A stretch of 64,000 nucleotides of DNA from Candidatus Bathyarchaeia archaeon (lineage in GTDB: Archaea; Thermoproteota; Bathyarchaeia; Bathyarchaeales; Bathycorpusculaceae): the NCBI GenBank assembly GCA_038727135.1, contig JAVYWL010000001.1, positions 1 through 64,000 on the forward strand. The letters are read 5' to 3'. A program made the position numbers and the translations under genes. Position 1 is the stretch's first letter. Each line of letters begins with the position of its first letter. Below are positions 1 to 64,000 of this stretch, in pieces. A model generated the notes under the pieces. The model ran no database searches. It was not told the origin of the DNA and worked only from the letters and a program-made list of their open reading frames with translations.

Positions 1-139
1 GAACTTTTACAGCGTCTTTGTGGGCTCCAGCCTCAACTTGGATGCATGTTTTTTCGGGACGCAGAGATTTAGTTTGGAGTATCCTATCCCTAAGCGCATC
101 GCTTAAGGCTTTCAAAATCTCATCAATGTTTATCGACAT
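1..139 (-). CDS. NuoC-like subunit (5' part; runs off window)
   Basis: GGAGG + ATG at 139 overlapping the nuoB-like end; MSINIDEILKALSDALRDRILQTK... Assigned by operon position. Confidence 0.55.
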   Translation of the reverse strand, partial: MSINIDEILKALSDALRDRILQTKSLRPEKTCIQVEAGAHKDAVKV

Positions 140-572
140 GCTTTGCCTCCTTGAGCGAATCAAGCAATTTTAAAATACCGTCAATTATCGCCTCTGGCTT
201 TGGTGGACATCCCGGAATATAAACATTGACCGGAATGACTTTATCAACGCCGCCAATCACATTGTAACTTCCTTCAAACACTCCGCCCGAACAAGCACAC
301 GCACCTATGGCAACAACAAATCTAGGCTCAGGCATCTGCTCATAAATACGCCTTAATCTATCCGCACATTGACGGGTGACAACACCAGTGGTTAATAGAA
401 CATCAGCATGTCTCGGCGAAGGTTCAAGCAATATTCCAAAACGTTCAACATCATATCTAGGCGTTAAAAGGGCGACAACCTCAATATCGCAAGCGTTGCA
501 CGCTCCAGAATTAAAATGAAGAACCCAAGGTGATCTTAGCCTCGCCCACTTTAAAAGGCTGGCTCTACTCGT
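123..572 (-). CDS. nuoB: NuoB / group 4 hydrogenase small-subunit family Fe-S protein
   Basis: Frame extends upstream of the track start through SPWVLHFNSGACNACDIE; also SPRHAD, GACACSGG, PGCPPKP. Best-placed start is ACG at 570-572 after GGAGG. Confidence 0.85.
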   Translation of the reverse strand, partial: TSRASLLKWARLRSPWVLHFNSGACNACDIEVVALLTPRYDVERFGILLEPSPRHADVLLTTGVVTRQCADRLRRIYEQMPEPRFVVAIGACACSGGVFEGSYNVIGGVDKVIPVNVYIPGCPPKPEAIIDGILKLLDSLKEAKHVDKH

Positions 573-901
573 TAACGGTCGCCTCCATCTAAAAGCAACA
601 AGCCAGACAAAAGGACAATGAATAAGTAAATTACGAAGAACAAAACATTTGCCATGTGAATAGCCAATGCAGCAAAAGCCGTCAACAGCACCGACGAGTC
701 CAAAATCACAAAGTATATAAGATATCTATAATGAGAAACGCTGACTTTCAATTTATCAAAATTCACCTTCTCACCACAAGCATAAGCAGATTTACCATTT
801 TCACTACGCATAGATTTAGGGGACAACAAACGTCCAAGCAAATAAATTATAGATGATACAGCCAGAATCAAAACAAAGGCAACAGCCAGCTCAATAATCG
901 T
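572..901 (-). CDS. nuoA: NuoA-like membrane subunit
   Basis: Three TM segments, AYACGE loop, YLIYFVILD; GGAGGT then ACG at 899-901 (TTG at 871 is the alternative). Confidence 0.75.
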   Translation of the reverse strand, partial: TIIELAVAFVLILAVSSIIYLLGRLLSPKSMRSENGKSAYACGEKVNFDKLKVSVSHYRYLIYFVILDSSVLLTAFAALAIHMANVLFFVIYLFIVLLSGLLLLDGGDR

Positions 902-1214
902 ATGCTTACCTCCTTAAACCCGATAATTATGCTTCACCCCTTGCGTTTTAACCACCTTCTTTAACCAAGTGCCACGACAACACATACGCTTTGTAGTACG
1001 CGCGAAACATGGACGCTATACCTGCTCTTTATTGCACTCATGGAAACAAACGGCAAGATTTAAATTTTATCAGAAATGCTCAAAGCTTCATACATAAGAG
1101 TGCATCCAACATCTTCCTAATTTTCCGTTAGTTGCAGTTAAACGCAGATATGCGTTCTTTTTACAGTTTTTCTTATTTTTGGGAGCCACGATAATATCTT
1201 TTTAATATTTAAGT

Positions 1215-1379
1215 CTAGACCTTTTTAGCATCAATCTGTTGATATGCCCACGTAGAATTTTGTATTAAGACTTTAATCACATCTTCATATGTGTGAATCT
1301 TGCCTGTTTCAGCTGTTAGTTTTCCGAGGATTTCTGTCAGCTTTTTGTGGGTTTCGTCGGATACTTTGATTGTTTTCAC
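1215..1379 (-). CDS. Small RHH/antitoxin-like DNA-binding protein (54 aa)
   Basis: Hand translation MKTIKVSDETHKKLTEILGKLTAETGKIHTYEDVIKVLI; below track cutoff. Confidence 0.65.
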   Translation of the reverse strand: MKTIKVSDETHKKLTEILGKLTAETGKIHTYEDVIKVLIQNSTWAYQQIDAKKV

Positions 1380-1382
1380 AGC

Positions 1383-1796
1383 TTATTCCTCCTTGATTCT
1401 CTTGCTTATGGGCCAGTCTTTCTGGGAGAGTATCTCCCTCACCTTTGGTATTTTTAGGGCGAATTCTACGTGGCGGCAGTTGTCCGTTCCACAGTATTCA
1501 CATATTATGCGGTCCGGCTTGAAGTATACGTCAACTATGCGCCCTCTTGAATAGCCATTTGCCAATGTGCGATCAAGAATGCGGACACCATTTTCGCTTA
1601 TGTTAAAGTGTTCAAGCGGAGGCACCTCAGGGGGCTGGGTAAAGATTTTTAGTTGTTCGCATTTTTCGCGAATAGCGTCTGTTACGAAGTCTGCGAGGCT
1701 TTTGTATCCCATTTCCGGATGCGCCCTAATGTATTCCTCTATCTTATTTACGAGCTCTCTGTTTAGGGTTATTCCCCTGTATTTGCCCACCGGCAT
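1383..1796 (-). CDS. RHH regulator with C-terminal CxxC-x4-CxH (SWIM-like) zinc motif
   Basis: YRGITLNRELV...YKSLADFVTDAIR; CEYCGTDNCRH. Confidence 0.7.
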   Translation of the reverse strand: MPVGKYRGITLNRELVNKIEEYIRAHPEMGYKSLADFVTDAIREKCEQLKIFTQPPEVPPLEHFNISENGVRILDRTLANGYSRGRIVDVYFKPDRIICEYCGTDNCRHVEFALKIPKVREILSQKDWPISKRIKEE

Positions 1797-1799
1797 ATA

Positions 1800-1920
1800 C
1801 CTTACCTAAACCTTATCTATACATTAGCAAAGCCTTAATAAATTTTCGGTCGCCACACTCCAGCCTTTTTATTTCCTCCGTTCAACAATTCTTATATTTT
1901 TAACCACATAAACACCACAT
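1800..1920. promoter_or_regulatory. Divergent promoter region with tandem operator-like repeats
   Basis: CCTTA(C/T)CTA at 1800 and 1811; ACCACAT at 1903 and 1914 (both 11-bp spacing); TATA-like boxes at ~1835-1842 (-) and ~1892-1897 (+). Confidence 0.5.
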
Positions 1921-1946
1921 TTATGAAGTTTGAGCGGGGTAAAAAT

Positions 1947-2129
1947 ATGCCTACAAGCAACTATAAGAGCGTCACATTGAAGGAGGAGCTTGTGGAGCGC
2001 GTTAAAACGCTAATCGAAAGGGTCGGAACATACCACAGCATCTCAGAATTTGTTTCAGAAGCTGTACGCCTAAGGGTTGAAGCCATAGAAACCCAGGAAA
2101 AACTGAGGAGGGCAAACCATGAAGGTTAA
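1947..2129 (+). CDS. RHH (CopG/Arc/MetJ) regulator
   Basis: YKSVTLKEELV...YHSISEFVSEAVRLR. Confidence 0.75.
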   Translation: MPTSNYKSVTLKEELVERVKTLIERVGTYHSISEFVSEAVRLRVEAIETQEKLRRANHEG

Positions 2130-2159
2130 AGCCATATCCACAGTCCGGGGGCACATCTA

Positions 2160-2438
2160 ATGAAGGAAATAATTCGCAACTTTGAAGAGTTCAAAGCTAG
2201 AGCAGACCTTACCAAACCCATTCACCATTCAGGAACAGTGATCGCCAAAAATGGGTTCATTCAAAGGCTTGTTTTCCGCATCTATGGCATAGACAGAGAT
2301 AAAGGCCACATACTAATTTTCGAAACGCAGAAGGTCAGCTCCCTTGCTGACGCTGAAAAGCTTCAAAACGAGTACCGCAAGCTTGTGGAAAAATACGCCA
2401 AACCTCTAGGCTCGACCGAAGGAGCATGGACAGAATGA
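2160..2438 (+). CDS. Hypothetical protein (element)
   Basis: 92-aa ORF translationally coupled in the operon. Confidence 0.6.
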   Translation: MKEIIRNFEEFKARADLTKPIHHSGTVIAKNGFIQRLVFRIYGIDRDKGHILIFETQKVSSLADAEKLQNEYRKLVEKYAKPLGSTEGAWTE

Positions 2439-2746
2439 CGGAAAAAGGAAACGAAGACCTAGCCTTAACTGCATTACTGAATTTTTTGGATGCTGTTGAG
2501 GCTGGCGTTTCCGCAGCAAAACAGCGGATTAAAGAGGCTAAAATAGGCTGGAACCCAGACAAGATTAAATGGGAAGACGCGGAAGGTTCAAGCGGCCAAT
2601 ACCAAAGAAGCGAAGACTTCAACAATCCGGAGTTTAAAGCCATGCTTAAAGATCTGCAAGCCCATGGGGGAAAGCTGACCCGAAACGGATACTTTTATTG
2701 GGTCTTCAAAAACGGCTCAACCGTTGGAAGGAAAAAGCGAAGTTGA
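2435..2746 (+). CDS. Hypothetical protein (element)
   Basis: ATGA overlap with the previous gene; TTGA overlap with the next. Confidence 0.65.
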   Translation: MTEKGNEDLALTALLNFLDAVEAGVSAAKQRIKEAKIGWNPDKIKWEDAEGSSGQYQRSEDFNNPEFKAMLKDLQAHGGKLTRNGYFYWVFKNGSTVGRKKRS

Positions 2747-4290
2747 CCCAAACAGTTGTAACTCCAGGCTTGGCCCTACAAGACATAGTTTTTGAACAAA
2801 CAGACACAGGCGCTTACATAGTCTATAATAGGCATGAACAAAAATTCCTGGTGGCAGACAATCCGTGGAACACCTTCACACACAACGATACGCGTTATGT
2901 CCCATTAAAGCGTGTTCCATGGCCAACAGCCCACATCCCCAAAGACTACACGAGCGAAGAAGCCCTCTTCAACCGAGTCAAAAAATTCTTTATCGAACAC
3001 CTGGACGTGGCAAACGAGCTCATGTATGATGTTTACGCTGCCTTCGTCTTGGCTTCTTGGCTTCCAGAAAACTTCACAGTTGTTCCATACCTCTTCTTTT
3101 TGGGGCCTATGGCCAGCGGAAAAACTCGTGCCCTAGAATGTTTCCACAGGCTCTGTTATCGCAGCATTATGGCGACGAGCATGAGCGCTGCCTCCCTTTT
3201 TCGTGCTTTGGAAGCTTGGCATCCAACTATAATGCTAGACGAGACAGAAATCTACAATAGAAAGGAGATGGTTGAAGTCCTAGCCATACTTAACAGCGGC
3301 TACCGTCGAGGACAATACGCCATACGAATAGAAAAAGTCCAGAACAATATTCCTCAAATTGCGGTTTTCGACACCTTCGGCTTCAAAGTCTTAGCTGGAA
3401 CACAGGAATTGGCGGACACTCTTCAAAGCAGATGCATAATAACAAAGATGAGTAAAGCCGTCCGCCCGGTAAGGCTTTTCATAGACGAGGAGGAAGCCCA
3501 AGAACTTCGCAACCAGCTCCTCATGTACCGATTCAAAAACTTCAACCCAAACACTCCACAAATAAATTGCCTAGAAAACAGTGGCGACTGCCAAGGAAAT
3601 GCTCGCGTCCTTGAACTCTTCATAAGCCTATTCCAAGTGGCGCCGTCCCAAGCAATAAAAGATAACCTAGAACAAGCCATGAAACAAATAGTCCAAACAA
3701 GGCTGAACGAGGAGCAGACAAGCATAGAAGCCAGGGTTTTAGACGCCATCCTAAAATGCGAGGACAAGGTGGAAAATGGAAAGTTAGCCATCCAAAAGGT
3801 GACAGAAGCCTACAATGAAGGCTTACCAGAAAAGGAACATGTTACAAGCCAGCTAGTTGGCAGGATTGTTACGCGTCTAGGCTTTGAAAAATGCAGGACG
3901 GGCCAAAAAGGATTAGCTGGCTTCTTCTGGGACACTCAAATTATTGAACGCCTAAAAATGCGCTATTATCCACAGCAGACCCTCTCCAAATTACCTTCAG
4001 TTTCTTCAGTTCCTCCAGCGAATCATAAAACTAACTTACATAAAACTGAAGAAACTGAAAGATCTGAAGAAAAACCAGGAACGCTTCCACCATTAAATGA
4101 GCCCTGGCTTCACCTAGACCAAATAAAGGCCATTTATTGGAGCGACGGATTCTTCGACTGGCACCCATGCGCCATATGCGGTTACACAAAACTAACAGCA
4201 TGGAAAGCCCAAACCTTCAAAGGCGAAAACGCATGGATCTGCGAAGACTGCAAAGAACTATGGGAAAAACAACACGACGGAGACTTCTGA
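2743..4290 (+). CDS. P-loop NTPase, putative replicative helicase of the element, with C-terminal Zn finger
   Basis: Walker A GPMASGKT, Walker B IMLDE, LQSR Arg finger, CAIC...CEDC. Confidence 0.7.
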   Translation: MTQTVVTPGLALQDIVFEQTDTGAYIVYNRHEQKFLVADNPWNTFTHNDTRYVPLKRVPWPTAHIPKDYTSEEALFNRVKKFFIEHLDVANELMYDVYAAFVLASWLPENFTVVPYLFFLGPMASGKTRALECFHRLCYRSIMATSMSAASLFRALEAWHPTIMLDETEIYNRKEMVEVLAILNSGYRRGQYAIRIEKVQNNIPQIAVFDTFGFKVLAGTQELADTLQSRCIITKMSKAVRPVRLFIDEEEAQELRNQLLMYRFKNFNPNTPQINCLENSGDCQGNARVLELFISLFQVAPSQAIKDNLEQAMKQIVQTRLNEEQTSIEARVLDAILKCEDKVENGKLAIQKVTEAYNEGLPEKEHVTSQLVGRIVTRLGFEKCRTGQKGLAGFFWDTQIIERLKMRYYPQQTLSKLPSVSSVPPANHKTNLHKTEETERSEEKPGTLPPLNEPWLHLDQIKAIYWSDGFFDWHPCAICGYTKLTAWKAQTFKGENAWICEDCKELWEKQHDGDF

Positions 4291-4293
4291 AAC

Positions 4294-5532
4294 TTGACCT
4301 CTAACCCGGAAACGATTGCCTGCCCACAATGCGGCAGCACAAGCCTATACAAAGACGGATTACGTTATTTAGCAAACGGTCAAACAACCCAGCGCTGGCT
4401 ATGCAGAAACTGCGGATACCGCTTCACAAATCCAAACCATAAAAGGCACACTCAATGGAAGAATCCTCCACTCAACTTAAATTTACAAGACTGCTCAGAT
4501 AATAATTGCCGAGGGAACGATGAGCCTTCATGGGGAGATTCCACCGCCCTTGGCCGGGCGGTGCAAACCTTGGCCACAGTGGAAAAGCAAAACGAAAAGC
4601 GGGACGCGGGAGCCGCAGAGACAAACCAAGGCCAACCAATGCAACAAGAAGGAGACGTCAAGGGGAAACTCATCCAATTCGCATGGTGGATGAAAAAAGA
4701 GGGATATAGCGAAAGCACCATAATAGGGAAAATGCAAATTTTACATCGCCTCGCAAAGTTGGGTGCTAACCTACTGCAACCAGACGCTGTGAAAGACATT
4801 ATAGCAAACCAAAATTGGAGTCCAGGGCGCAAAGCCAACGCGGTTTATGCATACGCATTATTCGCTAAATGGCTTGGAATACCATGGACTCCGCCTCGCA
4901 TAAAGGTTCCTGAAAAACTCCCCTTCATTCCAGCCACAGAAGAACTTAACGACTTAATTGCAGGCTGCACAAACCACGTGGCTGTAGCCCTCCAAATTGC
5001 CATGGAAACTGGTGCCCGAATCGGCGAGATCTTTCAGCTAAAATGGACAGACGTAGATCTTCAAAAAGGAACTATCATAATAACGCCTGAAAAGGGCAGC
5101 AACCCACGTATATTCAAAATAAGCCAAAAGCTTAGACAAATGCTAGAAAACCTTCCAAAGGACGGTGAACGTATACTAAGCCGCTACTCAAACATCAAAA
5201 GCCTTAGGCGCACATTTGAAAAGCAGAGACGCCGCATAGCCTTTAAACTAGGAAACCCACGGCTGCTAAAAATAAGCTTCCACACTTTCCGCCATTGGAA
5301 AGCCACCTGGGAATATTACAAAACCAAAGATATACTTCATGTGATGCAAATACTTGGGCATAAAAGAATCCAGAACACATTAAAGTATACTCAACTGGCA
5401 AAGTTTGAAGGCGAAGAGCAATACATCTGCAAAGTGGCTAAAACACCGAAAGAAATAGCTGAACTAATAGAGGCTGGATTCAGCTATGTATGTGAAAAAG
5501 ACGGCTACCTCTTCTTTAAGAAGCCCAAGTGA
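4294..5532 (+). CDS. Tyrosine recombinase/integrase with N-terminal zinc ribbon
   Basis: TGARIGE, K (PEKG), HTFRH, LGH, TLKY catalytic set; CPQC...CRNC N-terminus. Confidence 0.92.
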   Translation: MTSNPETIACPQCGSTSLYKDGLRYLANGQTTQRWLCRNCGYRFTNPNHKRHTQWKNPPLNLNLQDCSDNNCRGNDEPSWGDSTALGRAVQTLATVEKQNEKRDAGAAETNQGQPMQQEGDVKGKLIQFAWWMKKEGYSESTIIGKMQILHRLAKLGANLLQPDAVKDIIANQNWSPGRKANAVYAYALFAKWLGIPWTPPRIKVPEKLPFIPATEELNDLIAGCTNHVAVALQIAMETGARIGEIFQLKWTDVDLQKGTIIITPEKGSNPRIFKISQKLRQMLENLPKDGERILSRYSNIKSLRRTFEKQRRRIAFKLGNPRLLKISFHTFRHWKATWEYYKTKDILHVMQILGHKRIQNTLKYTQLAKFEGEEQYICKVAKTPKEIAELIEAGFSYVCEKDGYLFFKKPK

Positions 5533-5564
5533 TGGGCGCCGGTTCGGTAAAAGCATGGAAAAAG

Positions 5565-5638
5565 CGCCGCCGGTCGGACTTGAACCGACGACCGACTGGT
5601 TAACAGCCAGCCGCTCTACCACTCTGAGCTACGGCGGC
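5565..5638 (-). tRNA. tRNA-Asn(GTT), CCA not encoded
   Basis: GCCGCCG acceptor stem, GCTGG-CTGTTAA-CCAGT anticodon arm, GGTTCAAGTCC T-arm. Confidence 0.96.
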
Positions 5639-5697
5639 ACTTATGGCTTTGTCTATTTGTGTTCTGGTTTTAAAGCCATATTTAAGTTTATTCCGCT

Positions 5698-7170
5698 TTA
5701 ATAAATCCCCTTTTCTTTTGCTTTGCGTTGTATGATTTTCACGAAGATTCTGTAGAGGGCTCGCATTGGTTTTGCATACCATTTTTCGGCGAAGGATAAG
5801 CCAATCAGGTCGTCTATCCAGTGGAAATCGTGTATCAGGCATTTTATTAGGAGCTCTTCGTGAAGCCTCGTCATCTTTGTCTCCTTAAACCACTCTTCAT
5901 TTTTTAATCTGCCTAATGGGACGAAGAAGAGGGGTACTATGAGGCTTCTAACGTGTTTTAGGTCTTCAACAAGCTCTATGGTTTTTATTAGGTCGCCTTC
6001 TGTTTCTTCTGGCACACCCACGATAAGTGTGCAGGCTGGAACGAGTTTATTGTCGTGCATTAGCCCCATTCCTTGACGGACAACTTCAGGCCATTCTTCT
6101 GGCTTGAAGGGGTGAGCCTTTGCAGGCATTATTTTTTTGGCAAGTTCCGGCGAGCCTGTTTCTATGCCTACTTCTGCGCCCCACCAAGATTGCTTCTGCT
6201 GTATGATTTCAGCCACTTTTGCAAAAAGCTTCGGTTTAACCGTAACGGTTGCCAGTGAGCAGTGGCTCCAACTTAAACCACTCTCACATTTCTTCATAAC
6301 AGCTTCATGAAGTTCAATTAATTTTTCATCGTTTGGAATTGTGTTCTTTGAGCCGTAAAGCATGACGTCTTCTGCGTGGAGGCAGGCTGTCCGGTCGTAG
6401 CCGCTTTTAATATTAACGTCAATTTCCTGAAGAATTTTTTCAACAGGATACCACCTTAAAGGCCTCAGTGTGACGCTGCAGAACTTGCATCCTCTACAAC
6501 AGCCTCGGCCGATTTCCACCAAACCGTTGACGGACGGATTTACTATGTTTGGAATCTCTTCTAGGTTTGGAGTTTCTTGAACGCTAACTTCATAGTATTG
6601 GGGAAGCTCCCCTCCGTTTATGGCGGCTCTCACAATTTTTCCTATAATCTTTTCGGCTTCTCCGTCGATTATGCAGTCAATCCCATAATCCTTAACGAAT
6701 TTTTCTCTATAGCGGAACTGCCAGACGCCAGGGCCTCCAACAATAATTTTTAGTCCACGCTTTTTCGCCTGTTTAATTTCTGGTTTTGTCATCAAGTTGC
6801 GGAAGTGCTGGGCGAGGAAGGGCTCCTTCTTTAAAATAGCTGCAAAAGTGCTTGAGGCTGGACCGAGTCCAAAGGGGTCCATAACATGTATTCCTAAAAC
6901 TTTAGCTTCACCCAAATACTTGTCCAAGTGATCCGGGTCCACTGTTAAAACATCAAATCCTTCAATTAGAAGCTGGGCTTCAATCTTCCTTAAGCCATAG
7001 GGCGCCGCCACTGGTATGCCCTTCCTCGTCTTTATGGGTGGGAAGAAAAGGAAACTGTAAAGCCAGTCTGGAATAACGTTTGGAGGGGCGCATGTTCCAA
7101 AGCCTATAAACTCGTTGTGGTGGTAGTCGCTCATTAATGTGCGGTCAGCTGTCAGAATTATATCAGCCAT
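5698..7170 (-). CDS. B12-binding-type radical SAM protein, GDGT ring synthase (Grs)-like
   Basis: CCRGCKFC; N-terminal ILTADRTLMSDY and APYGLRKIEA motifs recalled from the Grs family. Confidence 0.75.
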   Translation of the reverse strand: MADIILTADRTLMSDYHHNEFIGFGTCAPPNVIPDWLYSFLFFPPIKTRKGIPVAAPYGLRKIEAQLLIEGFDVLTVDPDHLDKYLGEAKVLGIHVMDPFGLGPASSTFAAILKKEPFLAQHFRNLMTKPEIKQAKKRGLKIIVGGPGVWQFRYREKFVKDYGIDCIIDGEAEKIIGKIVRAAINGGELPQYYEVSVQETPNLEEIPNIVNPSVNGLVEIGRGCCRGCKFCSVTLRPLRWYPVEKILQEIDVNIKSGYDRTACLHAEDVMLYGSKNTIPNDEKLIELHEAVMKKCESGLSWSHCSLATVTVKPKLFAKVAEIIQQKQSWWGAEVGIETGSPELAKKIMPAKAHPFKPEEWPEVVRQGMGLMHDNKLVPACTLIVGVPEETEGDLIKTIELVEDLKHVRSLIVPLFFVPLGRLKNEEWFKETKMTRLHEELLIKCLIHDFHWIDDLIGLSFAEKWYAKPMRALYRIFVKIIQRKAKEKGIY

Positions 7171-7501
7171 CCTTTTCCTCCCTCCCAATCAAGTCCATGA
7201 GAACTTGCTTGATGGGCATGCCAAAAGTTTCTTTAACTTTGTGAAGGAGGTCCTCCCCCCTCTTTGTTAGGGAGTAATGCTTAACCCTCTTCTTCCCTTT
7301 CATAATCCACTCTGCGCTTGCAAATCCACCTTTCTCGAGTTTGTGGAGGAACGGGTAAACTATGCTTGGCTTCAGCTTTCTACCAGTAAGCCTCTTAAAC
7401 TCTAATATTAGCTCATATCCATGTCTAGGCTTATGGGCTAGGAGCCAAAGAATTACCGGTTTCTCCAATCCCCTAAGGAGAACGTTACTTACCTTCACCA
7501 T
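7163..7501 (-). CDS. PadR family regulator
   Basis: PRHGYEL, VYPFLHKLEKGG, KHYSLT. Confidence 0.9.
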   Translation of the reverse strand: MVKVSNVLLRGLEKPVILWLLAHKPRHGYELILEFKRLTGRKLKPSIVYPFLHKLEKGGFASAEWIMKGKKRVKHYSLTKRGEDLLHKVKETFGMPIKQVLMDLIGREEKDG

Positions 7502-7610
7502 GGCTGTTTAAGTGATATTTTATTTTTTGATATATCAAATTTTCTCTCTACAATGCGCTTATATCCTTAAAAGGTAATTTAAGCCTAAACAATGCGGAAA
7601 GGGCGAAAAC

Positions 7611-7952
7611 TTGATGGCTGAGCTGGAAAGCGAGCTGGTTAAGTCGGCTGTTCGAGGCTTCAGCAGAGTTGTAATTTTGTGGCTTTTAAGTCAAAAGCCA
7701 ATGTCTGGATATAGCGTTACTAAGGAGTTGAGGAGGTTAACTGGCTGGAGTTTTCATTCTGGAGTTGTTTACCCGCTTTTATATGAGCTTGAAGAAAACA
7801 AGCTTATAGTTGGGAAATGGGCTAAAAAAGGGAGGAGGCGCATAAAATATTATTCTGCAACGAAGAACGGCTTGATGGTTTTAGACCGTATTAGGGAGCT
7901 TCTTAAAATGCCTATAAAAGAGGTTTTGAAAGACTTTATTTTTCAAGCTTAA
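7611..7952 (+). CDS. PadR family regulator
   Basis: PMSGYSV, GVVYPLLYELE, KYYSAT. Confidence 0.9.
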   Translation: MMAELESELVKSAVRGFSRVVILWLLSQKPMSGYSVTKELRRLTGWSFHSGVVYPLLYELEENKLIVGKWAKKGRRRIKYYSATKNGLMVLDRIRELLKMPIKEVLKDFIFQA

Positions 7953-8025
7953 AAGAGGCTTCTATATTAGAAAAATGTATATTGGAGTTTCTCTATTGTT
8001 GAAAGAGCCATAGGAGAGTTAAGCC

Positions 8026-8586
8026 TTGAAAAAATTGTTAGAAGTGAGATGGCATGGCAGGGGCGGACAAGGGGCTTGGACAGCCAGCGAGTTGCTCGCA
8101 AGGGCAGCCGTTTATGAGGGGAAATTCATTCAATCTTTTCCAGAGTTTGGTCCGGAAAGGATGGGTGCTCCAGTTGCAGCTTTCACGAGAATAAGCACCG
8201 AGCCCATTAGGCTTCATTGTGCCATTTATAATCCGGATGTTGTTGTTGTTTTGGACCCTACGCTGGTTAAGACTGTGCCAGTCACTGATGGTTTAAGGGA
8301 GGATGGTACAATAATAATCAATTTTAGGGATGAGCCGTCAGAGGCTAGGAAAATGCTTAAGGACAATAGGGGGAAGGTTTGGACTGTTCCGGCGACTGAA
8401 ATTGCCATAAAGATTTTGGGCTTGCCCATAACAAGCACTGCCATGCTCGGGGCTGTTGCCCGTGTGACCGGCGTTGTCAGTCTGCAAAGCCTTGAAAAAA
8501 CCGTTCGGGAGCGTTTCAGAAGCGACATAGCCGAGAAGAACTTCGCAGTTATTAAGGAAGCCTATGAGGAGGTGCGTTCAGAATGA
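8026..8586 (+). CDS. porC: Pyruvate/2-oxoacid:ferredoxin oxidoreductase gamma subunit
   Basis: HGRGGQG, FGPERMGAPV. Confidence 0.93.
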   Translation: MKKLLEVRWHGRGGQGAWTASELLARAAVYEGKFIQSFPEFGPERMGAPVAAFTRISTEPIRLHCAIYNPDVVVVLDPTLVKTVPVTDGLREDGTIIINFRDEPSEARKMLKDNRGKVWTVPATEIAIKILGLPITSTAMLGAVARVTGVVSLQSLEKTVRERFRSDIAEKNFAVIKEAYEEVRSE

Positions 8587-8861
8587 CATCTCAAGAAAAA
8601 GGCTGGAAGGAAATTTCCATAGCCGCCGTATGCTGGAAGCCCAACACGGAATTCTTGACCGGTGACTGGAAAACTTACAAGCCTGTTCGGGACTTAGAGA
8701 AGTGCACAAAATGCTTGTTGTGCGCCATATTCTGTCCCGACGGAGCTATCCGCTGGAGGTCAGAAAAGGAGGATATAGAATTTGACTACAACTACTGCAA
8801 GGGCTGTGGGATATGCGCCAACGAGTGCCCAACAAAAGCCATAGAGATGAAGCTTGAGTGA
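8583..8861 (+). CDS. porD: POR delta subunit (2x[4Fe-4S])
   Basis: TGDWK, CTKCLLC...CP, YCKGCGICANECP. Confidence 0.92.
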   Translation: MTSQEKGWKEISIAAVCWKPNTEFLTGDWKTYKPVRDLEKCTKCLLCAIFCPDGAIRWRSEKEDIEFDYNYCKGCGICANECPTKAIEMKLE

Positions 8862-8871
8862 GGTGTGGATA

Positions 8872-10104
8872 ATGAAAAGTGTTGCTGAACAAAAGACTTT
8901 AGCCTTAAACGGTGATGAGGCTGTCGCCTACGCTGTTAAACAGTCCGATGTAGACGTGGTTGCAGCTTATCCCATCACGCCTCAAACCATAATTGTTGAG
9001 AGGTTCAGCGAGTACGTAGCCAACGGCGAAGTTGAAACAGCCTTCGTCTGCACAGAGTCTGAGCACAGCGCCCTAACCGCTTGCCTTGCAGCCTCGCTTA
9101 CCGGAGCTAGAACCTTCACGGCTTCGGCTTCTGCTGGCTTGGCGCTCATGCATGAAATGCTCTTTGTGACTTCTGGTTGTCGTGCACCAGTGGTTATGGC
9201 GATAGCCAACAGAGCCCTCTCAGCGCCAATAAACATTCACGGAGACCAGTCCGACACGATGGCGCAAAGGGACAGCGGATGGATACAAATATACGCTGAA
9301 AACGCCCAAGAGGTTTACGACTCTGTTATTCAGGCTTTCCGCATAGCCGAACACCCAGAAGTGCTCTTACCAGCTATGGTCTGCCTCGATGGATTCCAGC
9401 TAAGCCACTCGGTAGAAAATGTTAATGTTCTTCCAGACGATGTTGTGAAAAAGTTTGTCGGTGTACGCCAATTTCCGTTAGTGCTGACTCATGAGGGGAA
9501 GCTGGCTCCGCTAAAATTGGACCCAGAAAACCCCATGACTATGGGACCTTTGGCTTTTCCAAATTACTATTTCGAGTTTAAGAGGCAGCAGGAGGAAGCC
9601 ATGAAAAACGCGCTTAGGGTTATCCGCGAAGTGCATGATGAATATGCGAAAATCAGTGGCAGAAGCTACGGCGACGGCTTGCTGGACCCATACTTTCTTG
9701 AGGATGCTGAAATAGCCATAGTCTGCCTAGGCTCAACAGCTGGGACAGTGAAAACCGTCGTTGACGAGTTGAGGGCTGAAGGCATTAAAGCTGGACTACT
9801 GCGAATGCGGACTTTCAGACCGCTGCCAGTTGACGGCATAAGAGAGGCTCTCAAACATGTTAAGGCGGTAGCTGTTATGGACAAGAGCATGAGTTTTGGA
9901 GGTTTCGGCGGCGCTGTTTTCCACGAAGTTCGCCATGCACTTTACGACTTGGACAAGAAGCCGCTCGTGGTGAACTACATTTACGGACTTGGCGGAAGGG
10001 ACACAAGCCCAATGCAAATTCGCGAAATATACAAGGACCTTCAAGAGATTGTGGCGAAAAAACGTGTTGAAACCCCCGTAAAATATGTTGGATTAAGGGA
10101 GTAG
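8872..10104 (+). CDS. porA: POR alpha subunit
   Basis: AAYPITPQT, ESEHSA, NRALSAPINIH, GLGGRD. Confidence 0.93.
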   Translation: MKSVAEQKTLALNGDEAVAYAVKQSDVDVVAAYPITPQTIIVERFSEYVANGEVETAFVCTESEHSALTACLAASLTGARTFTASASAGLALMHEMLFVTSGCRAPVVMAIANRALSAPINIHGDQSDTMAQRDSGWIQIYAENAQEVYDSVIQAFRIAEHPEVLLPAMVCLDGFQLSHSVENVNVLPDDVVKKFVGVRQFPLVLTHEGKLAPLKLDPENPMTMGPLAFPNYYFEFKRQQEEAMKNALRVIREVHDEYAKISGRSYGDGLLDPYFLEDAEIAIVCLGSTAGTVKTVVDELRAEGIKAGLLRMRTFRPLPVDGIREALKHVKAVAVMDKSMSFGGFGGAVFHEVRHALYDLDKKPLVVNYIYGLGGRDTSPMQIREIYKDLQEIVAKKRVETPVKYVGLRE

Positions 10105-10115
10105 GAGGCGAAAAT

Positions 10116-11078
10116 ATGCAGAGTGAATGGAAGTTTACGGCTAGAGACATAGTTGAAAAGCCAGACCTATTCATGTCTGGACACAGGGCGTGTGCTGGTT
10201 GTGCTCCGGCAACGGTTATGAGGCTTATAATGAAAGCCTTGAGGGGACCAACCATTGTGACGCAGGCTACTGGCTGCATGGAAGTTGTCTCAACAATTTA
10301 TCCCTACACTTCTTGGGGTGTTCCATGGCTTCACACAGCCTTTGAGAACGCGGCAGCAAACGCTTCTGGCATAGAAACCGCCATAAAGATGCTGAAGAAG
10401 AAGGGAAGAATCAAGTATGAGCATGTAGACATTATCGCGATAGCCGGTGACGGCGGCACCTACGACATAGGCATACAAGCCCTTTCCGGAGCGGTTGAAA
10501 GAGGACACGACTTCCTATTTGTGCTATACGATAATGAGGCGTACATGAACACCGGCATACAAAGAAGCGGCGGAACACCCCTAGGCGCATCCACAACCAC
10601 ATCACCAGCAGGCGAAGTTATACCAGGAAAGCTTGAGCCCAAAAAGCCAATAGCCGATATAATGGTGGCACATGAAATCCCATATGTGGCTACGGCGTCG
10701 CCCTACTATTGGCGGGACCTAATAACAAAAGTGCGGAAAGGCTTAGAGGTGGAGGGACCAGCCTTCCTCCATGTTTTCGCGCCATGTCCCCGCGGTTGGA
10801 GAAGCGACCCATCAAAATCCATAGAGCTTTCCCGCCTAGCGGTGGAAACATGTGTCTTTCCACTTTGGGAGTGTATAAACGGCGAATACCAACTTTCAGC
10901 ACCCAGCAAGGTCATAGCAATGGCTCCTCAAAAGAAAAAGCCAGTAAAAGAATATTTGGCGGTGCAAGGACGCTTTAGGCACTTGTTCACGCCAAAGTAC
11001 GAGAAACTACTGGACGAAATACAACGAATAACAGACCAGAGATGGCAAAAACTCCTCAAAAAATGCGGAATAGCTTAA
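10116..11078 (+). CDS. porB: POR beta subunit (TPP-binding)
   Basis: GHRACAGC, GDGG...DNEAYMNTG, PCPRGW. Confidence 0.93.
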   Translation: MQSEWKFTARDIVEKPDLFMSGHRACAGCAPATVMRLIMKALRGPTIVTQATGCMEVVSTIYPYTSWGVPWLHTAFENAAANASGIETAIKMLKKKGRIKYEHVDIIAIAGDGGTYDIGIQALSGAVERGHDFLFVLYDNEAYMNTGIQRSGGTPLGASTTTSPAGEVIPGKLEPKKPIADIMVAHEIPYVATASPYYWRDLITKVRKGLEVEGPAFLHVFAPCPRGWRSDPSKSIELSRLAVETCVFPLWECINGEYQLSAPSKVIAMAPQKKKPVKEYLAVQGRFRHLFTPKYEKLLDEIQRITDQRWQKLLKKCGIA

Positions 11079-11260
11079 TCCCAAAGTATAGGCACATTAA
11101 AATTACTATGCCCCCATTTTTCAAACATGTTTAGCGTTTAATACGCCACTTTTCTAACGACAAGTTTTTATTCAGCCTTGATTACGCCGTTGAAAATATG
11201 GTGCGCATAGGCTGTTCAATGCGAAAAGCAAGTGGCAGCACATAAGGGGGACAACGATTC

Positions 11261-12606
11261 ATGGCATACTCATCTATGGTTAGCTTGCTTGCCTTTGGCG
11301 CAACAATTCTCTTAACCTTTAAACAGCCTAGGATTAAGCTTCCATTCAAAAAGGTTTACCTGCACCTAGACTATGGCTTAGCTCCGGTCCTCTGCGTGAC
11401 TGTTCTTTTGGCAACATCCGTAATAGACGTTAACTTCATCGTGAGGGGTATCCTTGGCTGTGAAAACATAAAACCCTACTCAATAATAATCCTGATACTG
11501 TCCTTATCCTACATTTGCATTTCCTTGGATCTCACGGGACTGTTTGAATATGTTGCGTTGTATGTTGTCAAATTGGCTGGAAGTTCTGGCAAAAAGCTTT
11601 TTGTATATATTTTTCTACTCACGTCTTTTTTGACACTTTTCACTAGTAATGACGTTGTAATATTGACTATCACTCCGATAATTCTTTACATGTGCAGCAG
11701 CGTGGCATTATCGCCCATCCCCTTCTTATTCGCCGAGTTTTTCGCAGCTAACATTTCTGGCATGGGGCTTTATGTGGGGAACCCCACCAACATAGTTATC
11801 GCAGACGCTTATGGGATTTCTTTCGCCGAATTCGCCAGATGGATGCTTCTTCCGGCAATTTTAGCCATGGTTACATGTCTTTTCATGCTTTGGCTAGTCT
11901 TCCGTCGAAAGGTGCCAAACGAAATTAAAATTCCTCAAGTTGATCCGCGGCGAGCCCTGAAGGATAGGAGTGGCGCCATATTCGGGTTGATTGTGCTTGG
12001 GGGCGCCATTTTCTTCATGAGTTTGCCGTCAGCGTGGATTGGTGTCCAACCTTGGATGATCACTATAACATCCGCATTTATAATGTTACTTCGGGATATA
12101 CTTCTAGCTCGTTCAAACATTTTTACCATTTTAAGGAGGATGCCTTGGAAGATCGCACCTTTCCTAGTCGGACTGTTTGTTATAGTTGAAAGTTTGGCAT
12201 CTTCAGGCTGGACGAACTTACTTGCTTTCAGTTTTCAAAGGTTTCCACAAGTGTTGCGGCTACGGTGTTTAGTGTGGGTTATTTGTCGTCGCTCACCGCC
12301 GGTTTAATGAACAACCACCCCATGACAATATTCTTCGTTAAAACTCTGCAGAGCCCATCCTTTTCAGCCCCTCTCGCTGCTAAGTTTGGTTCAATGTTGG
12401 CGCTGGTGGTTGGAAGTAACCTCGGAGCTAACTTTATGCTGACTGGGGCGCTTGCCGGGCTGATGTGGGCAAAAATTCTCTCAAGTAAGGGGCATTCGAT
12501 TTCATTCTCAGAATTCTCTAAATATGGCTTTCTAGTGATGCCAATTGTTGTCGCTGTAGCATGCTTTACGCTTGTTGGCATGTTAACTTTTTCAAGTATG
12601 ATTTAG
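11261..12606 (+). pseudogene. ArsB/NhaD (IT superfamily) transporter, frameshifted near 12226-12230
   Basis: TSNDVVIL and GNPTN in ORF1; NNHPM, GSNLG and GALAGLMW in ORF2. One extra T in GCTTTCAG joins the frames. Confidence 0.75.
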
Positions 12607-12609
12607 ATG

Positions 12610-14490
12610 CTAAACGGCGTTTTTAAGGAATTTTTCTATCTCCTTTTCTGCGTTGTCTGCTTTTATGAATATGGGCACGTTTTCTATGCCTGTAGCTATG
12701 TAGCTTGAAAGGAGCCACTCACCCGGCGCAAACTCCAATGTTTTTTCGAGTATGCCTTTGTCTATCATGAAGGTGTCGCTTATCAAGGCGCGGTCGTATG
12801 GGCGGGGCAGCGTACCAACAAAATACGTGTGGAGCTGTTGTAGGGCATTGGTGTTCAGGTAGGCTATGCGTTGTGTGGCTATACAAACGCCTAAACCATA
12901 TTTTCGTCCTTGTCTGAGGAGGGTTTCCACTTGTTTGCTGCATTTCTTTTCTATGCCCGCTGCGCCAGAAAGCTCCGGTATAAACTCTTGGGCTTCATCA
13001 AAGACTAGGAGGATGTAGGGCTTCACTTGGAACATGCGTTTTCTTCTGATAAGCAAGTCGTGGGTTAAAGTTATGACAAGTTCTTTTATTGTTGTTGGGT
13101 CTGATATGGAAATGCACACGAGCCGTGTGTCGCCTTCTAAAAGTTCCCGTATTCTTTCGGCTGTTAGCCCGCCCGTCTCCTTTTTCATTTCTTCTTGGCG
13201 TTTCCTTATCTGATCAAGGATAGTGGTTCTTGTTGTTGCCCAAGCGTACAATGCGCTTTTGTCATGAACTCTAAACTCTTCCATTGTTGCTATACAGATG
13301 CCATCTATGTATTTGACGAAGTCTTCGCCCACCTCTTGGTTTTCACTGAGCCCATGCGTCTCCATGTAGTCAAGTATGGCGTCGTGGATTCTGTCTATGG
13401 CGTTTAAATAATGGGGTTTGTCCGTGTTGCTTTTCCGTTGGTCGCTTAACTCTTCCAAGAACTGGGCGTATGTTGGGATTTTCTGTTTCGGCCTAGTGTA
13501 AAATGCCACTTTGTCCTGTTCCATTATGCATTTGAGTCCAAACTTTATTCTTTCGTCAGCCTCATACTCCCTTGGTTTGACAACGGAGTTGAAGAACTGT
13601 TCAATGGAGTCTATCCTATGTTCGAGGATAACCTTCGATGGAATCTTCTCGTCCGCCAGAAGGTCCAGAAGTAGGAATATGTATTCACAGCTTATGTCAA
13701 AAACCACGACCTTTACATCGTTTGTATGGAGCAAAATTCGCCTCAAAATGTTTGACATCAGGTTGCTTTTTCCGCCACCTGTGAAGGCGAAAACTCCAAA
13801 ATGATATCGGACAAGCTTCTCAAAATCCACATATATGGGTATGACCGTGCTGCTTGTCTGAAACATTTTTACAATGCCGAGCCTAGGGTCAAGCCTTGCG
13901 TCCTCCACAGTTTTTGATGGGTCTACGCCGAGCTTTTCGGTTATTTTTTGGTTGTACATGCGGTTTATCATTTCACTGTTTAGGATGTAAACTGGACTGC
14001 CCACCACCGGGTAGGAAAAGCCCTTAACAAACTTGTAGTCAAAGTTTTCGCCTATAATCAAGTCATAGTTTATGGGTATGGCGTCTATCTGAATCATCAT
14101 TGTTGAGCGGTCGTCTGTCTGCCAATCTGCCTCCGACTGTTCAATTATTTCGAACTGCATTGGGTAATAGCCATGATCCGACAAGCCCCTTAAACCGAAG
14201 TGTTCCGGCCAGACGCGGCTTATCTCCATAAGTGTGTAGCGTTCCTCACCCAGAAGCGTCTGCTTAAAGTTTTTTACGGCTAGAAGCATGCCCTCCTCAA
14301 GCAGTCCCATTAGGTCTTTTTGGTATTCCACTTTTATGCGGCAGCTGTAGCGGGCGCTTGTGCCCGCCAGTTTGGACTCTTCTGCTCCTCCGAAGAAGCG
14401 GGGCATGACGGCGGCTAGTCTAGCCCTAAACTTTCCGTCAAAATCTGTGAAGCATAGGCTGTTAAATTTGTTCTCTCCTTGCGGCTTCAA
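12610..14490 (-). CDS. herA: HerA/FtsK-family ATPase (DUF87)
   Basis: HFGVFAFTGGGKS, VFDEAQ, RQGRKYG, ATQR. Confidence 0.85.
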   Translation of the reverse strand: MKPQGENKFNSLCFTDFDGKFRARLAAVMPRFFGGAEESKLAGTSARYSCRIKVEYQKDLMGLLEEGMLLAVKNFKQTLLGEERYTLMEISRVWPEHFGLRGLSDHGYYPMQFEIIEQSEADWQTDDRSTMMIQIDAIPINYDLIIGENFDYKFVKGFSYPVVGSPVYILNSEMINRMYNQKITEKLGVDPSKTVEDARLDPRLGIVKMFQTSSTVIPIYVDFEKLVRYHFGVFAFTGGGKSNLMSNILRRILLHTNDVKVVVFDISCEYIFLLLDLLADEKIPSKVILEHRIDSIEQFFNSVVKPREYEADERIKFGLKCIMEQDKVAFYTRPKQKIPTYAQFLEELSDQRKSNTDKPHYLNAIDRIHDAILDYMETHGLSENQEVGEDFVKYIDGICIATMEEFRVHDKSALYAWATTRTTILDQIRKRQEEMKKETGGLTAERIRELLEGDTRLVCISISDPTTIKELVITLTHDLLIRRKRMFQVKPYILLVFDEAQEFIPELSGAAGIEKKCSKQVETLLRQGRKYGLGVCIATQRIAYLNTNALQQLHTYFVGTLPRPYDRALISDTFMIDKGILEKTLEFAPGEWLLSSYIATGIENVPIFIKADNAEKEIEKFLKNAV

Positions 14491-16369
14491 TGGCTGTTCT
14501 CCTCTCCCTAAAGGTGCTCATATAGAATATGAACTTTCTCAATTTATGGTTATTGAGGATCCACTCGGCTGTTGTGTCAACAACACGCTTGAATTGGCTA
14601 TAATTCCACTTGGCAATTTTATCCGCAATAAACAGTGGTGTGTTGTGTCCGAAAGCCTCTGGAATGTTTGATGGCGCCATAGCCACCAAAACGTTCATGA
14701 CGAGATTTTGTAGCTTGTTAGGCACGTTCTTGTCTATGTAGAGGATCACTTCTACGGGCTCTTTTGTTCCGTCGCTTAACTCGTTCCAAAACTCCACAAT
14801 CGTTTCGGGCTTATAATCGTATTCCGGATAGACGAGGCGATCAACAAGGAGGACGTTGCTTCTAAGCATAGGGTCTGTTTTGGCTTGGCTCAGCTGCACG
14901 TAGGTTTTTAGGAAGGCTTTTTCTAGACCTATTTTGTTTTTTATGGCGCCTGAAACGTAGCCTTTTCTGTTTTGTTTGTCTGGCACCATTGTTCTGAAGG
15001 CTGAATCATACTCTATTAGGCTCCATGGTGGCGTTATTTTGTCGGCGTTTAGGATGCTTGCTGATTGGAGGATCATGCGGTCTGTGTTGGGTAGTTTTTC
15101 CAGCTCTTCTCTTGCGATGTTTGTGTTTAGTAGGTCGTTGTTGCCCATTATTGGGATTAGTTGGCGTTTGAAGTCTCTTGCCGCCGTGTCTTTTGTTACG
15201 CCTATTAGGAGTATGTGCCTATTCCAGCATTCTTCCATCAACATGTGCAGCGTGAAAAGCGTTAAGAAGGCGATGTCTAGGGTTGTGAGCCAGTGTTCCT
15301 TTCCGTCTTTAACTATTTTCATCAGATTGGCTGTTTCCAGATTTTCTGTGAAGAAGAATCTATCGCCTATGCTTGTTACAAGCTTTTTAACGCGTTCCCA
15401 TGTTCGCGAGTATTTATGGTTCAGCGTGTAAACTTCATTTTTCTCGTTTAGGAAGCCCTTTTTTATTAGGGTTTTGAGGCTTCGCTCTACTCGCTTCGTT
15501 CTTTTTTCGTCTGTTATGTTGAGTTCGGCTAGTATTTGCCTCTTTGACAGCGCGCCTTTACGCTTTAAAAGGTCTATTATGGCATAGCGTAGGTAGTCTG
15601 CTCTTGGCGGCGGCAAACCCGATTGCTCGTTGCAGACGAAGTGCCTAGCCATTGTTAGTTCGTTTATGTCTATGGGTTCTCCGTCTATCTTGTAGCCTAG
15701 GATGTTGCTTTTTGCTTCCCATAGAGCGCGTTTCGAAGTGTCGTATAGGAGGCTTGCGCGCTCTATTGATAGGCTTCTGTCCATTAGGATTATTCGAAAA
15801 TTTTGTTCATTGTCTGTGGCGAGCTTGTAAGCCAAATAGTATTCGGCGAAGGTCATTATCCAGTTAGCCACAGTCGCATTGTTTATTATAGACTCTTCTG
15901 TTAGCGGTTTTCTAAGGCTAACCTCGTCTGGTTGCGAAGCCTCAAAAAATGTTTGGTCCACGTCTGGGATCTCGTTCACGTAGATTGGCACCACGCTTGA
16001 TATGCCGGCGCCATGCCTAGCTGTCCGCTCGTCATACTTGACTGTTGGTGGTTTATCCTCGTGAAAGGTTATTGTTCCTGTTGAGGCGTAGGCTCCTCCG
16101 AAGAAGACTACTAGATCGAAGAGGGGTTTCGAGTACATGGTTCCATCTATACCAGCGAAGCGGACGGACATGGCGCCGAAGAATTCTTTTGCCGTTTGGC
16201 AAGCTTCTTTTGTGGGGAAATCTGTTTTTATTAGGTTTGAGAGGAGGCTTTGGTAAAAGGCTCTTAGGGATGAGAAGCGCTTTTCATAGTCTAAAACTTG
16301 CATTGTGGCTCCATGTTTTAATATATTGCATGTTCGCCTAACAGCGTCGCTCAACGGGGAAAGCTGCAC
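14462..16369 (-). CDS. nurA: NurA-family nuclease with inserted wHTH
   Basis: AGIDGT, LMDRSL, GVTKD, GHNTPLFIADKIAK; adjacent to herA. Confidence 0.7.
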   Translation of the reverse strand: MQLSPLSDAVRRTCNILKHGATMQVLDYEKRFSSLRAFYQSLLSNLIKTDFPTKEACQTAKEFFGAMSVRFAGIDGTMYSKPLFDLVVFFGGAYASTGTITFHEDKPPTVKYDERTARHGAGISSVVPIYVNEIPDVDQTFFEASQPDEVSLRKPLTEESIINNATVANWIMTFAEYYLAYKLATDNEQNFRIILMDRSLSIERASLLYDTSKRALWEAKSNILGYKIDGEPIDINELTMARHFVCNEQSGLPPPRADYLRYAIIDLLKRKGALSKRQILAELNITDEKRTKRVERSLKTLIKKGFLNEKNEVYTLNHKYSRTWERVKKLVTSIGDRFFFTENLETANLMKIVKDGKEHWLTTLDIAFLTLFTLHMLMEECWNRHILLIGVTKDTAARDFKRQLIPIMGNNDLLNTNIAREELEKLPNTDRMILQSASILNADKITPPWSLIEYDSAFRTMVPDKQNRKGYVSGAIKNKIGLEKAFLKTYVQLSQAKTDPMLRSNVLLVDRLVYPEYDYKPETIVEFWNELSDGTKEPVEVILYIDKNVPNKLQNLVMNVLVAMAPSNIPEAFGHNTPLFIADKIAKWNYSQFKRVVDTTAEWILNNHKLRKFIFYMSTFRERRTAIEAARREQI

Positions 16370-16466
16370 GCAATCACCAATCTCAAGATTTAGAGGTTTC
16401 TGGTAAAAACATTTTTAGGGCTGGAAAAACCGATAGCTCTATGGAGATATTTTGTTAAACTCCCAC

Positions 16467-16528
16467 CACAACTATGGTTGTGTTTAATGTTTCGAAATCT
16501 TGAAGGCTAATAGATACCTTAATATATC
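16467..16528 (+). promoter_or_regulatory. Palindromic site plus TATA box upstream of aor
   Basis: CACAAC-TATG-GTTGTG at 16467-16482; CTTAATATATC at 16518-16528. Confidence 0.4.
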
Positions 16529-16588
16529 AACTTCATAGAGTTATTTAATTCTCATTAGAGGTAACTGAGGTTTGGAGGAAAGGTTGCG

Positions 16589-18451
16589 TTGTACGGCTAT
16601 GCTGGAAGAATTCTCCACGTGGACTTAACAACTGGAAAAACACGCACGGAGCCATTAAACGAGGATTATGCCAAAAAATACATTGGCGGAATAGGTCTAG
16701 GAATGCGCCTATGGCTTGACAATTCTAAGGCCGGGGTTGACCCCTTCAGCCCAGAAAACCCGCTTGTCCTCGCGACAGGCCCAACTTCTGGCACCATTTG
16801 GCCAACTGGTGGTAATGGCCACGCTTTCGTTTCTAAGTCTCCGCAGAGTTATGGCATAGCTGAAGCGAAGTCCCATGGAAGTTTCGGCACAGAGCTGAAG
16901 AGGGCTGGTTATGATGCTGTCATTTTCCATGGAAAGGCTGAAAAGCCCGTCTACGTCTGGATTGACGACGACTCCGTTCAGCTTTTGGACGCTTCCCATT
17001 TGTGGGGGAAGTCGCCGGCTGAGACAGAGGACATGATTAAGGAGGAGCTGGGCGACTACTACATTCGAGTGGCCGCCATCGGTCCGGCTGGAGAGAAGCT
17101 TGTGCGGATAGCATGCATAATTAACGAGAAGTCGAGGGCTGCTGGCAGATGCGGACTCGGCGCTGTTATGGGTTCAAAGAATTTGAAGGCAATTGCTGTT
17201 CGAGGAACCCATGACGTGACAGTGGCAAAGCCGGACGAGTTTCTTGAATTTGTTAAGGAGTTCCATGAAAGGATGAAGGGGCCGGCCACAAAGAAGTATA
17301 GGACTTTGGGCACACCAGAAAACGTTCTGGTGCACAATGCTTTGCATTGTATGCCAACTCGGAACTACAATAATGCGCATTTTGAGGCTGCGGAGAAGGT
17401 TAGCGGCGAATACTTGAACGAGAGGTATGTCGCCAAAATCATTGGCTGCAGCTCCTGCGCCATGAGATGCGAACACGTGTGCGTTGTCACCGAAGGCCCC
17501 TACAAGGGGGCTATGGCTAGGATTGAATATGAGCCTTTGTGGGCTATGGGTCCCTACTGTGGTGTTGACCGCCTTGACGCCATTATTAAGGGCAGCGAGC
17601 TCTGTAACTATTATGGTATAGACTCCATCAGTGCCGGTGTGATTGTTGGTTTTGCCATGGACTGTTTTGAAAACGGCATATTAACCGCCAAGGACATGGA
17701 CGGCATTGAGGCCCGTTTCGGCAACCACGAGGCATTAGTGAGGCTTATTGAGAAAATTGGCAAACGTGAGGGGATAGGCAACATTCTGGCTGAAGGCGTC
17801 AAGTTCGCCGCTGAGAAAATTGGCAAAGGCGCTGAGAAGCTTGCCCAACATATAAAAGGCGTTGAGGTCACTGGCTATGACTTGAGATGCCTTAAGACGG
17901 CAGCTTTGGGCTTTGCTGTTTCCTTCCGTGGGGCTGACCACAACAGGCACGGGGCCTACGCCTTCGACGTTAAGGGCAAGTTTAATAGGCTGAAGTACGA
18001 GAAGGGAAGGGCGAAGGCTGTGAAAGACATCGAAGACGTTTACACAATAATTGACTCGTTGATGATCTGCAAGTTCTCCAGAGGCACATACTACAAGGAG
18101 TTTGAGGACTTGGCTAAGCTTTACACCCTTGTTACCGGCTTTGAGACTACGCCTGAAGAGATGCGCTTGAAGGGCGAACGCATAAACAACCTCGCCAGAG
18201 TCATAAATGTCCGAGAAGGCTTAGGCAGGAAGGACGACACGCTTCCATGGAAGGTTATGAATGTGCCAATTCCTGATGAGGGTCCATCTAAGGGCGCCTA
18301 TGTGACGCAGGAGGAACTTGAAATGATGTTAGACGACTACTATGAGGCGCGTGGTTGGACGAGGGACGGCATACCAACCCCTGAGAAGCTTAAGGCTTTG
18401 GGCATGGACGACCTAATCCCAATCGTGGAGGTTAAAATCCGAAAAGCCTAG
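16589..18451 (+). CDS. aor: Tungsten-containing aldehyde:ferredoxin oxidoreductase
   Basis: MYGYAGRIL, RAAGRCGLGAVMGSKNLKA, CSSCAMRC, EYE, YYEARGW. Confidence 0.93.
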   Translation: MYGYAGRILHVDLTTGKTRTEPLNEDYAKKYIGGIGLGMRLWLDNSKAGVDPFSPENPLVLATGPTSGTIWPTGGNGHAFVSKSPQSYGIAEAKSHGSFGTELKRAGYDAVIFHGKAEKPVYVWIDDDSVQLLDASHLWGKSPAETEDMIKEELGDYYIRVAAIGPAGEKLVRIACIINEKSRAAGRCGLGAVMGSKNLKAIAVRGTHDVTVAKPDEFLEFVKEFHERMKGPATKKYRTLGTPENVLVHNALHCMPTRNYNNAHFEAAEKVSGEYLNERYVAKIIGCSSCAMRCEHVCVVTEGPYKGAMARIEYEPLWAMGPYCGVDRLDAIIKGSELCNYYGIDSISAGVIVGFAMDCFENGILTAKDMDGIEARFGNHEALVRLIEKIGKREGIGNILAEGVKFAAEKIGKGAEKLAQHIKGVEVTGYDLRCLKTAALGFAVSFRGADHNRHGAYAFDVKGKFNRLKYEKGRAKAVKDIEDVYTIIDSLMICKFSRGTYYKEFEDLAKLYTLVTGFETTPEEMRLKGERINNLARVINVREGLGRKDDTLPWKVMNVPIPDEGPSKGAYVTQEELEMMLDDYYEARGWTRDGIPTPEKLKALGMDDLIPIVEVKIRKA

Positions 18452-18470
18452 CAGAATGGAGGCATGGTGA

Positions 18471-18980
18471 ATGGTTAAGATTCATGAGAGAAAATTTGTT
18501 TCAGCCGATCCTGACAAATGTGTTGGCTGCCAGGTCTGCGAGTACATTTGCGCTTGGACTAAGGAGAAGGCTTTCAACCCGTTGAAGTCTAGAATTAGGG
18601 TTGTTAGGCTTAACCCGCTGGTGAACATTTCAATTACTTGTAGGCTTTGTGAGGACCCACCTTGTGTTGCCGCTTGCCCTAGGGACGCTTTGACCCAGTC
18701 TGAGGAGAATGGCACAATAATTGTGGATGAGGATAAGTGTAATGGCTGCGGATGGTGCATTGAGGCTTGTGATTATGGGGCGGTTTCGCTTCATCCCGAA
18801 AAGAAGGTGGTTTTTGTCTGCGACTTGTGCAAGGACAAGCCTGACGGCCCTCAATGTGTTAAGTGGTGTCCAGAGGAAGCCTTAGACCTTGTAACGGCTG
18901 ATGTTTTGGCTCAGAAAGCCCGTATAACGGCTACTAAGAAGCTTTTCCAAGAAGCCTTGAAAGTGGCTCCGCCGGCTTAA
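18471..18980 (+). CDS. 4x[4Fe-4S] electron-transfer subunit of AOR
   Basis: CVGCQVC, CRLCEDPPC, CNGCGWC, CDLC...CP. Confidence 0.9.
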   Translation: MVKIHERKFVSADPDKCVGCQVCEYICAWTKEKAFNPLKSRIRVVRLNPLVNISITCRLCEDPPCVAACPRDALTQSEENGTIIVDEDKCNGCGWCIEACDYGAVSLHPEKKVVFVCDLCKDKPDGPQCVKWCPEEALDLVTADVLAQKARITATKKLFQEALKVAPPA

Positions 18981-19102
18981 ACCATCCACCCTTTTTATTC
19001 TTTTATGGTTCATTTTTTGGGGGCTATTGAAGGGTTAGTCTTATTAGCTGCTTTGTTATTATTTTGTATTGTCTGATTTGGATTCTGAGTTTGTGGTTTG
19101 CT

Positions 19103-19384
19103 ATGGCGGGGTATGGAGGGGGAAGGCGTAGGCGGAGTCGGGTTGAAGTTATTGTTGAGATTTTGAGTGAGGCTCTTAATGGTTCTAATAAGACTAGGCT
19201 TATGTATCGTTGTAATTTGAATTTTGGGCGTTTTAACCGTTATTTGAAGGAGTTGTTGGATGCTGGCTTGTTGGAGTGTGTGGCTGCCAATCCGGAGGCG
19301 GGGCTGGTTTTGTATAGGACTACGGATAAGGGACGGGAGCTTCTGAAAATTTTGCAGAAGGCTGGAGAATTCCTATCTGTTTAG
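19103..19384 (+). CDS. Archaeal winged-HTH regulator
   Basis: RRSRVEVIVEIL, KTRLMYRCNLN, YRTTDKG. Confidence 0.85.
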   Translation: MAGYGGGRRRRSRVEVIVEILSEALNGSNKTRLMYRCNLNFGRFNRYLKELLDAGLLECVAANPEAGLVLYRTTDKGRELLKILQKAGEFLSV

Positions 19385-19390
19385 CCTATT

Positions 19391-19795
19391 TTAGTGGATT
19401 TTGTTTATTGCTATTTCGTTTAGTTTTTTGTTTATTCGGATTTCTAGTTCTAGGCTTGTGTCTGTTAGGTTTGTTATGCGGGTGCATTGGATTATTAGGC
19501 TTTTTTGGGGTGGAATTATTATGGTGCCTATGGCTGTGGCTGCTGTTGCTGTTTCTTGCTGTGCCTGCGCTGTGTTTGGTGTTTCTTTTTGGTTTATTAT
19601 TAGGGTTTTCCAGTTTTGGTTTAGTTTTATCTGGTTTGTTGTGGGGTTGTGTTGAATCATGTCCGCTTCTGTTAGGAACTCCACTATTTTTTGGGCTTTT
19701 TCTGGTGGGATTTGGAGGGTTTCCGCCACTTCTTTTATATTGTGCCATAAGTCGTCGTTTAGTAAAGCCAACAGTTTTTCCAGTTTTGTTGACAA
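19391..19795 (-). CDS. wHTH-containing hypothetical protein
   Basis: DLWHNIKEVAETLQIPPEKAQKIVEFLTEADMI. Confidence 0.65.
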   Translation of the reverse strand: MSTKLEKLLALLNDDLWHNIKEVAETLQIPPEKAQKIVEFLTEADMIQHNPTTNQIKLNQNWKTLIINQKETPNTAQAQQETATAATAIGTIIIPPQKSLIIQCTRITNLTDTSLELEIRINKKLNEIAINKIH

Positions 19796-20078
19796 ATGTT
19801 TTGCCTTCTCGGCTGGCGTTAAAATGGTTAAAGGGTTTGTTGTTTATAAACGGTTAAGGTCTTTTAGGCTAGACTAGTGGTCTGGTTTTAGGTTTCTGTT
19901 ATAGTCTTTTGGTCTAGATTATTGTTTCATGGGGGTTTATATGGAGTGGCATTAAACATATTGTTTGGTTAGGCGTTCTGGCCGGCTATATACTGGTTGG
20001 GCCGCGCGGCCTAGCCCGTGCCGAGGGAGGGGCACGTTAAATATACCCAAAAGAGGAGAAGGAGAGTGATGCGGTAAA

Positions 20079-20831
20079 ATGGATACTAAGAAGTTGGCTG
20101 CAACATTTGCAATATTGATGATTGCTTTAAGCGTGGCTGGTTTTGTTTATGCGGCTTGGCGGGACTACGTTTACATTGAGGGCACAGTGCACATGGGTGA
20201 ATTCATAGTTGGGATTTACGCGGGGAGCCCCACCGACTTAACGGCACCAATCACTGTTGTTGAGACAACTAATGGTTATCCTGAAGGCGAGAAGGGACAT
20301 GATTTTGTGCCGAAGCCTTGGGTTGCAAACACCACAGTGACTTTATCCAAGCTTGAGACTAGTAAGCATCATGAGCCTCCGCAGACTGTTGCTCATGTTA
20401 TGGATATACTCATTGAGAATGCTTATCCGCAGTATGACGTTCACATAAGCGGCAAGTTGAAGAATGCTGGAACTATACCTGCAAAGGCTACGTTGTGCGT
20501 TTTCAGAGGGTATGACAAAACAGACGATGAAGACTTGCGATTGGAAGGCATGTGGGTCTGGAACGAAAGCGAAAGCGTTTGGGTGTTTGATGGTAAAATC
20601 TGGGACAACGGCGCTGACAATCAATGGGACACTAACGATGATGTTGTGATAATTAATCTGAAGATGATTATTAAGGCGCCAGAAGACATGCAACTTGAAC
20701 CATGCCATGAATACCCATTCACAATAGACATAGACTTTAAGCAAGAGGCAGAAGAATGCCACACATACACATTCAGCGCAGGCTTCGAATTCATACAATG
20801 GAACAAGTATGGCATACCAGAACAAGATTAG
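20079..20831 (+). CDS. TasA/bundling-pilin-like secreted protein 1
   Basis: SipW-class signal (GFVYA|AWRD...MG), NAYP, NAGTIP, C-terminal QWN. Confidence 0.75.
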   Translation: MDTKKLAATFAILMIALSVAGFVYAAWRDYVYIEGTVHMGEFIVGIYAGSPTDLTAPITVVETTNGYPEGEKGHDFVPKPWVANTTVTLSKLETSKHHEPPQTVAHVMDILIENAYPQYDVHISGKLKNAGTIPAKATLCVFRGYDKTDDEDLRLEGMWVWNESESVWVFDGKIWDNGADNQWDTNDDVVIINLKMIIKAPEDMQLEPCHEYPFTIDIDFKQEAEECHTYTFSAGFEFIQWNKYGIPEQD

Positions 20832-20856
20832 CTTCCATAATCAAAGGTGACCTGAA

Positions 20857-21564
20857 ATGGACAAGAAGAAATTATCTGCAATAGCACTCATAATGGCTAT
20901 AGCGCTAAGCGCCTTCGGATTCGTATACGCAGCATGGAAAGACTACATATACATCGAAGGAACAATCAAAATGGGAAGCCTAACATTAGCATTCGACTAC
21001 TTTGAACCACCAAAAAGCATCGAATATTGGCTTAACCATACATCAGGCCAATTAGTGGAAGGTGAGTTTGAGGGAAAAGACGTTGGATATTGCAGCTCCT
21101 CTTACAAAGACTTGATTACAGATCCACACACCGGAAAGAAGGGCTATAAAACTCTCGTAATACTCGTGGAAAACGCGTATCCACAATACTATGTACACAC
21201 AACATTCGTACTACACAACATAGGAACGGTGCCAATCGACATAGCAAAATATGAGATAACAGGCGAAAAGAAAGACAAAAATGGAACCCTAATATACAAT
21301 CTACTATGGTACGACCCTGACGGAGACTACATTGGTAGCCTATACGAAGATGTGAACAATAACGGAAAAGTGGATGACGGAGACATCGAGGTAATTAACC
21401 TGAAAATAACAAACAAACTACCTTACCAAATTGACCCATGCAATGTAAACAAGGCAGAAATAGATATGGACTTTAAGCAAGCAGCGGAAGAATGCCACAC
21501 ATACCTCATACACGTCAGAGTAGTCGGCATCCAATGGAACAAAGTAGCAGAAGTTACAAAATAG
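20857..21564 (+). CDS. TasA/bundling-pilin-like secreted protein 2
   Basis: GFVYA|AWKD...MGSL, NAYP, NIGTVP, DVNNNGKVDDGD loop, QWN. Confidence 0.78.
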   Translation: MDKKKLSAIALIMAIALSAFGFVYAAWKDYIYIEGTIKMGSLTLAFDYFEPPKSIEYWLNHTSGQLVEGEFEGKDVGYCSSSYKDLITDPHTGKKGYKTLVILVENAYPQYYVHTTFVLHNIGTVPIDIAKYEITGEKKDKNGTLIYNLLWYDPDGDYIGSLYEDVNNNGKVDDGDIEVINLKITNKLPYQIDPCNVNKAEIDMDFKQAAEECHTYLIHVRVVGIQWNKVAEVTK

Positions 21565-21627
21565 AAACATATCTCGAATACAAACTCATCCCCATTTTTA
21601 CTTGTAAATAAAATATTTGCGTAGTGG

Positions 21628-22956
21628 ATGGAGAATATGAGTCGTAATCCGTACATAATCCTCGCGTTATTCTTATTCATCAGCATAATTCTAACCCTAT
21701 ACCATCCGGGAGGATTATTAGCCTACATCATCCCTACAATATGCTGGGCAACCCTAGCCACCGCAACCTTGATCCTAACAAATGGGACGGAAATTCGCCA
21801 ATGGACAAATAAAAGAACCGTGCAGATGGCTGTGCTTGTGGCTGTCCTCCAGATATTCCTCTTGATAGACGCAGGCCTAATAACAAAATTCGGAAAAAGT
21901 CCCCTACTATTCACGCCGATAGGAATAGCAACAAACCTCATGTTGGTCTCTGCCACCCTACTCGGCACAGAACTATCAAGAGGCTACCTGACAAAAACCT
22001 TGAATAGAAAAAGACCAACTTTAACGCTTGCGGCAATAACCCTACTATACACATTTGCAAACACGTCTGTCCTAGCCCTAATAGAATTTAGAAACCCCCT
22101 ACTTTACGCCCAATACATGGGAGAAATCTTCCTACCAACCCTAGCAGAAAACCTTCTAGCCACATACCTAGCCCTAATAGGCGGACCGGTAGCCTCACTA
22201 GCCTATAGGGCTCCAATGCAAGCATTCTGGTGGTTCTCTCCAATCCTTCCAGACCTCCAATGGGGATATAAGTCCTTGATAGGTGTGATGGCGCCAACCA
22301 TAGGCTTCATAGCCATAAACACGGCGACAACCCAAAAAGACCTGACGAAAGCAGGAATACCAACAAAAAAGGAAACGGCAATAAAAACGAGAAAAAGCCA
22401 AAAATCCGTAAAAGGCTGGCTGCTCGTATCCGTCTTCCTAGTTCTAATGGTTTGGACTTCAACAGGACTCTTCGGATTCTACCCTACAATAGTGGCAAGC
22501 GGAAGCATGACACCAACAATGGAGGTAGGCGACATAGCTATAGCAGTATCCATAGACCCCAACAAGATACAAGTAGGAGACATAATCCAATACTGGCAAC
22601 GGGGCGAAATGACACTCCATAGAGTCATAGAAATTCGCAAAACGGAAACAGGAAAAGTGTTCATAACAAAAGGAGACGCCAACGCCGAACCAGATCCAGA
22701 CCCGGTTTACCCCAACCAAATAAAAGGAAAACTATTGTATATTATACCGAAACTGGGTTGGGTTAGCATATACCTAAAAGAGTTTGCTGCCAACGCCTAC
22801 AACTTCCTAACGGTTACGCTGCCAAAAGCAATAGTAGAAGGTAGCAAACTCCTACTGGCAAACAGTATTCCCATAACAGCCGCCCTAACCCTAACCGCAT
22901 ACGCTTACCTCTTACTCACATACCGTAAAACGACAAAAAGGGATGAAAATGAATAA
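21628..22956 (+). CDS. sipW: SipW-type signal peptidase I fused to a multi-TM domain
   Basis: VASGSMTPT...GD, LHRV, TKGDAN...PD (Ser/His dyad). Confidence 0.85.
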   Translation: MENMSRNPYIILALFLFISIILTLYHPGGLLAYIIPTICWATLATATLILTNGTEIRQWTNKRTVQMAVLVAVLQIFLLIDAGLITKFGKSPLLFTPIGIATNLMLVSATLLGTELSRGYLTKTLNRKRPTLTLAAITLLYTFANTSVLALIEFRNPLLYAQYMGEIFLPTLAENLLATYLALIGGPVASLAYRAPMQAFWWFSPILPDLQWGYKSLIGVMAPTIGFIAINTATTQKDLTKAGIPTKKETAIKTRKSQKSVKGWLLVSVFLVLMVWTSTGLFGFYPTIVASGSMTPTMEVGDIAIAVSIDPNKIQVGDIIQYWQRGEMTLHRVIEIRKTETGKVFITKGDANAEPDPDPVYPNQIKGKLLYIIPKLGWVSIYLKEFAANAYNFLTVTLPKAIVEGSKLLLANSIPITAALTLTAYAYLLLTYRKTTKRDENE

Positions 22957-23545
22957 ACAAATAATAGCGGCGTTCGCAACCTTACTATTCATACTGGCAA
23001 TAACAGGCTACACATACACAGCATGGAAAGATTCCGTTGAAATACAAGCAACAGTAAAGATGGGACACAGAAAACTAATCATAGACTCTCACAAACTTCT
23101 CACACCAACAATACAAGGCTTCAATGAAACGCATCCAATCTACTATTATATTACCGCTGACCACCAATCACTAATTGCAGATTGCCAAAACGTCACAGGC
23201 AACTGGACAATAAAAATAGGATTAATCATCAAAAACAACGGAACACTACCCCTCCACCTCAAAGACATGTTGATAACTTTCAGCATACCAGAAATAAGCC
23301 AAAACTTCACAGTAACCACATATTACTACGGACCATTCGAACCTGGCTTCAACTTCAATCCCGACTACTGGAACGGAATAACCTTTGACCAAGTCCCACC
23401 CCCTGGCAACGTAACACCACCAATACCACTTGATCCCAATTATCACGCAATCACGTGGACTATAATCCAGTATGTAGGCGACCCTAACGCGCAAGGCATA
23501 GATATGCAGATAACAGTCACACCGACAGATGACCCGTACCCATAA
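22943..23545 (+). CDS. TasA-like secreted protein 3
   Basis: GYTYT|AWKD...VKMG, NNGTLP, LDP. Confidence 0.7.
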   Translation: MKMNKQIIAAFATLLFILAITGYTYTAWKDSVEIQATVKMGHRKLIIDSHKLLTPTIQGFNETHPIYYYITADHQSLIADCQNVTGNWTIKIGLIIKNNGTLPLHLKDMLITFSIPEISQNFTVTTYYYGPFEPGFNFNPDYWNGITFDQVPPPGNVTPPIPLDPNYHAITWTIIQYVGDPNAQGIDMQITVTPTDDPYP

Positions 23546-23558
23546 GGAGTGCCATAAA

Positions 23559-24455
23559 ATGAAAACCAAAATATTCGCCCTAATCGTTCTTGCCATAATA
23601 GCCCTAAGCCTAATAGGCTATAGCTATGCATGCTGGAACGGTTGCATACAAATAGACCGCTACTGCGGGTGCTACTGCGACGTTAAATTCACAAAAGTGA
23701 CAACCTACGACAATGAAGTTGAGAAGGATATTGGAAACGTATATGCCCAAATAACATGCGAAGGGAAAACAATAGACGTCATCTTAACAAACACCTACCC
23801 GTGCTATGAGGCCTACATAAACTTCACGATAAAAAACAAAGGCTGCAAACCAGCCCACATAGACGAAGTAAAAATCGAAGAATACAACAAAACAGCCCTA
23901 GAAATAGAATTAACTGGCATCATCGCGTGTACATGGATAAGCCCATGCGAAACGATGAAGGGCCAATTAATAGTTCATCCACTACAAGAAGCAGAGGAAT
24001 GCCACACATATACCTTCAAAATCGTAATAAAAATCTCATGCCAACCACTACTACGCCCACGCACAATAGGCTTCTGGAAAAACCAATTCGACAAAGCCCT
24101 ATCTAAAGCAGGTAAACCACAAATAGACCCAGAAACCCTTGAAAGCTATCTAGACAAAATAAGCGCCCAATCCTCAATCTACGAGTTCGTAGGCACACGT
24201 GGAGAAAAATTCCAAAACGCCTCAAAAATCCTCAGCTCGCCATGGTACTCAGACATGGAAGCAAAACTCAAAGCTCAACTTTTGGCATTGTGGCTAAACT
24301 ACGTAGCTGGATGGACTGAAGGCTATAAATACAAGGGCATGACTGCGTGGCAAATAATCCAAGGCTCAGAAAACGCCCTACTAAACAAACAAACATGGCG
24401 CTATGAATACTGGAAAAACATGTGTGACGGATTCAACAACCTAGGCGAAACATAA
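23559..24455 (+). CDS. TasA-like secreted protein 4 with extra C-terminal domain
   Basis: GYSYA|CW, NTYP, NKGCKP, QEAEECHTY, then RTIGFWKN...KAQLLALWLN. Confidence 0.7.
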   Translation: MKTKIFALIVLAIIALSLIGYSYACWNGCIQIDRYCGCYCDVKFTKVTTYDNEVEKDIGNVYAQITCEGKTIDVILTNTYPCYEAYINFTIKNKGCKPAHIDEVKIEEYNKTALEIELTGIIACTWISPCETMKGQLIVHPLQEAEECHTYTFKIVIKISCQPLLRPRTIGFWKNQFDKALSKAGKPQIDPETLESYLDKISAQSSIYEFVGTRGEKFQNASKILSSPWYSDMEAKLKAQLLALWLNYVAGWTEGYKYKGMTAWQIIQGSENALLNKQTWRYEYWKNMCDGFNNLGET

Positions 24456-24537
24456 AACGCTGCTCACCAAAAACTAGGGGGGCTGTCAATTTTGCAGTTC
24501 GCCACCAGCAACAAAATTGACAAATCCACAGCCGCTT

Positions 24538-25029
24538 TCATGGAAGAACAGCCAACAAAACCTCCACAATTCTCTTTGCCGCGGCCTCAACCTCCCCAGA
24601 CAAGCCTTCCCCAAAATCCGTGTTTTTAGGCTCTATCAATAGTAGGGCTATTTTAGCCCCTACCGTTTCGGCAAGGTAACCGCAGAAAACCCGAAGAGGA
24701 AGCATATGAGTCGAAATAGCCGGAAAGACCCGCAAGTGCTCGGGCTTGACAAGCCTACACTCGCCGGGCTCCAAACCCATAACAGCAGCATCAATAAGCA
24801 GAACATGTGAAGGCTTAAAATCAGCCATCTGCTGAAGGAAACTTTCAGGAACAGTCTCACACTCAATCAGCAAAACCTTCTCAGAAACTTTCCCATGCAA
24901 GTCGCGGACAACTTTAACGCCGACAAAATCATCCATACGGATAGGGTTGCCAATACCAGCAACAACAACCCTCTCTGCGCCGGAGAACCAATCCTTCAAC
25001 TTCTTCTCAAAAGAACCTTCCAACGACAA
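24538..25029 (-). CDS. hycI: Hydrogenase maturation protease
   Basis: GIGNPIRMDD, ETVPE, IDAA, STH. Confidence 0.9.
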   Translation of the reverse strand: MSLEGSFEKKLKDWFSGAERVVVAGIGNPIRMDDFVGVKVVRDLHGKVSEKVLLIECETVPESFLQQMADFKPSHVLLIDAAVMGLEPGECRLVKPEHLRVFPAISTHMLPLRVFCGYLAETVGAKIALLLIEPKNTDFGEGLSGEVEAAAKRIVEVLLAVLP

Positions 25030-25071
25030 AAGCTCTTCTCCAAAAATAAAAAGGAAGGAAAGGTGGAAGCT

Positions 25072-26526
25072 TTACCTCTGCACCGTCTTAACGAGTTTCC
25101 CTTCACTGTCGTAGATTTCCACAGTCAATGGCAACTGCCCAACAGCAAAGTGAGTAGCGCAACCAAAACATGGGTCATAAGCCCTAAAAGCCATCTCCAC
25201 CATGTTAAGCAAGCCTTGATCAACTTTGCCTCCATGAATCAAGCCCTTAGCCGCGTTCCTAACCGACATGTTAATCGAAGGAGCATTATTAACAGTAGCC
25301 ACAATCAGGTTGACATCCTTGATTAAAGCGTTCTCATCCAAAACATAATGGTGAATCAGCGTACCCCTAGCAGCCTCAACAACGCCAACGCCCTCGCCGG
25401 GCTTGCCAGGCTTATTCCTCACATTAGTGCTTGTTATTTCGGGGTCTTTAACAAGCTCAACAGCCCTCTCAGCCGCATACAAAAGTTCGATGAGCCTAGC
25501 CCAGTGATAAGCCAAAGTGGAGTGCACTGGTTTTCCGCCTAACGTCTTATACATGAGCTCATACTCCTCTTGGGCTAACGGCGTAGCCATGCCATCAGCA
25601 GCATTAAGCCTCCCCAAAGGACCAACACGGTAAATGCCACTTTCAAGACCGTCAACAAAGCCCTTCCAGCCAACCTTCTTCAAGTATGGCTGCTTCACAT
25701 AGGTCCATGGCTCCACCCGTTCGGCTATGTGCTCCAAATAATCCTTAGCCTCAAACTTTGCAAACTCCTTGCCGTTGGGGTCTACAACCCGTATTTTTCC
25801 GTCGTAAAAGTTCACCTTGTTATGCTCATCCACCAGACCCATATAATAGGTGCGCAGCGTGTAGGCGTCGCTCTTAATCAGCTCCACATACTTGGTGTTC
25901 TTCAAAACAATGTCGTGGAAAAGCTTCAAAGAAAACCTTGCAAAATCAACAGCTGAAGTAACCATCTTTTCAATTTCTTGGCGGTTCTCCTCGCTTAAAG
26001 GCTTAGATACCCCGCCCGGCAGCCCGCAGACCGGGTGAGTGGCTTTTCCACCAATCAACTCCACTATCCTCTGACCATAAGCCCTATGCTTAATAACCTC
26101 CTTGGCAACGTCCAAGCCAGCCTTCTCAATAACCCCAAGAATATTACGCTTTTCCGGCGGCGCGTCCGGACCGACAACAAAGTCTGGACCGCCCAAATAG
26201 TAGAAGTGTAATGTGTGATCGTAAATGTAGTAGCCACAGTACATGAGTTCGCGGAGTTTTTTGGCTGCTGACGGCGGCTCCACATTAAAGGCAGCATCCA
26301 AAGCCTTTGTCCCAGCCATGTGATGCGCCACTGGGCAGACACCGCAAATTCTGCTTGTTAAGAGCGGCATATCCTCGGCTTTCCGCCCAATACAGAACCT
26401 TTCAAAACCACGCAGCTCTGGGATCTGTAGGTAGGCGTTTTCCACCTCTCCGGCATCATTTAGGAATATGGCTATTTTACCGTGTCCCTCAAGCCTTGTG
26501 ATGGGGTCAATTATTATCTCTTTCAT
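25072..26526 (-). CDS. mvhA: [NiFe] hydrogenase large subunit (group 3c), copy 1
   Basis: TRLEGH, RICGVC, DPCFGCATH plus cleavable tail. Confidence 0.92.
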   Translation of the reverse strand: MKEIIIDPITRLEGHGKIAIFLNDAGEVENAYLQIPELRGFERFCIGRKAEDMPLLTSRICGVCPVAHHMAGTKALDAAFNVEPPSAAKKLRELMYCGYYIYDHTLHFYYLGGPDFVVGPDAPPEKRNILGVIEKAGLDVAKEVIKHRAYGQRIVELIGGKATHPVCGLPGGVSKPLSEENRQEIEKMVTSAVDFARFSLKLFHDIVLKNTKYVELIKSDAYTLRTYYMGLVDEHNKVNFYDGKIRVVDPNGKEFAKFEAKDYLEHIAERVEPWTYVKQPYLKKVGWKGFVDGLESGIYRVGPLGRLNAADGMATPLAQEEYELMYKTLGGKPVHSTLAYHWARLIELLYAAERAVELVKDPEITSTNVRNKPGKPGEGVGVVEAARGTLIHHYVLDENALIKDVNLIVATVNNAPSINMSVRNAAKGLIHGGKVDQGLLNMVEMAFRAYDPCFGCATHFAVGQLPLTVEIYDSEGKLVKTVQR

Positions 26527-27518
26527 TTGCGAATCACCTTCCTCCGCAAAATTGAAGCTGGCAAACCATACATGTAGAAGGTTCCAACAGGGTCCTTAAT
26601 CTGGTCTATAAGCTTTTCAACCTCCTCCTCAGTGTATTTCTCCTTCTCCTCCTCCAAGCCAAGAATCGAAGCCAAAGCGCTAATCATGGCAGCGCCTTGC
26701 TCCGGAGCATTTGGACATGGACCACCACAGCCGGTGCAGGGCATATCAGCCTTCAAGCATCTGGCGCTACAACCGCCCCTTGTGGCTGGTCCCATGCATA
26801 TAATGCCCTGCTCCAGTAGGCACCTTTCCGTGTCTGGAACCTTCTCGTAGACACGGTATATCCTCGATATCTTCTTATTCTCCTTCTTTTTTGGACACTC
26901 GTCGCAGACAGACTTTAAAGGCGCCAAAACAGAGCCTTTTGGCGGCAACTCGCCTTTAGCAATAGCTTCCAAGGCGAATATTGTGCGCTCCACCGCCGGC
27001 GGACAGCCAGGCACATAATAGTCAACATCCACTGTTTGGTCTAGGGTTCGCACGGTGTCATAGAACTCTGGAATTTCTAGCTCGCCTTCTTTAACATGCA
27101 CTTTCGGCTGTGGGAAAACTTTGTTGGGGTTGTCTGTTGAAAATGTTTTGGCGTAAACTTGTTCGAAGATTTCCTCTTTATTATGGAGGTTAGCCAGCCC
27201 GGGAACGCCGCCGAGATGGGCACAAGCACCATAAGCCACAAGAATCTTTGACTTCTGCCTTAAAAGTTTAGCCATATACTCTTGTTCGCTGTTTCGGATT
27301 CCACCATTAAAGAAGCAAACATCAATGTATTTGTCTGGCATGGCTTCAACATCTTTATACTTTATATCCATAGCAACAGGCCAAAACACAATGTCCGCGA
27401 TTTGCACCACATCCAAAATTTTTTCGTTGATGTCTAAGACGGCTATTTCGCAGCCGCCACAACTTGCCGCCCAGTAAAAGGCGAACTTCAATTTTTGTTT
27501 CGCCATATTCATATCCAC
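26523..27518 (-). CDS. mvhG: [NiFe] hydrogenase small subunit, copy 1
   Basis: ASCGGC, GACA, PGCPP, CMGPAT. Confidence 0.92.
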   Translation of the reverse strand: MDMNMAKQKLKFAFYWAASCGGCEIAVLDINEKILDVVQIADIVFWPVAMDIKYKDVEAMPDKYIDVCFFNGGIRNSEQEYMAKLLRQKSKILVAYGACAHLGGVPGLANLHNKEEIFEQVYAKTFSTDNPNKVFPQPKVHVKEGELEIPEFYDTVRTLDQTVDVDYYVPGCPPAVERTIFALEAIAKGELPPKGSVLAPLKSVCDECPKKKENKKISRIYRVYEKVPDTERCLLEQGIICMGPATRGGCSARCLKADMPCTGCGGPCPNAPEQGAAMISALASILGLEEEKEKYTEEEVEKLIDQIKDPVGTFYMYGLPASILRRKVIRK

Positions 27519-28397
27519 CTACTTAATTTGGCTCAATAATTCTGTTGGTTTTACCCTAAGCTCGTTTAGGGCTAGCTCTTCTGGCGAAAAGCCCATGGCT
27601 AATCCCAGTAGCTGTGGGTAGTGGAGGACTGGCAAATTGAATTTTTCGTTGAAGGCTCTCTCTATTCGGGGCTGGTTTAGGTCAAACATTATGTGACAGA
27701 AGGGACAAACAGTAATAAGTGCCTGAGCACCCACAGCCCTCACGTGGTCAAGTTTCTCTTTAGCCATTTGGAAGGGAACATCCTCATTTACGCCTATTAT
27801 CGGGTTTCCGCAGCACTCAGTCTCATCCATATAGTCTAGGCATTCGGCGCCCGTCAACCTAATCAACTCTTTAAGGGTTGTTGGGTTTTCTGGGTCATCC
27901 CGTCCAACATATTTGCGGGGTCTTAAAACGTGGCACCCGCTGTGTTGAGCTACACGGATACCAACCAGTGGCTTTTTGACGGCGTTCTTTATCTTCTCGT
28001 AGCCGACATCCTCTGAAAGCACGTAGATTAGGTGTTTAACTTCTATTGTGCCCTTAAACTCCATGCCAATTTCTTTCAAGTAGCCATTAATCTCGTCCCG
28101 GAGCTTCTTGTCCTCCTTTAGGATTTTGTTGGTTTCGTTTAGGCTGCAGAAGCACCCGTTGCACAGCGTCATTATAGGTAAGCCCACCTTTTCCGCTATG
28201 CAGAGGTTTCTCGCCGCCAAAGTCAACATCAGATCGTGATTTATAACGTCCATTGGGTAGCCGCAGCAGTTGTATTCTGGCATTTCAACAATTTCAACGC
28301 CAAGTTTTGCGAGAACTTTCCTGGCGGAAATTTCGTAGCTTGAAAGCCTATAGGGGATTACACAGCCCGGAAACAACAAATATTTTGAGTTGCTCAT
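27519..28397 (-). CDS. hdrB: Heterodisulfide reductase subunit B, copy 1
   Basis: Two CCG domains, HSGCH...RP, CPFC. Confidence 0.92.
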   Translation of the reverse strand: MSNSKYLLFPGCVIPYRLSSYEISARKVLAKLGVEIVEMPEYNCCGYPMDVINHDLMLTLAARNLCIAEKVGLPIMTLCNGCFCSLNETNKILKEDKKLRDEINGYLKEIGMEFKGTIEVKHLIYVLSEDVGYEKIKNAVKKPLVGIRVAQHSGCHVLRPRKYVGRDDPENPTTLKELIRLTGAECLDYMDETECCGNPIIGVNEDVPFQMAKEKLDHVRAVGAQALITVCPFCHIMFDLNQPRIERAFNEKFNLPVLHYPQLLGLAMGFSPEELALNELRVKPTELLSQIK

Positions 28398-28963
28398 TTA
28401 CTCTCCACCTTCGCAAAAGTTTGGACCTTTTCAAGCAAACCTGCGGAACCAGTAACCTCAAAAATCCTCATAACTTCTTTCACGTTTGGCTTCGGAAGTG
28501 GTGGAAGCCCCTGCTCAACCCGCTTTTGAAGCCTTGACTCGGGAATCTCATAGACAAAGCCACTTTTCATCAGATTTGTGGCTAACTCCTTGTAAACTAG
28601 TGGTAGAAGGTTTTTGTCCGCCACCGCCATGTTCCGCAAAACGCGAACTATACCAGCAATTTCCACACCTTGGGGACAGTGATCCACACATGTGAAGCAT
28701 GATGAGCAGAGCCACAAGGCTTTATCCAGTAAGAGCCTATCCTTCAAGCCTAGCTGAACCATGCGGGCTATTCGGCGTGGGCGGTAAAACTCACTGAATC
28801 TGGCGATTGGGCAGTCAGCTGTGCATGTTCCACATTGGAAGCAAACCATCACCTTTTCTGCGCCATGAATCTTGCTCATTTTATACTTGAACTTTGGGTC
28901 AAGCTCCTCAGCCTTAATCACTGGTGGAACGTATTCGCGGGCTTCGCTTTTTGTTTCGCTCAT
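28394..28963 (-). CDS. hdrC: Heterodisulfide reductase subunit C, copy 1
   Basis: [26 protein letters not shown]. Confidence 0.9.
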
Positions 28964-29400
28964 TTCTTTTCCTCCATCATTTTTAACGGGTTTGGACCCA
29001 GCTTCTTAATCTGTTCAACCATGTCCCTTACTACGGCTGCGAATTTGTCTCCCTCGCTGGCGGAGACCCATTCCAGCCGCACACGTTCAGGTTCTATCCC
29101 AAAATCTTTGAGCACCTTCTTTAATAGCGTTACCCTTCTCAAAGCCTTAAAATTACCACTGAGATAGTGGCAGTCGGATGGCAGGTGGCAGCCAGCCACC
29201 AAAACGCCGTCAGCACCATTTTTTAGGGCTTCAAGGATGAAGGCTGGGTCTATTCTGCCACTGCACATGACGCGGATAACACGGATGTTTGGCGGGTATT
29301 GGATGCGGCTTACACCAGCCAAGTCAGCGCCTGCATAAGCACACCAGTTGCATAGGAAACCAACAATTTTCGGTTCAAAATCTTTTGAGGGTTCGCTCAT
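28960..29400 (-). CDS. mvhD: MvhD [2Fe-2S] subunit
   Basis: FLCNWC, MCSGR, GCH...DCHY, WVSASEG. Confidence 0.93.
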
Positions 29401-32400
29401 TTAGCTAACACCTCCATCTCCTTTAATACTGCCCTAACCTGGGCTAAAATTTCATCCGTTGTGAAGTGCCCAAGGATTATGGCTTTTGTTGGGCATGCTG
29501 TTCCGCAGACGCCGCAACCCTTGCATAAGGCCTCTATTACGTGGGCGACCATTTTGCCATTTTTCTCTTTCATTTCAATCGCGCCGTAGGGGCATAGAAA
29601 TTCACAGATTCTACATCCACTACATAAATCTTCATCTACACTTGCCACAATTCCTTCCATTTCGAGAACTTTCTTCGACAGTATGGTGGCTGCCCGCGCC
29701 GCGGCTGCACACGCTTGGGAAATGCTCTCTTCAATGAATTTTGGCGAATGAGCCATGCCGCATAAGAAAACGCCGTCTGTTTGAAAATCAACCGGTCGAA
29801 GCTTCATGTGAGCCTCTAGGAAGAAGCCATCTTTCGTCAGCGGCACTTTTAGCATTTCAGCTATGCGCTTATTATCCGGGTTCGGAATTGTTGCAGCGCT
29901 TAAAACCACGTAGTCTGGCTCTAACTGGACCTCCTGCTTTAGCACTGGCTCGTAGAAGGATACTTTCAGCTTTCCGCCTTCGTTTGTGACTTTGGGCTTT
30001 CTCTCATCAGAATAGTTTATGAATATGACGCCTTTAGCTGCGGCCCCGCGGTAGTACTCCTCCTTAAAGCCGTAACTCCTAACATCCTTGTATAGGACAT
30101 AAACATCAGCGTCCGGGTTTAGCTCCTTAATTTTTAGGGCGTTTTTAATGGCTTGTCCACAACATATTCTCGCACAATTGGGGCGCTCCTCGCTTCTCGC
30201 GCCGACACATTGAATCATGACGACTTTTTTGGCTTTGAAGTCACCTTTGGCTATTTTCTCCTCCAACTCGTGCTGGGTCATGACCCGTGGGTCTACGCCA
30301 TACAAATACTCTTTTGGCTTGTACTCAACAGCGCCGGTGGCAACAATAACTACGCCGTGCTCCACCTCTTTTTCCTTGCCGCTGTTCAGCCTTATCTTTG
30401 ATTTGAAGTTGCCCACAAAACCGCTGACTTCAACGACTTCTGCGCCCAAATAGACGTGGATAAGCTTGTTCTCCATAACAGCCTTAACAAGCCTCTTCAA
30501 GTGCTTTTGCGGGTCTTCACCCTCAAGCAGATAATAGATTTTCCTCAAGTGTCCGCCTAGCTCTTTCTCGCGCTCTACCAGGTGGACCTCAAAGCCTTGA
30601 TTGGCTAGTTCCAGTGCTGCAGTCATTCCAGAAACGCCGCCGCCGATAACGAGGGCTACTGGAGTAACGTTGACTGTTGGATTCTTCAATGGTTTCAGCA
30701 GCCTTGCCTTAGCGACAACCGAGCGGACAAGGTCTTTCGCCTTTTCTGTAGCCTCGTCCGGCTCGTGCATGTGCACCCAGCTGCACTGGTCTCGGATGTT
30801 TGCCATCTCAAACAGGTAGGGGTTTAATCCGGCCTCGCGGACGGTTTCGCGGAAAAGCGGCTCGTGGGTTCTGGGCGTGCATGAGGCCACAACAACACGA
30901 TTTAGGTTGTACTCCTTGATCTTCTCCCTAATCCGCTTCTGGGTGTCATCCGAACAGGTGTAAAGGTTGTCTTCAGCATAAACAACATTTGGAAGTTTTC
31001 TGGCGTATTCAACAACTTCTGGAACCCGCACAATTCCGCCGATGTTTATGCCACAGTGGCATATGAAAACGCCGATGCGGGGCTCTTCTTGGCTTACGTC
31101 CCTTTCAGGCGGATACTCCTTAGCAGCAATAAGCTTGCCACGTTCTGGAGCGATTATTGCCATGGCTTTAGCTGCGGCGCCACTTGCTTGAGCAACGCTT
31201 TCCGGAATATCCTTCGGCGAACTGAAGGCTCCGCAAACAAATATGCCGGGCTTCGAGGTTTCCAAGGGTGTGAAGGTGTTGGTTTCACAGAAGCGGTACT
31301 TGTTAAGCTTTATCCCAAGCGCTTTAGCCAGTTTCTCCACATCTTTAGGCGGCTGCATGCCCGTGGATAACACAACCATGTCGAATTCTTCGATTCTCGG
31401 AGTCTCATCCTCGCCAACATAATGGACGAGCAGATTGCCAGTTGCTGGGTCCTCTGTTATGCTTGCAACCCTTGAACGGACAAAGCGTATGCCATACTCT
31501 TCCTGGGCACGCTTATAGTAGGCGTCAAACTCTTTCCCATAAGCCCTTATGTCCATGTAGAAAATTGTGCAGTCCAGCTTTGTCGGCACATGTTCCTTGG
31601 CTATGATGGCTTCCTTAATGCTATACATACAACAAGCGGCAGAACAATAATTGTTCCCAAGCTGAGCATCCCGCGAACCAACGCATTGAACGAAGGCAAT
31701 TTTTCGCGGAATCTCGCCGTCTGAAGGTCTCAAAACAACTCCGCCATATGGCCCGGAAGCGCTTAGGATACGCTCAAACTCTATGCTCGTCACAACATTT
31801 GCGTATCGCCCATAACCATACTCGCTTTTCAACCGCGCATCAAAAGGTTCAAAGCCCGGAGCCAGAATCACCGCGCCGACATTTAACATTATTTCGCTGT
31901 CCTTCTGGTCATATTCAACGGCGTTCGCCTTACAAACCTCTTGGCATGTCCTACAACCGATGCATTTTTCTCGGTCTATCTTGAAGCGTAGCGGAACCGC
32001 TTGCGGAAATTCCACGTATACGGCGCTTCTGTCCGTCAAACCCTTATTGTAGGTGTCTATGGCTTCAACTGGGCATTTTTGTGCACAAAGACCGCAACCG
32101 TTGCATTTCTCTTCGTTTATGTAGCGGCTTCTTTTTCGAATCTTCACTTCGAAGTTTCCGGCCTCGCCTTTCAAGTCCAAAACTTCGCTGTTCGTAATCA
32201 ACGAAATGTTGGGATGTCTCCCAGCAGCAACAAGCTTAGGAGCCAAAATGCACATAGAACAATCGTTTGTCGGGAAAGTCTTGTCAAGTTGAGCCATAAC
32301 GCCGCCAATGCTGGGCGACTGGTCAACCATATACACCTTAAAGCCAGAATCCGCCAAGTCTAAAGCAGCCTGTATCCCAGCAACGCCGCCGCCGACGACC

Positions 32401-32429
32401 AGCACTGCGCCAACCTTTCCTTCAGCCAT
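29397..32429 (-). CDS. hdrA: Large (two FAD-domain) HdrA
   Basis: [20 protein letters not shown]...CCMY; second GGGVSG/CVGAR module. Confidence 0.92.
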
Positions 32430-32431
32430 CT

Positions 32432-33178
32432 TTATCGCACCTCCAAAGCCTTATACAAAGGCGTATAACCTTCAACATGGTCTAGGGCTATCATGCCCTT
32501 CCGCCTCATGTTCGTTATATGCCTCAAAACAGCAGAAGGCTTTATCCCGAGAATTTGGGCTAACTCCTTAACAGAGCGGGGCTTAATCCTCGCCAAGTGG
32601 TGGATTTTGTAGCGGATGAACTCAGCCCTAACAATATCATCTAATAGGGCGTCAAACTCCGCTTCTGGGATTTTCTCGCCATAAGCGTTCATAAATTCGG
32701 TTAGCTCTTCCTCTCTTCCAAGTAAAACGCGAAGCCTAAAGGCTGAAGCCGCCTCCTTAGCTGCTGTGAGATTGGCTACAATCTCCTCTTTGCTGAGCGG
32801 AGAATTTCCAAGCTTCCAAACCTCTTCGGAGAACACTTTGGCGTAGTGGCTGAAGTTTTTGTCTTCTAACGGTGAGACTAACAGGAGCTTCAGTCGTTCA
32901 GGCTCAAGTCCAGCCAATGCCAGCAACTTCTTCAACATTTTAACGGCGCGTTCAGCATGGAGGTTGCCATCAACAAAGTGGCAGTCTGGAGGCTTACACC
33001 CAACAAGCAGCACGCCTTCAGCCCCATTGACAAAAGTTTCCAGAATCAGCGCTGGGTCCATTCTTCCAACACACATAACGCGGATAACATTAACATTGTA
33101 AGGAACACGTATCTCTTCTTCGCAGAAGGCCCAATTACACATGAAACAAACAATTTTTGGAGGGTTAGAAGAATCCAT
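32432..33178 (-). CDS. MvhD-like protein fused to a C-terminal wHTH
   Basis: FMCNW, MCVGR, GCKPPDCH; SVKELAQILGIKPSAVLRHITNMRRKG. Confidence 0.8.
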   Translation of the reverse strand: MDSSNPPKIVCFMCNWAFCEEEIRVPYNVNVIRVMCVGRMDPALILETFVNGAEGVLLVGCKPPDCHFVDGNLHAERAVKMLKKLLALAGLEPERLKLLLVSPLEDKNFSHYAKVFSEEVWKLGNSPLSKEEIVANLTAAKEAASAFRLRVLLGREEELTEFMNAYGEKIPEAEFDALLDDIVRAEFIRYKIHHLARIKPRSVKELAQILGIKPSAVLRHITNMRRKGMIALDHVEGYTPLYKALEVR

Positions 33179-33185
33179 TTCTATT

Positions 33186-34901
33186 TCACCTCTCCAAGGC
33201 TGTTAAAACCATTGAGAGAATTTGCTCGTTAGAAAGCTTCTTCATAGTTATGGCTCTCTCTGGACAACGTGCTGCACAGAGTCCACAGCCCTTGCAAAGC
33301 TCCTCATTCACTTGGGCCACGCCCTTCTCGTTCTTTTTGATGGCGCCAACCGGGCAAATGACAGCACAGACATTGCAGCCCACGCATTTACCCTCATCCA
33401 CAACAGCCTTGTCACCCTCACATAAGTCCATGCTGGCGAGGCACTCCGCACATGGTCCACAACCCAGACAGCGGAAAGCTTCAAACCTTGCTTGACGCTT
33501 AAGCTTTTCAAGATACTCCCTTGCCTCTTCAAAACTCAAGTGAGGCTTCTCTATTGGAGCGTCGTATCTGCGCTCCTTTTTTTCCAGCAACCGCCAGTCC
33601 TTAACCCACGTGGTCTCTTCAATTTTCTCCTCTTCCCTATCCTTCCGCAAGTCCTCGCCCCTCAAATAACGGTGTATGGAAACCGCTGCACGCTTACCAG
33701 CACCAACAGCCTCGATGATGCTTGCTGGACCAGTGGCAACATCCCCACCAGCAAAAATCCCCGGAACATTAGTTTCCAATGTCATGGGGTCCACTTGCAG
33801 TGGCGGCCCCCGCTTCTCTTTGCTAATAAGTTCTGGGGGCAAAACAGATGTCTCAACAATCTGTCCAAGAGCAGGAATAACCATGTCAACCTCATATTGA
33901 TGTTCTGAAAAGGCAATCGGTATTGGGCGTCTTCTTCCAGTTTCGTCAGGCTCGCCCAAGCGCATTCTCAAGCATTCAACAGCCTTAACCCGCCCATTTT
34001 CGCCTATAATCTGCTTAGGAGCCACCAAGAAATAGAACTTTATTCCATCCTTCTCGGCAAGCTCCACTTCGTGGGGTAGCGCTGGCATCTCCTCGCGAGA
34101 ACGCCTATAAAGAATCATAACCTCCTTGGCGCCAAGCTTCTTAGCAGTTCTCGCAGCGTCTATGGCTGTGTTGCCACCGCCTATGACGGCTACTCTTTCG
34201 CCAACAGCTATTTTCTTGCCTAAAGCTATCGCCCTCAAAAAGTCAACAGCATTTATTACGCCCTCCAATTCCTCGCCTGGCACATTTAATTTCATGCCCA
34301 ATTGTGTACCGATGGCGAGGAAAATCGCCTTATAACCGTCCCTTTTAAGGCTTTCAATAGTTATGTCTTTGCCAAACTCAACGCCAGTCTTTATTTCAAC
34401 GCCTATGTCCTTTATGTAGGCAATTTCGTTTGCAACAACAAATTTTTCAAGTCGGAAGTCTGGTATGCAGTAGCGCATCATGCCGCCCGGCTCAGCCATC
34501 CGTTCAAAAACGGTAACCGGATAACCCAGCTTCGCAAGTTCATAAGCCGCTGTCAAACCAGCTGGCCCAGCACCGATTATGGCTATTTTCTCGCTGTACT
34601 TCTTTGGCACCGGTTCAGCAACAACTCTTCCTTGTTCGCGTTCGATGTCTGCCACAAGCCTCTTTAAGGCGCGTATAGCCACCGCCTGGTCAAGGTTTAC
34701 TCTTGCGCATGCATCTTCACATGGGCTGAAGCAAACCCTTCCGCAAATGGCTGGGAAGGGCATGTCCCGCCTTATGACTTCAACAGCTTCCTTAAACTTG
34801 CCCCTCTGGATAAGAGCCACATAAGCCTGAACATTGACATGTGCTGGACATGCTGCTCGACAAGGAGGTAATTTCCTAACCTCTTGTAATGGCTTTTCCA
34901 T
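33186..34901 (-). CDS. GltD/NfnB-like FAD/NAD(P) oxidoreductase with C-terminal ferredoxin
   Basis: PCRAACP, CGRVC, GAGPAG, GGGNTA, RCLGC, two CxxCxxC motifs. Confidence 0.85.
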   Translation of the reverse strand: MEKPLQEVRKLPPCRAACPAHVNVQAYVALIQRGKFKEAVEVIRRDMPFPAICGRVCFSPCEDACARVNLDQAVAIRALKRLVADIEREQGRVVAEPVPKKYSEKIAIIGAGPAGLTAAYELAKLGYPVTVFERMAEPGGMMRYCIPDFRLEKFVVANEIAYIKDIGVEIKTGVEFGKDITIESLKRDGYKAIFLAIGTQLGMKLNVPGEELEGVINAVDFLRAIALGKKIAVGERVAVIGGGNTAIDAARTAKKLGAKEVMILYRRSREEMPALPHEVELAEKDGIKFYFLVAPKQIIGENGRVKAVECLRMRLGEPDETGRRRPIPIAFSEHQYEVDMVIPALGQIVETSVLPPELISKEKRGPPLQVDPMTLETNVPGIFAGGDVATGPASIIEAVGAGKRAAVSIHRYLRGEDLRKDREEEKIEETTWVKDWRLLEKKERRYDAPIEKPHLSFEEAREYLEKLKRQARFEAFRCLGCGPCAECLASMDLCEGDKAVVDEGKCVGCNVCAVICPVGAIKKNEKGVAQVNEELCKGCGLCAARCPERAITMKKLSNEQILSMVLTALER

Positions 34902-35027
34902 CAAGGTTATCAGCCTTCTTAGAAGCATATTTGAATGTTAAACCAGATATATTAAGCCATCTAAACCAAACTTAACACAAAATTAACATAAAATTTCAAC
35001 ATAAAAAGAGGGGGAAATGGAGGGGGT

Positions 35028-35618
35028 TTATTCGCGAAGTCTTCCTTCGAGTTTGCTAACCCACTTGTTATATTCCCTAGAGCTTAGAAGGCTTTTGAGC
35101 TCCTCCTCAAGCGTCAAGGAGTTTTTGGGCTTGATCTCGACTATCCAACCCTCGCCATACGGATCTTCATTTACCAGGTAAGGCTTATCCTTCAATTTTT
35201 CGTTAATCTTAACGATTTTGCCGCTCACGGGCGCGTATAAATCAAACATAAACATCCAAGTTTCAGCTACACCGAAGGGCTCCATTTTGGCAACTTCCTT
35301 CCCAACGGGTTCGGTCATGATGTTTGCAATGCCTTTAAGATGCCTCTGGGCGTAGTCTGAAACACCCACACGGATGTTTCCTTCAGGGGTTATTTGCGCC
35401 CATGTGTGCTTCGGCGTGTATAGCAACTGCTCCGGAATAGCCAAAAGCTCTTCACGTTTTGCTGCTGGAATTCCCTCAGCCCGCATCAGCTCTTCTAAGC
35501 GCAGCCTTATGGCTTCGGAGACAAATTCTGATATGCTTCTGTATCGTCCTGTTCTTAGTAGTCTCTCGATTTCTTTTATTAGCTCTTGCCTTATGCTTAC
35601 GGTTTTCCATTCAGACAT
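35028..35618 (-). CDS. RHH-GcvH-like fusion lacking the lipoyl-lysine
   Basis: N-terminal RHH; HTW, GVSDYAQ, AETWMFMFDLYAPVSG, NEDPYGEGW. Confidence 0.85.
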   Translation of the reverse strand: MSEWKTVSIRQELIKEIERLLRTGRYRSISEFVSEAIRLRLEELMRAEGIPAAKREELLAIPEQLLYTPKHTWAQITPEGNIRVGVSDYAQRHLKGIANIMTEPVGKEVAKMEPFGVAETWMFMFDLYAPVSGKIVKINEKLKDKPYLVNEDPYGEGWIVEIKPKNSLTLEEELKSLLSSREYNKWVSKLEGRLRE

Positions 35619-35744
35619 TTCATATCAGCCTCCTTTACATCTGCGTGATATATAGAGCAAAGCAAAAGATATATATCTAACGTAAATAGAAAATATAGAA
35701 TAAATAATTGCGTCAAAGTAAATACTATAAATAGAGGGAAGCCT

Positions 35745-36818
35745 TTGGAAATTAGAAAAGTTCAAAGAGTAGGACATTCAACAATGACTGTTTCGCTTCC
35801 AAACGAGTGGATTAAAGAACACGGCATAAAGCCGCGAGACCTACTATTCATATTGCCAGAAAGGGACGGCTCCCTAAAAATAATGCCGAGGCACATAGCC
35901 CAAAAAGAGGAAGCCGAAGAATACATTGTTAATGCAGATGCATGCGACGAGCCGGGAATGCTTGAAAGAATAATTGTTGGAAGCTACATTCTAGGACGGG
36001 ATGTTATACGGGTAATCTCAACAAGCCGCATAGGTAAAAACCACGTAGACGAAGTTCGGAGGATAGTTCAAAAACTTATTGGGTTGGGCATCCTTGAAGA
36101 GACCCCTAAAAGCATACTCTTGCAGTGCTCTATAGACTCTACGAAGTTCAAACTTGACATGCTCATACGGAGGCTTGCCCTAATAGCTTCAACAATACTT
36201 TCTGAGGCTATGCAAGGCTTTAAGGAGAAAAAATATGACATTGTGGAGGAAGCCATCGCACGGGAAGACGAGGCTGACAAAATCTACTATTTGGCGGTGC
36301 GTCTGCTTCTTTCCGCGCAAGTGAAACCAGCCATAGCCGAAGAGGTTGGCATGGTTGACGTACTTTTTATACCAGCTGCAAGGCTGATTCTGCAGTACCT
36401 GGAGCTGGTGGCAGATTATTCCGAGGACTTAGCTAAGGAGGTTCTTGAAATGGAGATTTACAGAAATAGGCTTCCAGAGGATGTTGTTGACAGAATATTC
36501 CATTTAAGCGAGCTAACTCAGACAATTCTCCAGAAATCTATTGAATGCATCTTCACAAGGGATTTGAAGGTTGCAAACCAACTTCTTGAAATGAGAAAAG
36601 TGCTTGAGGTGGACTCCAATAGGCTTATGAGGGAAGCCCCAGAAATCCCCTATGTAAGGTCTATTCTCTCTTGCCTAAGCAAGATTGCTGACAAAGGCGC
36701 CACAATAGCTGAAATAGCCATAAACAGAGCCTTAGAAGATCCGAGCAGGTATGTTGGCGATGTTGTCAGAGCAGTTAAGCATGTTAGAACTCTACCATTG
36801 ACTATTGGAAAGAAATAG
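35745..36818 (+). CDS. phoU: AbrB-PhoU archaeal regulator
   Basis: RKVQRVG...VSLPNEW; EDEAD; ELVADY; KIAD. Confidence 0.85.
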   Translation: MEIRKVQRVGHSTMTVSLPNEWIKEHGIKPRDLLFILPERDGSLKIMPRHIAQKEEAEEYIVNADACDEPGMLERIIVGSYILGRDVIRVISTSRIGKNHVDEVRRIVQKLIGLGILEETPKSILLQCSIDSTKFKLDMLIRRLALIASTILSEAMQGFKEKKYDIVEEAIAREDEADKIYYLAVRLLLSAQVKPAIAEEVGMVDVLFIPAARLILQYLELVADYSEDLAKEVLEMEIYRNRLPEDVVDRIFHLSELTQTILQKSIECIFTRDLKVANQLLEMRKVLEVDSNRLMREAPEIPYVRSILSCLSKIADKGATIAEIAINRALEDPSRYVGDVVRAVKHVRTLPLTIGKK

Positions 36819-36909
36819 CTTTCGAAAGTTAATGCCATAATTCATCTACACTTAAAGTAACAAAGTTAAAATAGGATGAAATGTAAAATAATACTTAGAG
36901 GAAGACGTC

Positions 36910-37374
36910 ATGAGTGATGATTTTGAAGAGGCTTTAAGGAACATAGACGTCTTCTGCAAAGTTTTAGCCAAAAAACTGGTGGAAAGCCTTAGGATAGAAG
37001 AAAGCGAGGGAGAAAATCCCCTAGAGCCTATGGAGGGGCTTTTGAAAAGGAAGTATGTTATTGAGGAAAGGTTCGAGGAAAGCCCAACCGTCAAACATTT
37101 TATTCCACTGCCCCATGCTGAAGAGCCCTTAATAGACATTTTTGAAGACGAAAATTATGTTAAGGTTCTGATGCAGTGCCGCTGCAGAGACCAGCGGGTG
37201 ACAGTAAACAAGTTTGAGGATGGCTTACAAATATGCTTGGAAAATACTTGCTGGAAGCTCAACCTTCCAGTTGATGAGCTGCAAGTGGAAAACATAATTA
37301 TGAAGTGCAACAACAATGAGGCTTTGGAGGTTGAAATTCCGAAGTTAAAGACAACTGTAAACTACAGAAATTAA
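36910..37374 (+). CDS. Hsp20-like protein
   Basis: EPLIDIFEDENYVKV; NNNEALEVEIPK. Confidence 0.6.
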   Translation: MSDDFEEALRNIDVFCKVLAKKLVESLRIEESEGENPLEPMEGLLKRKYVIEERFEESPTVKHFIPLPHAEEPLIDIFEDENYVKVLMQCRCRDQRVTVNKFEDGLQICLENTCWKLNLPVDELQVENIIMKCNNNEALEVEIPKLKTTVNYRN

Positions 37375-37385
37375 GGCGAGGAGCG

Positions 37386-37628
37386 CTAAACAGCCACGCC
37401 CTTCTGTTTAATTCTCCGCCGGCAAGCCTCTTCCTCAGCACATTTTGCACAAGTGTAAATAACGTCAAACTCGCTTTTGGTTGGGTTTTCAGGATTAACA
37501 ATGAATACGAAGCATTCCTCACCCTTTCTAATAACTCCGCCACAACAGAAGCATTTGTGCTCTTTAAGGGCTGTAATCTTCATTTTTACGTCCTCAAAAC
37601 CATATGCTACATCATCAGCTTTTAACAC
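37386..37628 (-). CDS. Small zinc-finger protein
   Basis: KEHKCFCCGGVIRKGE...CAKC. Confidence 0.65.
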   Translation of the reverse strand: MLKADDVAYGFEDVKMKITALKEHKCFCCGGVIRKGEECFVFIVNPENPTKSEFDVIYTCAKCAEEEACRRRIKQKGVAV

Positions 37629-37649
37629 TTTCTAACAGAAGACAGAAAA

Positions 37650-38102
37650 TTAAATTGTGAGAACCGCGTTTAAGCCCTCCGTTTTAGCTGCCTCATAAAC
37701 CCTTTTATCGCCAGTTAAGAAGTTCGTGGCATTTACCGCTTTAGCGGACACTATTTGGAGGGCGTCCGCCTGATACAAATGATGCTTTTCTAAGAGGCGC
37801 CAGCTTTCAATAAGTAACCTAAAACGTATAGGAATTAGCCTTAAAACTCCTAAACGGGCAAGCCTTCTAGTTTCTAGGAGGAACTTGCCTTTGGCTATTA
37901 AGTAATTTCTATTGCTTAATATGCCTCTTACGTGGGCTTTGTCAAAGGCGCCGAGCACCTCGCCTATGTTCCAAGAGTTGAATGTGATGGTTAATTCGCC
38001 AGAATAGGCTTTAAGATAAACCTCTTTAGCAATTTTACTTCCAGGCTCCTTGACGTAACGTTTAACCAGACTACTGGAATCAAGATAGACTACTTCTTTC
38101 AT
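37650..38102 (-). CDS. vapC: PIN-domain toxin
   Basis: YLDSSSLVKRY, E, ADALQI, TGD. Confidence 0.88.
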   Translation of the reverse strand: MKEVVYLDSSSLVKRYVKEPGSKIAKEVYLKAYSGELTITFNSWNIGEVLGAFDKAHVRGILSNRNYLIAKGKFLLETRRLARLGVLRLIPIRFRLLIESWRLLEKHHLYQADALQIVSAKAVNATNFLTGDKRVYEAAKTEGLNAVLTI

Positions 38103-38346
38103 CCCTCATAGTCCTCACAAGGGTACTTACAAGGCCTTTTTTAGGCTTAACAGGCTCAAAATCTATCTCATAGTCTTCAGTGTTTTCTATGTCTTTAACA
38201 GCCTCGTCGAGGAGTTCCTCTACAAGCTCATCCTTAATGAGGTCTTCAAGGGCTTGACTTATTTCTAGGCCTCTCCTCGCTAGGCTTGATTTGTACTTTT
38301 CCCATAGCTCCTTGTCTGCATATATGCTGGTTTTTACTTTGCCCAC
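38080..38346 (-). CDS. RHH antitoxin (VapB-type)
   Basis: KTSIYADKELW; overlaps the vapC start. Confidence 0.75.
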   Translation of the reverse strand: MGKVKTSIYADKELWEKYKSSLARRGLEISQALEDLIKDELVEELLDEAVKDIENTEDYEIDFEPVKPKKGLVSTLVRTMRDERSSLS

Positions 38347-38456
38347 CGCTGGTGCCTCCTATACTGAATATACCTAAATTGGTATTTAAGATTCTCGCTT
38401 TAAACCAAAATGTGCTAAACTTTGCTAAAAAGAAAAATGAAAAATAAAAGTAGATT

Positions 38457-39332
38457 TCAGCCAATTTTTTCTAAAACTTTGTCGATTTTTATCTTGTGGA
38501 AGTCTAGTGCGAGTTCTTTTGGCTCTACTCCTAGGCTTAGGCTTAATAGTTCGGCGTAGTGGATTATTGGTATGTTGTACTCTTCCTTGTAGGTGGTTTT
38601 TATCAGCATTTGTCCAAGGTCAAGGGTTAGGAAGCAGAAGGGACATAGGGTTGATATGCAGTCTGCCCCAGCGTTGTAGGCGTTTACAATTTTGTCTCTT
38701 GCTATAGCTAGTGCCACATCGTCTGCATAGCCTCTTAGGAGTCCTCCGCAGCATCGCAGCTTATTCTTATATGGTATGCTTTTGGCGCCTAGAGCCTCTA
38801 TCAGGGTGTCGAATATGCGGGGGCGTTCTGGATCGTCAAAGCGTAGGAGTTCGCTTGGGCGTAGTAGGTGGCATCCTGAAAAGGCGGCTACCTTAAGATT
38901 GTTTAACGGTTTGATAATGCTTCGTCTTAAGCGGTTTACGCCTATATCATTCATTAAGACCTGTAGGTAATGCCTAACCTCTTTTATGCCTTTAAACTCC
39001 TTGCCAGTGTTGGCTAAAATCTTATTGACCTTTTCACGTAGTTCCGGCTTTTCTTTTAATAGGCGATTTGCAATTGTTAGGGATTCAAAGCATCCAGTGC
39101 AAAGCGTGAGTATGTTTAGGTCTGCTTCTTCCGCTAGGCAAATGTTGTAGGCGGCTATTGCCAAGCTTGTTTCCAAGTCTATTGACTGAAGTGGTGGCGG
39201 AGCGCAACACGTTGCGCCTTCCATGTCTACGAGTTGTATTCCGAGTTTTGTTAGGGCTTTTCTTGCGGCGAGTTCATAGTGGGGCTGGCGGGCGGGTATT
39301 GTGCAGCCTAAAAACAAGGCGTAGCTTGTCAT
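38457..39332 (-). CDS. hdrB: Heterodisulfide reductase subunit B, copy 2
   Basis: FLGC, CC, GCH...RP, CCGG, CPFC. Confidence 0.9.
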   Translation of the reverse strand: MTSYALFLGCTIPARQPHYELAARKALTKLGIQLVDMEGATCCAPPPLQSIDLETSLAIAAYNICLAEEADLNILTLCTGCFESLTIANRLLKEKPELREKVNKILANTGKEFKGIKEVRHYLQVLMNDIGVNRLRRSIIKPLNNLKVAAFSGCHLLRPSELLRFDDPERPRIFDTLIEALGAKSIPYKNKLRCCGGLLRGYADDVALAIARDKIVNAYNAGADCISTLCPFCFLTLDLGQMLIKTTYKEEYNIPIIHYAELLSLSLGVEPKELALDFHKIKIDKVLEKIG

Positions 39333-39844
39333 TGCGGTGTACCCTCCTTCTTAAACATGACTTTGTCGAAGCCTGTCGCCGCCAGAATCTTTTTTATGGC
39401 TTCTATATCTGCTGGTTTTAGTGTTGGTAATCCATAGTCAGCCCTTTTCTTTTCCAGGAATTTCGAGATGGGGGCTAGACGTCCCTCGCTTAGGAGTCCT
39501 GTGGCGAATTCTGTGTATATGGCGGGTATGTTGCCTTCGCGAATGGCTATGTTTCTTAGGGCGTATATCACATCTGCAATCTCAACTTTTTGTGGGCAGC
39601 GTTCTTGGCAGTTGTAGCATGAGGCGCAAAGCCATATAGCGTCGCCCTTTAGAACTTCGTCTCTTTGCCCTAGTAGGGCTAGCCTTATTATTTGGCGGGG
39701 GTTGTAGCGTTCTGTCGTTCTCGCGACTGGGCATGTGCTGGCGCATGTGCCGCACTGGTAGCAGCGGGTTATTGTTTCTCCGCCGAGTCTGCTGGTTATT
39801 TCCCTTGCAAAATCGCGGGGTTTTTCTTCAGCCATTTTGCTCAC
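39329..39844 (-). CDS. hdrC: Heterodisulfide reductase subunit C, copy 2
   Basis: CYQCGTCASTCP, WLCASCYNCQERCP. Confidence 0.9.
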   Translation of the reverse strand: MSKMAEEKPRDFAREITSRLGGETITRCYQCGTCASTCPVARTTERYNPRQIIRLALLGQRDEVLKGDAIWLCASCYNCQERCPQKVEIADVIYALRNIAIREGNIPAIYTEFATGLLSEGRLAPISKFLEKKRADYGLPTLKPADIEAIKKILAATGFDKVMFKKEGTPQ

Positions 39845-39866
39845 CTTTTGCAGTGTTCGCTTTAAG

Positions 39867-42359
39867 CTAGGCGAGTTGAAGTGAGCCTAGCCTTTCCACT
39901 TTTTCGGTCATGGCTTTGGCTGCTTCTGCGAATTTGTCGCCTTCTATGAAGACTAGGTTGAACATTTCGAGTCTTTCTGGTTCTATGCCATAGGCTTGGA
40001 GAAGCGTCTTCGCCATTTCCACCTTTCTTTGGGCTTTTTGGCTTCCAACCTCGTAGTGGCATCCGTCGGGCTTGCACCCCACCACCATAACGCCTTGGGC
40101 TCCAGCCTTAAAGGCTTCGAGAATATGCTGAACTTGGATTATGCCCGTGCATGGAACTCGTAGCACTCTAACGTTGGCTGGGTAGCTCATCATAGCCATT
40201 CCAGAAGAGTCTATGGCTGCGTGGCCACATTCTGAACAGCTGAAGGCCAGCACCAGCGGCTTTGAAGTGCCATTAATAGACAACAGCGCCTTTATTTGGG
40301 CCGATATTTGACTTGGCTTTAGATGGCGAAGCTCTATGGCGCCCACTGGGCATGTGCCAACACATACTCCGCAGCCCTCGCATAAAAGTTCTGAAACCTT
40401 AGCCACAAAGTGGCCGTCGCCCTTCGGCTCAAGAGTTATGGCGTTGTATGGGCATGTTACTGGGCAGAACTGGCAATTGCCACAATAATCCTCGTTTACA
40501 ACGGCCACCTTCGAGTCCTTGACTATTTTGCCATTCATAAGGAATTTGGCTGCCTTAACAGCCGCTGAATGGGCATGGAGCGAAGCTGTTGGGGCATCCT
40601 TCGGGAAGACAGCGCCACCACATATGAATATGCCTCTCCGTTTTGTTTCAGTAGGCCTGAGCTTGGCGTTGTACTCCTTAAAGAAACCGTCTTGGTCCAA
40701 TTCTATGCCTAGGATTTTCGCCAGCTCCTTTGCGTCTTCAGATGGCACCATGGCTGTGGCTAAAACCACTAGGTCTGCTTCCAATTCCAAGAGCCTTCTT
40801 AGAAGCTCGTCTTCAACCTCGACAACAAGCATGTTTGTGGCTGGGTCGTGGATTATTTCGGACGGCCTTCCCTTAACGAATTTAACGCCCATTTCTCTTG
40901 CTCTCTCATAATAGTATTCGTGTTCCCTGCCTGTTGTGCGAATATCTATGTAGCATATGGTCACATCCGCGTCTGGAAAGGCCTCCTTAATCAGCGTGGC
41001 ATGCTTCAGCGAAATCATACAGCAAATGCTTGAGCAGTAGGGATTCCAGCGCCGGTCCCTTGAGCCAACACATTGTACAAAGACGATACGTTTTGCCGGT
41101 TTTCTGTCTGAAGGCTTAACTGGCACCCCGCCTGTCGGGCCGAAAGCGTCCAGCATCCTCGCCAATTCCAAATGCGTTATCACGTCTGGATATTCGCCAT
41201 AGTGGTACTCCTTTATGACGCTTGGGTCATATTCTCGGAAACCGGTAGCCACAATTATGCTCCCGACGTTAAGTGTCACATATTCAGTTTTCTGGTCCAG
41301 ATTGACGGCTTTTGTTGGGCAAACCTCAACGCATTTGGCGCATTCATGGAACTTGCAGGCTTTGGCGTCTATGGCGTAGGCCGGTGGGTAAACCAAAGGC
41401 TTGTTTATGTAGATGGCTTTCCGCTTTGTGAGCTTGGCGTTATATTCGTCTGGCACTTCGACGGGACAGACGCTTGTGCATAGGTCGCATGCCACACACT
41501 TTTTCTCGTCCACATAGCGGGGTTTCCGTTCAACAGTCACCTTGAAGTTCCCCGGGCCGCCCTCAACCTTCACGACTTTAGCGTTTGTCAAAACACTCAA
41601 GTTTGGAATCTCTGAGAAGCCGGAACGGTAAACGCATTTCCTCGATGTTTGGGTCACAGTTTTTAGGTCCGTTGCTGGAGACTGAATGCATATGGCACAG
41701 TCGTCCGTCGGGAAGAAACGGACAGCTTTAGCAGCTAAACCACCCAAAAAAGGCTCTTTCTCTATCAAGTGAACTTGGAAGCCCATGTCCGCCAAGTCTT
41801 CGGCTGCTTGCATTCCAGCTATTCCGCCGCCAATAACAAGGATGGATTTGAGGGCTGGGAATTCGGCTTTCTCTATTGGTTCCAGAAGCTTGGCCTTTTC
41901 AATGGCAGCTAGGAGCATTGCCTTAGCTTTTTCAGTAGCCTCTCTCGGCGTGTTCCTGTGAGGCCATGCGCAATGATCTTTTAAGTCTAAAACCTCCACC
42001 AAATGCGGGTTAAGTCCAACCTCTTCAACTGCTTTTGCAATGGCTATTTCGCTTATTTTTGGTATCGTCTCTGCGACGACGACACGGTTTATCTTCTTGG
42101 TTTTAATGGCGTCTACTATAGTTTTTAGGCCTTCACCCCGCCAGAACTCGCTTCCCCTAGCGACAAGAGCAACCCCTGGAACAGTCTTAACAAAGTTTGT
42201 TAAGGCTTCAAAATCGAGGATTTTTGCTATTTGCCCACCGCAGTCGGATAGGAAGACTCCAACTTTTGCCTCTTCAACAGTTTTCACCTTCGTCTCCCTC
42301 CTTTTTCTCCTTACAACTTTACCTTTTGATTCTTTGGATGAGCCTTTTCTCGCTGTCAT
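39867..42359 (-). CDS. hdrA: HdrA-MvhD fusion
   Basis: GGAGGTGG + ATG at 42359; GGGIAG, FPTDDC, CVGSRD...CCM; C-terminal CSEC, PCTG, GCKPDGCHY. Confidence 0.88.
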   Translation of the reverse strand: MTARKGSSKESKGKVVRRKRRETKVKTVEEAKVGVFLSDCGGQIAKILDFEALTNFVKTVPGVALVARGSEFWRGEGLKTIVDAIKTKKINRVVVAETIPKISEIAIAKAVEEVGLNPHLVEVLDLKDHCAWPHRNTPREATEKAKAMLLAAIEKAKLLEPIEKAEFPALKSILVIGGGIAGMQAAEDLADMGFQVHLIEKEPFLGGLAAKAVRFFPTDDCAICIQSPATDLKTVTQTSRKCVYRSGFSEIPNLSVLTNAKVVKVEGGPGNFKVTVERKPRYVDEKKCVACDLCTSVCPVEVPDEYNAKLTKRKAIYINKPLVYPPAYAIDAKACKFHECAKCVEVCPTKAVNLDQKTEYVTLNVGSIIVATGFREYDPSVIKEYHYGEYPDVITHLELARMLDAFGPTGGVPVKPSDRKPAKRIVFVQCVGSRDRRWNPYCSSICCMISLKHATLIKEAFPDADVTICYIDIRTTGREHEYYYERAREMGVKFVKGRPSEIIHDPATNMLVVEVEDELLRRLLELEADLVVLATAMVPSEDAKELAKILGIELDQDGFFKEYNAKLRPTETKRRGIFICGGAVFPKDAPTASLHAHSAAVKAAKFLMNGKIVKDSKVAVVNEDYCGNCQFCPVTCPYNAITLEPKGDGHFVAKVSELLCEGCGVCVGTCPVGAIELRHLKPSQISAQIKALLSINGTSKPLVLAFSCSECGHAAIDSSGMAMMSYPANVRVLRVPCTGIIQVQHILEAFKAGAQGVMVVGCKPDGCHYEVGSQKAQRKVEMAKTLLQAYGIEPERLEMFNLVFIEGDKFAEAAKAMTEKVERLGSLQLA

Positions 42360-43776
42360 AAATTTCCACCTCCAAAGGCATTTGGCCAACGGCAAAATGA
42401 GTGGCGCATGCGAAACATGGGTCATAAGCCCTAAAGGCCATTTCAATCATGTTTAATATGCCGTCGGTCACTTTGCCCTTCTTGATTAAGCCTTTGGCTG
42501 CATCCCTAATTGACATGCAAATGCCGGGAACATTATGCGTAGTAGCCACAATCAGGTTGACTTTCTTGGCTAGGGCGTTCTCGTCCAGCTGGTAATGGTG
42601 TATAAGCGTTCCACGGGCGGCTTCCACGATGCCCACGCCTTCTCCCGGTTTGCCGGGTTTGTTGCGAATGTTTTTGCTTGTTATTTCCGGGTCTGTTACA
42701 AGTTCTAGGGCGCGTTCAGCCGCATACAATAATTCAATAAGCCTTGCCCAGTGGTAAGCCAATGTGTTATGAACTGGTTTTCCGCCTAGTGTGGAGTACA
42801 TGCGCTCGTATTCGGCTTGGGCTAGGGGTGTTGCCATGCCATCAGCCGCATTAAGTCTTCCAAGAGGACCGACACGGTATACGCCGTTTTCGGCTCCATC
42901 TATGAAGCCTTTCCATCCCACTTTTTTCAGATATGGAAGTTTAACGTAGGTCCATGGCTCCACACGCTCTTCAATAACGTCCAAATACTCTTTAGGTGAG
43001 AATTTGACGAATTCGCGTCCGTTGGGGTCTACTACGCGGACGTTTCCGTCGTAGAAGTTTACTTTGTTATTTTTGTCCACCAAGCCCATATAGTAGGTTT
43101 TGAGCGTGTATGCCGCGCTTTTAATCAAGTCCACGTAAGCAGTGTTTTTCAGCACTATGTCGTCGAAGAGTTTCAGCGAGAACTTGGCGAATTCTAGGCA
43201 ACTTCTTACCATGCGCTCAATTTCCCGGCGCTCTTCTTCTGAGATTGGCCTTGCAAATCCGCCGGGGATGCATGCGCTTACCGGGTGGGTTGCTTTTCCG
43301 CCTAAAATTTCCGTTATTTTTTGGCCATAAGCCCTATGCTTTATAACCTCCTTGCCTATTTCAAGGCCTGCCTTCTCAATGACACCTAGAACGTTGCGTT
43401 TTTCTGGTGGCGCGTCTGGTCCCACAACAAAGTCGGGGCCGCCAAGATAGTAGAAGTGTAGTGTGTGGTCGTATAGGTAGTAGCCGCAGTACATAAGCTC
43501 GCGGAGTTTTTTAGCTGGCTCTGGCGGTTCAACGTTGAAGGCGGCGTCTAGGGCTTTGGCGCTGGCCATGTGGTGGGCCACTGGGCATACGCCACATATG
43601 CGGGGCGTTATGATGGGCAGATCTTCGGCTCTGCGGCCTTCACAGAATTTTTCGAAGCCGCGGAGTTCCGGGACTTGGAAGTAGGCTTCGTCCACGTCGC
43701 CCTCTTCGTTTAGGAATATGGTTATTTTTCCGTGGCCCTCCAGCCTTGTTATTGGATTTATAACTATCTCTTTCAT
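42319..43776 (-). CDS. mvhA: [NiFe] hydrogenase large subunit, copy 2
   Basis: RICGVC, DPCFACATH. Confidence 0.92.
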   Translation of the reverse strand: MKEIVINPITRLEGHGKITIFLNEEGDVDEAYFQVPELRGFEKFCEGRRAEDLPIITPRICGVCPVAHHMASAKALDAAFNVEPPEPAKKLRELMYCGYYLYDHTLHFYYLGGPDFVVGPDAPPEKRNVLGVIEKAGLEIGKEVIKHRAYGQKITEILGGKATHPVSACIPGGFARPISEEERREIERMVRSCLEFAKFSLKLFDDIVLKNTAYVDLIKSAAYTLKTYYMGLVDKNNKVNFYDGNVRVVDPNGREFVKFSPKEYLDVIEERVEPWTYVKLPYLKKVGWKGFIDGAENGVYRVGPLGRLNAADGMATPLAQAEYERMYSTLGGKPVHNTLAYHWARLIELLYAAERALELVTDPEITSKNIRNKPGKPGEGVGIVEAARGTLIHHYQLDENALAKKVNLIVATTHNVPGICMSIRDAAKGLIKKGKVTDGILNMIEMAFRAYDPCFACATHFAVGQMPLEVEIYDSEKRLIQRIKR

Positions 43777-44723
43777 GGGCGCATCACCCTCCTCCTTAGA
43801 AGGGAGTTAGCCAAAGAATACTTGTAGAAGGTTCCAACAGGGTCAACGACTTGCTGGATGACTTTCGGGTCTGTGGCTATGGAGGCGAAGGCGCTTATCA
43901 TGGCTGCGCCTTGGTCTGTCACGCGGGGTGCTGGTCCGCCGCATCCGGTGCATGGTATGTTCGCCTTTAGGCATTGGGCGCTGCATCCGCCTCTGGTGGC
44001 GGGTCCCATGCATATTACGCCTTGCTCTAGAAAACACGTTTTAAAGTCGTCTTCGATTTCATAGATTCGTTTTACTTGGGTAATTTTGCGGTCCTTCTTT
44101 TCTCTTGGACATTCGTCGCAGACAGACTTGTTGAAGAGGAGGTTTGCGCCTTTTGGTGGAAGTTTTCCGCTTAAGATGGCTTCTAGGGCGTCAATAACTC
44201 TTGGCACTGGCGGTGGACAGCCAGAAATAAAGTAGTCCACGTCAACTGTTTGCGCTAAAGTCTTAACAGTGTCGTAAAACTCTGGAAGCTCAAGCTCGCC
44301 CTGCGGCACTTTAAAACTTGTTTGGGGCGTTACTCCTTCAGGATTCCTTGTTGATGGAGTTTCAAAATAGGCTCTTTCAAAGATTTTTTCGCGGTTCCAC
44401 AAGTTGCCCAGGCCGACAACGCTTCCGTCGCAAGCGCATGAACCAAAAGCCACAAGAATTTTTGATTTCTGCCTTAGGAGTTTTGCCATGTATTCTTGTT
44501 CGCTGTTCCGTATAGCGCCATTGAAGAAGCAGACGTCTATGCTTTTGTCGGGCATGGCTTCAACATCCTTATATTTTATGTCCATGGCTACAGGCCAAAA
44601 AACGATGTCTGCTTTGGCTATTACATCCAAGATTTTCTCGTTGATGTCCAGAACGGCGATTTCGCATCCACCACAACTTGCTGCCCAGTAAAAGGCGAAC
44701 TTCAATTTCTGGGTTTTCTCCAT
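43773..44723 (-). CDS. mvhG: [NiFe] hydrogenase small subunit, copy 2
   Basis: ASCGGC, GSCA, SGCPP. Confidence 0.92.
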   Translation of the reverse strand: MEKTQKLKFAFYWAASCGGCEIAVLDINEKILDVIAKADIVFWPVAMDIKYKDVEAMPDKSIDVCFFNGAIRNSEQEYMAKLLRQKSKILVAFGSCACDGSVVGLGNLWNREKIFERAYFETPSTRNPEGVTPQTSFKVPQGELELPEFYDTVKTLAQTVDVDYFISGCPPPVPRVIDALEAILSGKLPPKGANLLFNKSVCDECPREKKDRKITQVKRIYEIEDDFKTCFLEQGVICMGPATRGGCSAQCLKANIPCTGCGGPAPRVTDQGAAMISAFASIATDPKVIQQVVDPVGTFYKYSLANSLLRRRVMRP

Positions 44724-44855
44724 TCTCCTCACCAGTTATGTATAATTTTAATGAAGCTAGATTATTGCAGCTTCTATAATTTAAATTTAGCTAATTTAGT
44801 AAATAGAAAATATGCTTCATTAAGCTTAATTCAAATTTAAAATATAAAGAGAATG

Positions 44856-47648
44856 TTAGTTTGTTGCTGCTTTTTCAGCCTCTTTGTCTGTCGTCTTTTC
44901 CACGCTGAGCGCAGTTTCCATCGCTGTCGCTTTTTCCAATGGTTTGATTGGTGGTTCCTCTTCTTTTAAGTTTAGGGTTCCCCTTATTGTGCCGTCCTCC
45001 ATATACTTTAGCTGGAAGCCTAAGTTTCGCATAAGCTCAATCGCTTTCCGATTTTCTGGAAGCATTATTCCATAAACGCTTTCTAGGCCTCTTTCTCTGC
45101 ATATTTCTATAACGTAGTCCACGAGCTTTGTTCCTAGGCCTAAGCCTTGCCACGGATCCGCCACCAGAAAGGCTATTTCGCCTGTTTTTCCGTCAAGTTC
45201 TATGCTGACTCTGGCTGTTCCGATGATTTTTCTTTTGCCGTTTTCTGTTAGTTCGGCGACTATGGCTATTTCTCGGTCGTAGTCTATGTTGCAGTAGCGG
45301 ACTCTAACCTCGTGGGGCATGTGCTTAAGGGTCTGGAAAAGCTTGTAGCGGATGGACTCTTCTGAGCAGTTTTTGAACATTTCAAGCCACAGTGGCTCGT
45401 CTTCGGGTTTTATGGGTCTCAACAGTACTGTTCTGCCGTCTCGGAGTTTCCATAAGGTTTCATACTTTTTGGGGTAGGGGCTTATAACCAAGTGTTGGTG
45501 GGGTTCCACTTTCCGGAATATGAGTTCTTTGTCTATTATTATGCGAGCGTCTATGGCTATGGCGTCCTCTTCATCCACAAGCAGTGGGTTAATGTCAATC
45601 TCCTTTATTTGTGGAAAATCTATTAGCAGATGCGAGAAGAGAACCATAACCTCTTCTAGGCGTTTAATGTTGGCTGGCGGCATATTCCGGTAACCTTTCA
45701 AAAGCTGGTAAACCTTTGTTTCTTCCATCATGCGCCTAGCCAACGTCTGGTTTAGCGGTGGCAAGCCTATGGAGAAGTCCTTGAAAAGCTCCACGCCTAT
45801 GCCTCCCATTCCAAACATTATGACTGGACCGAAGACTATGTCCTTCTTTGACCCTAAAATGACCTCGTAGCCACGCCTCTTAATCATCGGCTGAACTGTG
45901 ACGCCGATTATTTGGGCTTTCGGATTGTATTTTTTGGCGTTCTTCATTATGGTTCTGAAGGCTTCTCTAACTTCGTCTTCGCTTTTAATGTCGAGGATTA
46001 CTCCGCCAGCATCCGTCTTATGAATTATCTGAGGAGAAAGAACCTTCAAAACCACCGGGTAGCCGATTCGCGAGGCAATGGCAACGGCCTCATCCTCGTC
46101 CTTAGCAATATAGGTCTTCACCACTGGAAAGTTGTAAAACTCCAAAACCTTTTTGGCTTCAAACTCTGTTAGTACTTCACGGTTTTCAAGCGCTGCGCCC
46201 TTCAAAATAGCCAATATAGGAAGCTTAGGCGGAGAAAGGTCGACAGGCAATTCTTCTGGAGTTTCATAGAGCAGTTCGAGGTTTCGCTTGTACTGGTACA
46301 TGTAAAGGTAGGTCCTCACCGCTTGCTCTGGAGTGGAGAAGGTTGGAATCTCGTTGGCGTTAAATATGAAGTTCGCCTCTTCCACAGCTTTCCTACCCAT
46401 AAAAGACGTTAGGATCGTTTTGCCCCGCTGCCCCTTGCTTTTTATAAGCTCCACTATGCTCTTTGCAATTTCAACTGGTTCCGCCACTGCTTGAGCCGTG
46501 TAAATTATGAGGATTCCGTCAACGTTTTCATCATTGAGGCACGCTTCCAAAACGGCTTTGTAGCGGTCGGCTCTGGCGTCGCCTAAAATGTCTATTGGGT
46601 TTCCATGGCTCCAATATGGCGGTAAAATGCTGTTAAGATATTCCATTGTCTGGGGGCTTAACTTTGCGAGTTTGCCGCCCATTCCTATGAGGGCGTCAGT
46701 AGCCATAACGCCCGGACCGCCAGCATTCGTTATTATTGCAAGGTTTGGACCGCGGGGTAGTGGTTGCATGCCTAAAACTTCGGCGCAGTTGAATAGGTCT
46801 GCTATTTCTTCTACGCGAACTATTCCGGCACGTTTGAAGGCGGCATCATAAACGTCGTCCTCGCCTGTAAGCGAACCTGTATGGGAGGCGGCTGCCTTGG
46901 CGCTTTCGCTGTATTTTCCAGCCTTTACAACGATTATTGGTTTTGTTCTGGCGAAGTGTCTTGCGGCACTCATGAACTTGCGGGCGTTTGTTATGCCCTC
47001 AATATACATGAGGATGCTTCGCGTTTTGGGGTCTGTTCCAAAATAGTCTATTAAATCGCCGAAGTCCACGTCTATCATGGAGCCTACGGAGACGAAGTGG
47101 CTGAAGCCAACATTCTCATGAACAGCCCAATCCAATATGGCTGTGCCGAGGGCTCCGCTCTGGCTTATGAAGGCAATGTTGCCAGGTCTTGGCATCTCAT
47201 TAATGAATGTTGCGTTTAAGCGTATGCTTGGACGGATAATTCCCAAACAGTTGGGTCCAATAATGCGTAAATCGTACTTCCGCTTTATCTCAAGAATCTT
47301 ATCCTCGAGGGCTTTGCCTTCTGGACCGGTCTCCTTAAAACCAGCACTTATAATTATTAGCCCTTTTATTCCGGCTCTGCCGCACTGCTCAACCACGTCC
47401 GGAACAGTTTTGGCTGGAGTGGCTATAACCGCCAAATCAACGGTTTTTGGAAGCTGCTCTACGGTTTGGTAGGCTTTAACGCCTAAAATCTCTTTTTTGC
47501 GGATGTTTACTGGGTAAACTTCCCCCTCAAAACCAGACTCAAGAAAGTTTTTCATTAGGGCGTAGCCTACAGAACCTTCCTCGTCGCTGGCGCCAACAAC
47601 AGCCACACTTTTAGGATTAAAAATCTTGTCAAGGTGTAAGGTAACCAA
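44856..47648 (-). CDS. NDP-forming acyl-CoA synthetase-GNAT fusion (Pat/PatZ-like)
   Basis: GPNCLG, SQSGA, SHTGSL, HKTDAGGV; C-terminal WQGLGLG GNAT motif A. Confidence 0.9.
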   Translation of the reverse strand: MVTLHLDKIFNPKSVAVVGASDEEGSVGYALMKNFLESGFEGEVYPVNIRKKEILGVKAYQTVEQLPKTVDLAVIATPAKTVPDVVEQCGRAGIKGLIIISAGFKETGPEGKALEDKILEIKRKYDLRIIGPNCLGIIRPSIRLNATFINEMPRPGNIAFISQSGALGTAILDWAVHENVGFSHFVSVGSMIDVDFGDLIDYFGTDPKTRSILMYIEGITNARKFMSAARHFARTKPIIVVKAGKYSESAKAAASHTGSLTGEDDVYDAAFKRAGIVRVEEIADLFNCAEVLGMQPLPRGPNLAIITNAGGPGVMATDALIGMGGKLAKLSPQTMEYLNSILPPYWSHGNPIDILGDARADRYKAVLEACLNDENVDGILIIYTAQAVAEPVEIAKSIVELIKSKGQRGKTILTSFMGRKAVEEANFIFNANEIPTFSTPEQAVRTYLYMYQYKRNLELLYETPEELPVDLSPPKLPILAILKGAALENREVLTEFEAKKVLEFYNFPVVKTYIAKDEDEAVAIASRIGYPVVLKVLSPQIIHKTDAGGVILDIKSEDEVREAFRTIMKNAKKYNPKAQIIGVTVQPMIKRRGYEVILGSKKDIVFGPVIMFGMGGIGVELFKDFSIGLPPLNQTLARRMMEETKVYQLLKGYRNMPPANIKRLEEVMVLFSHLLIDFPQIKEIDINPLLVDEEDAIAIDARIIIDKELIFRKVEPHQHLVISPYPKKYETLWKLRDGRTVLLRPIKPEDEPLWLEMFKNCSEESIRYKLFQTLKHMPHEVRVRYCNIDYDREIAIVAELTENGKRKIIGTARVSIELDGKTGEIAFLVADPWQGLGLGTKLVDYVIEICRERGLESVYGIMLPENRKAIELMRNLGFQLKYMEDGTIRGTLNLKEEEPPIKPLEKATAMETALSVEKTTDKEAEKAATN

Positions 47649-47707
47649 GCCATAGCACCAGCACCATGAAAATTCGGCGGCGAAGATTAAAAGTTTACCT
47701 AAAACTA

Positions 47708-47764
47708 AACCGCATTTTCAAAGTTGATTAAACTTATAACTTTAAAATCAGCCTAGTGTTTGAT
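47708..47764 (+). repeat. 57-bp direct repeat A, copy 1 (promoter-like)
   Basis: 54/57 identical to 49309-49365; contains TTATAA. Confidence 0.9.
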
Positions 47765-47969
47765 AGAGAAAGGGATGATTGTTGTGATGGATAAGGTGAA
47801 GTTTAGATTCGCATTCATCGGCATAGCCCTATTCACACTTGCAGGCTGGCTTATAGGAGCACTTATTGAGCATACGCCTGGTCCCGGAGGCTTTCAAGCA
47901 ATAACCGCCTTAATTGGCGCCACTATAGCGGTCGGCATGCTGGCATTAGGAGAAGCACTAAAAAGCTGA
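47760..47969 (+). CDS. Small 2-TM membrane protein
   Basis: Two hydrophobic helices; start uncertain (47760, 47775 or 47787). Confidence 0.6.
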   Translation: MIEKGMIVVMDKVKFRFAFIGIALFTLAGWLIGALIEHTPGPGGFQAITALIGATIAVGMLALGEALKS

Positions 47970-47995
47970 AAGGGTAAGAAAAATTTGCGATTATA

Positions 47996-48098
47996 ATAGA
48001 AACTTTAATCAGTGAAGAGACTCTATTGTTTGCTAAATACCTACCTACGCAACAAGAAAGACTCATGGAAACCAAGACTCATACAACTAACAAACTAA
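47996..48098 (+). pseudogene. Probable cas1 (solo/casposase-like) 3' remnant 1
   Basis: IETLISEETLLFAKYL[CCTA dup]RNKKDSWKPR; paralogous to the remnant at 49060. Confidence 0.55.
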
Positions 48099-48153
48099 AA
48101 TCCATTTTTCTCTATCTTTGAAAATTCAACGTTGGGTTGGGATTAAATTTTAC

Positions 48154-48639
48154 CTATGCTTCTTCCTGTAATTTATTTCCACAATATGGACAAAAGTCAA
48201 ATGTTCTTGAAATTTCCCTTCTGCACTTAGGACATGTTGTTGGTTTTAATTCGTAACCACATTTGGGGCAAACTTCAAAGTCTTCTTCTAATTCCTCACC
48301 GCATTCTGGACATTCTAAAAATCGTATTTCCTTGTGTTCTTTTATTACGGGTTTTACTTGCGCTTTAGCACGCATTAAAATCTTGTGCGCCCGTATGAGC
48401 TTATTAACATTCTTCCCATCTTCATAGACCCAATATGCTATTGCAAAACCGGACAAACCTAGCAAAATAACATAGATGCCTAACACTTTAAGAATATTAA
48501 AATCCGGTGAGGATAAACCAGCAAGTGGAAGTAATCTAAAAGCGTCAGTTAAATAATCTGCTGTCCTAAAAAGCTCATAGGCTATATAAAAGCACAAAAT
48601 AAAATTAATGAACAGAAAAAGCACAACTAATATCCTCAT
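48154..48639 (-). CDS. Membrane protein with double zinc ribbon
   Basis: Two TM helices, then CPEC, CPKC, CPKC, CPYC. Confidence 0.8.
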   Translation of the reverse strand: MRILVVLFLFINFILCFYIAYELFRTADYLTDAFRLLPLAGLSSPDFNILKVLGIYVILLGLSGFAIAYWVYEDGKNVNKLIRAHKILMRAKAQVKPVIKEHKEIRFLECPECGEELEEDFEVCPKCGYELKPTTCPKCRREISRTFDFCPYCGNKLQEEA

Positions 48640-48763
48640 AATGCTTCATCTCTACAATTTAATTTATTTGGCTCAAAATTAAAAATTTTTGCAAATTTTC
48701 GGCGTATTGAAGTTTATTTTGGGCTAAAAATTAATCCCAAACCCAAACACCCTCTCAAAGGGG

Positions 48764-48821
48764 GAGAGAGGGACAGACGGACAGACAGAGACAGACACAC
48801 AGACAAACAGACAGAAACACA
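48764..48821. repeat. GACA/CAGA low-complexity tract
   Basis: gacagacggacagacagagacagacacacagacaaacagacagaaacac. Confidence 0.8.
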
Positions 48822-49059
48822 AGCATTAAACTCAAGGAAAAAGGAGAATAGGCTATTTGGAAATCATTCCGTAAACTAATGTTGCGACTCCTATAAGTAC
48901 TAATACGGTACCAACTAATGTTAAATTAACCCGTAAGTAGCTAAAAATTGCGGTTGGTTGCCAAGCGGTAAACTTTCAGCAACCTTTGGAAGTACTACCA
49001 AATCAAAGCAAAAGAACACCATGCCTATTAAAAGGCAAATGATACCAACAAAACATACA

Positions 49060-49308
49060 TTACGTTTCAAATTCATCACCTTTCAAACTTAAATTTACTG
49101 TTCTAGGTTTCCATATTTGCTTTTCGTTTCTCAGGTATTTGGCTAAAAGGTAAGCTTCCTCGTTAATGAGAGTTCCAACTGTTTGGCTTTTCCCATGCTT
49201 AATTCTTGGAATGCCAACTTTAGCTTCAAACAGTCGGTTAAGCCTTTCAACCAATTCCCTAGTCTTTTCACGGTTTAAAACTTGTCTTTTCCTAAACGGT
49301 TAGAGCTG
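49060..49308 (-). pseudogene. Probable cas1 (solo/casposase-like) 3' remnant 2
   Basis: KRQVLNREKTRELVERLNRLFEAKVGIPRIKHGKSQTVGTLINEEAYLLAKYLRNEKQIWKPR resembles, from memory, the C-terminus of bathyarchaeal solo Cas1; truncated at repeat A. Confidence 0.6.
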
Positions 49309-49365
49309 AACCGCATCTTCAAAGTTGATTAAACTTATAACTTTAAAATCAGCTTAGTGTTTAAT
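49309..49365 (+). repeat. 57-bp direct repeat A, copy 2
   Basis: 54/57 identical to 47708-47764. Confidence 0.9.
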
Positions 49366-49449
49366 GTTTATGTGTGACTGCTTGTGTGTCTGTGACAAGG
49401 TAAAGTGCAGGTAACGGGTGGGTTTGGGGATTAAATTTTTAATCTCATA

Positions 49450-49854
49450 TCAGATACTATGTTTAGATTCGGCACTGAGAAATGCCAATATGGTACTTGT
49501 TACGGGCAATATGAACCCGACTGGTACCACAGGGGCTGTTGCGAGCTCAGGTTTAATTTTGCATAAAATAACAGGTAGCCCCAAAAATCCTCCAGTTAAT
49601 GCTCCCGCAGATACTAGCACTCCCCCCAACCTTGACTTTTGCAGCAAGACGAGAGTACCTCCAATAGTCATGAGTGATCCTCCTATATAGAGGAGAGGGT
49701 GTAAAAGAAAATATGCATAGTTTGTTGCATGCAAAGTTAAAACTCCGCTCGCAATTCCTAGCATAGCTGAAACCCAACGATAAAGGGTTTTTCTTTCCAC
49801 ATTTCTACGGTTAGTCTCTATTTTTTCTGGCGTATTCCATCCAGACAAGCTCAA
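49450..49854 (-). CDS. Hypothetical 4-TM membrane protein
   Basis: Gly-rich hydrophobic helices; lies between motif B copies. Confidence 0.6.
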   Translation of the reverse strand: MSLSGWNTPEKIETNRRNVERKTLYRWVSAMLGIASGVLTLHATNYAYFLLHPLLYIGGSLMTIGGTLVLLQKSRLGGVLVSAGALTGGFLGLPVILCKIKPELATAPVVPVGFILPVTSTILAFLSAESKHSI

Positions 49855-50107
49855 AATCTCCAGAATAAACTGTGGAATCCATCTATTATTCCTTTCGAAT
49901 TTATATGCGCAGCTAAAAATTTGATGCGAAAGGGAAAAAGGTGAGGTTGGGTTTGGGGATTAAATTTTTATGCAATAGCATTATAGCTTAACACGTGATG
50001 CACAAAGAACTTTAGTGTAAGAAAATCTAGAGGGGAGGGGATAGTCACTTTAGGCTGTTCTTCAAAGCCATTTTCGCAGTTGAAAATCTATAGAGGACTA
50101 GCGGCTA

Positions 50108-50131
50108 TTGGCTTTGGAAAAAGCCAAAAAA
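50108..50131 (-). terminator. Hairpin/T-tract downstream of sudA
   Basis: TTGGCTTT-GGAA-AAAGCCAA; T-rich on the minus strand. Confidence 0.4.
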
Positions 50132-50181
50132 TGTATAGAGGGGTATCCAATTTATGGTTTGGCGGAAGCCTAAATTTGACT

Positions 50182-52417
<2,236 letters not shown>

Positions 52418-52421
52418 AGGG

Positions 52422-53630
52422 CTAAGCCTCCGTTTTTAAAGGTTTTATTGGCGGTAAAGCCGCAACCCTCCTAACAAAGTCTTCGAGTTTTTTCTCAAAT
52501 TTTCCAGCATCCCTCGGGGAAGCCTCATAAAGCTCAAAACGCTCAATCAAGCCCATCTTCTTCAAAACATCCCTAAGAACAGCCATGTTTCTCTCCGCTG
52601 TGTCACGTCCCTCTTGAAGCTTGCAGTCATCAGCGGAACACACAACAGCCACAACTCCATCGAAGCCATTCCTCAAAGCATTAACAACATGAACAGGGTC
52701 AAGAGCCTTAAAACATGGAACCTCAAGCGTCACAGCATTCCGCTTGAAAAGAATGCCATTCGGATTGTCGAGAGCTAAGAACTCAGACCACTGACAACAG
52801 AAGACAAGGATTACTGGTGACTTGCCCTCAGCCTTTAACTTAATGGCTGAATCGACATAACGCTTCAAAACATTCTCAAATTCAAAACCCTTAACTTGGA
52901 TGGCGTGATGCGGACAGACCAAGGCGCAAGCGCCACAGCCCATACAGTAGTCGCTTAGGATTTTTGGCGTGGCAAAGGGCTCCGCCTCTATGGCGGTGTA
53001 TGGGCATATGAAAACACATTTGTCGCAGCCGACGCACTTCATGGTGTCATAAACAGCCTTCCGCGAATATTTAACAACCCGAACCACATCCTTGCTGAAG
53101 CCAAGCTCTTCAAGAACCCTTCTTCCGAGGAAAAGCCTCCTCGTATTGATTTTTGTGCCTTCTTTGAAGCGGCAAAACGAGTCCTCACACTGAATTGAAA
53201 CAACATTTTTAATGCCGGAACCCAAAACCCTGAATATGAATTCTGTTGGAACACGCCCAGAACACGGCAAACGCAGCGGAATATAATCCCTTATGCCTAA
53301 GCCCTGCCCAGCCAGAATTTCTTCAACTTCCCTTGTTGAAGGGGAGTTTCCACGACACATGAGCACAAGTGTTTCAGCCCCAGTTCTTTTCTGTTCTTTC
53401 TCAACGTAGCCCACCAAGCTTTCATAATCATAGTAAACTATTTCTATGGCGAAAACCGGACATGCGCTATAACATATGCCACAAACTTGACACTTCTGGA
53501 TGTCTATTTCCACCTTTCCAGTTTCAGCATCCCGCTTTATGGCTTCGTAGGGGCATATAGAATAACATATGGAACAGCGGCTACAGTAATCTTGGTTTAC
53601 GCTTACAACAACCGTTTGTTCCTCGCCCAT
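52422..53630 (-). CDS. Tandem (ferredoxin-MvhD)x2 Fe-S protein
   Basis: Two 2x[4Fe-4S] domains, each followed by an MvhD-like domain (LPCSGR/CEDSFC; CCQW, VPCF, CSADDC). Confidence 0.8.
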   Translation of the reverse strand: MGEEQTVVVSVNQDYCSRCSICYSICPYEAIKRDAETGKVEIDIQKCQVCGICYSACPVFAIEIVYYDYESLVGYVEKEQKRTGAETLVLMCRGNSPSTREVEEILAGQGLGIRDYIPLRLPCSGRVPTEFIFRVLGSGIKNVVSIQCEDSFCRFKEGTKINTRRLFLGRRVLEELGFSKDVVRVVKYSRKAVYDTMKCVGCDKCVFICPYTAIEAEPFATPKILSDYCMGCGACALVCPHHAIQVKGFEFENVLKRYVDSAIKLKAEGKSPVILVFCCQWSEFLALDNPNGILFKRNAVTLEVPCFKALDPVHVVNALRNGFDGVVAVVCSADDCKLQEGRDTAERNMAVLRDVLKKMGLIERFELYEASPRDAGKFEKKLEDFVRRVAALPPIKPLKTEA

Positions 53631-53736
53631 TCTATCAGATCTCCAAATCACCGGCTTACTTTAACGCCATCAACGCCAGAAATTCTGAATGAAAGACCAT
53701 AGAATAATATAATATTTTTGGAGCAAAATTGACGCA

Positions 53737-54708
53737 TTATTGCTTGAAATAGTAGGGTCTGCGAATAAAACCATAAGCCTCTAGGGCAGCAGTTATTCCC
53801 TGCCCCACGGCAGTCCCAACTTGCTTTACCGGATGATTGGTAACATCGCCAGCCGCATAAACCCCAGGAAGGTTAGTTCTTTGACGAGAATCAACAATTA
53901 TGTAGCCATGCTCGTCCACAGCCACACCGGCTTCTCTAGCGAGTTGGCTGTTAGGCTTTTCGCCAACCTGAACAAAAATTCCATCCACTGAGAGTTCTGT
54001 GACGGTGCCTGTTTTGGCGTTAAAGAGCACAGCCTTGTTGACGAGCTTTTCGCCCTTAATCTCCCTCAATTCAGTGTTCCAAAAAACCTCAACATTAGGC
54101 TTTCCCAATAAAGCCCTAACACGCGCCTCCTCAGCCCTAAAAGCGTCCCTTCTATGCACAACCTTAACCTCCGAGGCTAAATCAGCCAGATAGAGGGCTG
54201 TAGCCACAGCAGAGTTGCCACCGCCAACCACTAGAACCCGTTTACCTTTGAAAAGGGGACCATCACAAATAGCACAATAGCTTACTCCTCTGCCCCGAAA
54301 TTCCTTTTCGCCTAGAACGCCAAGCTCAGTGAAGCTTGTGCCAGATGCAATGATAACAGCCTTAGCCCTATAGGAAGCTTTAACGGTTTCAACAATTTTA
54401 TCCTCGCCCTTCAAGTTTAGGCTTGTAACCTTTTCAAACTCTCGGATTTCTGTGCCAAGCTTCCTACATTGCGCCACAATTTTCTGCATAAGCTCAAGCC
54501 CGCTTATCCGCTCGAAACCAGGATAGTTCTCGATTATTGGGGCGTCAGCGGCTGTTCCACCAGCAATCTTCTCCTCCAAAATTAACGTTTTCAATCCGCT
54601 TCTAACAGCGTAAATTCCAGCCGTTAAGCCAGCGGCTCCAGCGCCAATTATTATTATTTCCCAGTCTTCCATCCCCAACAGCCTCGACAAGGTATTTAGT
54701 GCACTCAT
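53737..54708 (-). CDS. trxB: Thioredoxin reductase
   Basis: GAGAAG, ENYPG, VSYCAICDG, GGGNSA, AAGD. Confidence 0.93.
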   Translation of the reverse strand: MSALNTLSRLLGMEDWEIIIIGAGAAGLTAGIYAVRSGLKTLILEEKIAGGTAADAPIIENYPGFERISGLELMQKIVAQCRKLGTEIREFEKVTSLNLKGEDKIVETVKASYRAKAVIIASGTSFTELGVLGEKEFRGRGVSYCAICDGPLFKGKRVLVVGGGNSAVATALYLADLASEVKVVHRRDAFRAEEARVRALLGKPNVEVFWNTELREIKGEKLVNKAVLFNAKTGTVTELSVDGIFVQVGEKPNSQLAREAGVAVDEHGYIIVDSRQRTNLPGVYAAGDVTNHPVKQVGTAVGQGITAALEAYGFIRRPYYFKQ

Positions 54709-54728
54709 CTTAATTGTTTTGTTACCCG

Positions 54729-54878
54729 TTAGTCTTCTTCAAGGTCCATGTCAAGCTCAGCGATTTCAAGTTCGTAGCATTCCGGGCAAAGCCCATCATA
54801 GGTCTCATATTCCTCTCGCGTTATTTCTCTGCCACAAAGCAGGCAATGGTAGGTTTCTTCTTCCTCATCTTCCTCCAT
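54729..54878 (-). CDS. 49-aa acidic zinc-finger microprotein
   Basis: MEEDEEEETYHCLLCGREITREEYETYDGLCPECYELEIAELDMDLEED. Confidence 0.7.
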   Translation of the reverse strand: MEEDEEEETYHCLLCGREITREEYETYDGLCPECYELEIAELDMDLEED

Positions 54879-54914
54879 TCATAAGCCTCAAAACTTTATA
54901 TGCACACATTTGTT

Positions 54915-56024
54915 TTATAAGGCGAACGCCAAAAGCTCAGCCACATCCATAACTTGGATTTTACCCTCATTACCAGTTGTTTTTACAGCGTCTTCCATTG
55001 TAAGCATGCAAAAAGGACAAGCCACAGCCAAGATTTCCGCGCCGACATCAACAGCCTCCTTAACGCGGACCTCAGCCAAGCGCGGTCCTGGAATGTCAAC
55101 CCACATTCTTCCCCCGCCTCCTTCACAGCATAGGCTTCTGCTTCTTGAACGGTCAAACTCCAAAAGTGTAACGCCTTTTATGCTTTCTACAACTTTGCGG
55201 GGTTCATCGTAAATGTTGTTTTGCTTGCCAAGATAGCATGGGTCATGATAAATCACTTTTTTGGCTACTTCTTTTGATGGGTTTAACTTTCCAGTTTCAA
55301 TAAGTCTTGCCAAAAGCTGTGTGTGATGCTGGGGCTCAAAGCTCGTCTGATTATACCTGTTCTTAAAGGCGTGAAAACCATGGGGGCAGCTTGTAACCAG
55401 CTGTTTAACGCCGTACTTGCCAAAAATTTTCATGTTTTCCTCAACTAGGAATTCAAAAAGCCCCTTCTCACCCATGCCGTAGACTTCGCTCCCACAACAG
55501 TTTTCCTCCTCGCCCAAAACTCCGAAGCTAAGTCCAGCAGCCTCAAAACATTTCACAAGGCTTCTTGCGACACTTTGCACTCGCGGGTCGTAGGCTGGTG
55601 TGCACCCAACATAATATAGGATTTCAGCCCCTTGTGACACGTGCTTAACGTTTAAGCCTTGACTCCACTCGGTGCGTTTTCCACGAATCCTCCCCCACGG
55701 ATTACCGTTTTTGAATATGCTTTCTAGGGCATCCCTTATGGTTGGGGCTATCTGACCCTCTTCAACAGCCAAACTTCTAATGTCTATTAGAAACTCGTAG
55801 GGGTTCAAGTCTTTAGGGCAGCGGACACCACAAGTTGAGCATGTCGTGCAACTCCACAACTCGTTGGGCGGATGTATCACCAGCTTGCCTAAAGCTGAAA
55901 CTTCACGCATGTAACGTCTAATGTTAAGGTTTGCCTTTTTGGCGACTGGACAGCTTCCAGTGCACATGCCACATTGAATGCACTCCAAAAGTTTGTGCTT
56001 CTGTACAAGCTCTTGAGGGTTCAT
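54915..56024 (-). CDS. HdrD/GlpC-like Fe-S/CCG protein
   Basis: Two ferredoxin motifs, CCG, HDPCYLG, CCEGGGG, ACPFC. Confidence 0.88.
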   Translation of the reverse strand: MNPQELVQKHKLLECIQCGMCTGSCPVAKKANLNIRRYMREVSALGKLVIHPPNELWSCTTCSTCGVRCPKDLNPYEFLIDIRSLAVEEGQIAPTIRDALESIFKNGNPWGRIRGKRTEWSQGLNVKHVSQGAEILYYVGCTPAYDPRVQSVARSLVKCFEAAGLSFGVLGEEENCCGSEVYGMGEKGLFEFLVEENMKIFGKYGVKQLVTSCPHGFHAFKNRYNQTSFEPQHHTQLLARLIETGKLNPSKEVAKKVIYHDPCYLGKQNNIYDEPRKVVESIKGVTLLEFDRSRSRSLCCEGGGGRMWVDIPGPRLAEVRVKEAVDVGAEILAVACPFCMLTMEDAVKTTGNEGKIQVMDVAELLAFAL

Positions 56025-56119
56025 TCTATGTCACTTTGCTGAAAGTTGAAGGATAAGATTTTAAAAGCATTTTCCCTTTTAAGGGTTTAAACAATCATAC
56101 AATTTGGAGAAATCAACCA

Positions 56120-58498
56120 ATGTCAGAGGAAAAGAAAGGGCAAGCGAAACCCCGCATAGGAATTTTCGTATGCGAATGCGGCGGCAACATCGGGGACGTT
56201 GTTGACGTAAAGGCTGTTGTTGAAGCTGTCAAAAACTGGGAAGACGTCACAGTAGCAAAATATCATAAGTATTTGTGTTCAAAGCCAGCCCAGGAAATGA
56301 TTGCAGAAGCCATAAAAAAGGAAAACCTTGACAGAGTTGTGGTGGCTTCATGCACACCTAGAATGCATCTCGCCACCTTCCAAAGCGTTTTGGAAAGAGC
56401 TGGACTAAACCCCTACATGCTTGAATTCGTTAACATAAGAGAGCAAGACTCATGGGTTCATGGGCCGAAACCAAATCCCGAAGCAACGAGAAAGGCCATA
56501 AGCCTAATTAGGGGAGGTTATGAGCGCAGCCTTGAACTTGAGCCTCTGGAAATGATAAGCGAGAAGGGCTCAAGGGAAATTCTCATAGTAGGCGGCGGCA
56601 TAGCTGGCATAATGGCTGCCCTCCAGCTTGGATATTTGGGCTATAGAGTTCACCTTGTTGAGCGCAAGCCAAGCATAGGAGGAAACATGGCTAAACTTAC
56701 AAAGGTTTTCCCCACGCTGGACTGTGCCCAGTGCATTTTAACGCCTCGAATGGCTGAGGTTGGAAGAAACCCCAATGTGAACTTGCTAACGTATGCTGAG
56801 GTGCAGGATGTTAGCGGGCGCCCCGGCAACTATACGGTTCGCATTTTCATGAAGCCTAGAGGCGTTGACGTTGAAAAGTGCAGAAGCTGTGGTGTATGCG
56901 CAAAAGTTTGCCCTGTCACGGTTCCGGACGAGTTTAATGAGGGCTTATCCCAGCGGAAAGCAGCCTACATAGAGTTTCCACAAGCCGTTCCATCCGCCTA
57001 TGCCATAGACTTTAAAGCATGCACAAAATGTGGAAAATGTGAACAGTACTGTCCGGCGAAAGCCATAAACTTGAATGATACTGGCAAAATTGTTGAGTTG
57101 AATGTCGGCGCCATAATTTTGGCGACTGGCTATAAGCTTTATGACGCAAGGAAACTGGAAAATTATGGCTATGGCGTTTACAAAGACGTCATAACAATGA
57201 TGGACTTAGAAAGGCTGACATCGGCAACTGGACCAACAGGCGGCTATGTTAAGAGGGCTGATGGAAGCGACGTCCGAAAAATCGCCATAGTTTTATGCGC
57301 GGGCTCGAGGGACAAGAACCACATCCCATACTGCAGCCGAATATGCTGCATGTACGCCCTCAAACAAGCCTTTGTCCTTAAGAAAATGCTGGGAATAGAC
57401 GTAACAGTCTACTATACAGACATTAGGGCGACTGGAAAAGGCTATGAAGACTTGTACTGGCGAGACCAAGAAGCCGGCGTAGTCTTCATCAGAGGAAAAG
57501 TAGCGGAAGTATGGAAAAACGACAATGGAAAGCTTGTGGTCCAAGCTGAAGACACGTTAACTGGAGAAACCAGAGAAGATGAATTTGACATGGTGGCTTT
57601 GGCAACACCAATGGTTCCGCCAGACGGCTTGAAGGAACTGGCTGAAAAAATGAAAGTAGCCATAGGCGAAGACGGTTTCATAACGGAAAAACATCCAAAA
57701 CTCGACCCGGTGGATTCGCTTGTCACAGGAATTTTCGCATGCGGATGCGCCCTAAGCCCCAAAGACGTGAGAGACACCGTTTCAGACGCCCTAGGCGCAG
57801 CGGCAAGGGCAGCCTTATTCCTAAAAAGCGAATACGTAACCACAAGCCCCGAAAAAGCGTTCGTCATCACAGAATTATGCAATGGATGCGGCGAATGTAT
57901 AAAAATTTGCCCAGTAAACGCAATAACAATGCAGAATGGAAAAGCGAAAATAGACCCATTCCAGTGCACTGGTTGTGGCGCATGCATCCCAATATGCCCA
58001 CAAGAAGCCATAGACTTCAAAAACTCAACAACAAGACAGATAGCAGCCACTATAAGAGGAGTTTTAGCCGACAAAACGCCAGAGGAGATCCGAATAATAG
58101 CTTTCGTCGACAAGAATGTCGGATATACTGGAATGGACTTCTTGGGGCTTGACCGCACAAACTACCCGGAGAACATTCGTATAATAGCTGTTCCAACAAC
58201 GGCAATTCTTGGCAAGAAACAAGTACTCATGGCATTTGCGTATGGAGCAGACGGCGTGTTGGTAATTGAGGGAGGCGAGGAAATAGATGAGAAATTTACC
58301 AAAAAACGCATGATAGAAATGGGCAAGGAGCTTGCGGCTTTCGGAATAGAAACGATGAGGCTCAGATACAGCTACGTTCCATTACCAGTTTATAAGAAAG
58401 CCGCAGAACTCTTTACAATGTTCACTGATAGAATCAAAAAGTTTGGACCATTGGCAGAAGAAAAACGCCAGAACATAAGGCAGAAACTGCAACTATAA
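56120..58498 (+). CDS. hdrA: HdrA with degenerate C-terminal MvhD-like domain
   Basis: CECGGNI, SCTPR, KVFPTLDC, CAGSRD...CCMYALK. Confidence 0.9.
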   Translation: MSEEKKGQAKPRIGIFVCECGGNIGDVVDVKAVVEAVKNWEDVTVAKYHKYLCSKPAQEMIAEAIKKENLDRVVVASCTPRMHLATFQSVLERAGLNPYMLEFVNIREQDSWVHGPKPNPEATRKAISLIRGGYERSLELEPLEMISEKGSREILIVGGGIAGIMAALQLGYLGYRVHLVERKPSIGGNMAKLTKVFPTLDCAQCILTPRMAEVGRNPNVNLLTYAEVQDVSGRPGNYTVRIFMKPRGVDVEKCRSCGVCAKVCPVTVPDEFNEGLSQRKAAYIEFPQAVPSAYAIDFKACTKCGKCEQYCPAKAINLNDTGKIVELNVGAIILATGYKLYDARKLENYGYGVYKDVITMMDLERLTSATGPTGGYVKRADGSDVRKIAIVLCAGSRDKNHIPYCSRICCMYALKQAFVLKKMLGIDVTVYYTDIRATGKGYEDLYWRDQEAGVVFIRGKVAEVWKNDNGKLVVQAEDTLTGETREDEFDMVALATPMVPPDGLKELAEKMKVAIGEDGFITEKHPKLDPVDSLVTGIFACGCALSPKDVRDTVSDALGAAARAALFLKSEYVTTSPEKAFVITELCNGCGECIKICPVNAITMQNGKAKIDPFQCTGCGACIPICPQEAIDFKNSTTRQIAATIRGVLADKTPEEIRIIAFVDKNVGYTGMDFLGLDRTNYPENIRIIAVPTTAILGKKQVLMAFAYGADGVLVIEGGEEIDEKFTKKRMIEMGKELAAFGIETMRLRYSYVPLPVYKKAAELFTMFTDRIKKFGPLAEEKRQNIRQKLQL

Positions 58499-58578
58499 AG
58501 GTTAAATTCTCAGTTACGCTCATTCTTAACAACAACGATTAAAAGCACAAAACCCTATAATTTAGTATTGAGCATGAT

Positions 58579-58995
58579 ATGGGTGAAAAAGCCAAAAAAG
58601 TAAATCTCTTAAAACCTTTTGACGCAAATAAAATCTCAATTGAAAAAGATCGCTACTTCCACGACGCATACATAGTGGACTTACCATTAGAAGACATTCC
58701 GGACCATGTTTGGCAAGACATTTTCGAAAGAGAGTGGAAATTAAGCAGACACTTATGGGATAGAAAACTCTTCATTATAGGCAACAAGATAAGACTCATA
58801 ACAACGGAAGACGACTTCAAGGAAAAACTTGATTGGGTCGAACACGTTATAAACCAGACTAACAAAGCCGTAGACGAATATAACCGCAGCATAGAAGTCG
58901 CCAAAGAACTGGAAACTAAAAGAACCATGTGGGAGGAGAGAGCAACAATTGAGAGATTACGAGAAATATTAACTAGAAAATTCAGCCAAGTCTAA
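58579..58995 (+). CDS. Hypothetical protein
   Basis: 138-aa ORF with a coiled-coil C-terminus. Confidence 0.65.
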   Translation: MGEKAKKVNLLKPFDANKISIEKDRYFHDAYIVDLPLEDIPDHVWQDIFEREWKLSRHLWDRKLFIIGNKIRLITTEDDFKEKLDWVEHVINQTNKAVDEYNRSIEVAKELETKRTMWEERATIERLREILTRKFSQV

Positions 58996-59178
58996 ATAGA
59001 AAAGAAAAAACAGTCACTAAAAATTTAAAGGTTAGATTAAACCATCTTCACGTCTACTAAAAAGTAGTAAAAGTTTAATTTGAGTTCTGCACTTGTTTTG
59101 TCGGTGTAAACATGAGGGATTATGTTCTCTCGTGAAGACAAAACCTTTAATATCCCTCAAAACAGCTCAGAGAGTTTT

Positions 59179-62094
59179 ATGGAAATTTTAAGGCGAGTCG
59201 AGGAGAAATGGCAGAAGCGCTGGGAAGAAGCAAAAATCTTTGAGGCAAACCCAGATCCTAAAAAGCCAAAATTCTATATAACAGTGGCCTACCCCTACCC
59301 AAACTCCCCACAACACATTGGTCATGCACGAACCTATACTTTGGCTGACGTTTACGCCAGATACAAGCGGATGCAAGGCTATAACGTGCTCTTGCCGATG
59401 GCTTTCCATTATACTGGCACTCCGGTTTTAGCCATGGCAAGGCGTCTAGCAGAAAACGATGAAGATTTGATAAGCGATTTTGTTGACGTCTACAAAGTTC
59501 CTAGAGAAAAGTTAAGAGAGTTGACGGATCCGCTTGCTATGGCTCGCTACTTCCACGAAGAAATCAAGGAAGGCATGAAAAGGATTGGCTACTCAATAGA
59601 CTGGAGGCGGGAGTTCACAACCATAGACCCCCAATACAACCGCTTCATAGAATGGCAGTTCCACAAACTCCGCGAAAAAGGCTACATAACTCGTGGAAGC
59701 CACCCGGTTGGCTGGTGTCCCAAAGACGGTAACCCTGTTGGACAACACGACACACAAGGCGATGTGGAGCCAGAAATAGGCGAGTTTACACTCATAAAGT
59801 TTAGGCATGGCGAATGGGTTCTTCCAACGGCTACGCTGCGTCCAGAAACGGTCTTCGGCGTTACGAACATTTGGCTTAACCCAAAGGCAAAGTACGTTAA
59901 ATCCATCGTCGACGGCGAAAAATGGATAGTTAGCGAAGAATGTGCTGAAAAGCTAACATATCAAAACCACAAAGTGACTATACTTGAAAGTTTCGAAGGA
60001 AAAATGCTTGTAGGAAAACGGGTTGAAAATCCAGCAACAAACGAGGAAATCTACATTCTGCCCGCGGAATTCGTTGACCCTAAGAATGCGACGGGTGTGG
60101 TAATGTCTGTGCCTGGACATGCACCATACGACTATGTAGCATTAGAAAACATAAAAAGTGAGCCGTGGAAGCTTATGGAATATGGATTGACTGAAGATGC
60201 CGTGAGAGCCATAAACGCCATTTCCATAATCGAAGTTCCTCAGTATTCCGAGATTCCAGCAGCAGATGTTGTAAAAAGGATGGGCATAAAGGAGCAGACA
60301 GACCCCAAACTTGAAGACGCCACAAAAGAAGTCTATAGGCATGAATTCCACAACGGCAAAATGAAAAGCAACGCTGGGAAGTACGCTGGCTTATCTGTGG
60401 CGGAGGCCAAAGAAAAGGTTAAGCAAGACCTAGTAGCTGCTGGAAAAGCCACAACAATGTACGAGCTCCTAAACAGACCAGTGCGTTGCCGCTGCGGAAC
60501 AGAATGCATCGTGAAAATCTTCGAAAACCAGTGGTTTATAGACTATGGAAACCCTGAATGGAAAGCCCTAGCCCACAAATGCCTAGAGAGAATGAGGATA
60601 CTGCCGGAAGAGCTCCGCACAGAATACAAGTACGTGATAGACTGGCTACACGAAAAAGCTTGCGCAAGAAAATCGGGCTTGGGAACACGACTGCCATGGG
60701 ACCCTGAATGGATCATAGAGTCCCTATCAGACTCAACAATATACATGGCGTACTACACTATAGTTCGCCACATAAAAGAGCATAAAATCCAGCCAGATCA
60801 GCTAACGGATAAAGTTTTTGACTACGTTTTCCTCGGAATTGGAAACGCGGAAGAAGTGGCGGATGAAACTGGAATAAACGCCAAAGTCCTAGAAGAGATG
60901 AGGCAAGAGTTCCTTTACTTTTATCCCCTAGACAGCAGGCATTCAGCCCACGAACTTATTCCAAACCATTTAACATTCATGATATTCAACCACACAGCCA
61001 TATTCCCAGAAAACCTTTGGCCGCGGCAAATAGTGACAAACGGGCTTGTCACCATGGAAGGAGCTAAAATGAGCAAATCCTTCGGCAACATAATACCGCT
61101 ACGAGAAGGACTGGCGGCCTACGGCGCGGACCCAATAAGGCTAAGCGTGTTAGCAACGGCAGAACTTTTACAAGATGCAGATTTCAGCCCATCCGTTGCA
61201 AAGGCGATGCGAGACAGGCTGGAGCGGCTTTACAAGCTTGTTATTGAAATGGCCGAAACAGGAACATGTCAAAAAAGTCATCCTTCAAACGAGGAGCTGA
61301 CAGCTATTGATAGATGGATGTTGAGCCGACTGCAAGAACACATCAAAAAAGTAACGGATGCCATGGAAAAACTAGCTGTGCGTAAAGCAATCCACACAAT
61401 TTTATTTGAACTGGACCAAGACCTACAATGGTACCAGAAACGGGTTAAAACAACACCAAAAGCCGCCGTGGCCTACGTAATGAACGAAGCGTTGAAAACT
61501 CAAATACTGATGCTCGCTCCCTTCGCGCCCCACATCTGCGAAGAGCTTTGGGAGAAAATGGGCGAAAAGGGATTCGCTTCCTTGGCGCCGTGGCCAAAAC
61601 CACATGAGGCAAAAGTTGATGTTAAGGCTGAAGAAAGCGAAACACTCATTGCAGCTCTGCTGGAAGACACAGCACACATCATAAAGGCAACAGGTATGAA
61701 ACCCACAAAAATATTCTATTACACAGCAGCGAAGTGGAAGTGGAAGGCTTACCTAAAGGCCATCAAAAAATCCTTGGAAGGAAAAATTGAACAAGCCAGC
61801 TTAATCAGGGAACTGCTAAAAGATGAAGATTTAAAGGGAAAAGCTAAAGAAGTAGCCGATTTCATAGGCAAAATCATTGAAGAAATCAATAAAATACCAA
61901 AAGAGAGAAAGGAGAGACTAATGCAGGTCGGGTGGATGGATGAAACTGGAATATTGGAGACAGCAAAGGAATTTTTGGAAGCCGAGATAAACGCCAAGAT
62001 TACAATTCAAAGCGAGGAAGAAAAGGAACTCTATGACCCCAAAAACAGGGCGAAACTGGCTAAGCCATGGCGACCTGCGATATACATGGAGTAG
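59179..62094 (+). CDS. leuS: Leucine--tRNA ligase (archaeal type)
   Basis: HIGH, ATLRPET, GVVMSVP, IESLSDSTIY, KMSKS. Confidence 0.96.
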   Translation: MEILRRVEEKWQKRWEEAKIFEANPDPKKPKFYITVAYPYPNSPQHIGHARTYTLADVYARYKRMQGYNVLLPMAFHYTGTPVLAMARRLAENDEDLISDFVDVYKVPREKLRELTDPLAMARYFHEEIKEGMKRIGYSIDWRREFTTIDPQYNRFIEWQFHKLREKGYITRGSHPVGWCPKDGNPVGQHDTQGDVEPEIGEFTLIKFRHGEWVLPTATLRPETVFGVTNIWLNPKAKYVKSIVDGEKWIVSEECAEKLTYQNHKVTILESFEGKMLVGKRVENPATNEEIYILPAEFVDPKNATGVVMSVPGHAPYDYVALENIKSEPWKLMEYGLTEDAVRAINAISIIEVPQYSEIPAADVVKRMGIKEQTDPKLEDATKEVYRHEFHNGKMKSNAGKYAGLSVAEAKEKVKQDLVAAGKATTMYELLNRPVRCRCGTECIVKIFENQWFIDYGNPEWKALAHKCLERMRILPEELRTEYKYVIDWLHEKACARKSGLGTRLPWDPEWIIESLSDSTIYMAYYTIVRHIKEHKIQPDQLTDKVFDYVFLGIGNAEEVADETGINAKVLEEMRQEFLYFYPLDSRHSAHELIPNHLTFMIFNHTAIFPENLWPRQIVTNGLVTMEGAKMSKSFGNIIPLREGLAAYGADPIRLSVLATAELLQDADFSPSVAKAMRDRLERLYKLVIEMAETGTCQKSHPSNEELTAIDRWMLSRLQEHIKKVTDAMEKLAVRKAIHTILFELDQDLQWYQKRVKTTPKAAVAYVMNEALKTQILMLAPFAPHICEELWEKMGEKGFASLAPWPKPHEAKVDVKAEESETLIAALLEDTAHIIKATGMKPTKIFYYTAAKWKWKAYLKAIKKSLEGKIEQASLIRELLKDEDLKGKAKEVADFIGKIIEEINKIPKERKERLMQVGWMDETGILETAKEFLEAEINAKITIQSEEEKELYDPKNRAKLAKPWRPAIYME

Positions 62095-62096
62095 CG

Positions 62097-62477
62097 TTAC
62101 AGGAAGCTTTTCAAGATATTTAGAGTTCTTGGATTAACGCGAATATGATAATTTTTTCTCCCACCACTTGTGGTTGTAACGTAAAAGTCTTTGTCTTCCG
62201 GAGTTTAGAGCCGTAAAGAAGGGCTAAAACGGTTCTGCCGATATTTACGGACGTCACCTTCTCGCTTTTTAACTTCTCCTCAATAGCTTCCTACAACATC
62301 CTCAAATTAATCGTGTAGATAACTTCCGATCCTTCCCTACCAGCCCTCGCATAATGCATCTCCATATCTATCAGAAGATGTTTAACTATATCGTAATAGA
62401 GGGACTACGATATTTGATTAGGAACTACGTAATTTACAAGGAAAGATAGGAATGTCACCTATCCTATTCTCAGACAA
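62097..62477 (-). pseudogene. Decayed hypothetical gene
   Basis: Protein-like reading of ~125 codons broken by two TAG stops and two frameshifts. Confidence 0.5.
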
Positions 62478-62605
62478 GCTGCCTACCTTTCTAATAATAT
62501 GGGGAAAGCCTCATCTTTAAAGTTTTAAGTAAATTTTTCTGTTAAAGCACATAGGCTGTAGATAAAACTATATCTCTAACATTTTTATCTATGAAAATCA
62601 GCGGA

Positions 62606-62706
62606 GGGTCCGTGGCGCAGCTTGGACAAGGCGTAATGCTTAATCCAAAGAGCGCGTCGGCCTTCTAAGCCGGAGATCCCGGGTTCAAATCCCGGCGGAC
62701 CCGCCA
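62606..62706 (+). tRNA. tRNA-Arg(TCT) with a ~23-nt D-loop intron; CCA encoded
   Basis: GGGTCCG/CGGACCC stem, TCGGC-CTTCTAA-GCCGG anticodon arm, insert ~62628-62650. Confidence 0.92.
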
Positions 62707-62768
62707 TTTTATGGAAACTTTATTTAAACTGCTTGTTAAAAGCTAAATCGTGTGCAAGGGCGGTGTGT

Positions 62769-64000
62769 ATGAGGGTTATGTTTTGGTTGTTGGATGTGAA
62801 TTATGAGGTTAGGGATCACGAGCCTGAGGTGTGGCTTTGGGGCATAGACTCTTCTGGGAATAGAGTTTTGGTGGTTGATAGAGGTTTCCTTTCGTATTTT
62901 TATGCTGTTGTTGAGGAGGGCTTTGATCCTGCAAAGGTTGCTGGAAAGATTGAGGCTAGAAAGACGGAGTTTCCGTTTGTTGTTAGGGTTGAGGCTGTTG
63001 ATAGGAAGTTTTTCGGTAAGCCCGTTAAAGCCTTGAAGGTTTATTGTCGTGACCCGGACGCCATGGCGAAGTATGCTAAGGCCTTTAGGAGAATTGAGGG
63101 CATTAAAGAGTGCTTTGAAGATGATATTCGCTATTCGATGCGTTATTTAATTGATAATGGTGTTGTGCCATGTGGCTGGCATGAGGTTGAGGTTGCTGAA
63201 GAATTGAAAAATGTGGATTTGCAAGTAGACCACGTTTATGTTGCTGCGTCTCCGCCGAAATTTGTTGAAAGGGCAGAGGTGCCAAAACTGAGAGTTTTAG
63301 GTTTTTCGATGATTTGTTATAGCCGCGAAGGGGCGCCGAAACCTGACAGGAATCCCGTTGTCATAATTTCGGTGGCAACTAATAGCGGTGAAGAGAGGCA
63401 GTTTGTCGCTGGCGAGGATAGGGATGATAAGCCTGTTCTAGAGGCCTTCATAGATTATGTGCGAAAGTTTGACCCTGATATTGTTGTTGGTTATGGTGTG
63501 AATAGGCAGGATTGGGCTTACCTTAATGAGCGTTGTAAGAGGCTTGGCTTGCGTTTGTCCATTGATAGGGCTAAAACCGAACCGCATACAAGTGTTTATG
63601 GACATGTTTCAATTACTGGAAGGGCTAACATCGATATTTTCGATTTTGCGGACGAGTTTCCAGATGTTAAGGTTAAGGCTTTGGAGAATTTGGCGGATTA
63701 TTTGGGCGTTATGAAAATTGAAGAGCGTGTTTTGGTGGAGGATGTTGATTTTGCCGATTACTGGGATGATAAGGCGAAACGTGAAATCCTCAGGAGGTTT
63801 TCGCTAGAAAATACCCGCTGTATTATGGGCATAGCTAACGCCATTCTGGACTTTGCCATGCAGCTTTCAAGCCTTGTCGGTTTGCCCCTTGACCACGTTG
63901 GAACAGCCGCTGTGGGCTTTAGGGTTGAGTGGTTCCTAATTAAGCACGCCCACAGAATCGGCGAGCTTGTGCCAAAAAGGGTTGAGCAGCCCTATAGACC
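62769..64000 (+). CDS. polB: Family B DNA polymerase (PolB3-type), 5' part
   Basis: FWLLDVNYEV, DIRYSMRYLID, FDPDIVVGY, GHVSITGRANID; runs off the window. Confidence 0.9.
   Translation, partial: MRVMFWLLDVNYEVRDHEPEVWLWGIDSSGNRVLVVDRGFLSYFYAVVEEGFDPAKVAGKIEARKTEFPFVVRVEAVDRKFFGKPVKALKVYCRDPDAMAKYAKAFRRIEGIKECFEDDIRYSMRYLIDNGVVPCGWHEVEVAEELKNVDLQVDHVYVAASPPKFVERAEVPKLRVLGFSMICYSREGAPKPDRNPVVIISVATNSGEERQFVAGEDRDDKPVLEAFIDYVRKFDPDIVVGYGVNRQDWAYLNERCKRLGLRLSIDRAKTEPHTSVYGHVSITGRANIDIFDFADEFPDVKVKALENLADYLGVMKIEERVLVEDVDFADYWDDKAKREILRRFSLENTRCIMGIANAILDFAMQLSSLVGLPLDHVGTAAVGFRVEWFLIKHAHRIGELVPKRVEQPYR

Follow-up and report, generated by a model that had tools for sequence, protein, structure and literature searches.

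Our analyses revealed that the gene heading the heterodisulfide reductase (Hdr) cluster in the window (the whole stretch of 64,000 nucleotides of Bathyarchaeia DNA that was analysed) encodes a fusion of a ribbon-helix-helix (RHH) head with an intact GcvH fold from which the lipoyl-lysine has been lost. This protein, hereafter RHH-GcvH', is probably a gene regulator and not a metabolic carrier, and the most economical reading of its architecture would be that of a one-component regulator. It is well supported as an object and unproven as a mechanism, and may be regarded as a variant of the RHH one-component regulators. A preliminary description of this DNA had proposed the fusion, the exchange of Lys for Met at 35253-35255 in a hairpin reading ETWMFMFD, and the position at the head of an Hdr cluster, all of which the results below bear out. 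The features of the locus are collected in Table 1.

Table 1. Features of the RHH-GcvH' locus, with positions in the window
Feature	Position	Strand	Basis
RHH-GcvH' gene, 196 aa	35028..35618	-	ORF list and sequence; Pfam GCV_H and RHH_1
Ribbon-helix-helix domain, residues 1-47 (strand WKTVSIR, helix A 9-22, helix B 29-47)	35478..35618	-	RHH_1 scan, NikR profile match, AF2 helices
GcvH-fold domain, residues 65-188, without lipoylation site	35055..35426	-	GCV_H E 5.7e-31; genome search; Foldseek
Former lipoyl hairpin E119-T-W-M-F-M-F-D126	35241..35264	-	Alignment to 3ift; family column counts
Divergent promoter region common to RHH-GcvH' and AbrB-PhoU, 126 bp	35619..35744	.	Conserved across order
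AAGGAGG in divergent region	35629-35635		
Two TATATAT elements ~21 bp apart, candidate operators	35646-35676		Inference
Near-palindrome TAGTATTTACT, candidate operator	35716-35727		Conserved across order
C/T-rich tract running into T5 immediately past the stop; possible archaeal terminator	34999..35027	-	Similar tracts at most orthologous loci
Candidate NfnB-like promoter: TTAGATGGCTTAATATAT after direct repeat TGTTAA-N5-TGTTAA	34947..34988	-	Conserved within the family
NfnB/GltD-like flavoprotein, 580 aa; Fer4_20, Pyr_redox_2, 2x[4Fe-4S] tail	33186..34928	-	Pfam
MvhD (FlpD) with C-terminal winged helix-turn-helix (wHTH)	32432..33178	-	Pfam FlpD E 1.1e-31, HTH_20 E 7.6e-6 (ArsR-like)
Double HdrA-like flavoprotein, 1010 aa	29397..32429	-	Pfam; synteny
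MvhD, HdrC, HdrB, MvhG, MvhA, HycI-type protease	24538..29400	-	Pfam FlpD, Fer4_8, CCG, Oxidored_q6, NiFeSe_Hases, HycI
AbrB(SpoVT)-PhoU protein, 357 aa, divergent	35745..36818	+	Pfam PhoU E 3.1e-14, MazE/AbrB E 9.4e-6

The open reading frame (35028-35618, minus strand) begins with ATG and has AAGGAGG 8 nt upstream. Pfam searches with the full-length protein gave a complete GCV_H domain over residues 65-188 (E 5.7e-31), and a match to RHH_1 over residues 6-43 (E 0.0018) whose 18.6 bits are under the 20.5 cut-off. When the N-terminal 54 residues were scanned alone, RHH_1 was found at 22.3 bits, over that cut-off, and the N-termini of 16 of 19 orthologues matched the same model, the best with an E of 5.2e-7. 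Comparison of a profile of the head with solved structures identified the RHH domain of H. pylori NikR (E 0.016). Seven residues of the head are invariant among the orthologues (W4, L13, S30, F32, E35, A36 and R40), and its best-kept parts, even across paralogues, are the strand WKTV(S/R)(I/V)R and the start of helix B. An AlphaFold2 monomer model computed from 32 members of the family (mean pLDDT 81.9) has helices at residues 9-22 and 29-47, a linker helix and the C-terminal domain; residues 1-8 are unstructured in this monomer, with no N-terminal strand. The C-terminal domain of the model superimposes closely on solved H-proteins (1onl, 3ab9 and 3klr; Foldseek), with TM scores, normalised to the target, of 0.91-0.93 and rmsd values of 1.1-1.8 A.

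The loss of the lipoylation site is evident from alignment to H-proteins of known structure. A phmmer search of the PDB aligned ETWMFMFD of the query with ESTKSVSD of the Mycobacterium tuberculosis GcvH 3ift, such that Met122 (codon 35253-35255) occupies the position of the lipoyl-lysine and an ESVKAVSD hairpin has become ETWMFMFD. Of 401 sampled genomes of the class, 43 have a full-length match at E < 1e-60, together contributing 44 loci and 53 fusion proteins. None of the 53 has a lysine in that column, whereas the four canonical H-proteins in the same alignment all keep it. The preliminary description had suggested that homologs be checked for the fusion, the Lys-to-Met change and the hdr linkage, with strain-specific decay as the alternative outcome. 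Fusion, lysine loss and linkage proved to be conserved, and decay was not borne out; methionine as the replacement is common, not universal, being found in 43 of the 53 proteins (W in six, L in two, N and F in one each).

These comparative data also refute the notion that the gene has been misread and is just an ordinary GcvH or one in decay, through a strain-specific lysine loss or a spurious N-terminal extension, a notion to which we assign practically no probability. It owes what plausibility it has to database practice, since RHH-GcvH' passes the looser NCBIfam subfamily model PRK01202 (125.3 bits versus 117), which accounts for its being named GcvH, as it is in NCBI and JGI records. However, it does not pass the TIGR00527 equivalog model (103.6 bits versus a cut-off of 115.85), the lysine is missing from 53/53 proteins of 43 genomes with a conserved replacement, and the N-terminal domain is itself conserved and RHH-like. 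Moreover, a canonical GcvH of 139 aa, with VESVKAVSD and hence the lysine, is encoded elsewhere in the genome (C1:697239), as are GcvT (C1:728555) and GcvPA/PB (C4:119950), none of which is in the RHH-GcvH' locus. Given this separate lysine-bearing GcvH with GcvT and GcvPA/PB, and two genes of the BPL/LplA family on another contig than RHH-GcvH', the fusion is dispensable as a carrier. The surroundings of the canonical gene (L001, G000:C1:695739-699095) are noted here in their own right: GcvH (1474-1893, minus strand) is followed after 3 nt by a 448-aa flavoprotein (124-1470, minus strand) with Pyr_redox_2 and Pyr_redox_dim domains, of the single-Cys CoA-disulfide-reductase/NADH-oxidase type, and not by gcvT or gcvP; this flavoprotein may be a stand-in for the L-protein.

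All 43 fusion-bearing genomes belong to the order of the source genome, 23 to its own family and 20 to other families, and within that family there are large genera in the 401-genome sample that do not have the fusion. Among contigs chosen at one genome per species, the full fusion is present at 18 loci, with 57-97% identity, beyond which the matches fall sharply to at most 45% identity and cover the GcvH part only. A protein database search returned 1262 relatives; the best 120 of these, which come from metagenome bins of Bathyarchaeia, are 195-202 aa long, 83-100% identical and annotated as 'glycine cleavage system protein GcvH'. An ESM Atlas search returned only the family's own clusters, labelled GCV_H. 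The hairpin, as ETWMF(M/I/K/V)F(D/E), is nearly invariant among orthologues that range from 57 to 100% identity, and this constancy indicates purifying selection on a new function. A Cu(I)-binding Met motif (W..M.M, as in CusF) was considered for the hairpin and rejected, because the second Met is not constant (M/K/I/V/R) and WWFTY is found in paralogues.

Between paralogues the hairpin is a different matter. A second class has E(T/S)WWFT(Y/H/F)D and a third ETTSN(K/R)LF, others have insertions such as ETVARWPLVIHD, and the variety as a whole includes WMFMF, WWFTY, TSNRLFV and ARWPLVIH; one hairpin class is labelled Baldrarchaeota in one record. Tandem paralogues with differing hairpins occur at nine of the 44 loci and at three further loci of a synteny comparison, as well as at most of the fusion loci found by way of NfnB-like orthologues, and a database protein of 417 aa (P0121, two members) holds both paralogues in a single chain. 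Judged from sequence, the tandem pairs and the single-chain protein would fit the pairing of RHH domains, and hairpin variability between paralogues fits better with varied specificity or a varied interface than with a single lipoate pocket.

Several variants depart from the full-length form. At one locus (L090, G062:C65, 3001-3584, minus strand) the RHH and GcvH' parts, the latter with hairpin ETWLFMFN, lie in different frames, reflecting a split gene, a frameshift or faulty assembly. Two loci (L091, G238:C33; L092, G020:C10) hold an extra copy without lysine (VETWMFMFD) and without a recognisable RHH domain, in genomes that also have the full fusion, and proteins P0125 and P0126 are similar stand-alone forms without lysine. 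GcvH homologues with neither lysine nor RHH (P0146, P0161, P0175, P0184, P0223 and P0238, with hairpins such as IEAWNLILD, IESSRMVMD and VESVLAASD) were also present in the 50% library, so H-protein folds without the lysine may be spread more widely than the RHH-GcvH' family.

RHH-GcvH' is the first gene of a co-directional run of NfnB-like, MvhD-wHTH, HdrA, MvhD, HdrCB, MvhGA and HycI genes, a cluster that includes a [NiFe] hydrogenase and is of the reductive Mvh/Hdr type, not of the sHdr type. Neither McrA nor ComA was found in this genome. The most constant neighbour of the fusion is the AbrB-PhoU gene, which lies divergently upstream at 41 of the 44 loci. The NfnB-like/MvhD-wHTH/HdrA cluster is downstream at 35 of the 44: directly, in the order NfnB-like, MvhD-wHTH, HdrA, at 31, after an intervening TauE-type permease gene at three, and as MvhD-wHTH/HdrA with no NfnB-like match at one. 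Eight loci have TauE alone after the fusion, recognised through Pfam at one and through tblastn at the other seven; the downstream DNA examined there showed no hdr genes, three of these loci having under 2 kb of it. At the remaining locus the fusion lies at a contig end. Seen from the other side, NfnB-like orthologues with at least 63% identity were found at 39 loci in 38 genomes, and 36 of the 39 have the fusion upstream; the three that do not comprise two contig ends and one run of N. The linkage between the fusion and the NfnB-like operon is therefore tight and two-way. MvhD-wHTH was tried as a co-occurrence marker and found not to be diagnostic: full-length relatives are found in numerous genomes of this order, including hdr arrangements that have no RHH-GcvH', and the specific tie is consequently to the NfnB-like operon.

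So tight a linkage raises the possibility that RHH-GcvH' belongs to the NfnB-like/Hdr/Mvh complex as a structural or assembly subunit, its H-protein-like domain docking on a flavoprotein much as GcvH does on its partners, and its RHH domain serving dimerisation only, with no binding of DNA. Such a subunit would be consistent with the relationship of the NfnB-like protein (Pyr_redox_2) to the L-protein, a GcvH-binding enzyme of the same broad flavoprotein superfamily. The MvhD of the same operon also bears a wHTH, so domains of DNA-binding type possibly have a role here that does not involve DNA. In the deeper lineages, moreover, the candidate NfnB-like promoter that is kept within the source genome's family is missing and the gap between the fusion and the NfnB-like gene is only 15-60 bp, which suggests co-transcription and would also be compatible with a complex subunit. 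Nevertheless, we think a subunit unlikely, if well short of negligible. It would not be expected to stand before TauE with no hdr cluster within the DNA examined (8/44 loci), in the one family where the permease replaces that cluster and where a search of 47 genomes identified NfnB-like orthologues in just 4; persistence of the fusion before TauE without hdr genes is as expected of a regulator able to switch targets. Conservation of the head is highest at the strand residues with which RHH domains normally touch DNA, and in the source genome's family the NfnB-like gene is preceded by an oligo-T tract and a separate promoter-like box. We count this box, the tract and the order-wide promoter architecture of the fusion itself as possible signs of a regulator.

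Other genes of the region deserve mention. A second heterodisulfide reductase set (38457-42446, minus strand), composed of an HdrA-MvhD fusion (859 aa), HdrC and HdrB, is kept upstream of AbrB-PhoU in most related loci. A 154-aa open reading frame with no Pfam match (36910-37374, plus strand) comes after AbrB-PhoU and is likewise kept at most of them. The stretch separating the two hdr clusters holds a likely VapBC-type toxin-antitoxin pair (37650-38346, minus strand), in which the gene for a PIN-domain protein (E 1.1e-7) overlaps the 88-aa open reading frame upstream of it. That the RHH domain is itself part of a toxin-antitoxin system was considered and rejected, as RHH-GcvH' has no adjacent toxin gene and the PIN pair is separate from it. 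A hydrophobic open reading frame of ~90 aa with a conserved ...AISWR..A...YY.HER.W... lies between the divergent AbrB-PhoU and RHH-GcvH' genes at loci L007-L016 (e.g., at about 7690-7960 of L008) and is absent from the source locus. At one locus of the TauE-context family (L014, 2527-7359, plus strand), five genes for an NAD(P)-linked [NiFe] hydrogenase come after the permease (2Fe-2S thioredoxin-like, Nuo51-like, Fer2_4, small and large subunits).

The preliminary description went further than a regulator and proposed a sensor of lipoate or octanoate, or else a decoy for the partners of lipoyl proteins, hinting that lipoyl disulfides are the Hdr substrate. The regulator survives as the most economical reading of the architecture. 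For its ligand being free lipoate or octanoate, or for a decoy of enzymes that recognise lipoyl proteins, with lipoyl disulfide as the implied Hdr substrate, we see very little likelihood. The domain is derived from a lipoyl carrier, and the genome does have a lipoylation target and BPL/LplA-family genes. There are also precedents of a kind. One study describes LbpA, a GcvH-like lipoate-binding protein that works with the sHdr complexes of sulfur-oxidising systems and resembles RHH-GcvH' in being a GcvH paralogue encoded with hdr-type genes (PMC6067878), and another places a GcvH gene inside an Hdr/hydrogenase cluster of Culexarchaeia (PMC9723716). However, LbpA has a lipoylated lysine and is a carrier, whereas RHH-GcvH' has no lysine and has an RHH domain. 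Unlike an sHdr locus, the genes around RHH-GcvH' (NfnB-like, MvhD, HdrA, HdrCB, MvhGA and HycI) include no dedicated lipoate ligase or maturation genes. The analogy with LbpA and sHdr drawn in the preliminary description is weak, because the cluster is of the Mvh/Hdr type with a [NiFe] hydrogenase. Pfam searches of the neighbours identified no lipoate ligase, lipoyl synthase or lipoyl-protein gene in the locus, and no LipA matching TIGR00510 was found in the genome, which is 94.7% complete. The strong variability of the hairpin between paralogues and a TauE context unconnected to lipoate argue in the same direction. No result pointed to lipoate, octanoate or a decoy, and no basis was found for lipoyl disulfides as the Hdr substrate.

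Upstream of the fusion, a common arrangement was found throughout the order: a near-palindrome (T)AGTATTTACT(A), then ATATA(A/G)CATTA(Y)GTATATAT, about 12 nt, CTATATATCA and AAGGAGG. The core of the near-palindrome, GTAWWTAC, lies ~20 nt from the start of AbrB-PhoU and 78-99 nt from that of the fusion, and at 8 of the 13 loci with a small gene inserted between the two, each promoter has a GTAWWTAC copy of its own. Downstream of the fusion, CCC..TTTTT tracts similar to that in Table 1 follow the stop codon in most orthologous loci and lineages. Scans of the source genome identified four matches to TAGTATTTACTA at up to one mismatch, seven scattered matches to GCATTA.GTATATAT at up to two mismatches, and the two-TATATAT element at this locus only. 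The candidate operator motifs were thus not enriched elsewhere in the genome, giving no support for a regulon, and because of this the conserved motifs may be operators or simply core promoter elements.

The spacing of the two TATATAT elements brings in a further alternative, that the GcvH-like domain serves oligomerisation only, with W-M-F hairpins packing together so that two RHH dimers become a tetramer spanning the pair of elements ~21 bp apart; the protein would then be a constitutive factor, with the signal entering via AbrB-PhoU. RHH regulators such as NikR and Mnt commonly require a second domain to form the tetramer, a surface hairpin has here been exchanged for bulky hydrophobic residues, the two conserved elements are two helical turns apart, and AbrB-PhoU is a constant partner gene (41/44 loci). 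The diversity of hairpins among paralogues, however, suggests specificity and not a generic interface, and we judge a purely oligomerising domain to be an unlikely explanation.

On balance, we give a somewhat better than even chance to RHH-GcvH' being a NikR-style RHH transcription factor in which the lipoylation-dead H-protein domain is an effector or oligomerisation module and which controls itself and the neighbouring operon. The data show the architecture, the loss of the lysine, the family's conservation under selection and the tight gene linkage in both directions; the binding of DNA, the genes controlled, oligomerisation and the kind of signal are what we infer, as follows, for this putative transcription factor, which would be specific to one order of the Bathyarchaeia. 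Its RHH head would pair with that of a second copy to form a two-stranded ribbon that reads DNA. The C-terminal H-protein, its lipoylation site lost, would have been retained as the regulatory part, serving as a module that binds an effector or partner or as the interface that joins dimers into higher oligomers. The most likely target would be the conserved elements in its own divergent promoter, common to AbrB-PhoU, followed by control of the adjacent NfnB-like/Hdr/Mvh operon or, in one family, of the TauE-type permease. Regulation would probably be exerted together with AbrB-PhoU.

A more specific and more speculative role for the dead H-protein domain is that of a mimic of the lipoyl arm, the W-M-F hairpin plugging the substrate channel of a disulfide/flavin enzyme in the NfnB-like/Hdr complex, or the domain binding the thiol/disulfide substrate of that complex, so that a DNA-binding protein reads its occupancy or redox state. 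We rate such a mimic as quite improbable; if it were true, it would represent a new kind of enzyme-coupled transcription switch, for an electron-bifurcating complex, and would provide a handle on the Hdr substrate of non-methanogenic archaea.

RHH-GcvH' has the fold of GcvH (PF01597, TIGR00527), with 36-39% identity to solved H-proteins and the flanking Glu and Asp of the hairpin kept, and differs in having no lipoyl-lysine, an added RHH domain and no adjoining gcvT or gcvP. It shares with NikR an N-terminal RHH domain of the CopG/Arc/MetJ type followed by a non-DNA-binding domain of ~130 residues, as well as one-component logic; however, its C-terminal domain is a barrel-sandwich H-protein fold, whereas that of NikR is an ACT-like nickel-binding tetramerisation domain, and the NCBIfam NikR models match RHH-GcvH' at E 0.06-0.17. 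Diverged H-protein folds outside glycine cleavage are also represented by the chlamydial 'not_gcvH' (TIGR03077), GcvH_rel_desulf (NF045810) and the Firmicutes GcvH-L. RHH-GcvH' scores 45 bits against the first two, which have cut-offs of 144 and 150, and Foldseek ranked GcvH-L (5a35) far under the canonical H-proteins. We know of none of these relatives with an RHH domain, and our literature search found no paper on an RHH-GcvH fusion.

These findings have consequences for annotation as well as for biology. Hundreds of entries named GcvH represent a systematic misannotation, one that would inflate calls of glycine cleavage and of the reductive glycine pathway in metagenome studies. The family would also be a clean case of a cofactor-carrier fold that has been turned to regulation. 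The Bathyarchaeia are abundant and uncultured archaea, and their Hdr/Mvh-type complexes have no known heterodisulfide substrate. A putative regulator tied almost one-to-one to an NfnB-like/Hdr/Mvh operon therefore offers an experimental entry point, since the ligand or partner of its dead H-protein domain should reveal the signal to which the operon responds.

Follow-up and report, generated by a model that had tools for sequence, protein, structure and literature searches.

Probable decayed landing pad of PolB-less Cas1 mini-casposons between the Pat-like and SudA/GltD-like genes of a hot-spring Bathyarchaeia archaeon

The spacer between the genes for a Pat-like and a SudA/GltD-like protein is probably (about 0.75) a landing pad of PolB-less Cas1 mini-casposons. 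In the window, which is the whole stretch of 64,000 nt analysed here, this spacer would hold stacked, decayed insertions at a self-regenerating target. The pieces in the spacer are homologous to intact elements, one of these elements (e802) has both a target duplication (TSD) and an empty site, the locus is variable, and its alleles coexist. A sequence-only reading had proposed stacked one-gene units mobilised by a solo Cas1, similar to an integron or a CRISPR array. One part of it stood: the repeated motif is the end of a Cas1 transposon with its duplicated target, and the insertions are stacked. The gene-by-gene array was not supported. On the best reading, the window contains worn ends and gene stubs and not a working gene-cassette system.

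Intact elements of the family

The genome that contains the window has an intact 4.4-kb element, e802 (C1:802016-806441). The element has 82-bp TIRs with 97.6% identity and a gene for a Cas1 of 345 aa, and it is flanked by the perfect direct 14-bp target duplication GGTTAAATTTTAAG (14/14). The congener G003 has a clean empty site with one copy of the 14-mer and 94% flank identity, which proves that the parent element has transposed. An empty site was also sought for a second intact element, eC3; this gave no result because its flanks are not conserved in congeners.

The genome has three full-length solo cas1 genes (PF01867, 153-161 bits each). Residues E165, H228, D240 and E243 were invariant in nine aligned sequences, and the conserved residues align to the IEGKAS, GFxH and DxxE motifs of 4n06 and 6opm. 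The NCBIfam cas1 model covers residues 12-336 of the 345-aa protein, and none of the subtype-specific NCBIfam cas1 models reached its cut-off. The best solved relative was the CRISPR Cas1 of A. fulgidus (4n06; 69.5 bits, 2.8e-18), against 47.8 bits and 1.1e-11 for the M. mazei casposase (6opm). CRISPR-like spaced repeats were found nowhere in the genome, Pfam detected no cas genes among the neighbours of the three cas1 genes, and the IMG/VR viral contigs contained no relative of this Cas1.

Relatives were collected from Bathyarchaeia genomes and metagenomes. Self-matches of at least 99.9% and ORFs overlapped over more than 50% by a longer ORF were left out. The family was found in 19 of the 301 Bathyarchaeia genomes searched and in more than 480 metagenome contigs, the hosts being Bathyarchaeia MAGs and the runs coming from hot springs. 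Both tips and an exact direct repeat of at least 9 nt were recognised at 27 of 100 related loci; the other 73 had no tip pair, many of them being contigs too short to hold an element. Including e802, there were 28 delimited elements, with sizes of 1.5-7.7 kb. The direct repeats were 13-14 nt long at 18 of the 27 loci, and the flanks average 85% A+T. The TIR tips of the family are (CCCAAA)n, and the target is 13-14 bp, AT-rich, nearly palindromic and intergenic. Other TIRs were 135 nt (L051, 100% identity), 82 nt (L056, 100%) and 135 nt (L050, 94%) long. A G-rich, tip-like 'leader' in the native target, visible as such a run to the left of the left duplication, was seen in two of eight inspected intact elements and was rejected as a general rule.

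PolB was absent from all 28 elements. Their three largest ORFs encode an R-M methylase (the largest, 541 aa), a NosD beta-helix protein and a radical SAM protein, and Pfam found no polymerase among the genes of e802 and eC3. A small gene with a product of ~150 aa, called AEP-like here from sub-threshold Pfam matches only, was present in 26 of the 28. This protein had no match in PHROGs or in the PDB profile search, nor when the Pfam AEP-like model was run against its own genome, and hhalign aligned its profile weakly (21% probability) with a 173-aa protein of eC3. The cluster B protein belongs to no Pfam family. Non-autonomous, MITE-like derivatives exist elsewhere, namely L055 (1.5 kb, broken cas1, 13-nt TSD) and a ~430-bp unit in L046.

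Remnants between the Pat-like and SudA-like genes

The features of the interval and its two anchors are as follows.

44856..47648, minus strand: Pat-like protein (left anchor), ORF of 930 aa with Pfam CoA-binding, ATP-grasp and GNAT domains
47700..47764, plus strand: pat/tm69 intergenic segment, copy 1, 65 nt, genus-conserved host DNA
47760..47969, plus strand: tm69, small membrane-protein ORF, kept beside pat in congeners
47980..48095, plus strand: cas1 remnant 1, short and frameshifted (E 0.002-0.016 against remnant 2 and against the e802 cas1)
48134..48153, plus strand: right-type end A, tip GGGTTGGG (48134-48141) and AT-rich target ATTAAATTTTAC
48154..48639, minus strand: znr161, 161 aa, C-terminal double zinc ribbon and TM segments (Pfam Zn_Ribbon_1 4.9e-13, DZR 1.3e-12)
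48725..48735, no strand: AT-rich flank TAAAAATTAAT left of element B
48736..48825, plus strand: left TIR of element B, tip CCCAAACCCAAAC followed by an ACAGAC-rich part; low-complexity repeats
48921..49079, minus strand: tm52, truncated small membrane ORF downstream of cas1 (73 aa in G010)
49063..49299, minus strand: cas1 remnant 2, last 79 codons, homologous to the full-length cas1 at C1:802103-803140
49301..49365, plus strand: pat/tm69 intergenic segment, copy 2, 65 nt, 91% identical to copy 1
49366..49429, plus strand: partial right TIR of the G004/L040-type subfamily, tip TGGGTTTGGGG at 49419-49429
49430..49443, no strand: AT-rich target ATTAAATTTTTAAT at end B, fitting the target consensus of 27 elements
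49444..49947, minus strand: tm134 block, a discrete block of a membrane ORF (49450-49854, 134 aa) and its upstream region
49948..49970, plus strand: right-type end C, tip TGGGTTTGGGG and target ATTAAATTTTTA
50182..51609, minus strand: SudA/GltD-like protein (right anchor), 475 aa, Pfam Fer4_20 and Pyr_redox_2

The Pat-SudA distance is ~80-170 bp in three other genera (G017, G018, G036). Within the genus, the interval is different in nearly every genome. The invariant gene content that would have spoken against the sequence-only reading was not seen among the relatives, in which this content varies. The spacer in this genus is a variable insertion hotspot between two housekeeping genes. The 65-nt pat/tm69 segment is single-copy in G003, G004, G005, G007, G009, G010 and G012; its second copy in the window is trapped within element B, and the duplication was found in this genome only. 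Homology of tm69 extends to 47973-48000 in G003, G005, G007, G010 and G012. An Rfam search of 47600-50250 gave no match.

Within the window, cas1 is present as 3' stubs only, and both stubs proposed earlier are genuine. Compared with the 3' end of the cas1 at C1:802103-803140, remnant 2 shows 77% identity over 65 aa and 84% over 211 nt, the nucleotide match to this e802 gene spanning 49103-49312. The NCBIfam cas1 model aligns to the remnant at model positions 271-324 of 327 (E 0.016). Remnant 1 is short. It starts at codons K-I-C-D (Cas1 motif VCDxMELYRY) and continues, after an internal deletion and a frameshift, with the final ~33 codons. It lies at the cas1 junction of the congeners, which is common to G007, G010 and G005 and carries longer cas1 stubs there. 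Downstream of both stubs, the TIR, tip and AT-rich flank follow in the order of an intact element; the like orientation of the motif had been noted before.

This motif, motif B, consists of the conserved TIR tip (GGGTTTGGGG) and, after it, the AT-rich target of the element (consensus GATTAAATTTTAAT); four copies lie within 47.7-50.2 kb. The direct repeat, inverted copies, half-sites and ORFs described by the sequence-only reading were all recovered in place. The perfect 23-nt direct repeat TGGGTTTGGGGATTAAATTTTTA is located at 49419-49441 and 49948-49970, the inverted copies at 48134-48152 and 48725-48743 (19 nt, 89% complementary), and the half-sites at 48121 and 49914. The stop codons of znr161 and tm134 are 0 and 8 nt from a motif copy, within the 10 bp claimed. 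With up to three mismatches, the 22-mer had 2 matches in the window against 0.01 expected (100 shuffles). The 13-mer core of the motif occurs three times in the 1.55-Mb genome, always in this interval. Across the genus, matches with up to three mismatches were present in 6 of 14 genomes, with no more than five per genome, and most of them are located at casposon TIRs. The results showed that motif B is not a generic repeat and is linked to solo cas1, as had been suggested.

A nature of motif B unlinked to transposition, either as a generic promoter or terminator element of archaea or as what is left of a degraded CRISPR-cas locus, is hardly credible. The motif is rare in the genome, is found at TIR ends and runs on into 80-90 nt of TIR homology; the genome is without a spaced-repeat array, and the e802 empty site proves that the parent element transposed. 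Its AT-rich half does sit at gene ends and resembles a TATA box or a T-tract, and cas1 stubs are close by. However, a promoter and terminator consensus scan, which was of bacterial type and did not model archaeal signals, placed nothing on the motif.

Of the TIRs, the window retains a good left one and part of a right one; two further ends are bare tips. Positions 48733-48821 are 92-94% identical to both e802 TIRs, and 49366-49429 shares 81-84% identity with G004 and 80% with the left TIR of the intact element L040. End A is identical in G007:C27. End C and its right flank are kept in G003, G004, G007, G009 and G010, and end C is probably the oldest piece of the interval. In G007:C5, a C3-type casposon end of a different subfamily abuts the very same target. 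The sequence immediately inside end C matches no known TIR, which was counted against decay. The 23-nt repeat consists of 11 nt of tip and 12 nt of target; two right ends of the same family at a re-used target would give such a repeat as the expected product.

No unit within the window has tips of both types together with a direct duplication, and a TSD of ~14-15 bp accompanies none of them. These units are therefore not MITE-like non-autonomous derivatives with both TIR ends and a direct TSD. The TIRs of element B come from different subfamilies, and its flanks are inverted and not a direct duplication, so B would have to be a chimera of two events. The inverted flanks were also counted against decay.

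The GGGTTT side of the tip faces the interior of the element in intact copies. Therefore znr161, which has a right tip on one side and a left tip on the other, both facing away from the gene, is outside both neighbouring ends. The tm134 gene has right-type ends on both sides. This does not agree with single genes as non-autonomous units bracketed by their own ends. The tm134 protein has no Pfam family, and its gene is present in 2 of 201 genomes of the order. In G002, the tm134 block is at another locus without the motif, and it is also motif-free in G109; the znr161 homologue of G207 (72% identical) has no tips. With no motif travelling with either gene, integron-like cassettes were not supported. 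The block boundaries in G002 coincide exactly with the starts of motif copies in the window's genome, which would be a coincidence under simple decay and was counted against it. No casposon gene stubs were found inside the tm134 and znr161 blocks, another point counted in this way.

We believe that at least three or four insertions have left their decayed remains in the window. Insertion A would comprise cas1 stub 1 and end A; B-left, the e802-type left TIR, tm52 and cas1 stub 2; B-right, the G004/L040-type right TIR and end B; and C, the solo tip and target. Integration by Cas1 would duplicate the target and leave it intact on both sides of the element, so new copies may land there again, sometimes in tandem. 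Such tandem insertion at a re-used target was reported for M. mazei and Nitrosopumilus casposons (PMC6563490, PMC9939771). Later deletions and recombination would strip left ends and interiors, and the survivors would be right-hand tips, stubs from the 3' end of cas1 and small accessory genes. These losses may be driven by recombination between cas1 copies, by an unstable palindromic junction of tip, target and tip, or by exchange between strains. We infer the order of events and the deletion mechanisms from these remains. The genes znr161 and tm134 would be former cargo, and the units in the window are most likely immobile now.

Alleles and alternative readings

Metagenome contigs from four runs of four studies carried several Pat-SudA alleles, and several structural alleles coexist in hot-spring metagenomes. 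In run X1, an allele skipping 48733-49958 (depth 44) was found alongside the filled form (depth 45-64). The short allele bears nine extra letters (TACGGGTTT) and corresponds cleanly to neither an empty site nor a deletion; the extra letters were counted against decay. An excision footprint was rejected as their source, since M. mazei excision is reported to leave one clean target (PMC10359463).

This allele bears on the proposal that 48733-49958 (1,226 bp) is a still-mobile composite non-autonomous element with left tip B and right tip C, mobilised in trans. The indel against G007:C27, G009:C6 and the X1 contig runs from tip to tip within 3 nt, and the left TIR is 92-94% identical to that of e802, which has an intact Cas1 in the genome. 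However, the flanks are not a direct duplication, the allele lacking the segment carries TACGGGTTT in place of the single target that precise excision leaves in M. mazei (PMC10359463), tip C has no recognisable subterminal TIR, and the genome has no second copy. We consider such an element very unlikely.

True tandem junctions (tip, target, tip) were found in L046 and L057. The hairpin energy of the tandem junction is modestly unusual (z -2.07), and this modest value was counted against decay. In L047 and L051, 3' cas1 stubs lie in blocks between an intact element and a solo tip of the same orientation. Downstream of one common junction of tm69 and cas1, five alleles differ in cas1 subtype, which fits a turnover in which cas1 copies recombine after tandem insertion. 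Solo tips of 11-13 nt persist in the same orientation at several loci, and this persistence was counted against decay too. An inversion between the cas1 stubs as the origin of the present order was dropped because G007:C27 and G009 have the order stub 1, end A, znr161 without stub 2. An opposite-strand joint of 48725 and 49445 in runs X2 and X3 was first taken for an inverted element B; an intact right TIR beside the tm134 block, mapping onto the window's left TIR, explains the joint better.

The pattern of tip and target in the same orientation occurs in the window, in G004, in the G007/G009 allele and in L046, L047 and L051. It raises the question of an array built by Cas1. The casposase would repeatedly insert pieces of DNA as long as a gene at the target beside a resident tip, whether they carry one TIR end or no TIR end at all. 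Same-orientation repeats of tip and target would then separate single genes mobilised in trans by intact Cas1 copies. A perfect 23-nt direct repeat on both sides of the tm134 block, and the occurrence of this block elsewhere with boundaries matching the repeats, agree with this proposal. So do the G007:C27/G009 allele, in which the znr161 block lies between right-type copies of tip and target, the 82-aa ORF block between two right-type ends in G004, and a tip-free 2-kb stretch between an R tip and an L tip with direct TAAAATTTAAT flanks in L046. Other casposases are also reported to take varied DNA ends in vitro (PMC7786333, PMC6977970). However, intact elements duplicate 13-14 nt and not 23, and a second right end supplies the other 11 nt as its tip. 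In G002, G109 and G207, the genes are free of the motif. The comparable blocks of L047 and L051 hold cas1 stubs, so those blocks are decayed elements. A fresh insertion of such a unit was seen at no other target, and the ends in the window are mixed in polarity and subfamily. The motif repeats are spaced at 529-1288 nt with mixed polarity, which is unlike a CRISPR array of regular repeats with 25-50-nt spacers. An array of this kind is unlikely here, and decayed insertions at a landing pad remain our preferred reading.

Relation to known systems

The family has a Cas1 with the catalytic residues, TIRs, a ~14-bp TSD and no CRISPR link, as casposons do; the PolB of casposons is missing. It fits the little-described 'family 5' PolB-less casposases (PMC9755687), as judged from the published description only. 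Family 5 is described from hot-spring archaea as solo Cas1 proteins with conserved catalytic residues on six contigs. The shared points are the missing C-terminal HTH, which the Cas1 studied here also lacks, the absence of PolB from most members, TIRs in some, and variable cargo. Family 5 Cas1 is described as close to subtype I-A Cas1, and the Cas1 studied here may be as well. The available text of PMC9755687 differs in containing no target or TSD analysis, TIR-tip description, conserved accessory genes, hotspots or remnants. A search of the available literature found no description of (CCCAAA)n-tipped, AEP-carrying, PolB-less casposons or of their target; the supplements of PMC9755687 may hold the same family.

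Families 1-4 (for example AciBoo-C1, MetMaz-C1 and NitNF5-C1/C2) share the Cas1 integrase, TIRs, a 14-15-bp TSD and a strong target preference. They are reported to be 8-20 kb with PolB invariably present (PMC6452270), whereas the elements here are 1.5-7.7 kb and have an AEP-like gene in place of PolB. Their targets are mostly the ends of tRNA or ef-2 genes, whereas an AT-rich intergenic near-palindrome is used here. Prim-Pols linked to Cas1-Cas2 likewise tie an AEP-superfamily protein genetically to a Cas1 integrase. Those are large, biochemically proven proteins of bacterial CRISPR adaptation operons according to PMC8211822; here, a ~150-aa AEP-like protein with sub-threshold Pfam matches is found in a transposon without Cas2. 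The window also resembles an integron in that small unrelated genes are stacked at one site near recombinase-related sequence. However, it has no intact integrase on site and no site travelling with each gene, the polarity of genes and repeats is mixed, and the repeats are transposon ends.

The CRISPR adaptation module is proposed to derive from casposons, and the published scenario needs a casposon without polymerase that was immobilised and left TIR- or target-derived repeats (PMC6452270). The 23-nt repeats of TIR tip and target, together with gene-sized DNA, could be a natural intermediate between transposon and CRISPR array, which we regard as quite unlikely. In that case, a solo Cas1 may keep adding DNA, one-ended or end-less pieces included, at the target beside a resident end; every round would duplicate the target, and TIR tip and TSD would act as the 'repeat'. 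The mini-casposon family, archaeal and widespread, is already PolB-less, and its Cas1 scores nearer to a CRISPR Cas1 than to the solved casposase. It leaves direct 23-nt repeats of tip plus target at a re-used site, and the target is simple and readable. One small enzyme and a set of short DNA substrates would allow direct tests of how targets are chosen, which ends are required and what becomes of tandem insertions. The AEP-like gene, if confirmed, would link a primase-polymerase to a transposon Cas1. The cas1 genes of this family are now annotated as 'CRISPR-associated', although no CRISPR is present.

Mosaic DNA and its intact relatives

The Pat-like and SudA-like genes border 2.5 kb of mosaic DNA. 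A search for the 23-nt direct repeat TGGGTTTGGGGATTAAATTTTTA gave two perfect matches (0.01 expected), and variant copies of this motif (motif B) were found nearby.

Features of the Pat-SudA interval in the window
44856-47648, minus: Pat-like gene (Pfam), one border
47980-48095, plus: short, frameshifted cas1 3' stub
48134-48153: variant motif copy, same orientation as the 23-nt repeat
48154-48639, minus: znr161, 161-aa membrane protein with a double zinc ribbon
48725-48748: variant motif copy, inverted
49063-49299, minus: cas1 3' stub, sharing 77% identity (65 aa) with a full cas1 at another genomic locus
49419-49441: 23-nt repeat, first copy
49450-49854, minus: tm134, 134-aa membrane protein of no known family
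49948-49970: 23-nt repeat, second copy
50182-51609, minus: SudA-like gene (Pfam), other border

The stops of znr161 and tm134 each lie within 8 nt of a motif copy. Just past the sudA stop, positions 50083-50180 hold a dispersed repeat of about 100 nt; matches of 69-94% occur elsewhere in the genome, at seven or more sites, and in most congeners. Three 16-mers resembling GAAAATCTAGAGGGGA lie within the repeat, and an Rfam search of it matched no family.

The genome (G000; 1.55 Mb, 7 contigs) encodes three full-length cas1 genes, and a search across it for CRISPR-like spaced repeats found none. The intact, PolB-less element e802 (C1:802016-806441; L005 8017-12442) carries cas1 in 4,426 bp and is located between an RNA polymerase subunit (rpoD-like) gene and a proteasome alpha gene. 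The TIRs of e802, 82 nt long and 97.6% identical, begin with CCCAAACCCAAACCCAAACACCCTCTC, followed by an ACAGAC-rich stretch. A perfect 14-nt direct repeat, GGTTAAATTTTAAG, flanks the element as a TSD. The congener G003 has a clean empty site, in which both flanks (94% identity) are joined over one copy of the 14-mer. In G009 and G006, a different 1.2-kb insert occupies this spacer. Because window positions 48733-48821 match the e802 TIRs (92-94% identity) and 49103-49312 match the 3' end of its cas1 (84%), motif B is the outermost TIR tip (GGGTTTGGGG) plus an AT-rich target. The G-rich side of each tip faces the element interior.

The second intact element, eC3 (C3:85917-92524; L006 3918-10525), is 6.6 kb long. 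Its TIR differs from that of e802 and starts with CTTTTTCTCTC, and its 13-nt duplication, ATAAACTTTTAAT, is similar to that of e802. Its genes include those for an N6/N4 DNA methylase and an EVE/NucS-like protein of 516 aa, probably restriction-modification cargo. Among the other elements, some encode a type IIG-like methylase, and others a Schlafen AlbA_2 or a radical SAM protein. Another e802-type right-end remnant (start of a zf-AN1 gene, TIR, and tip next to TTAAAATTTCAAT) lies at C2:4349-4675, and a lone left-type tip lies 6 kb from it at C2:10941-10963. The protein P0001, a Cas1 sharing 99% identity with the e802 protein, is encoded on a contig of 4,385 bp, close to the length of the element itself; this could be a repeat-collapsed or free copy.

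A family of PolB-less elements in Bathyarchaeia

Relatives are encoded on more than 480 metagenome contigs. The survey comprised 100 related loci, 20 of them in species genomes and 80 on JGI metagenome contigs. In 27, cas1 lies between two (CCCAAA)n tips and there is an exact direct repeat of at least 9 nt. The repeat was 13-14 nt in 18 of these 27; in longer repeats, some G or C letters also belong to the tips. The targets give the consensus GATTAAATTTTAAT, with flanks averaging 85% A+T. With e802, this gave 28 delimited elements of 1.5-7.7 kb (median 5.3 kb). Their largest ORF is 541 aa, and the three largest encode an R-M methylase, a NosD-type beta-helix protein and a radical SAM protein. 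Occurrence is patchy: of the Bathyarchaeia sampled, 19 of 301 genomes and 15 of 107 genera have the family, at no more than three copies per genome. Cas1 residues E165, H228, D240 and E243 were kept in all nine aligned sequences, and the family Cas1 scored higher against the A. fulgidus CRISPR Cas1 (4n06) than against the M. mazei casposase (6opm).

A protein of about 150 aa is encoded by 26 of the 28 elements, and a second small protein of no family by 24. Examples of the former are found at L051 6914-7438, L047 7877-8317 and, frameshifted within e802, C1:804896-805323. It shows an invariant D-x-D together with an S-S-x3-H motif, and has 512 representatives in a library of 1.84 billion proteins. 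The Pfam family 'AEP-like' (PF24387) matched 18 of 35 members at E<=0.01 (best 1.8e-5), every match falling below the curated cut-off; PDB, PHROGs and an own-genome scan gave no match. As a lead rather than a proof, this protein may replace PolB as a primase-polymerase. No linkage of an AEP-like gene to the Cas1 of a transposon turned up in the papers searched; the nearest case described is that of CRISPR-associated primase-polymerases (PMC8211822).

Casposons are described as invariably carrying a DNA polymerase (PMC6452270), whereas no family B polymerase was found in the 28 elements. Families 1-4, with tandem insertions and tRNA or ef-2 targets, have been described (PMC9939771, PMC6563490). 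A 'family 5' has been proposed for casposases of hot-spring archaea that mostly lack PolB and fall near subtype I-A; some of its contigs have TIRs, and the available text of that source gives no target, TSD or core-gene analysis (PMC9755687). Compared by description only, our elements fit it. Our characterization of the family covers its tips and target, the TSD, the core genes, an empty site, and a hotspot with coexisting alleles.

Probable turnover of the interval in related genomes

Outside the genus, three genomes (G017, G018, G036) have 80-170 bp between Pat and SudA; in the remaining other genera they are non-adjacent or on separate contigs. Within the genus, the interval content varies almost genome by genome.

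Interval content by genome
G003: HNH-like ORF
G004: truncated e802-like element joined directly to the 65-nt segment next to pat; beyond it, two right-type ends enclosing an 82-aa ORF
G007:C5: 3.4-kb fragment of the other (C3/C5) subfamily
G007:C27 and G009:C6: match to G000 up to 48732, resuming at 49959, with TACGGGTTT between
G010: tm69 (small membrane ORF next to pat), cas1 stub of about 100 codons, 73-aa ORF

The right end of the G007:C5 fragment abuts the exact site of window end C (right-type tip plus target at 49948), where ATTAAATTTTTA meets TGCAATAGC. End C would be the oldest piece of the interval, because it is conserved with its right flank in G003, G004, G007, G009 and G010. Five alleles have one junction in common, which joins the tm69 stop to cas1 codons (K)VCD, and the cas1 stubs downstream are of different subtypes. 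We read this combination as turnover, in which a new copy would insert in tandem once the target has been regenerated, and recombination of its cas1 with the resident stub would remove the DNA between them. Several alleles coexist in contigs of four hot-spring runs from four studies; excision cannot be seen in contigs. In run X1, the form skipping 48733-49958 had a depth of 44 versus 45-64 for the filled form. A G003-like form reached 212-278.

Gene cassettes or decayed insertions

The sequence-only reading had proposed stacked one-gene cassettes mobilised by a solo Cas1. All the sequence features it listed are present in the interval, and stacked insertions of Cas1 transposons are supported; the cassette array falls short. 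The polarity of the TIRs places znr161 outside the ends on either side of it, and tm134 has a right-type end on each side. Element B (48736-49429) joins an e802-type left TIR to a G004/L040-type right TIR, has inverted flanks, and traps a second copy of the host 65-nt segment, a duplication found only in G000. The 23-nt repeat consists of an 11-nt tip and a 12-nt target, exactly the product expected if two right ends of one family had come to lie at a re-used target. A znr161 homologue (72% identical) in another family has no tips. Besides G002, where it lies at a different locus without the motif, tm134 occurs in 2 of 201 genomes of the order. True tandem junctions are present in L046 and L057. 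In L047 and L051, the blocks between a same-orientation solo tip and intact elements are decayed elements, since they hold cas1 stubs. Overall, we consider the locus a hotspot of stacked, decayed PolB-less mini-casposons.

A 'proto-array' built by Cas1 stays alive as a minority reading, because the tm134 and znr161 blocks have no casposon stub inside, the tm134 block copy in G002 stops exactly at the motif boundaries, short solo tips are kept in one orientation at several loci, and L046 has a tip-less 2-kb stretch between a right and a left tip, flanked by direct TAAAATTTAAT. L046 6085-13600 also contains a tandem junction of solo tip, TAAAGTTTTAT and full element, and a mini-element of about 430 bp with both tips and one 75-aa ORF. 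In G002:C115 (L031), an insert of about 3 kb, encoding three large secreted or membrane proteins, interrupts the tm134 homologue just upstream of its start. The flanks of this block map to G000 C3:130.2-130.4 kb in rearranged order.
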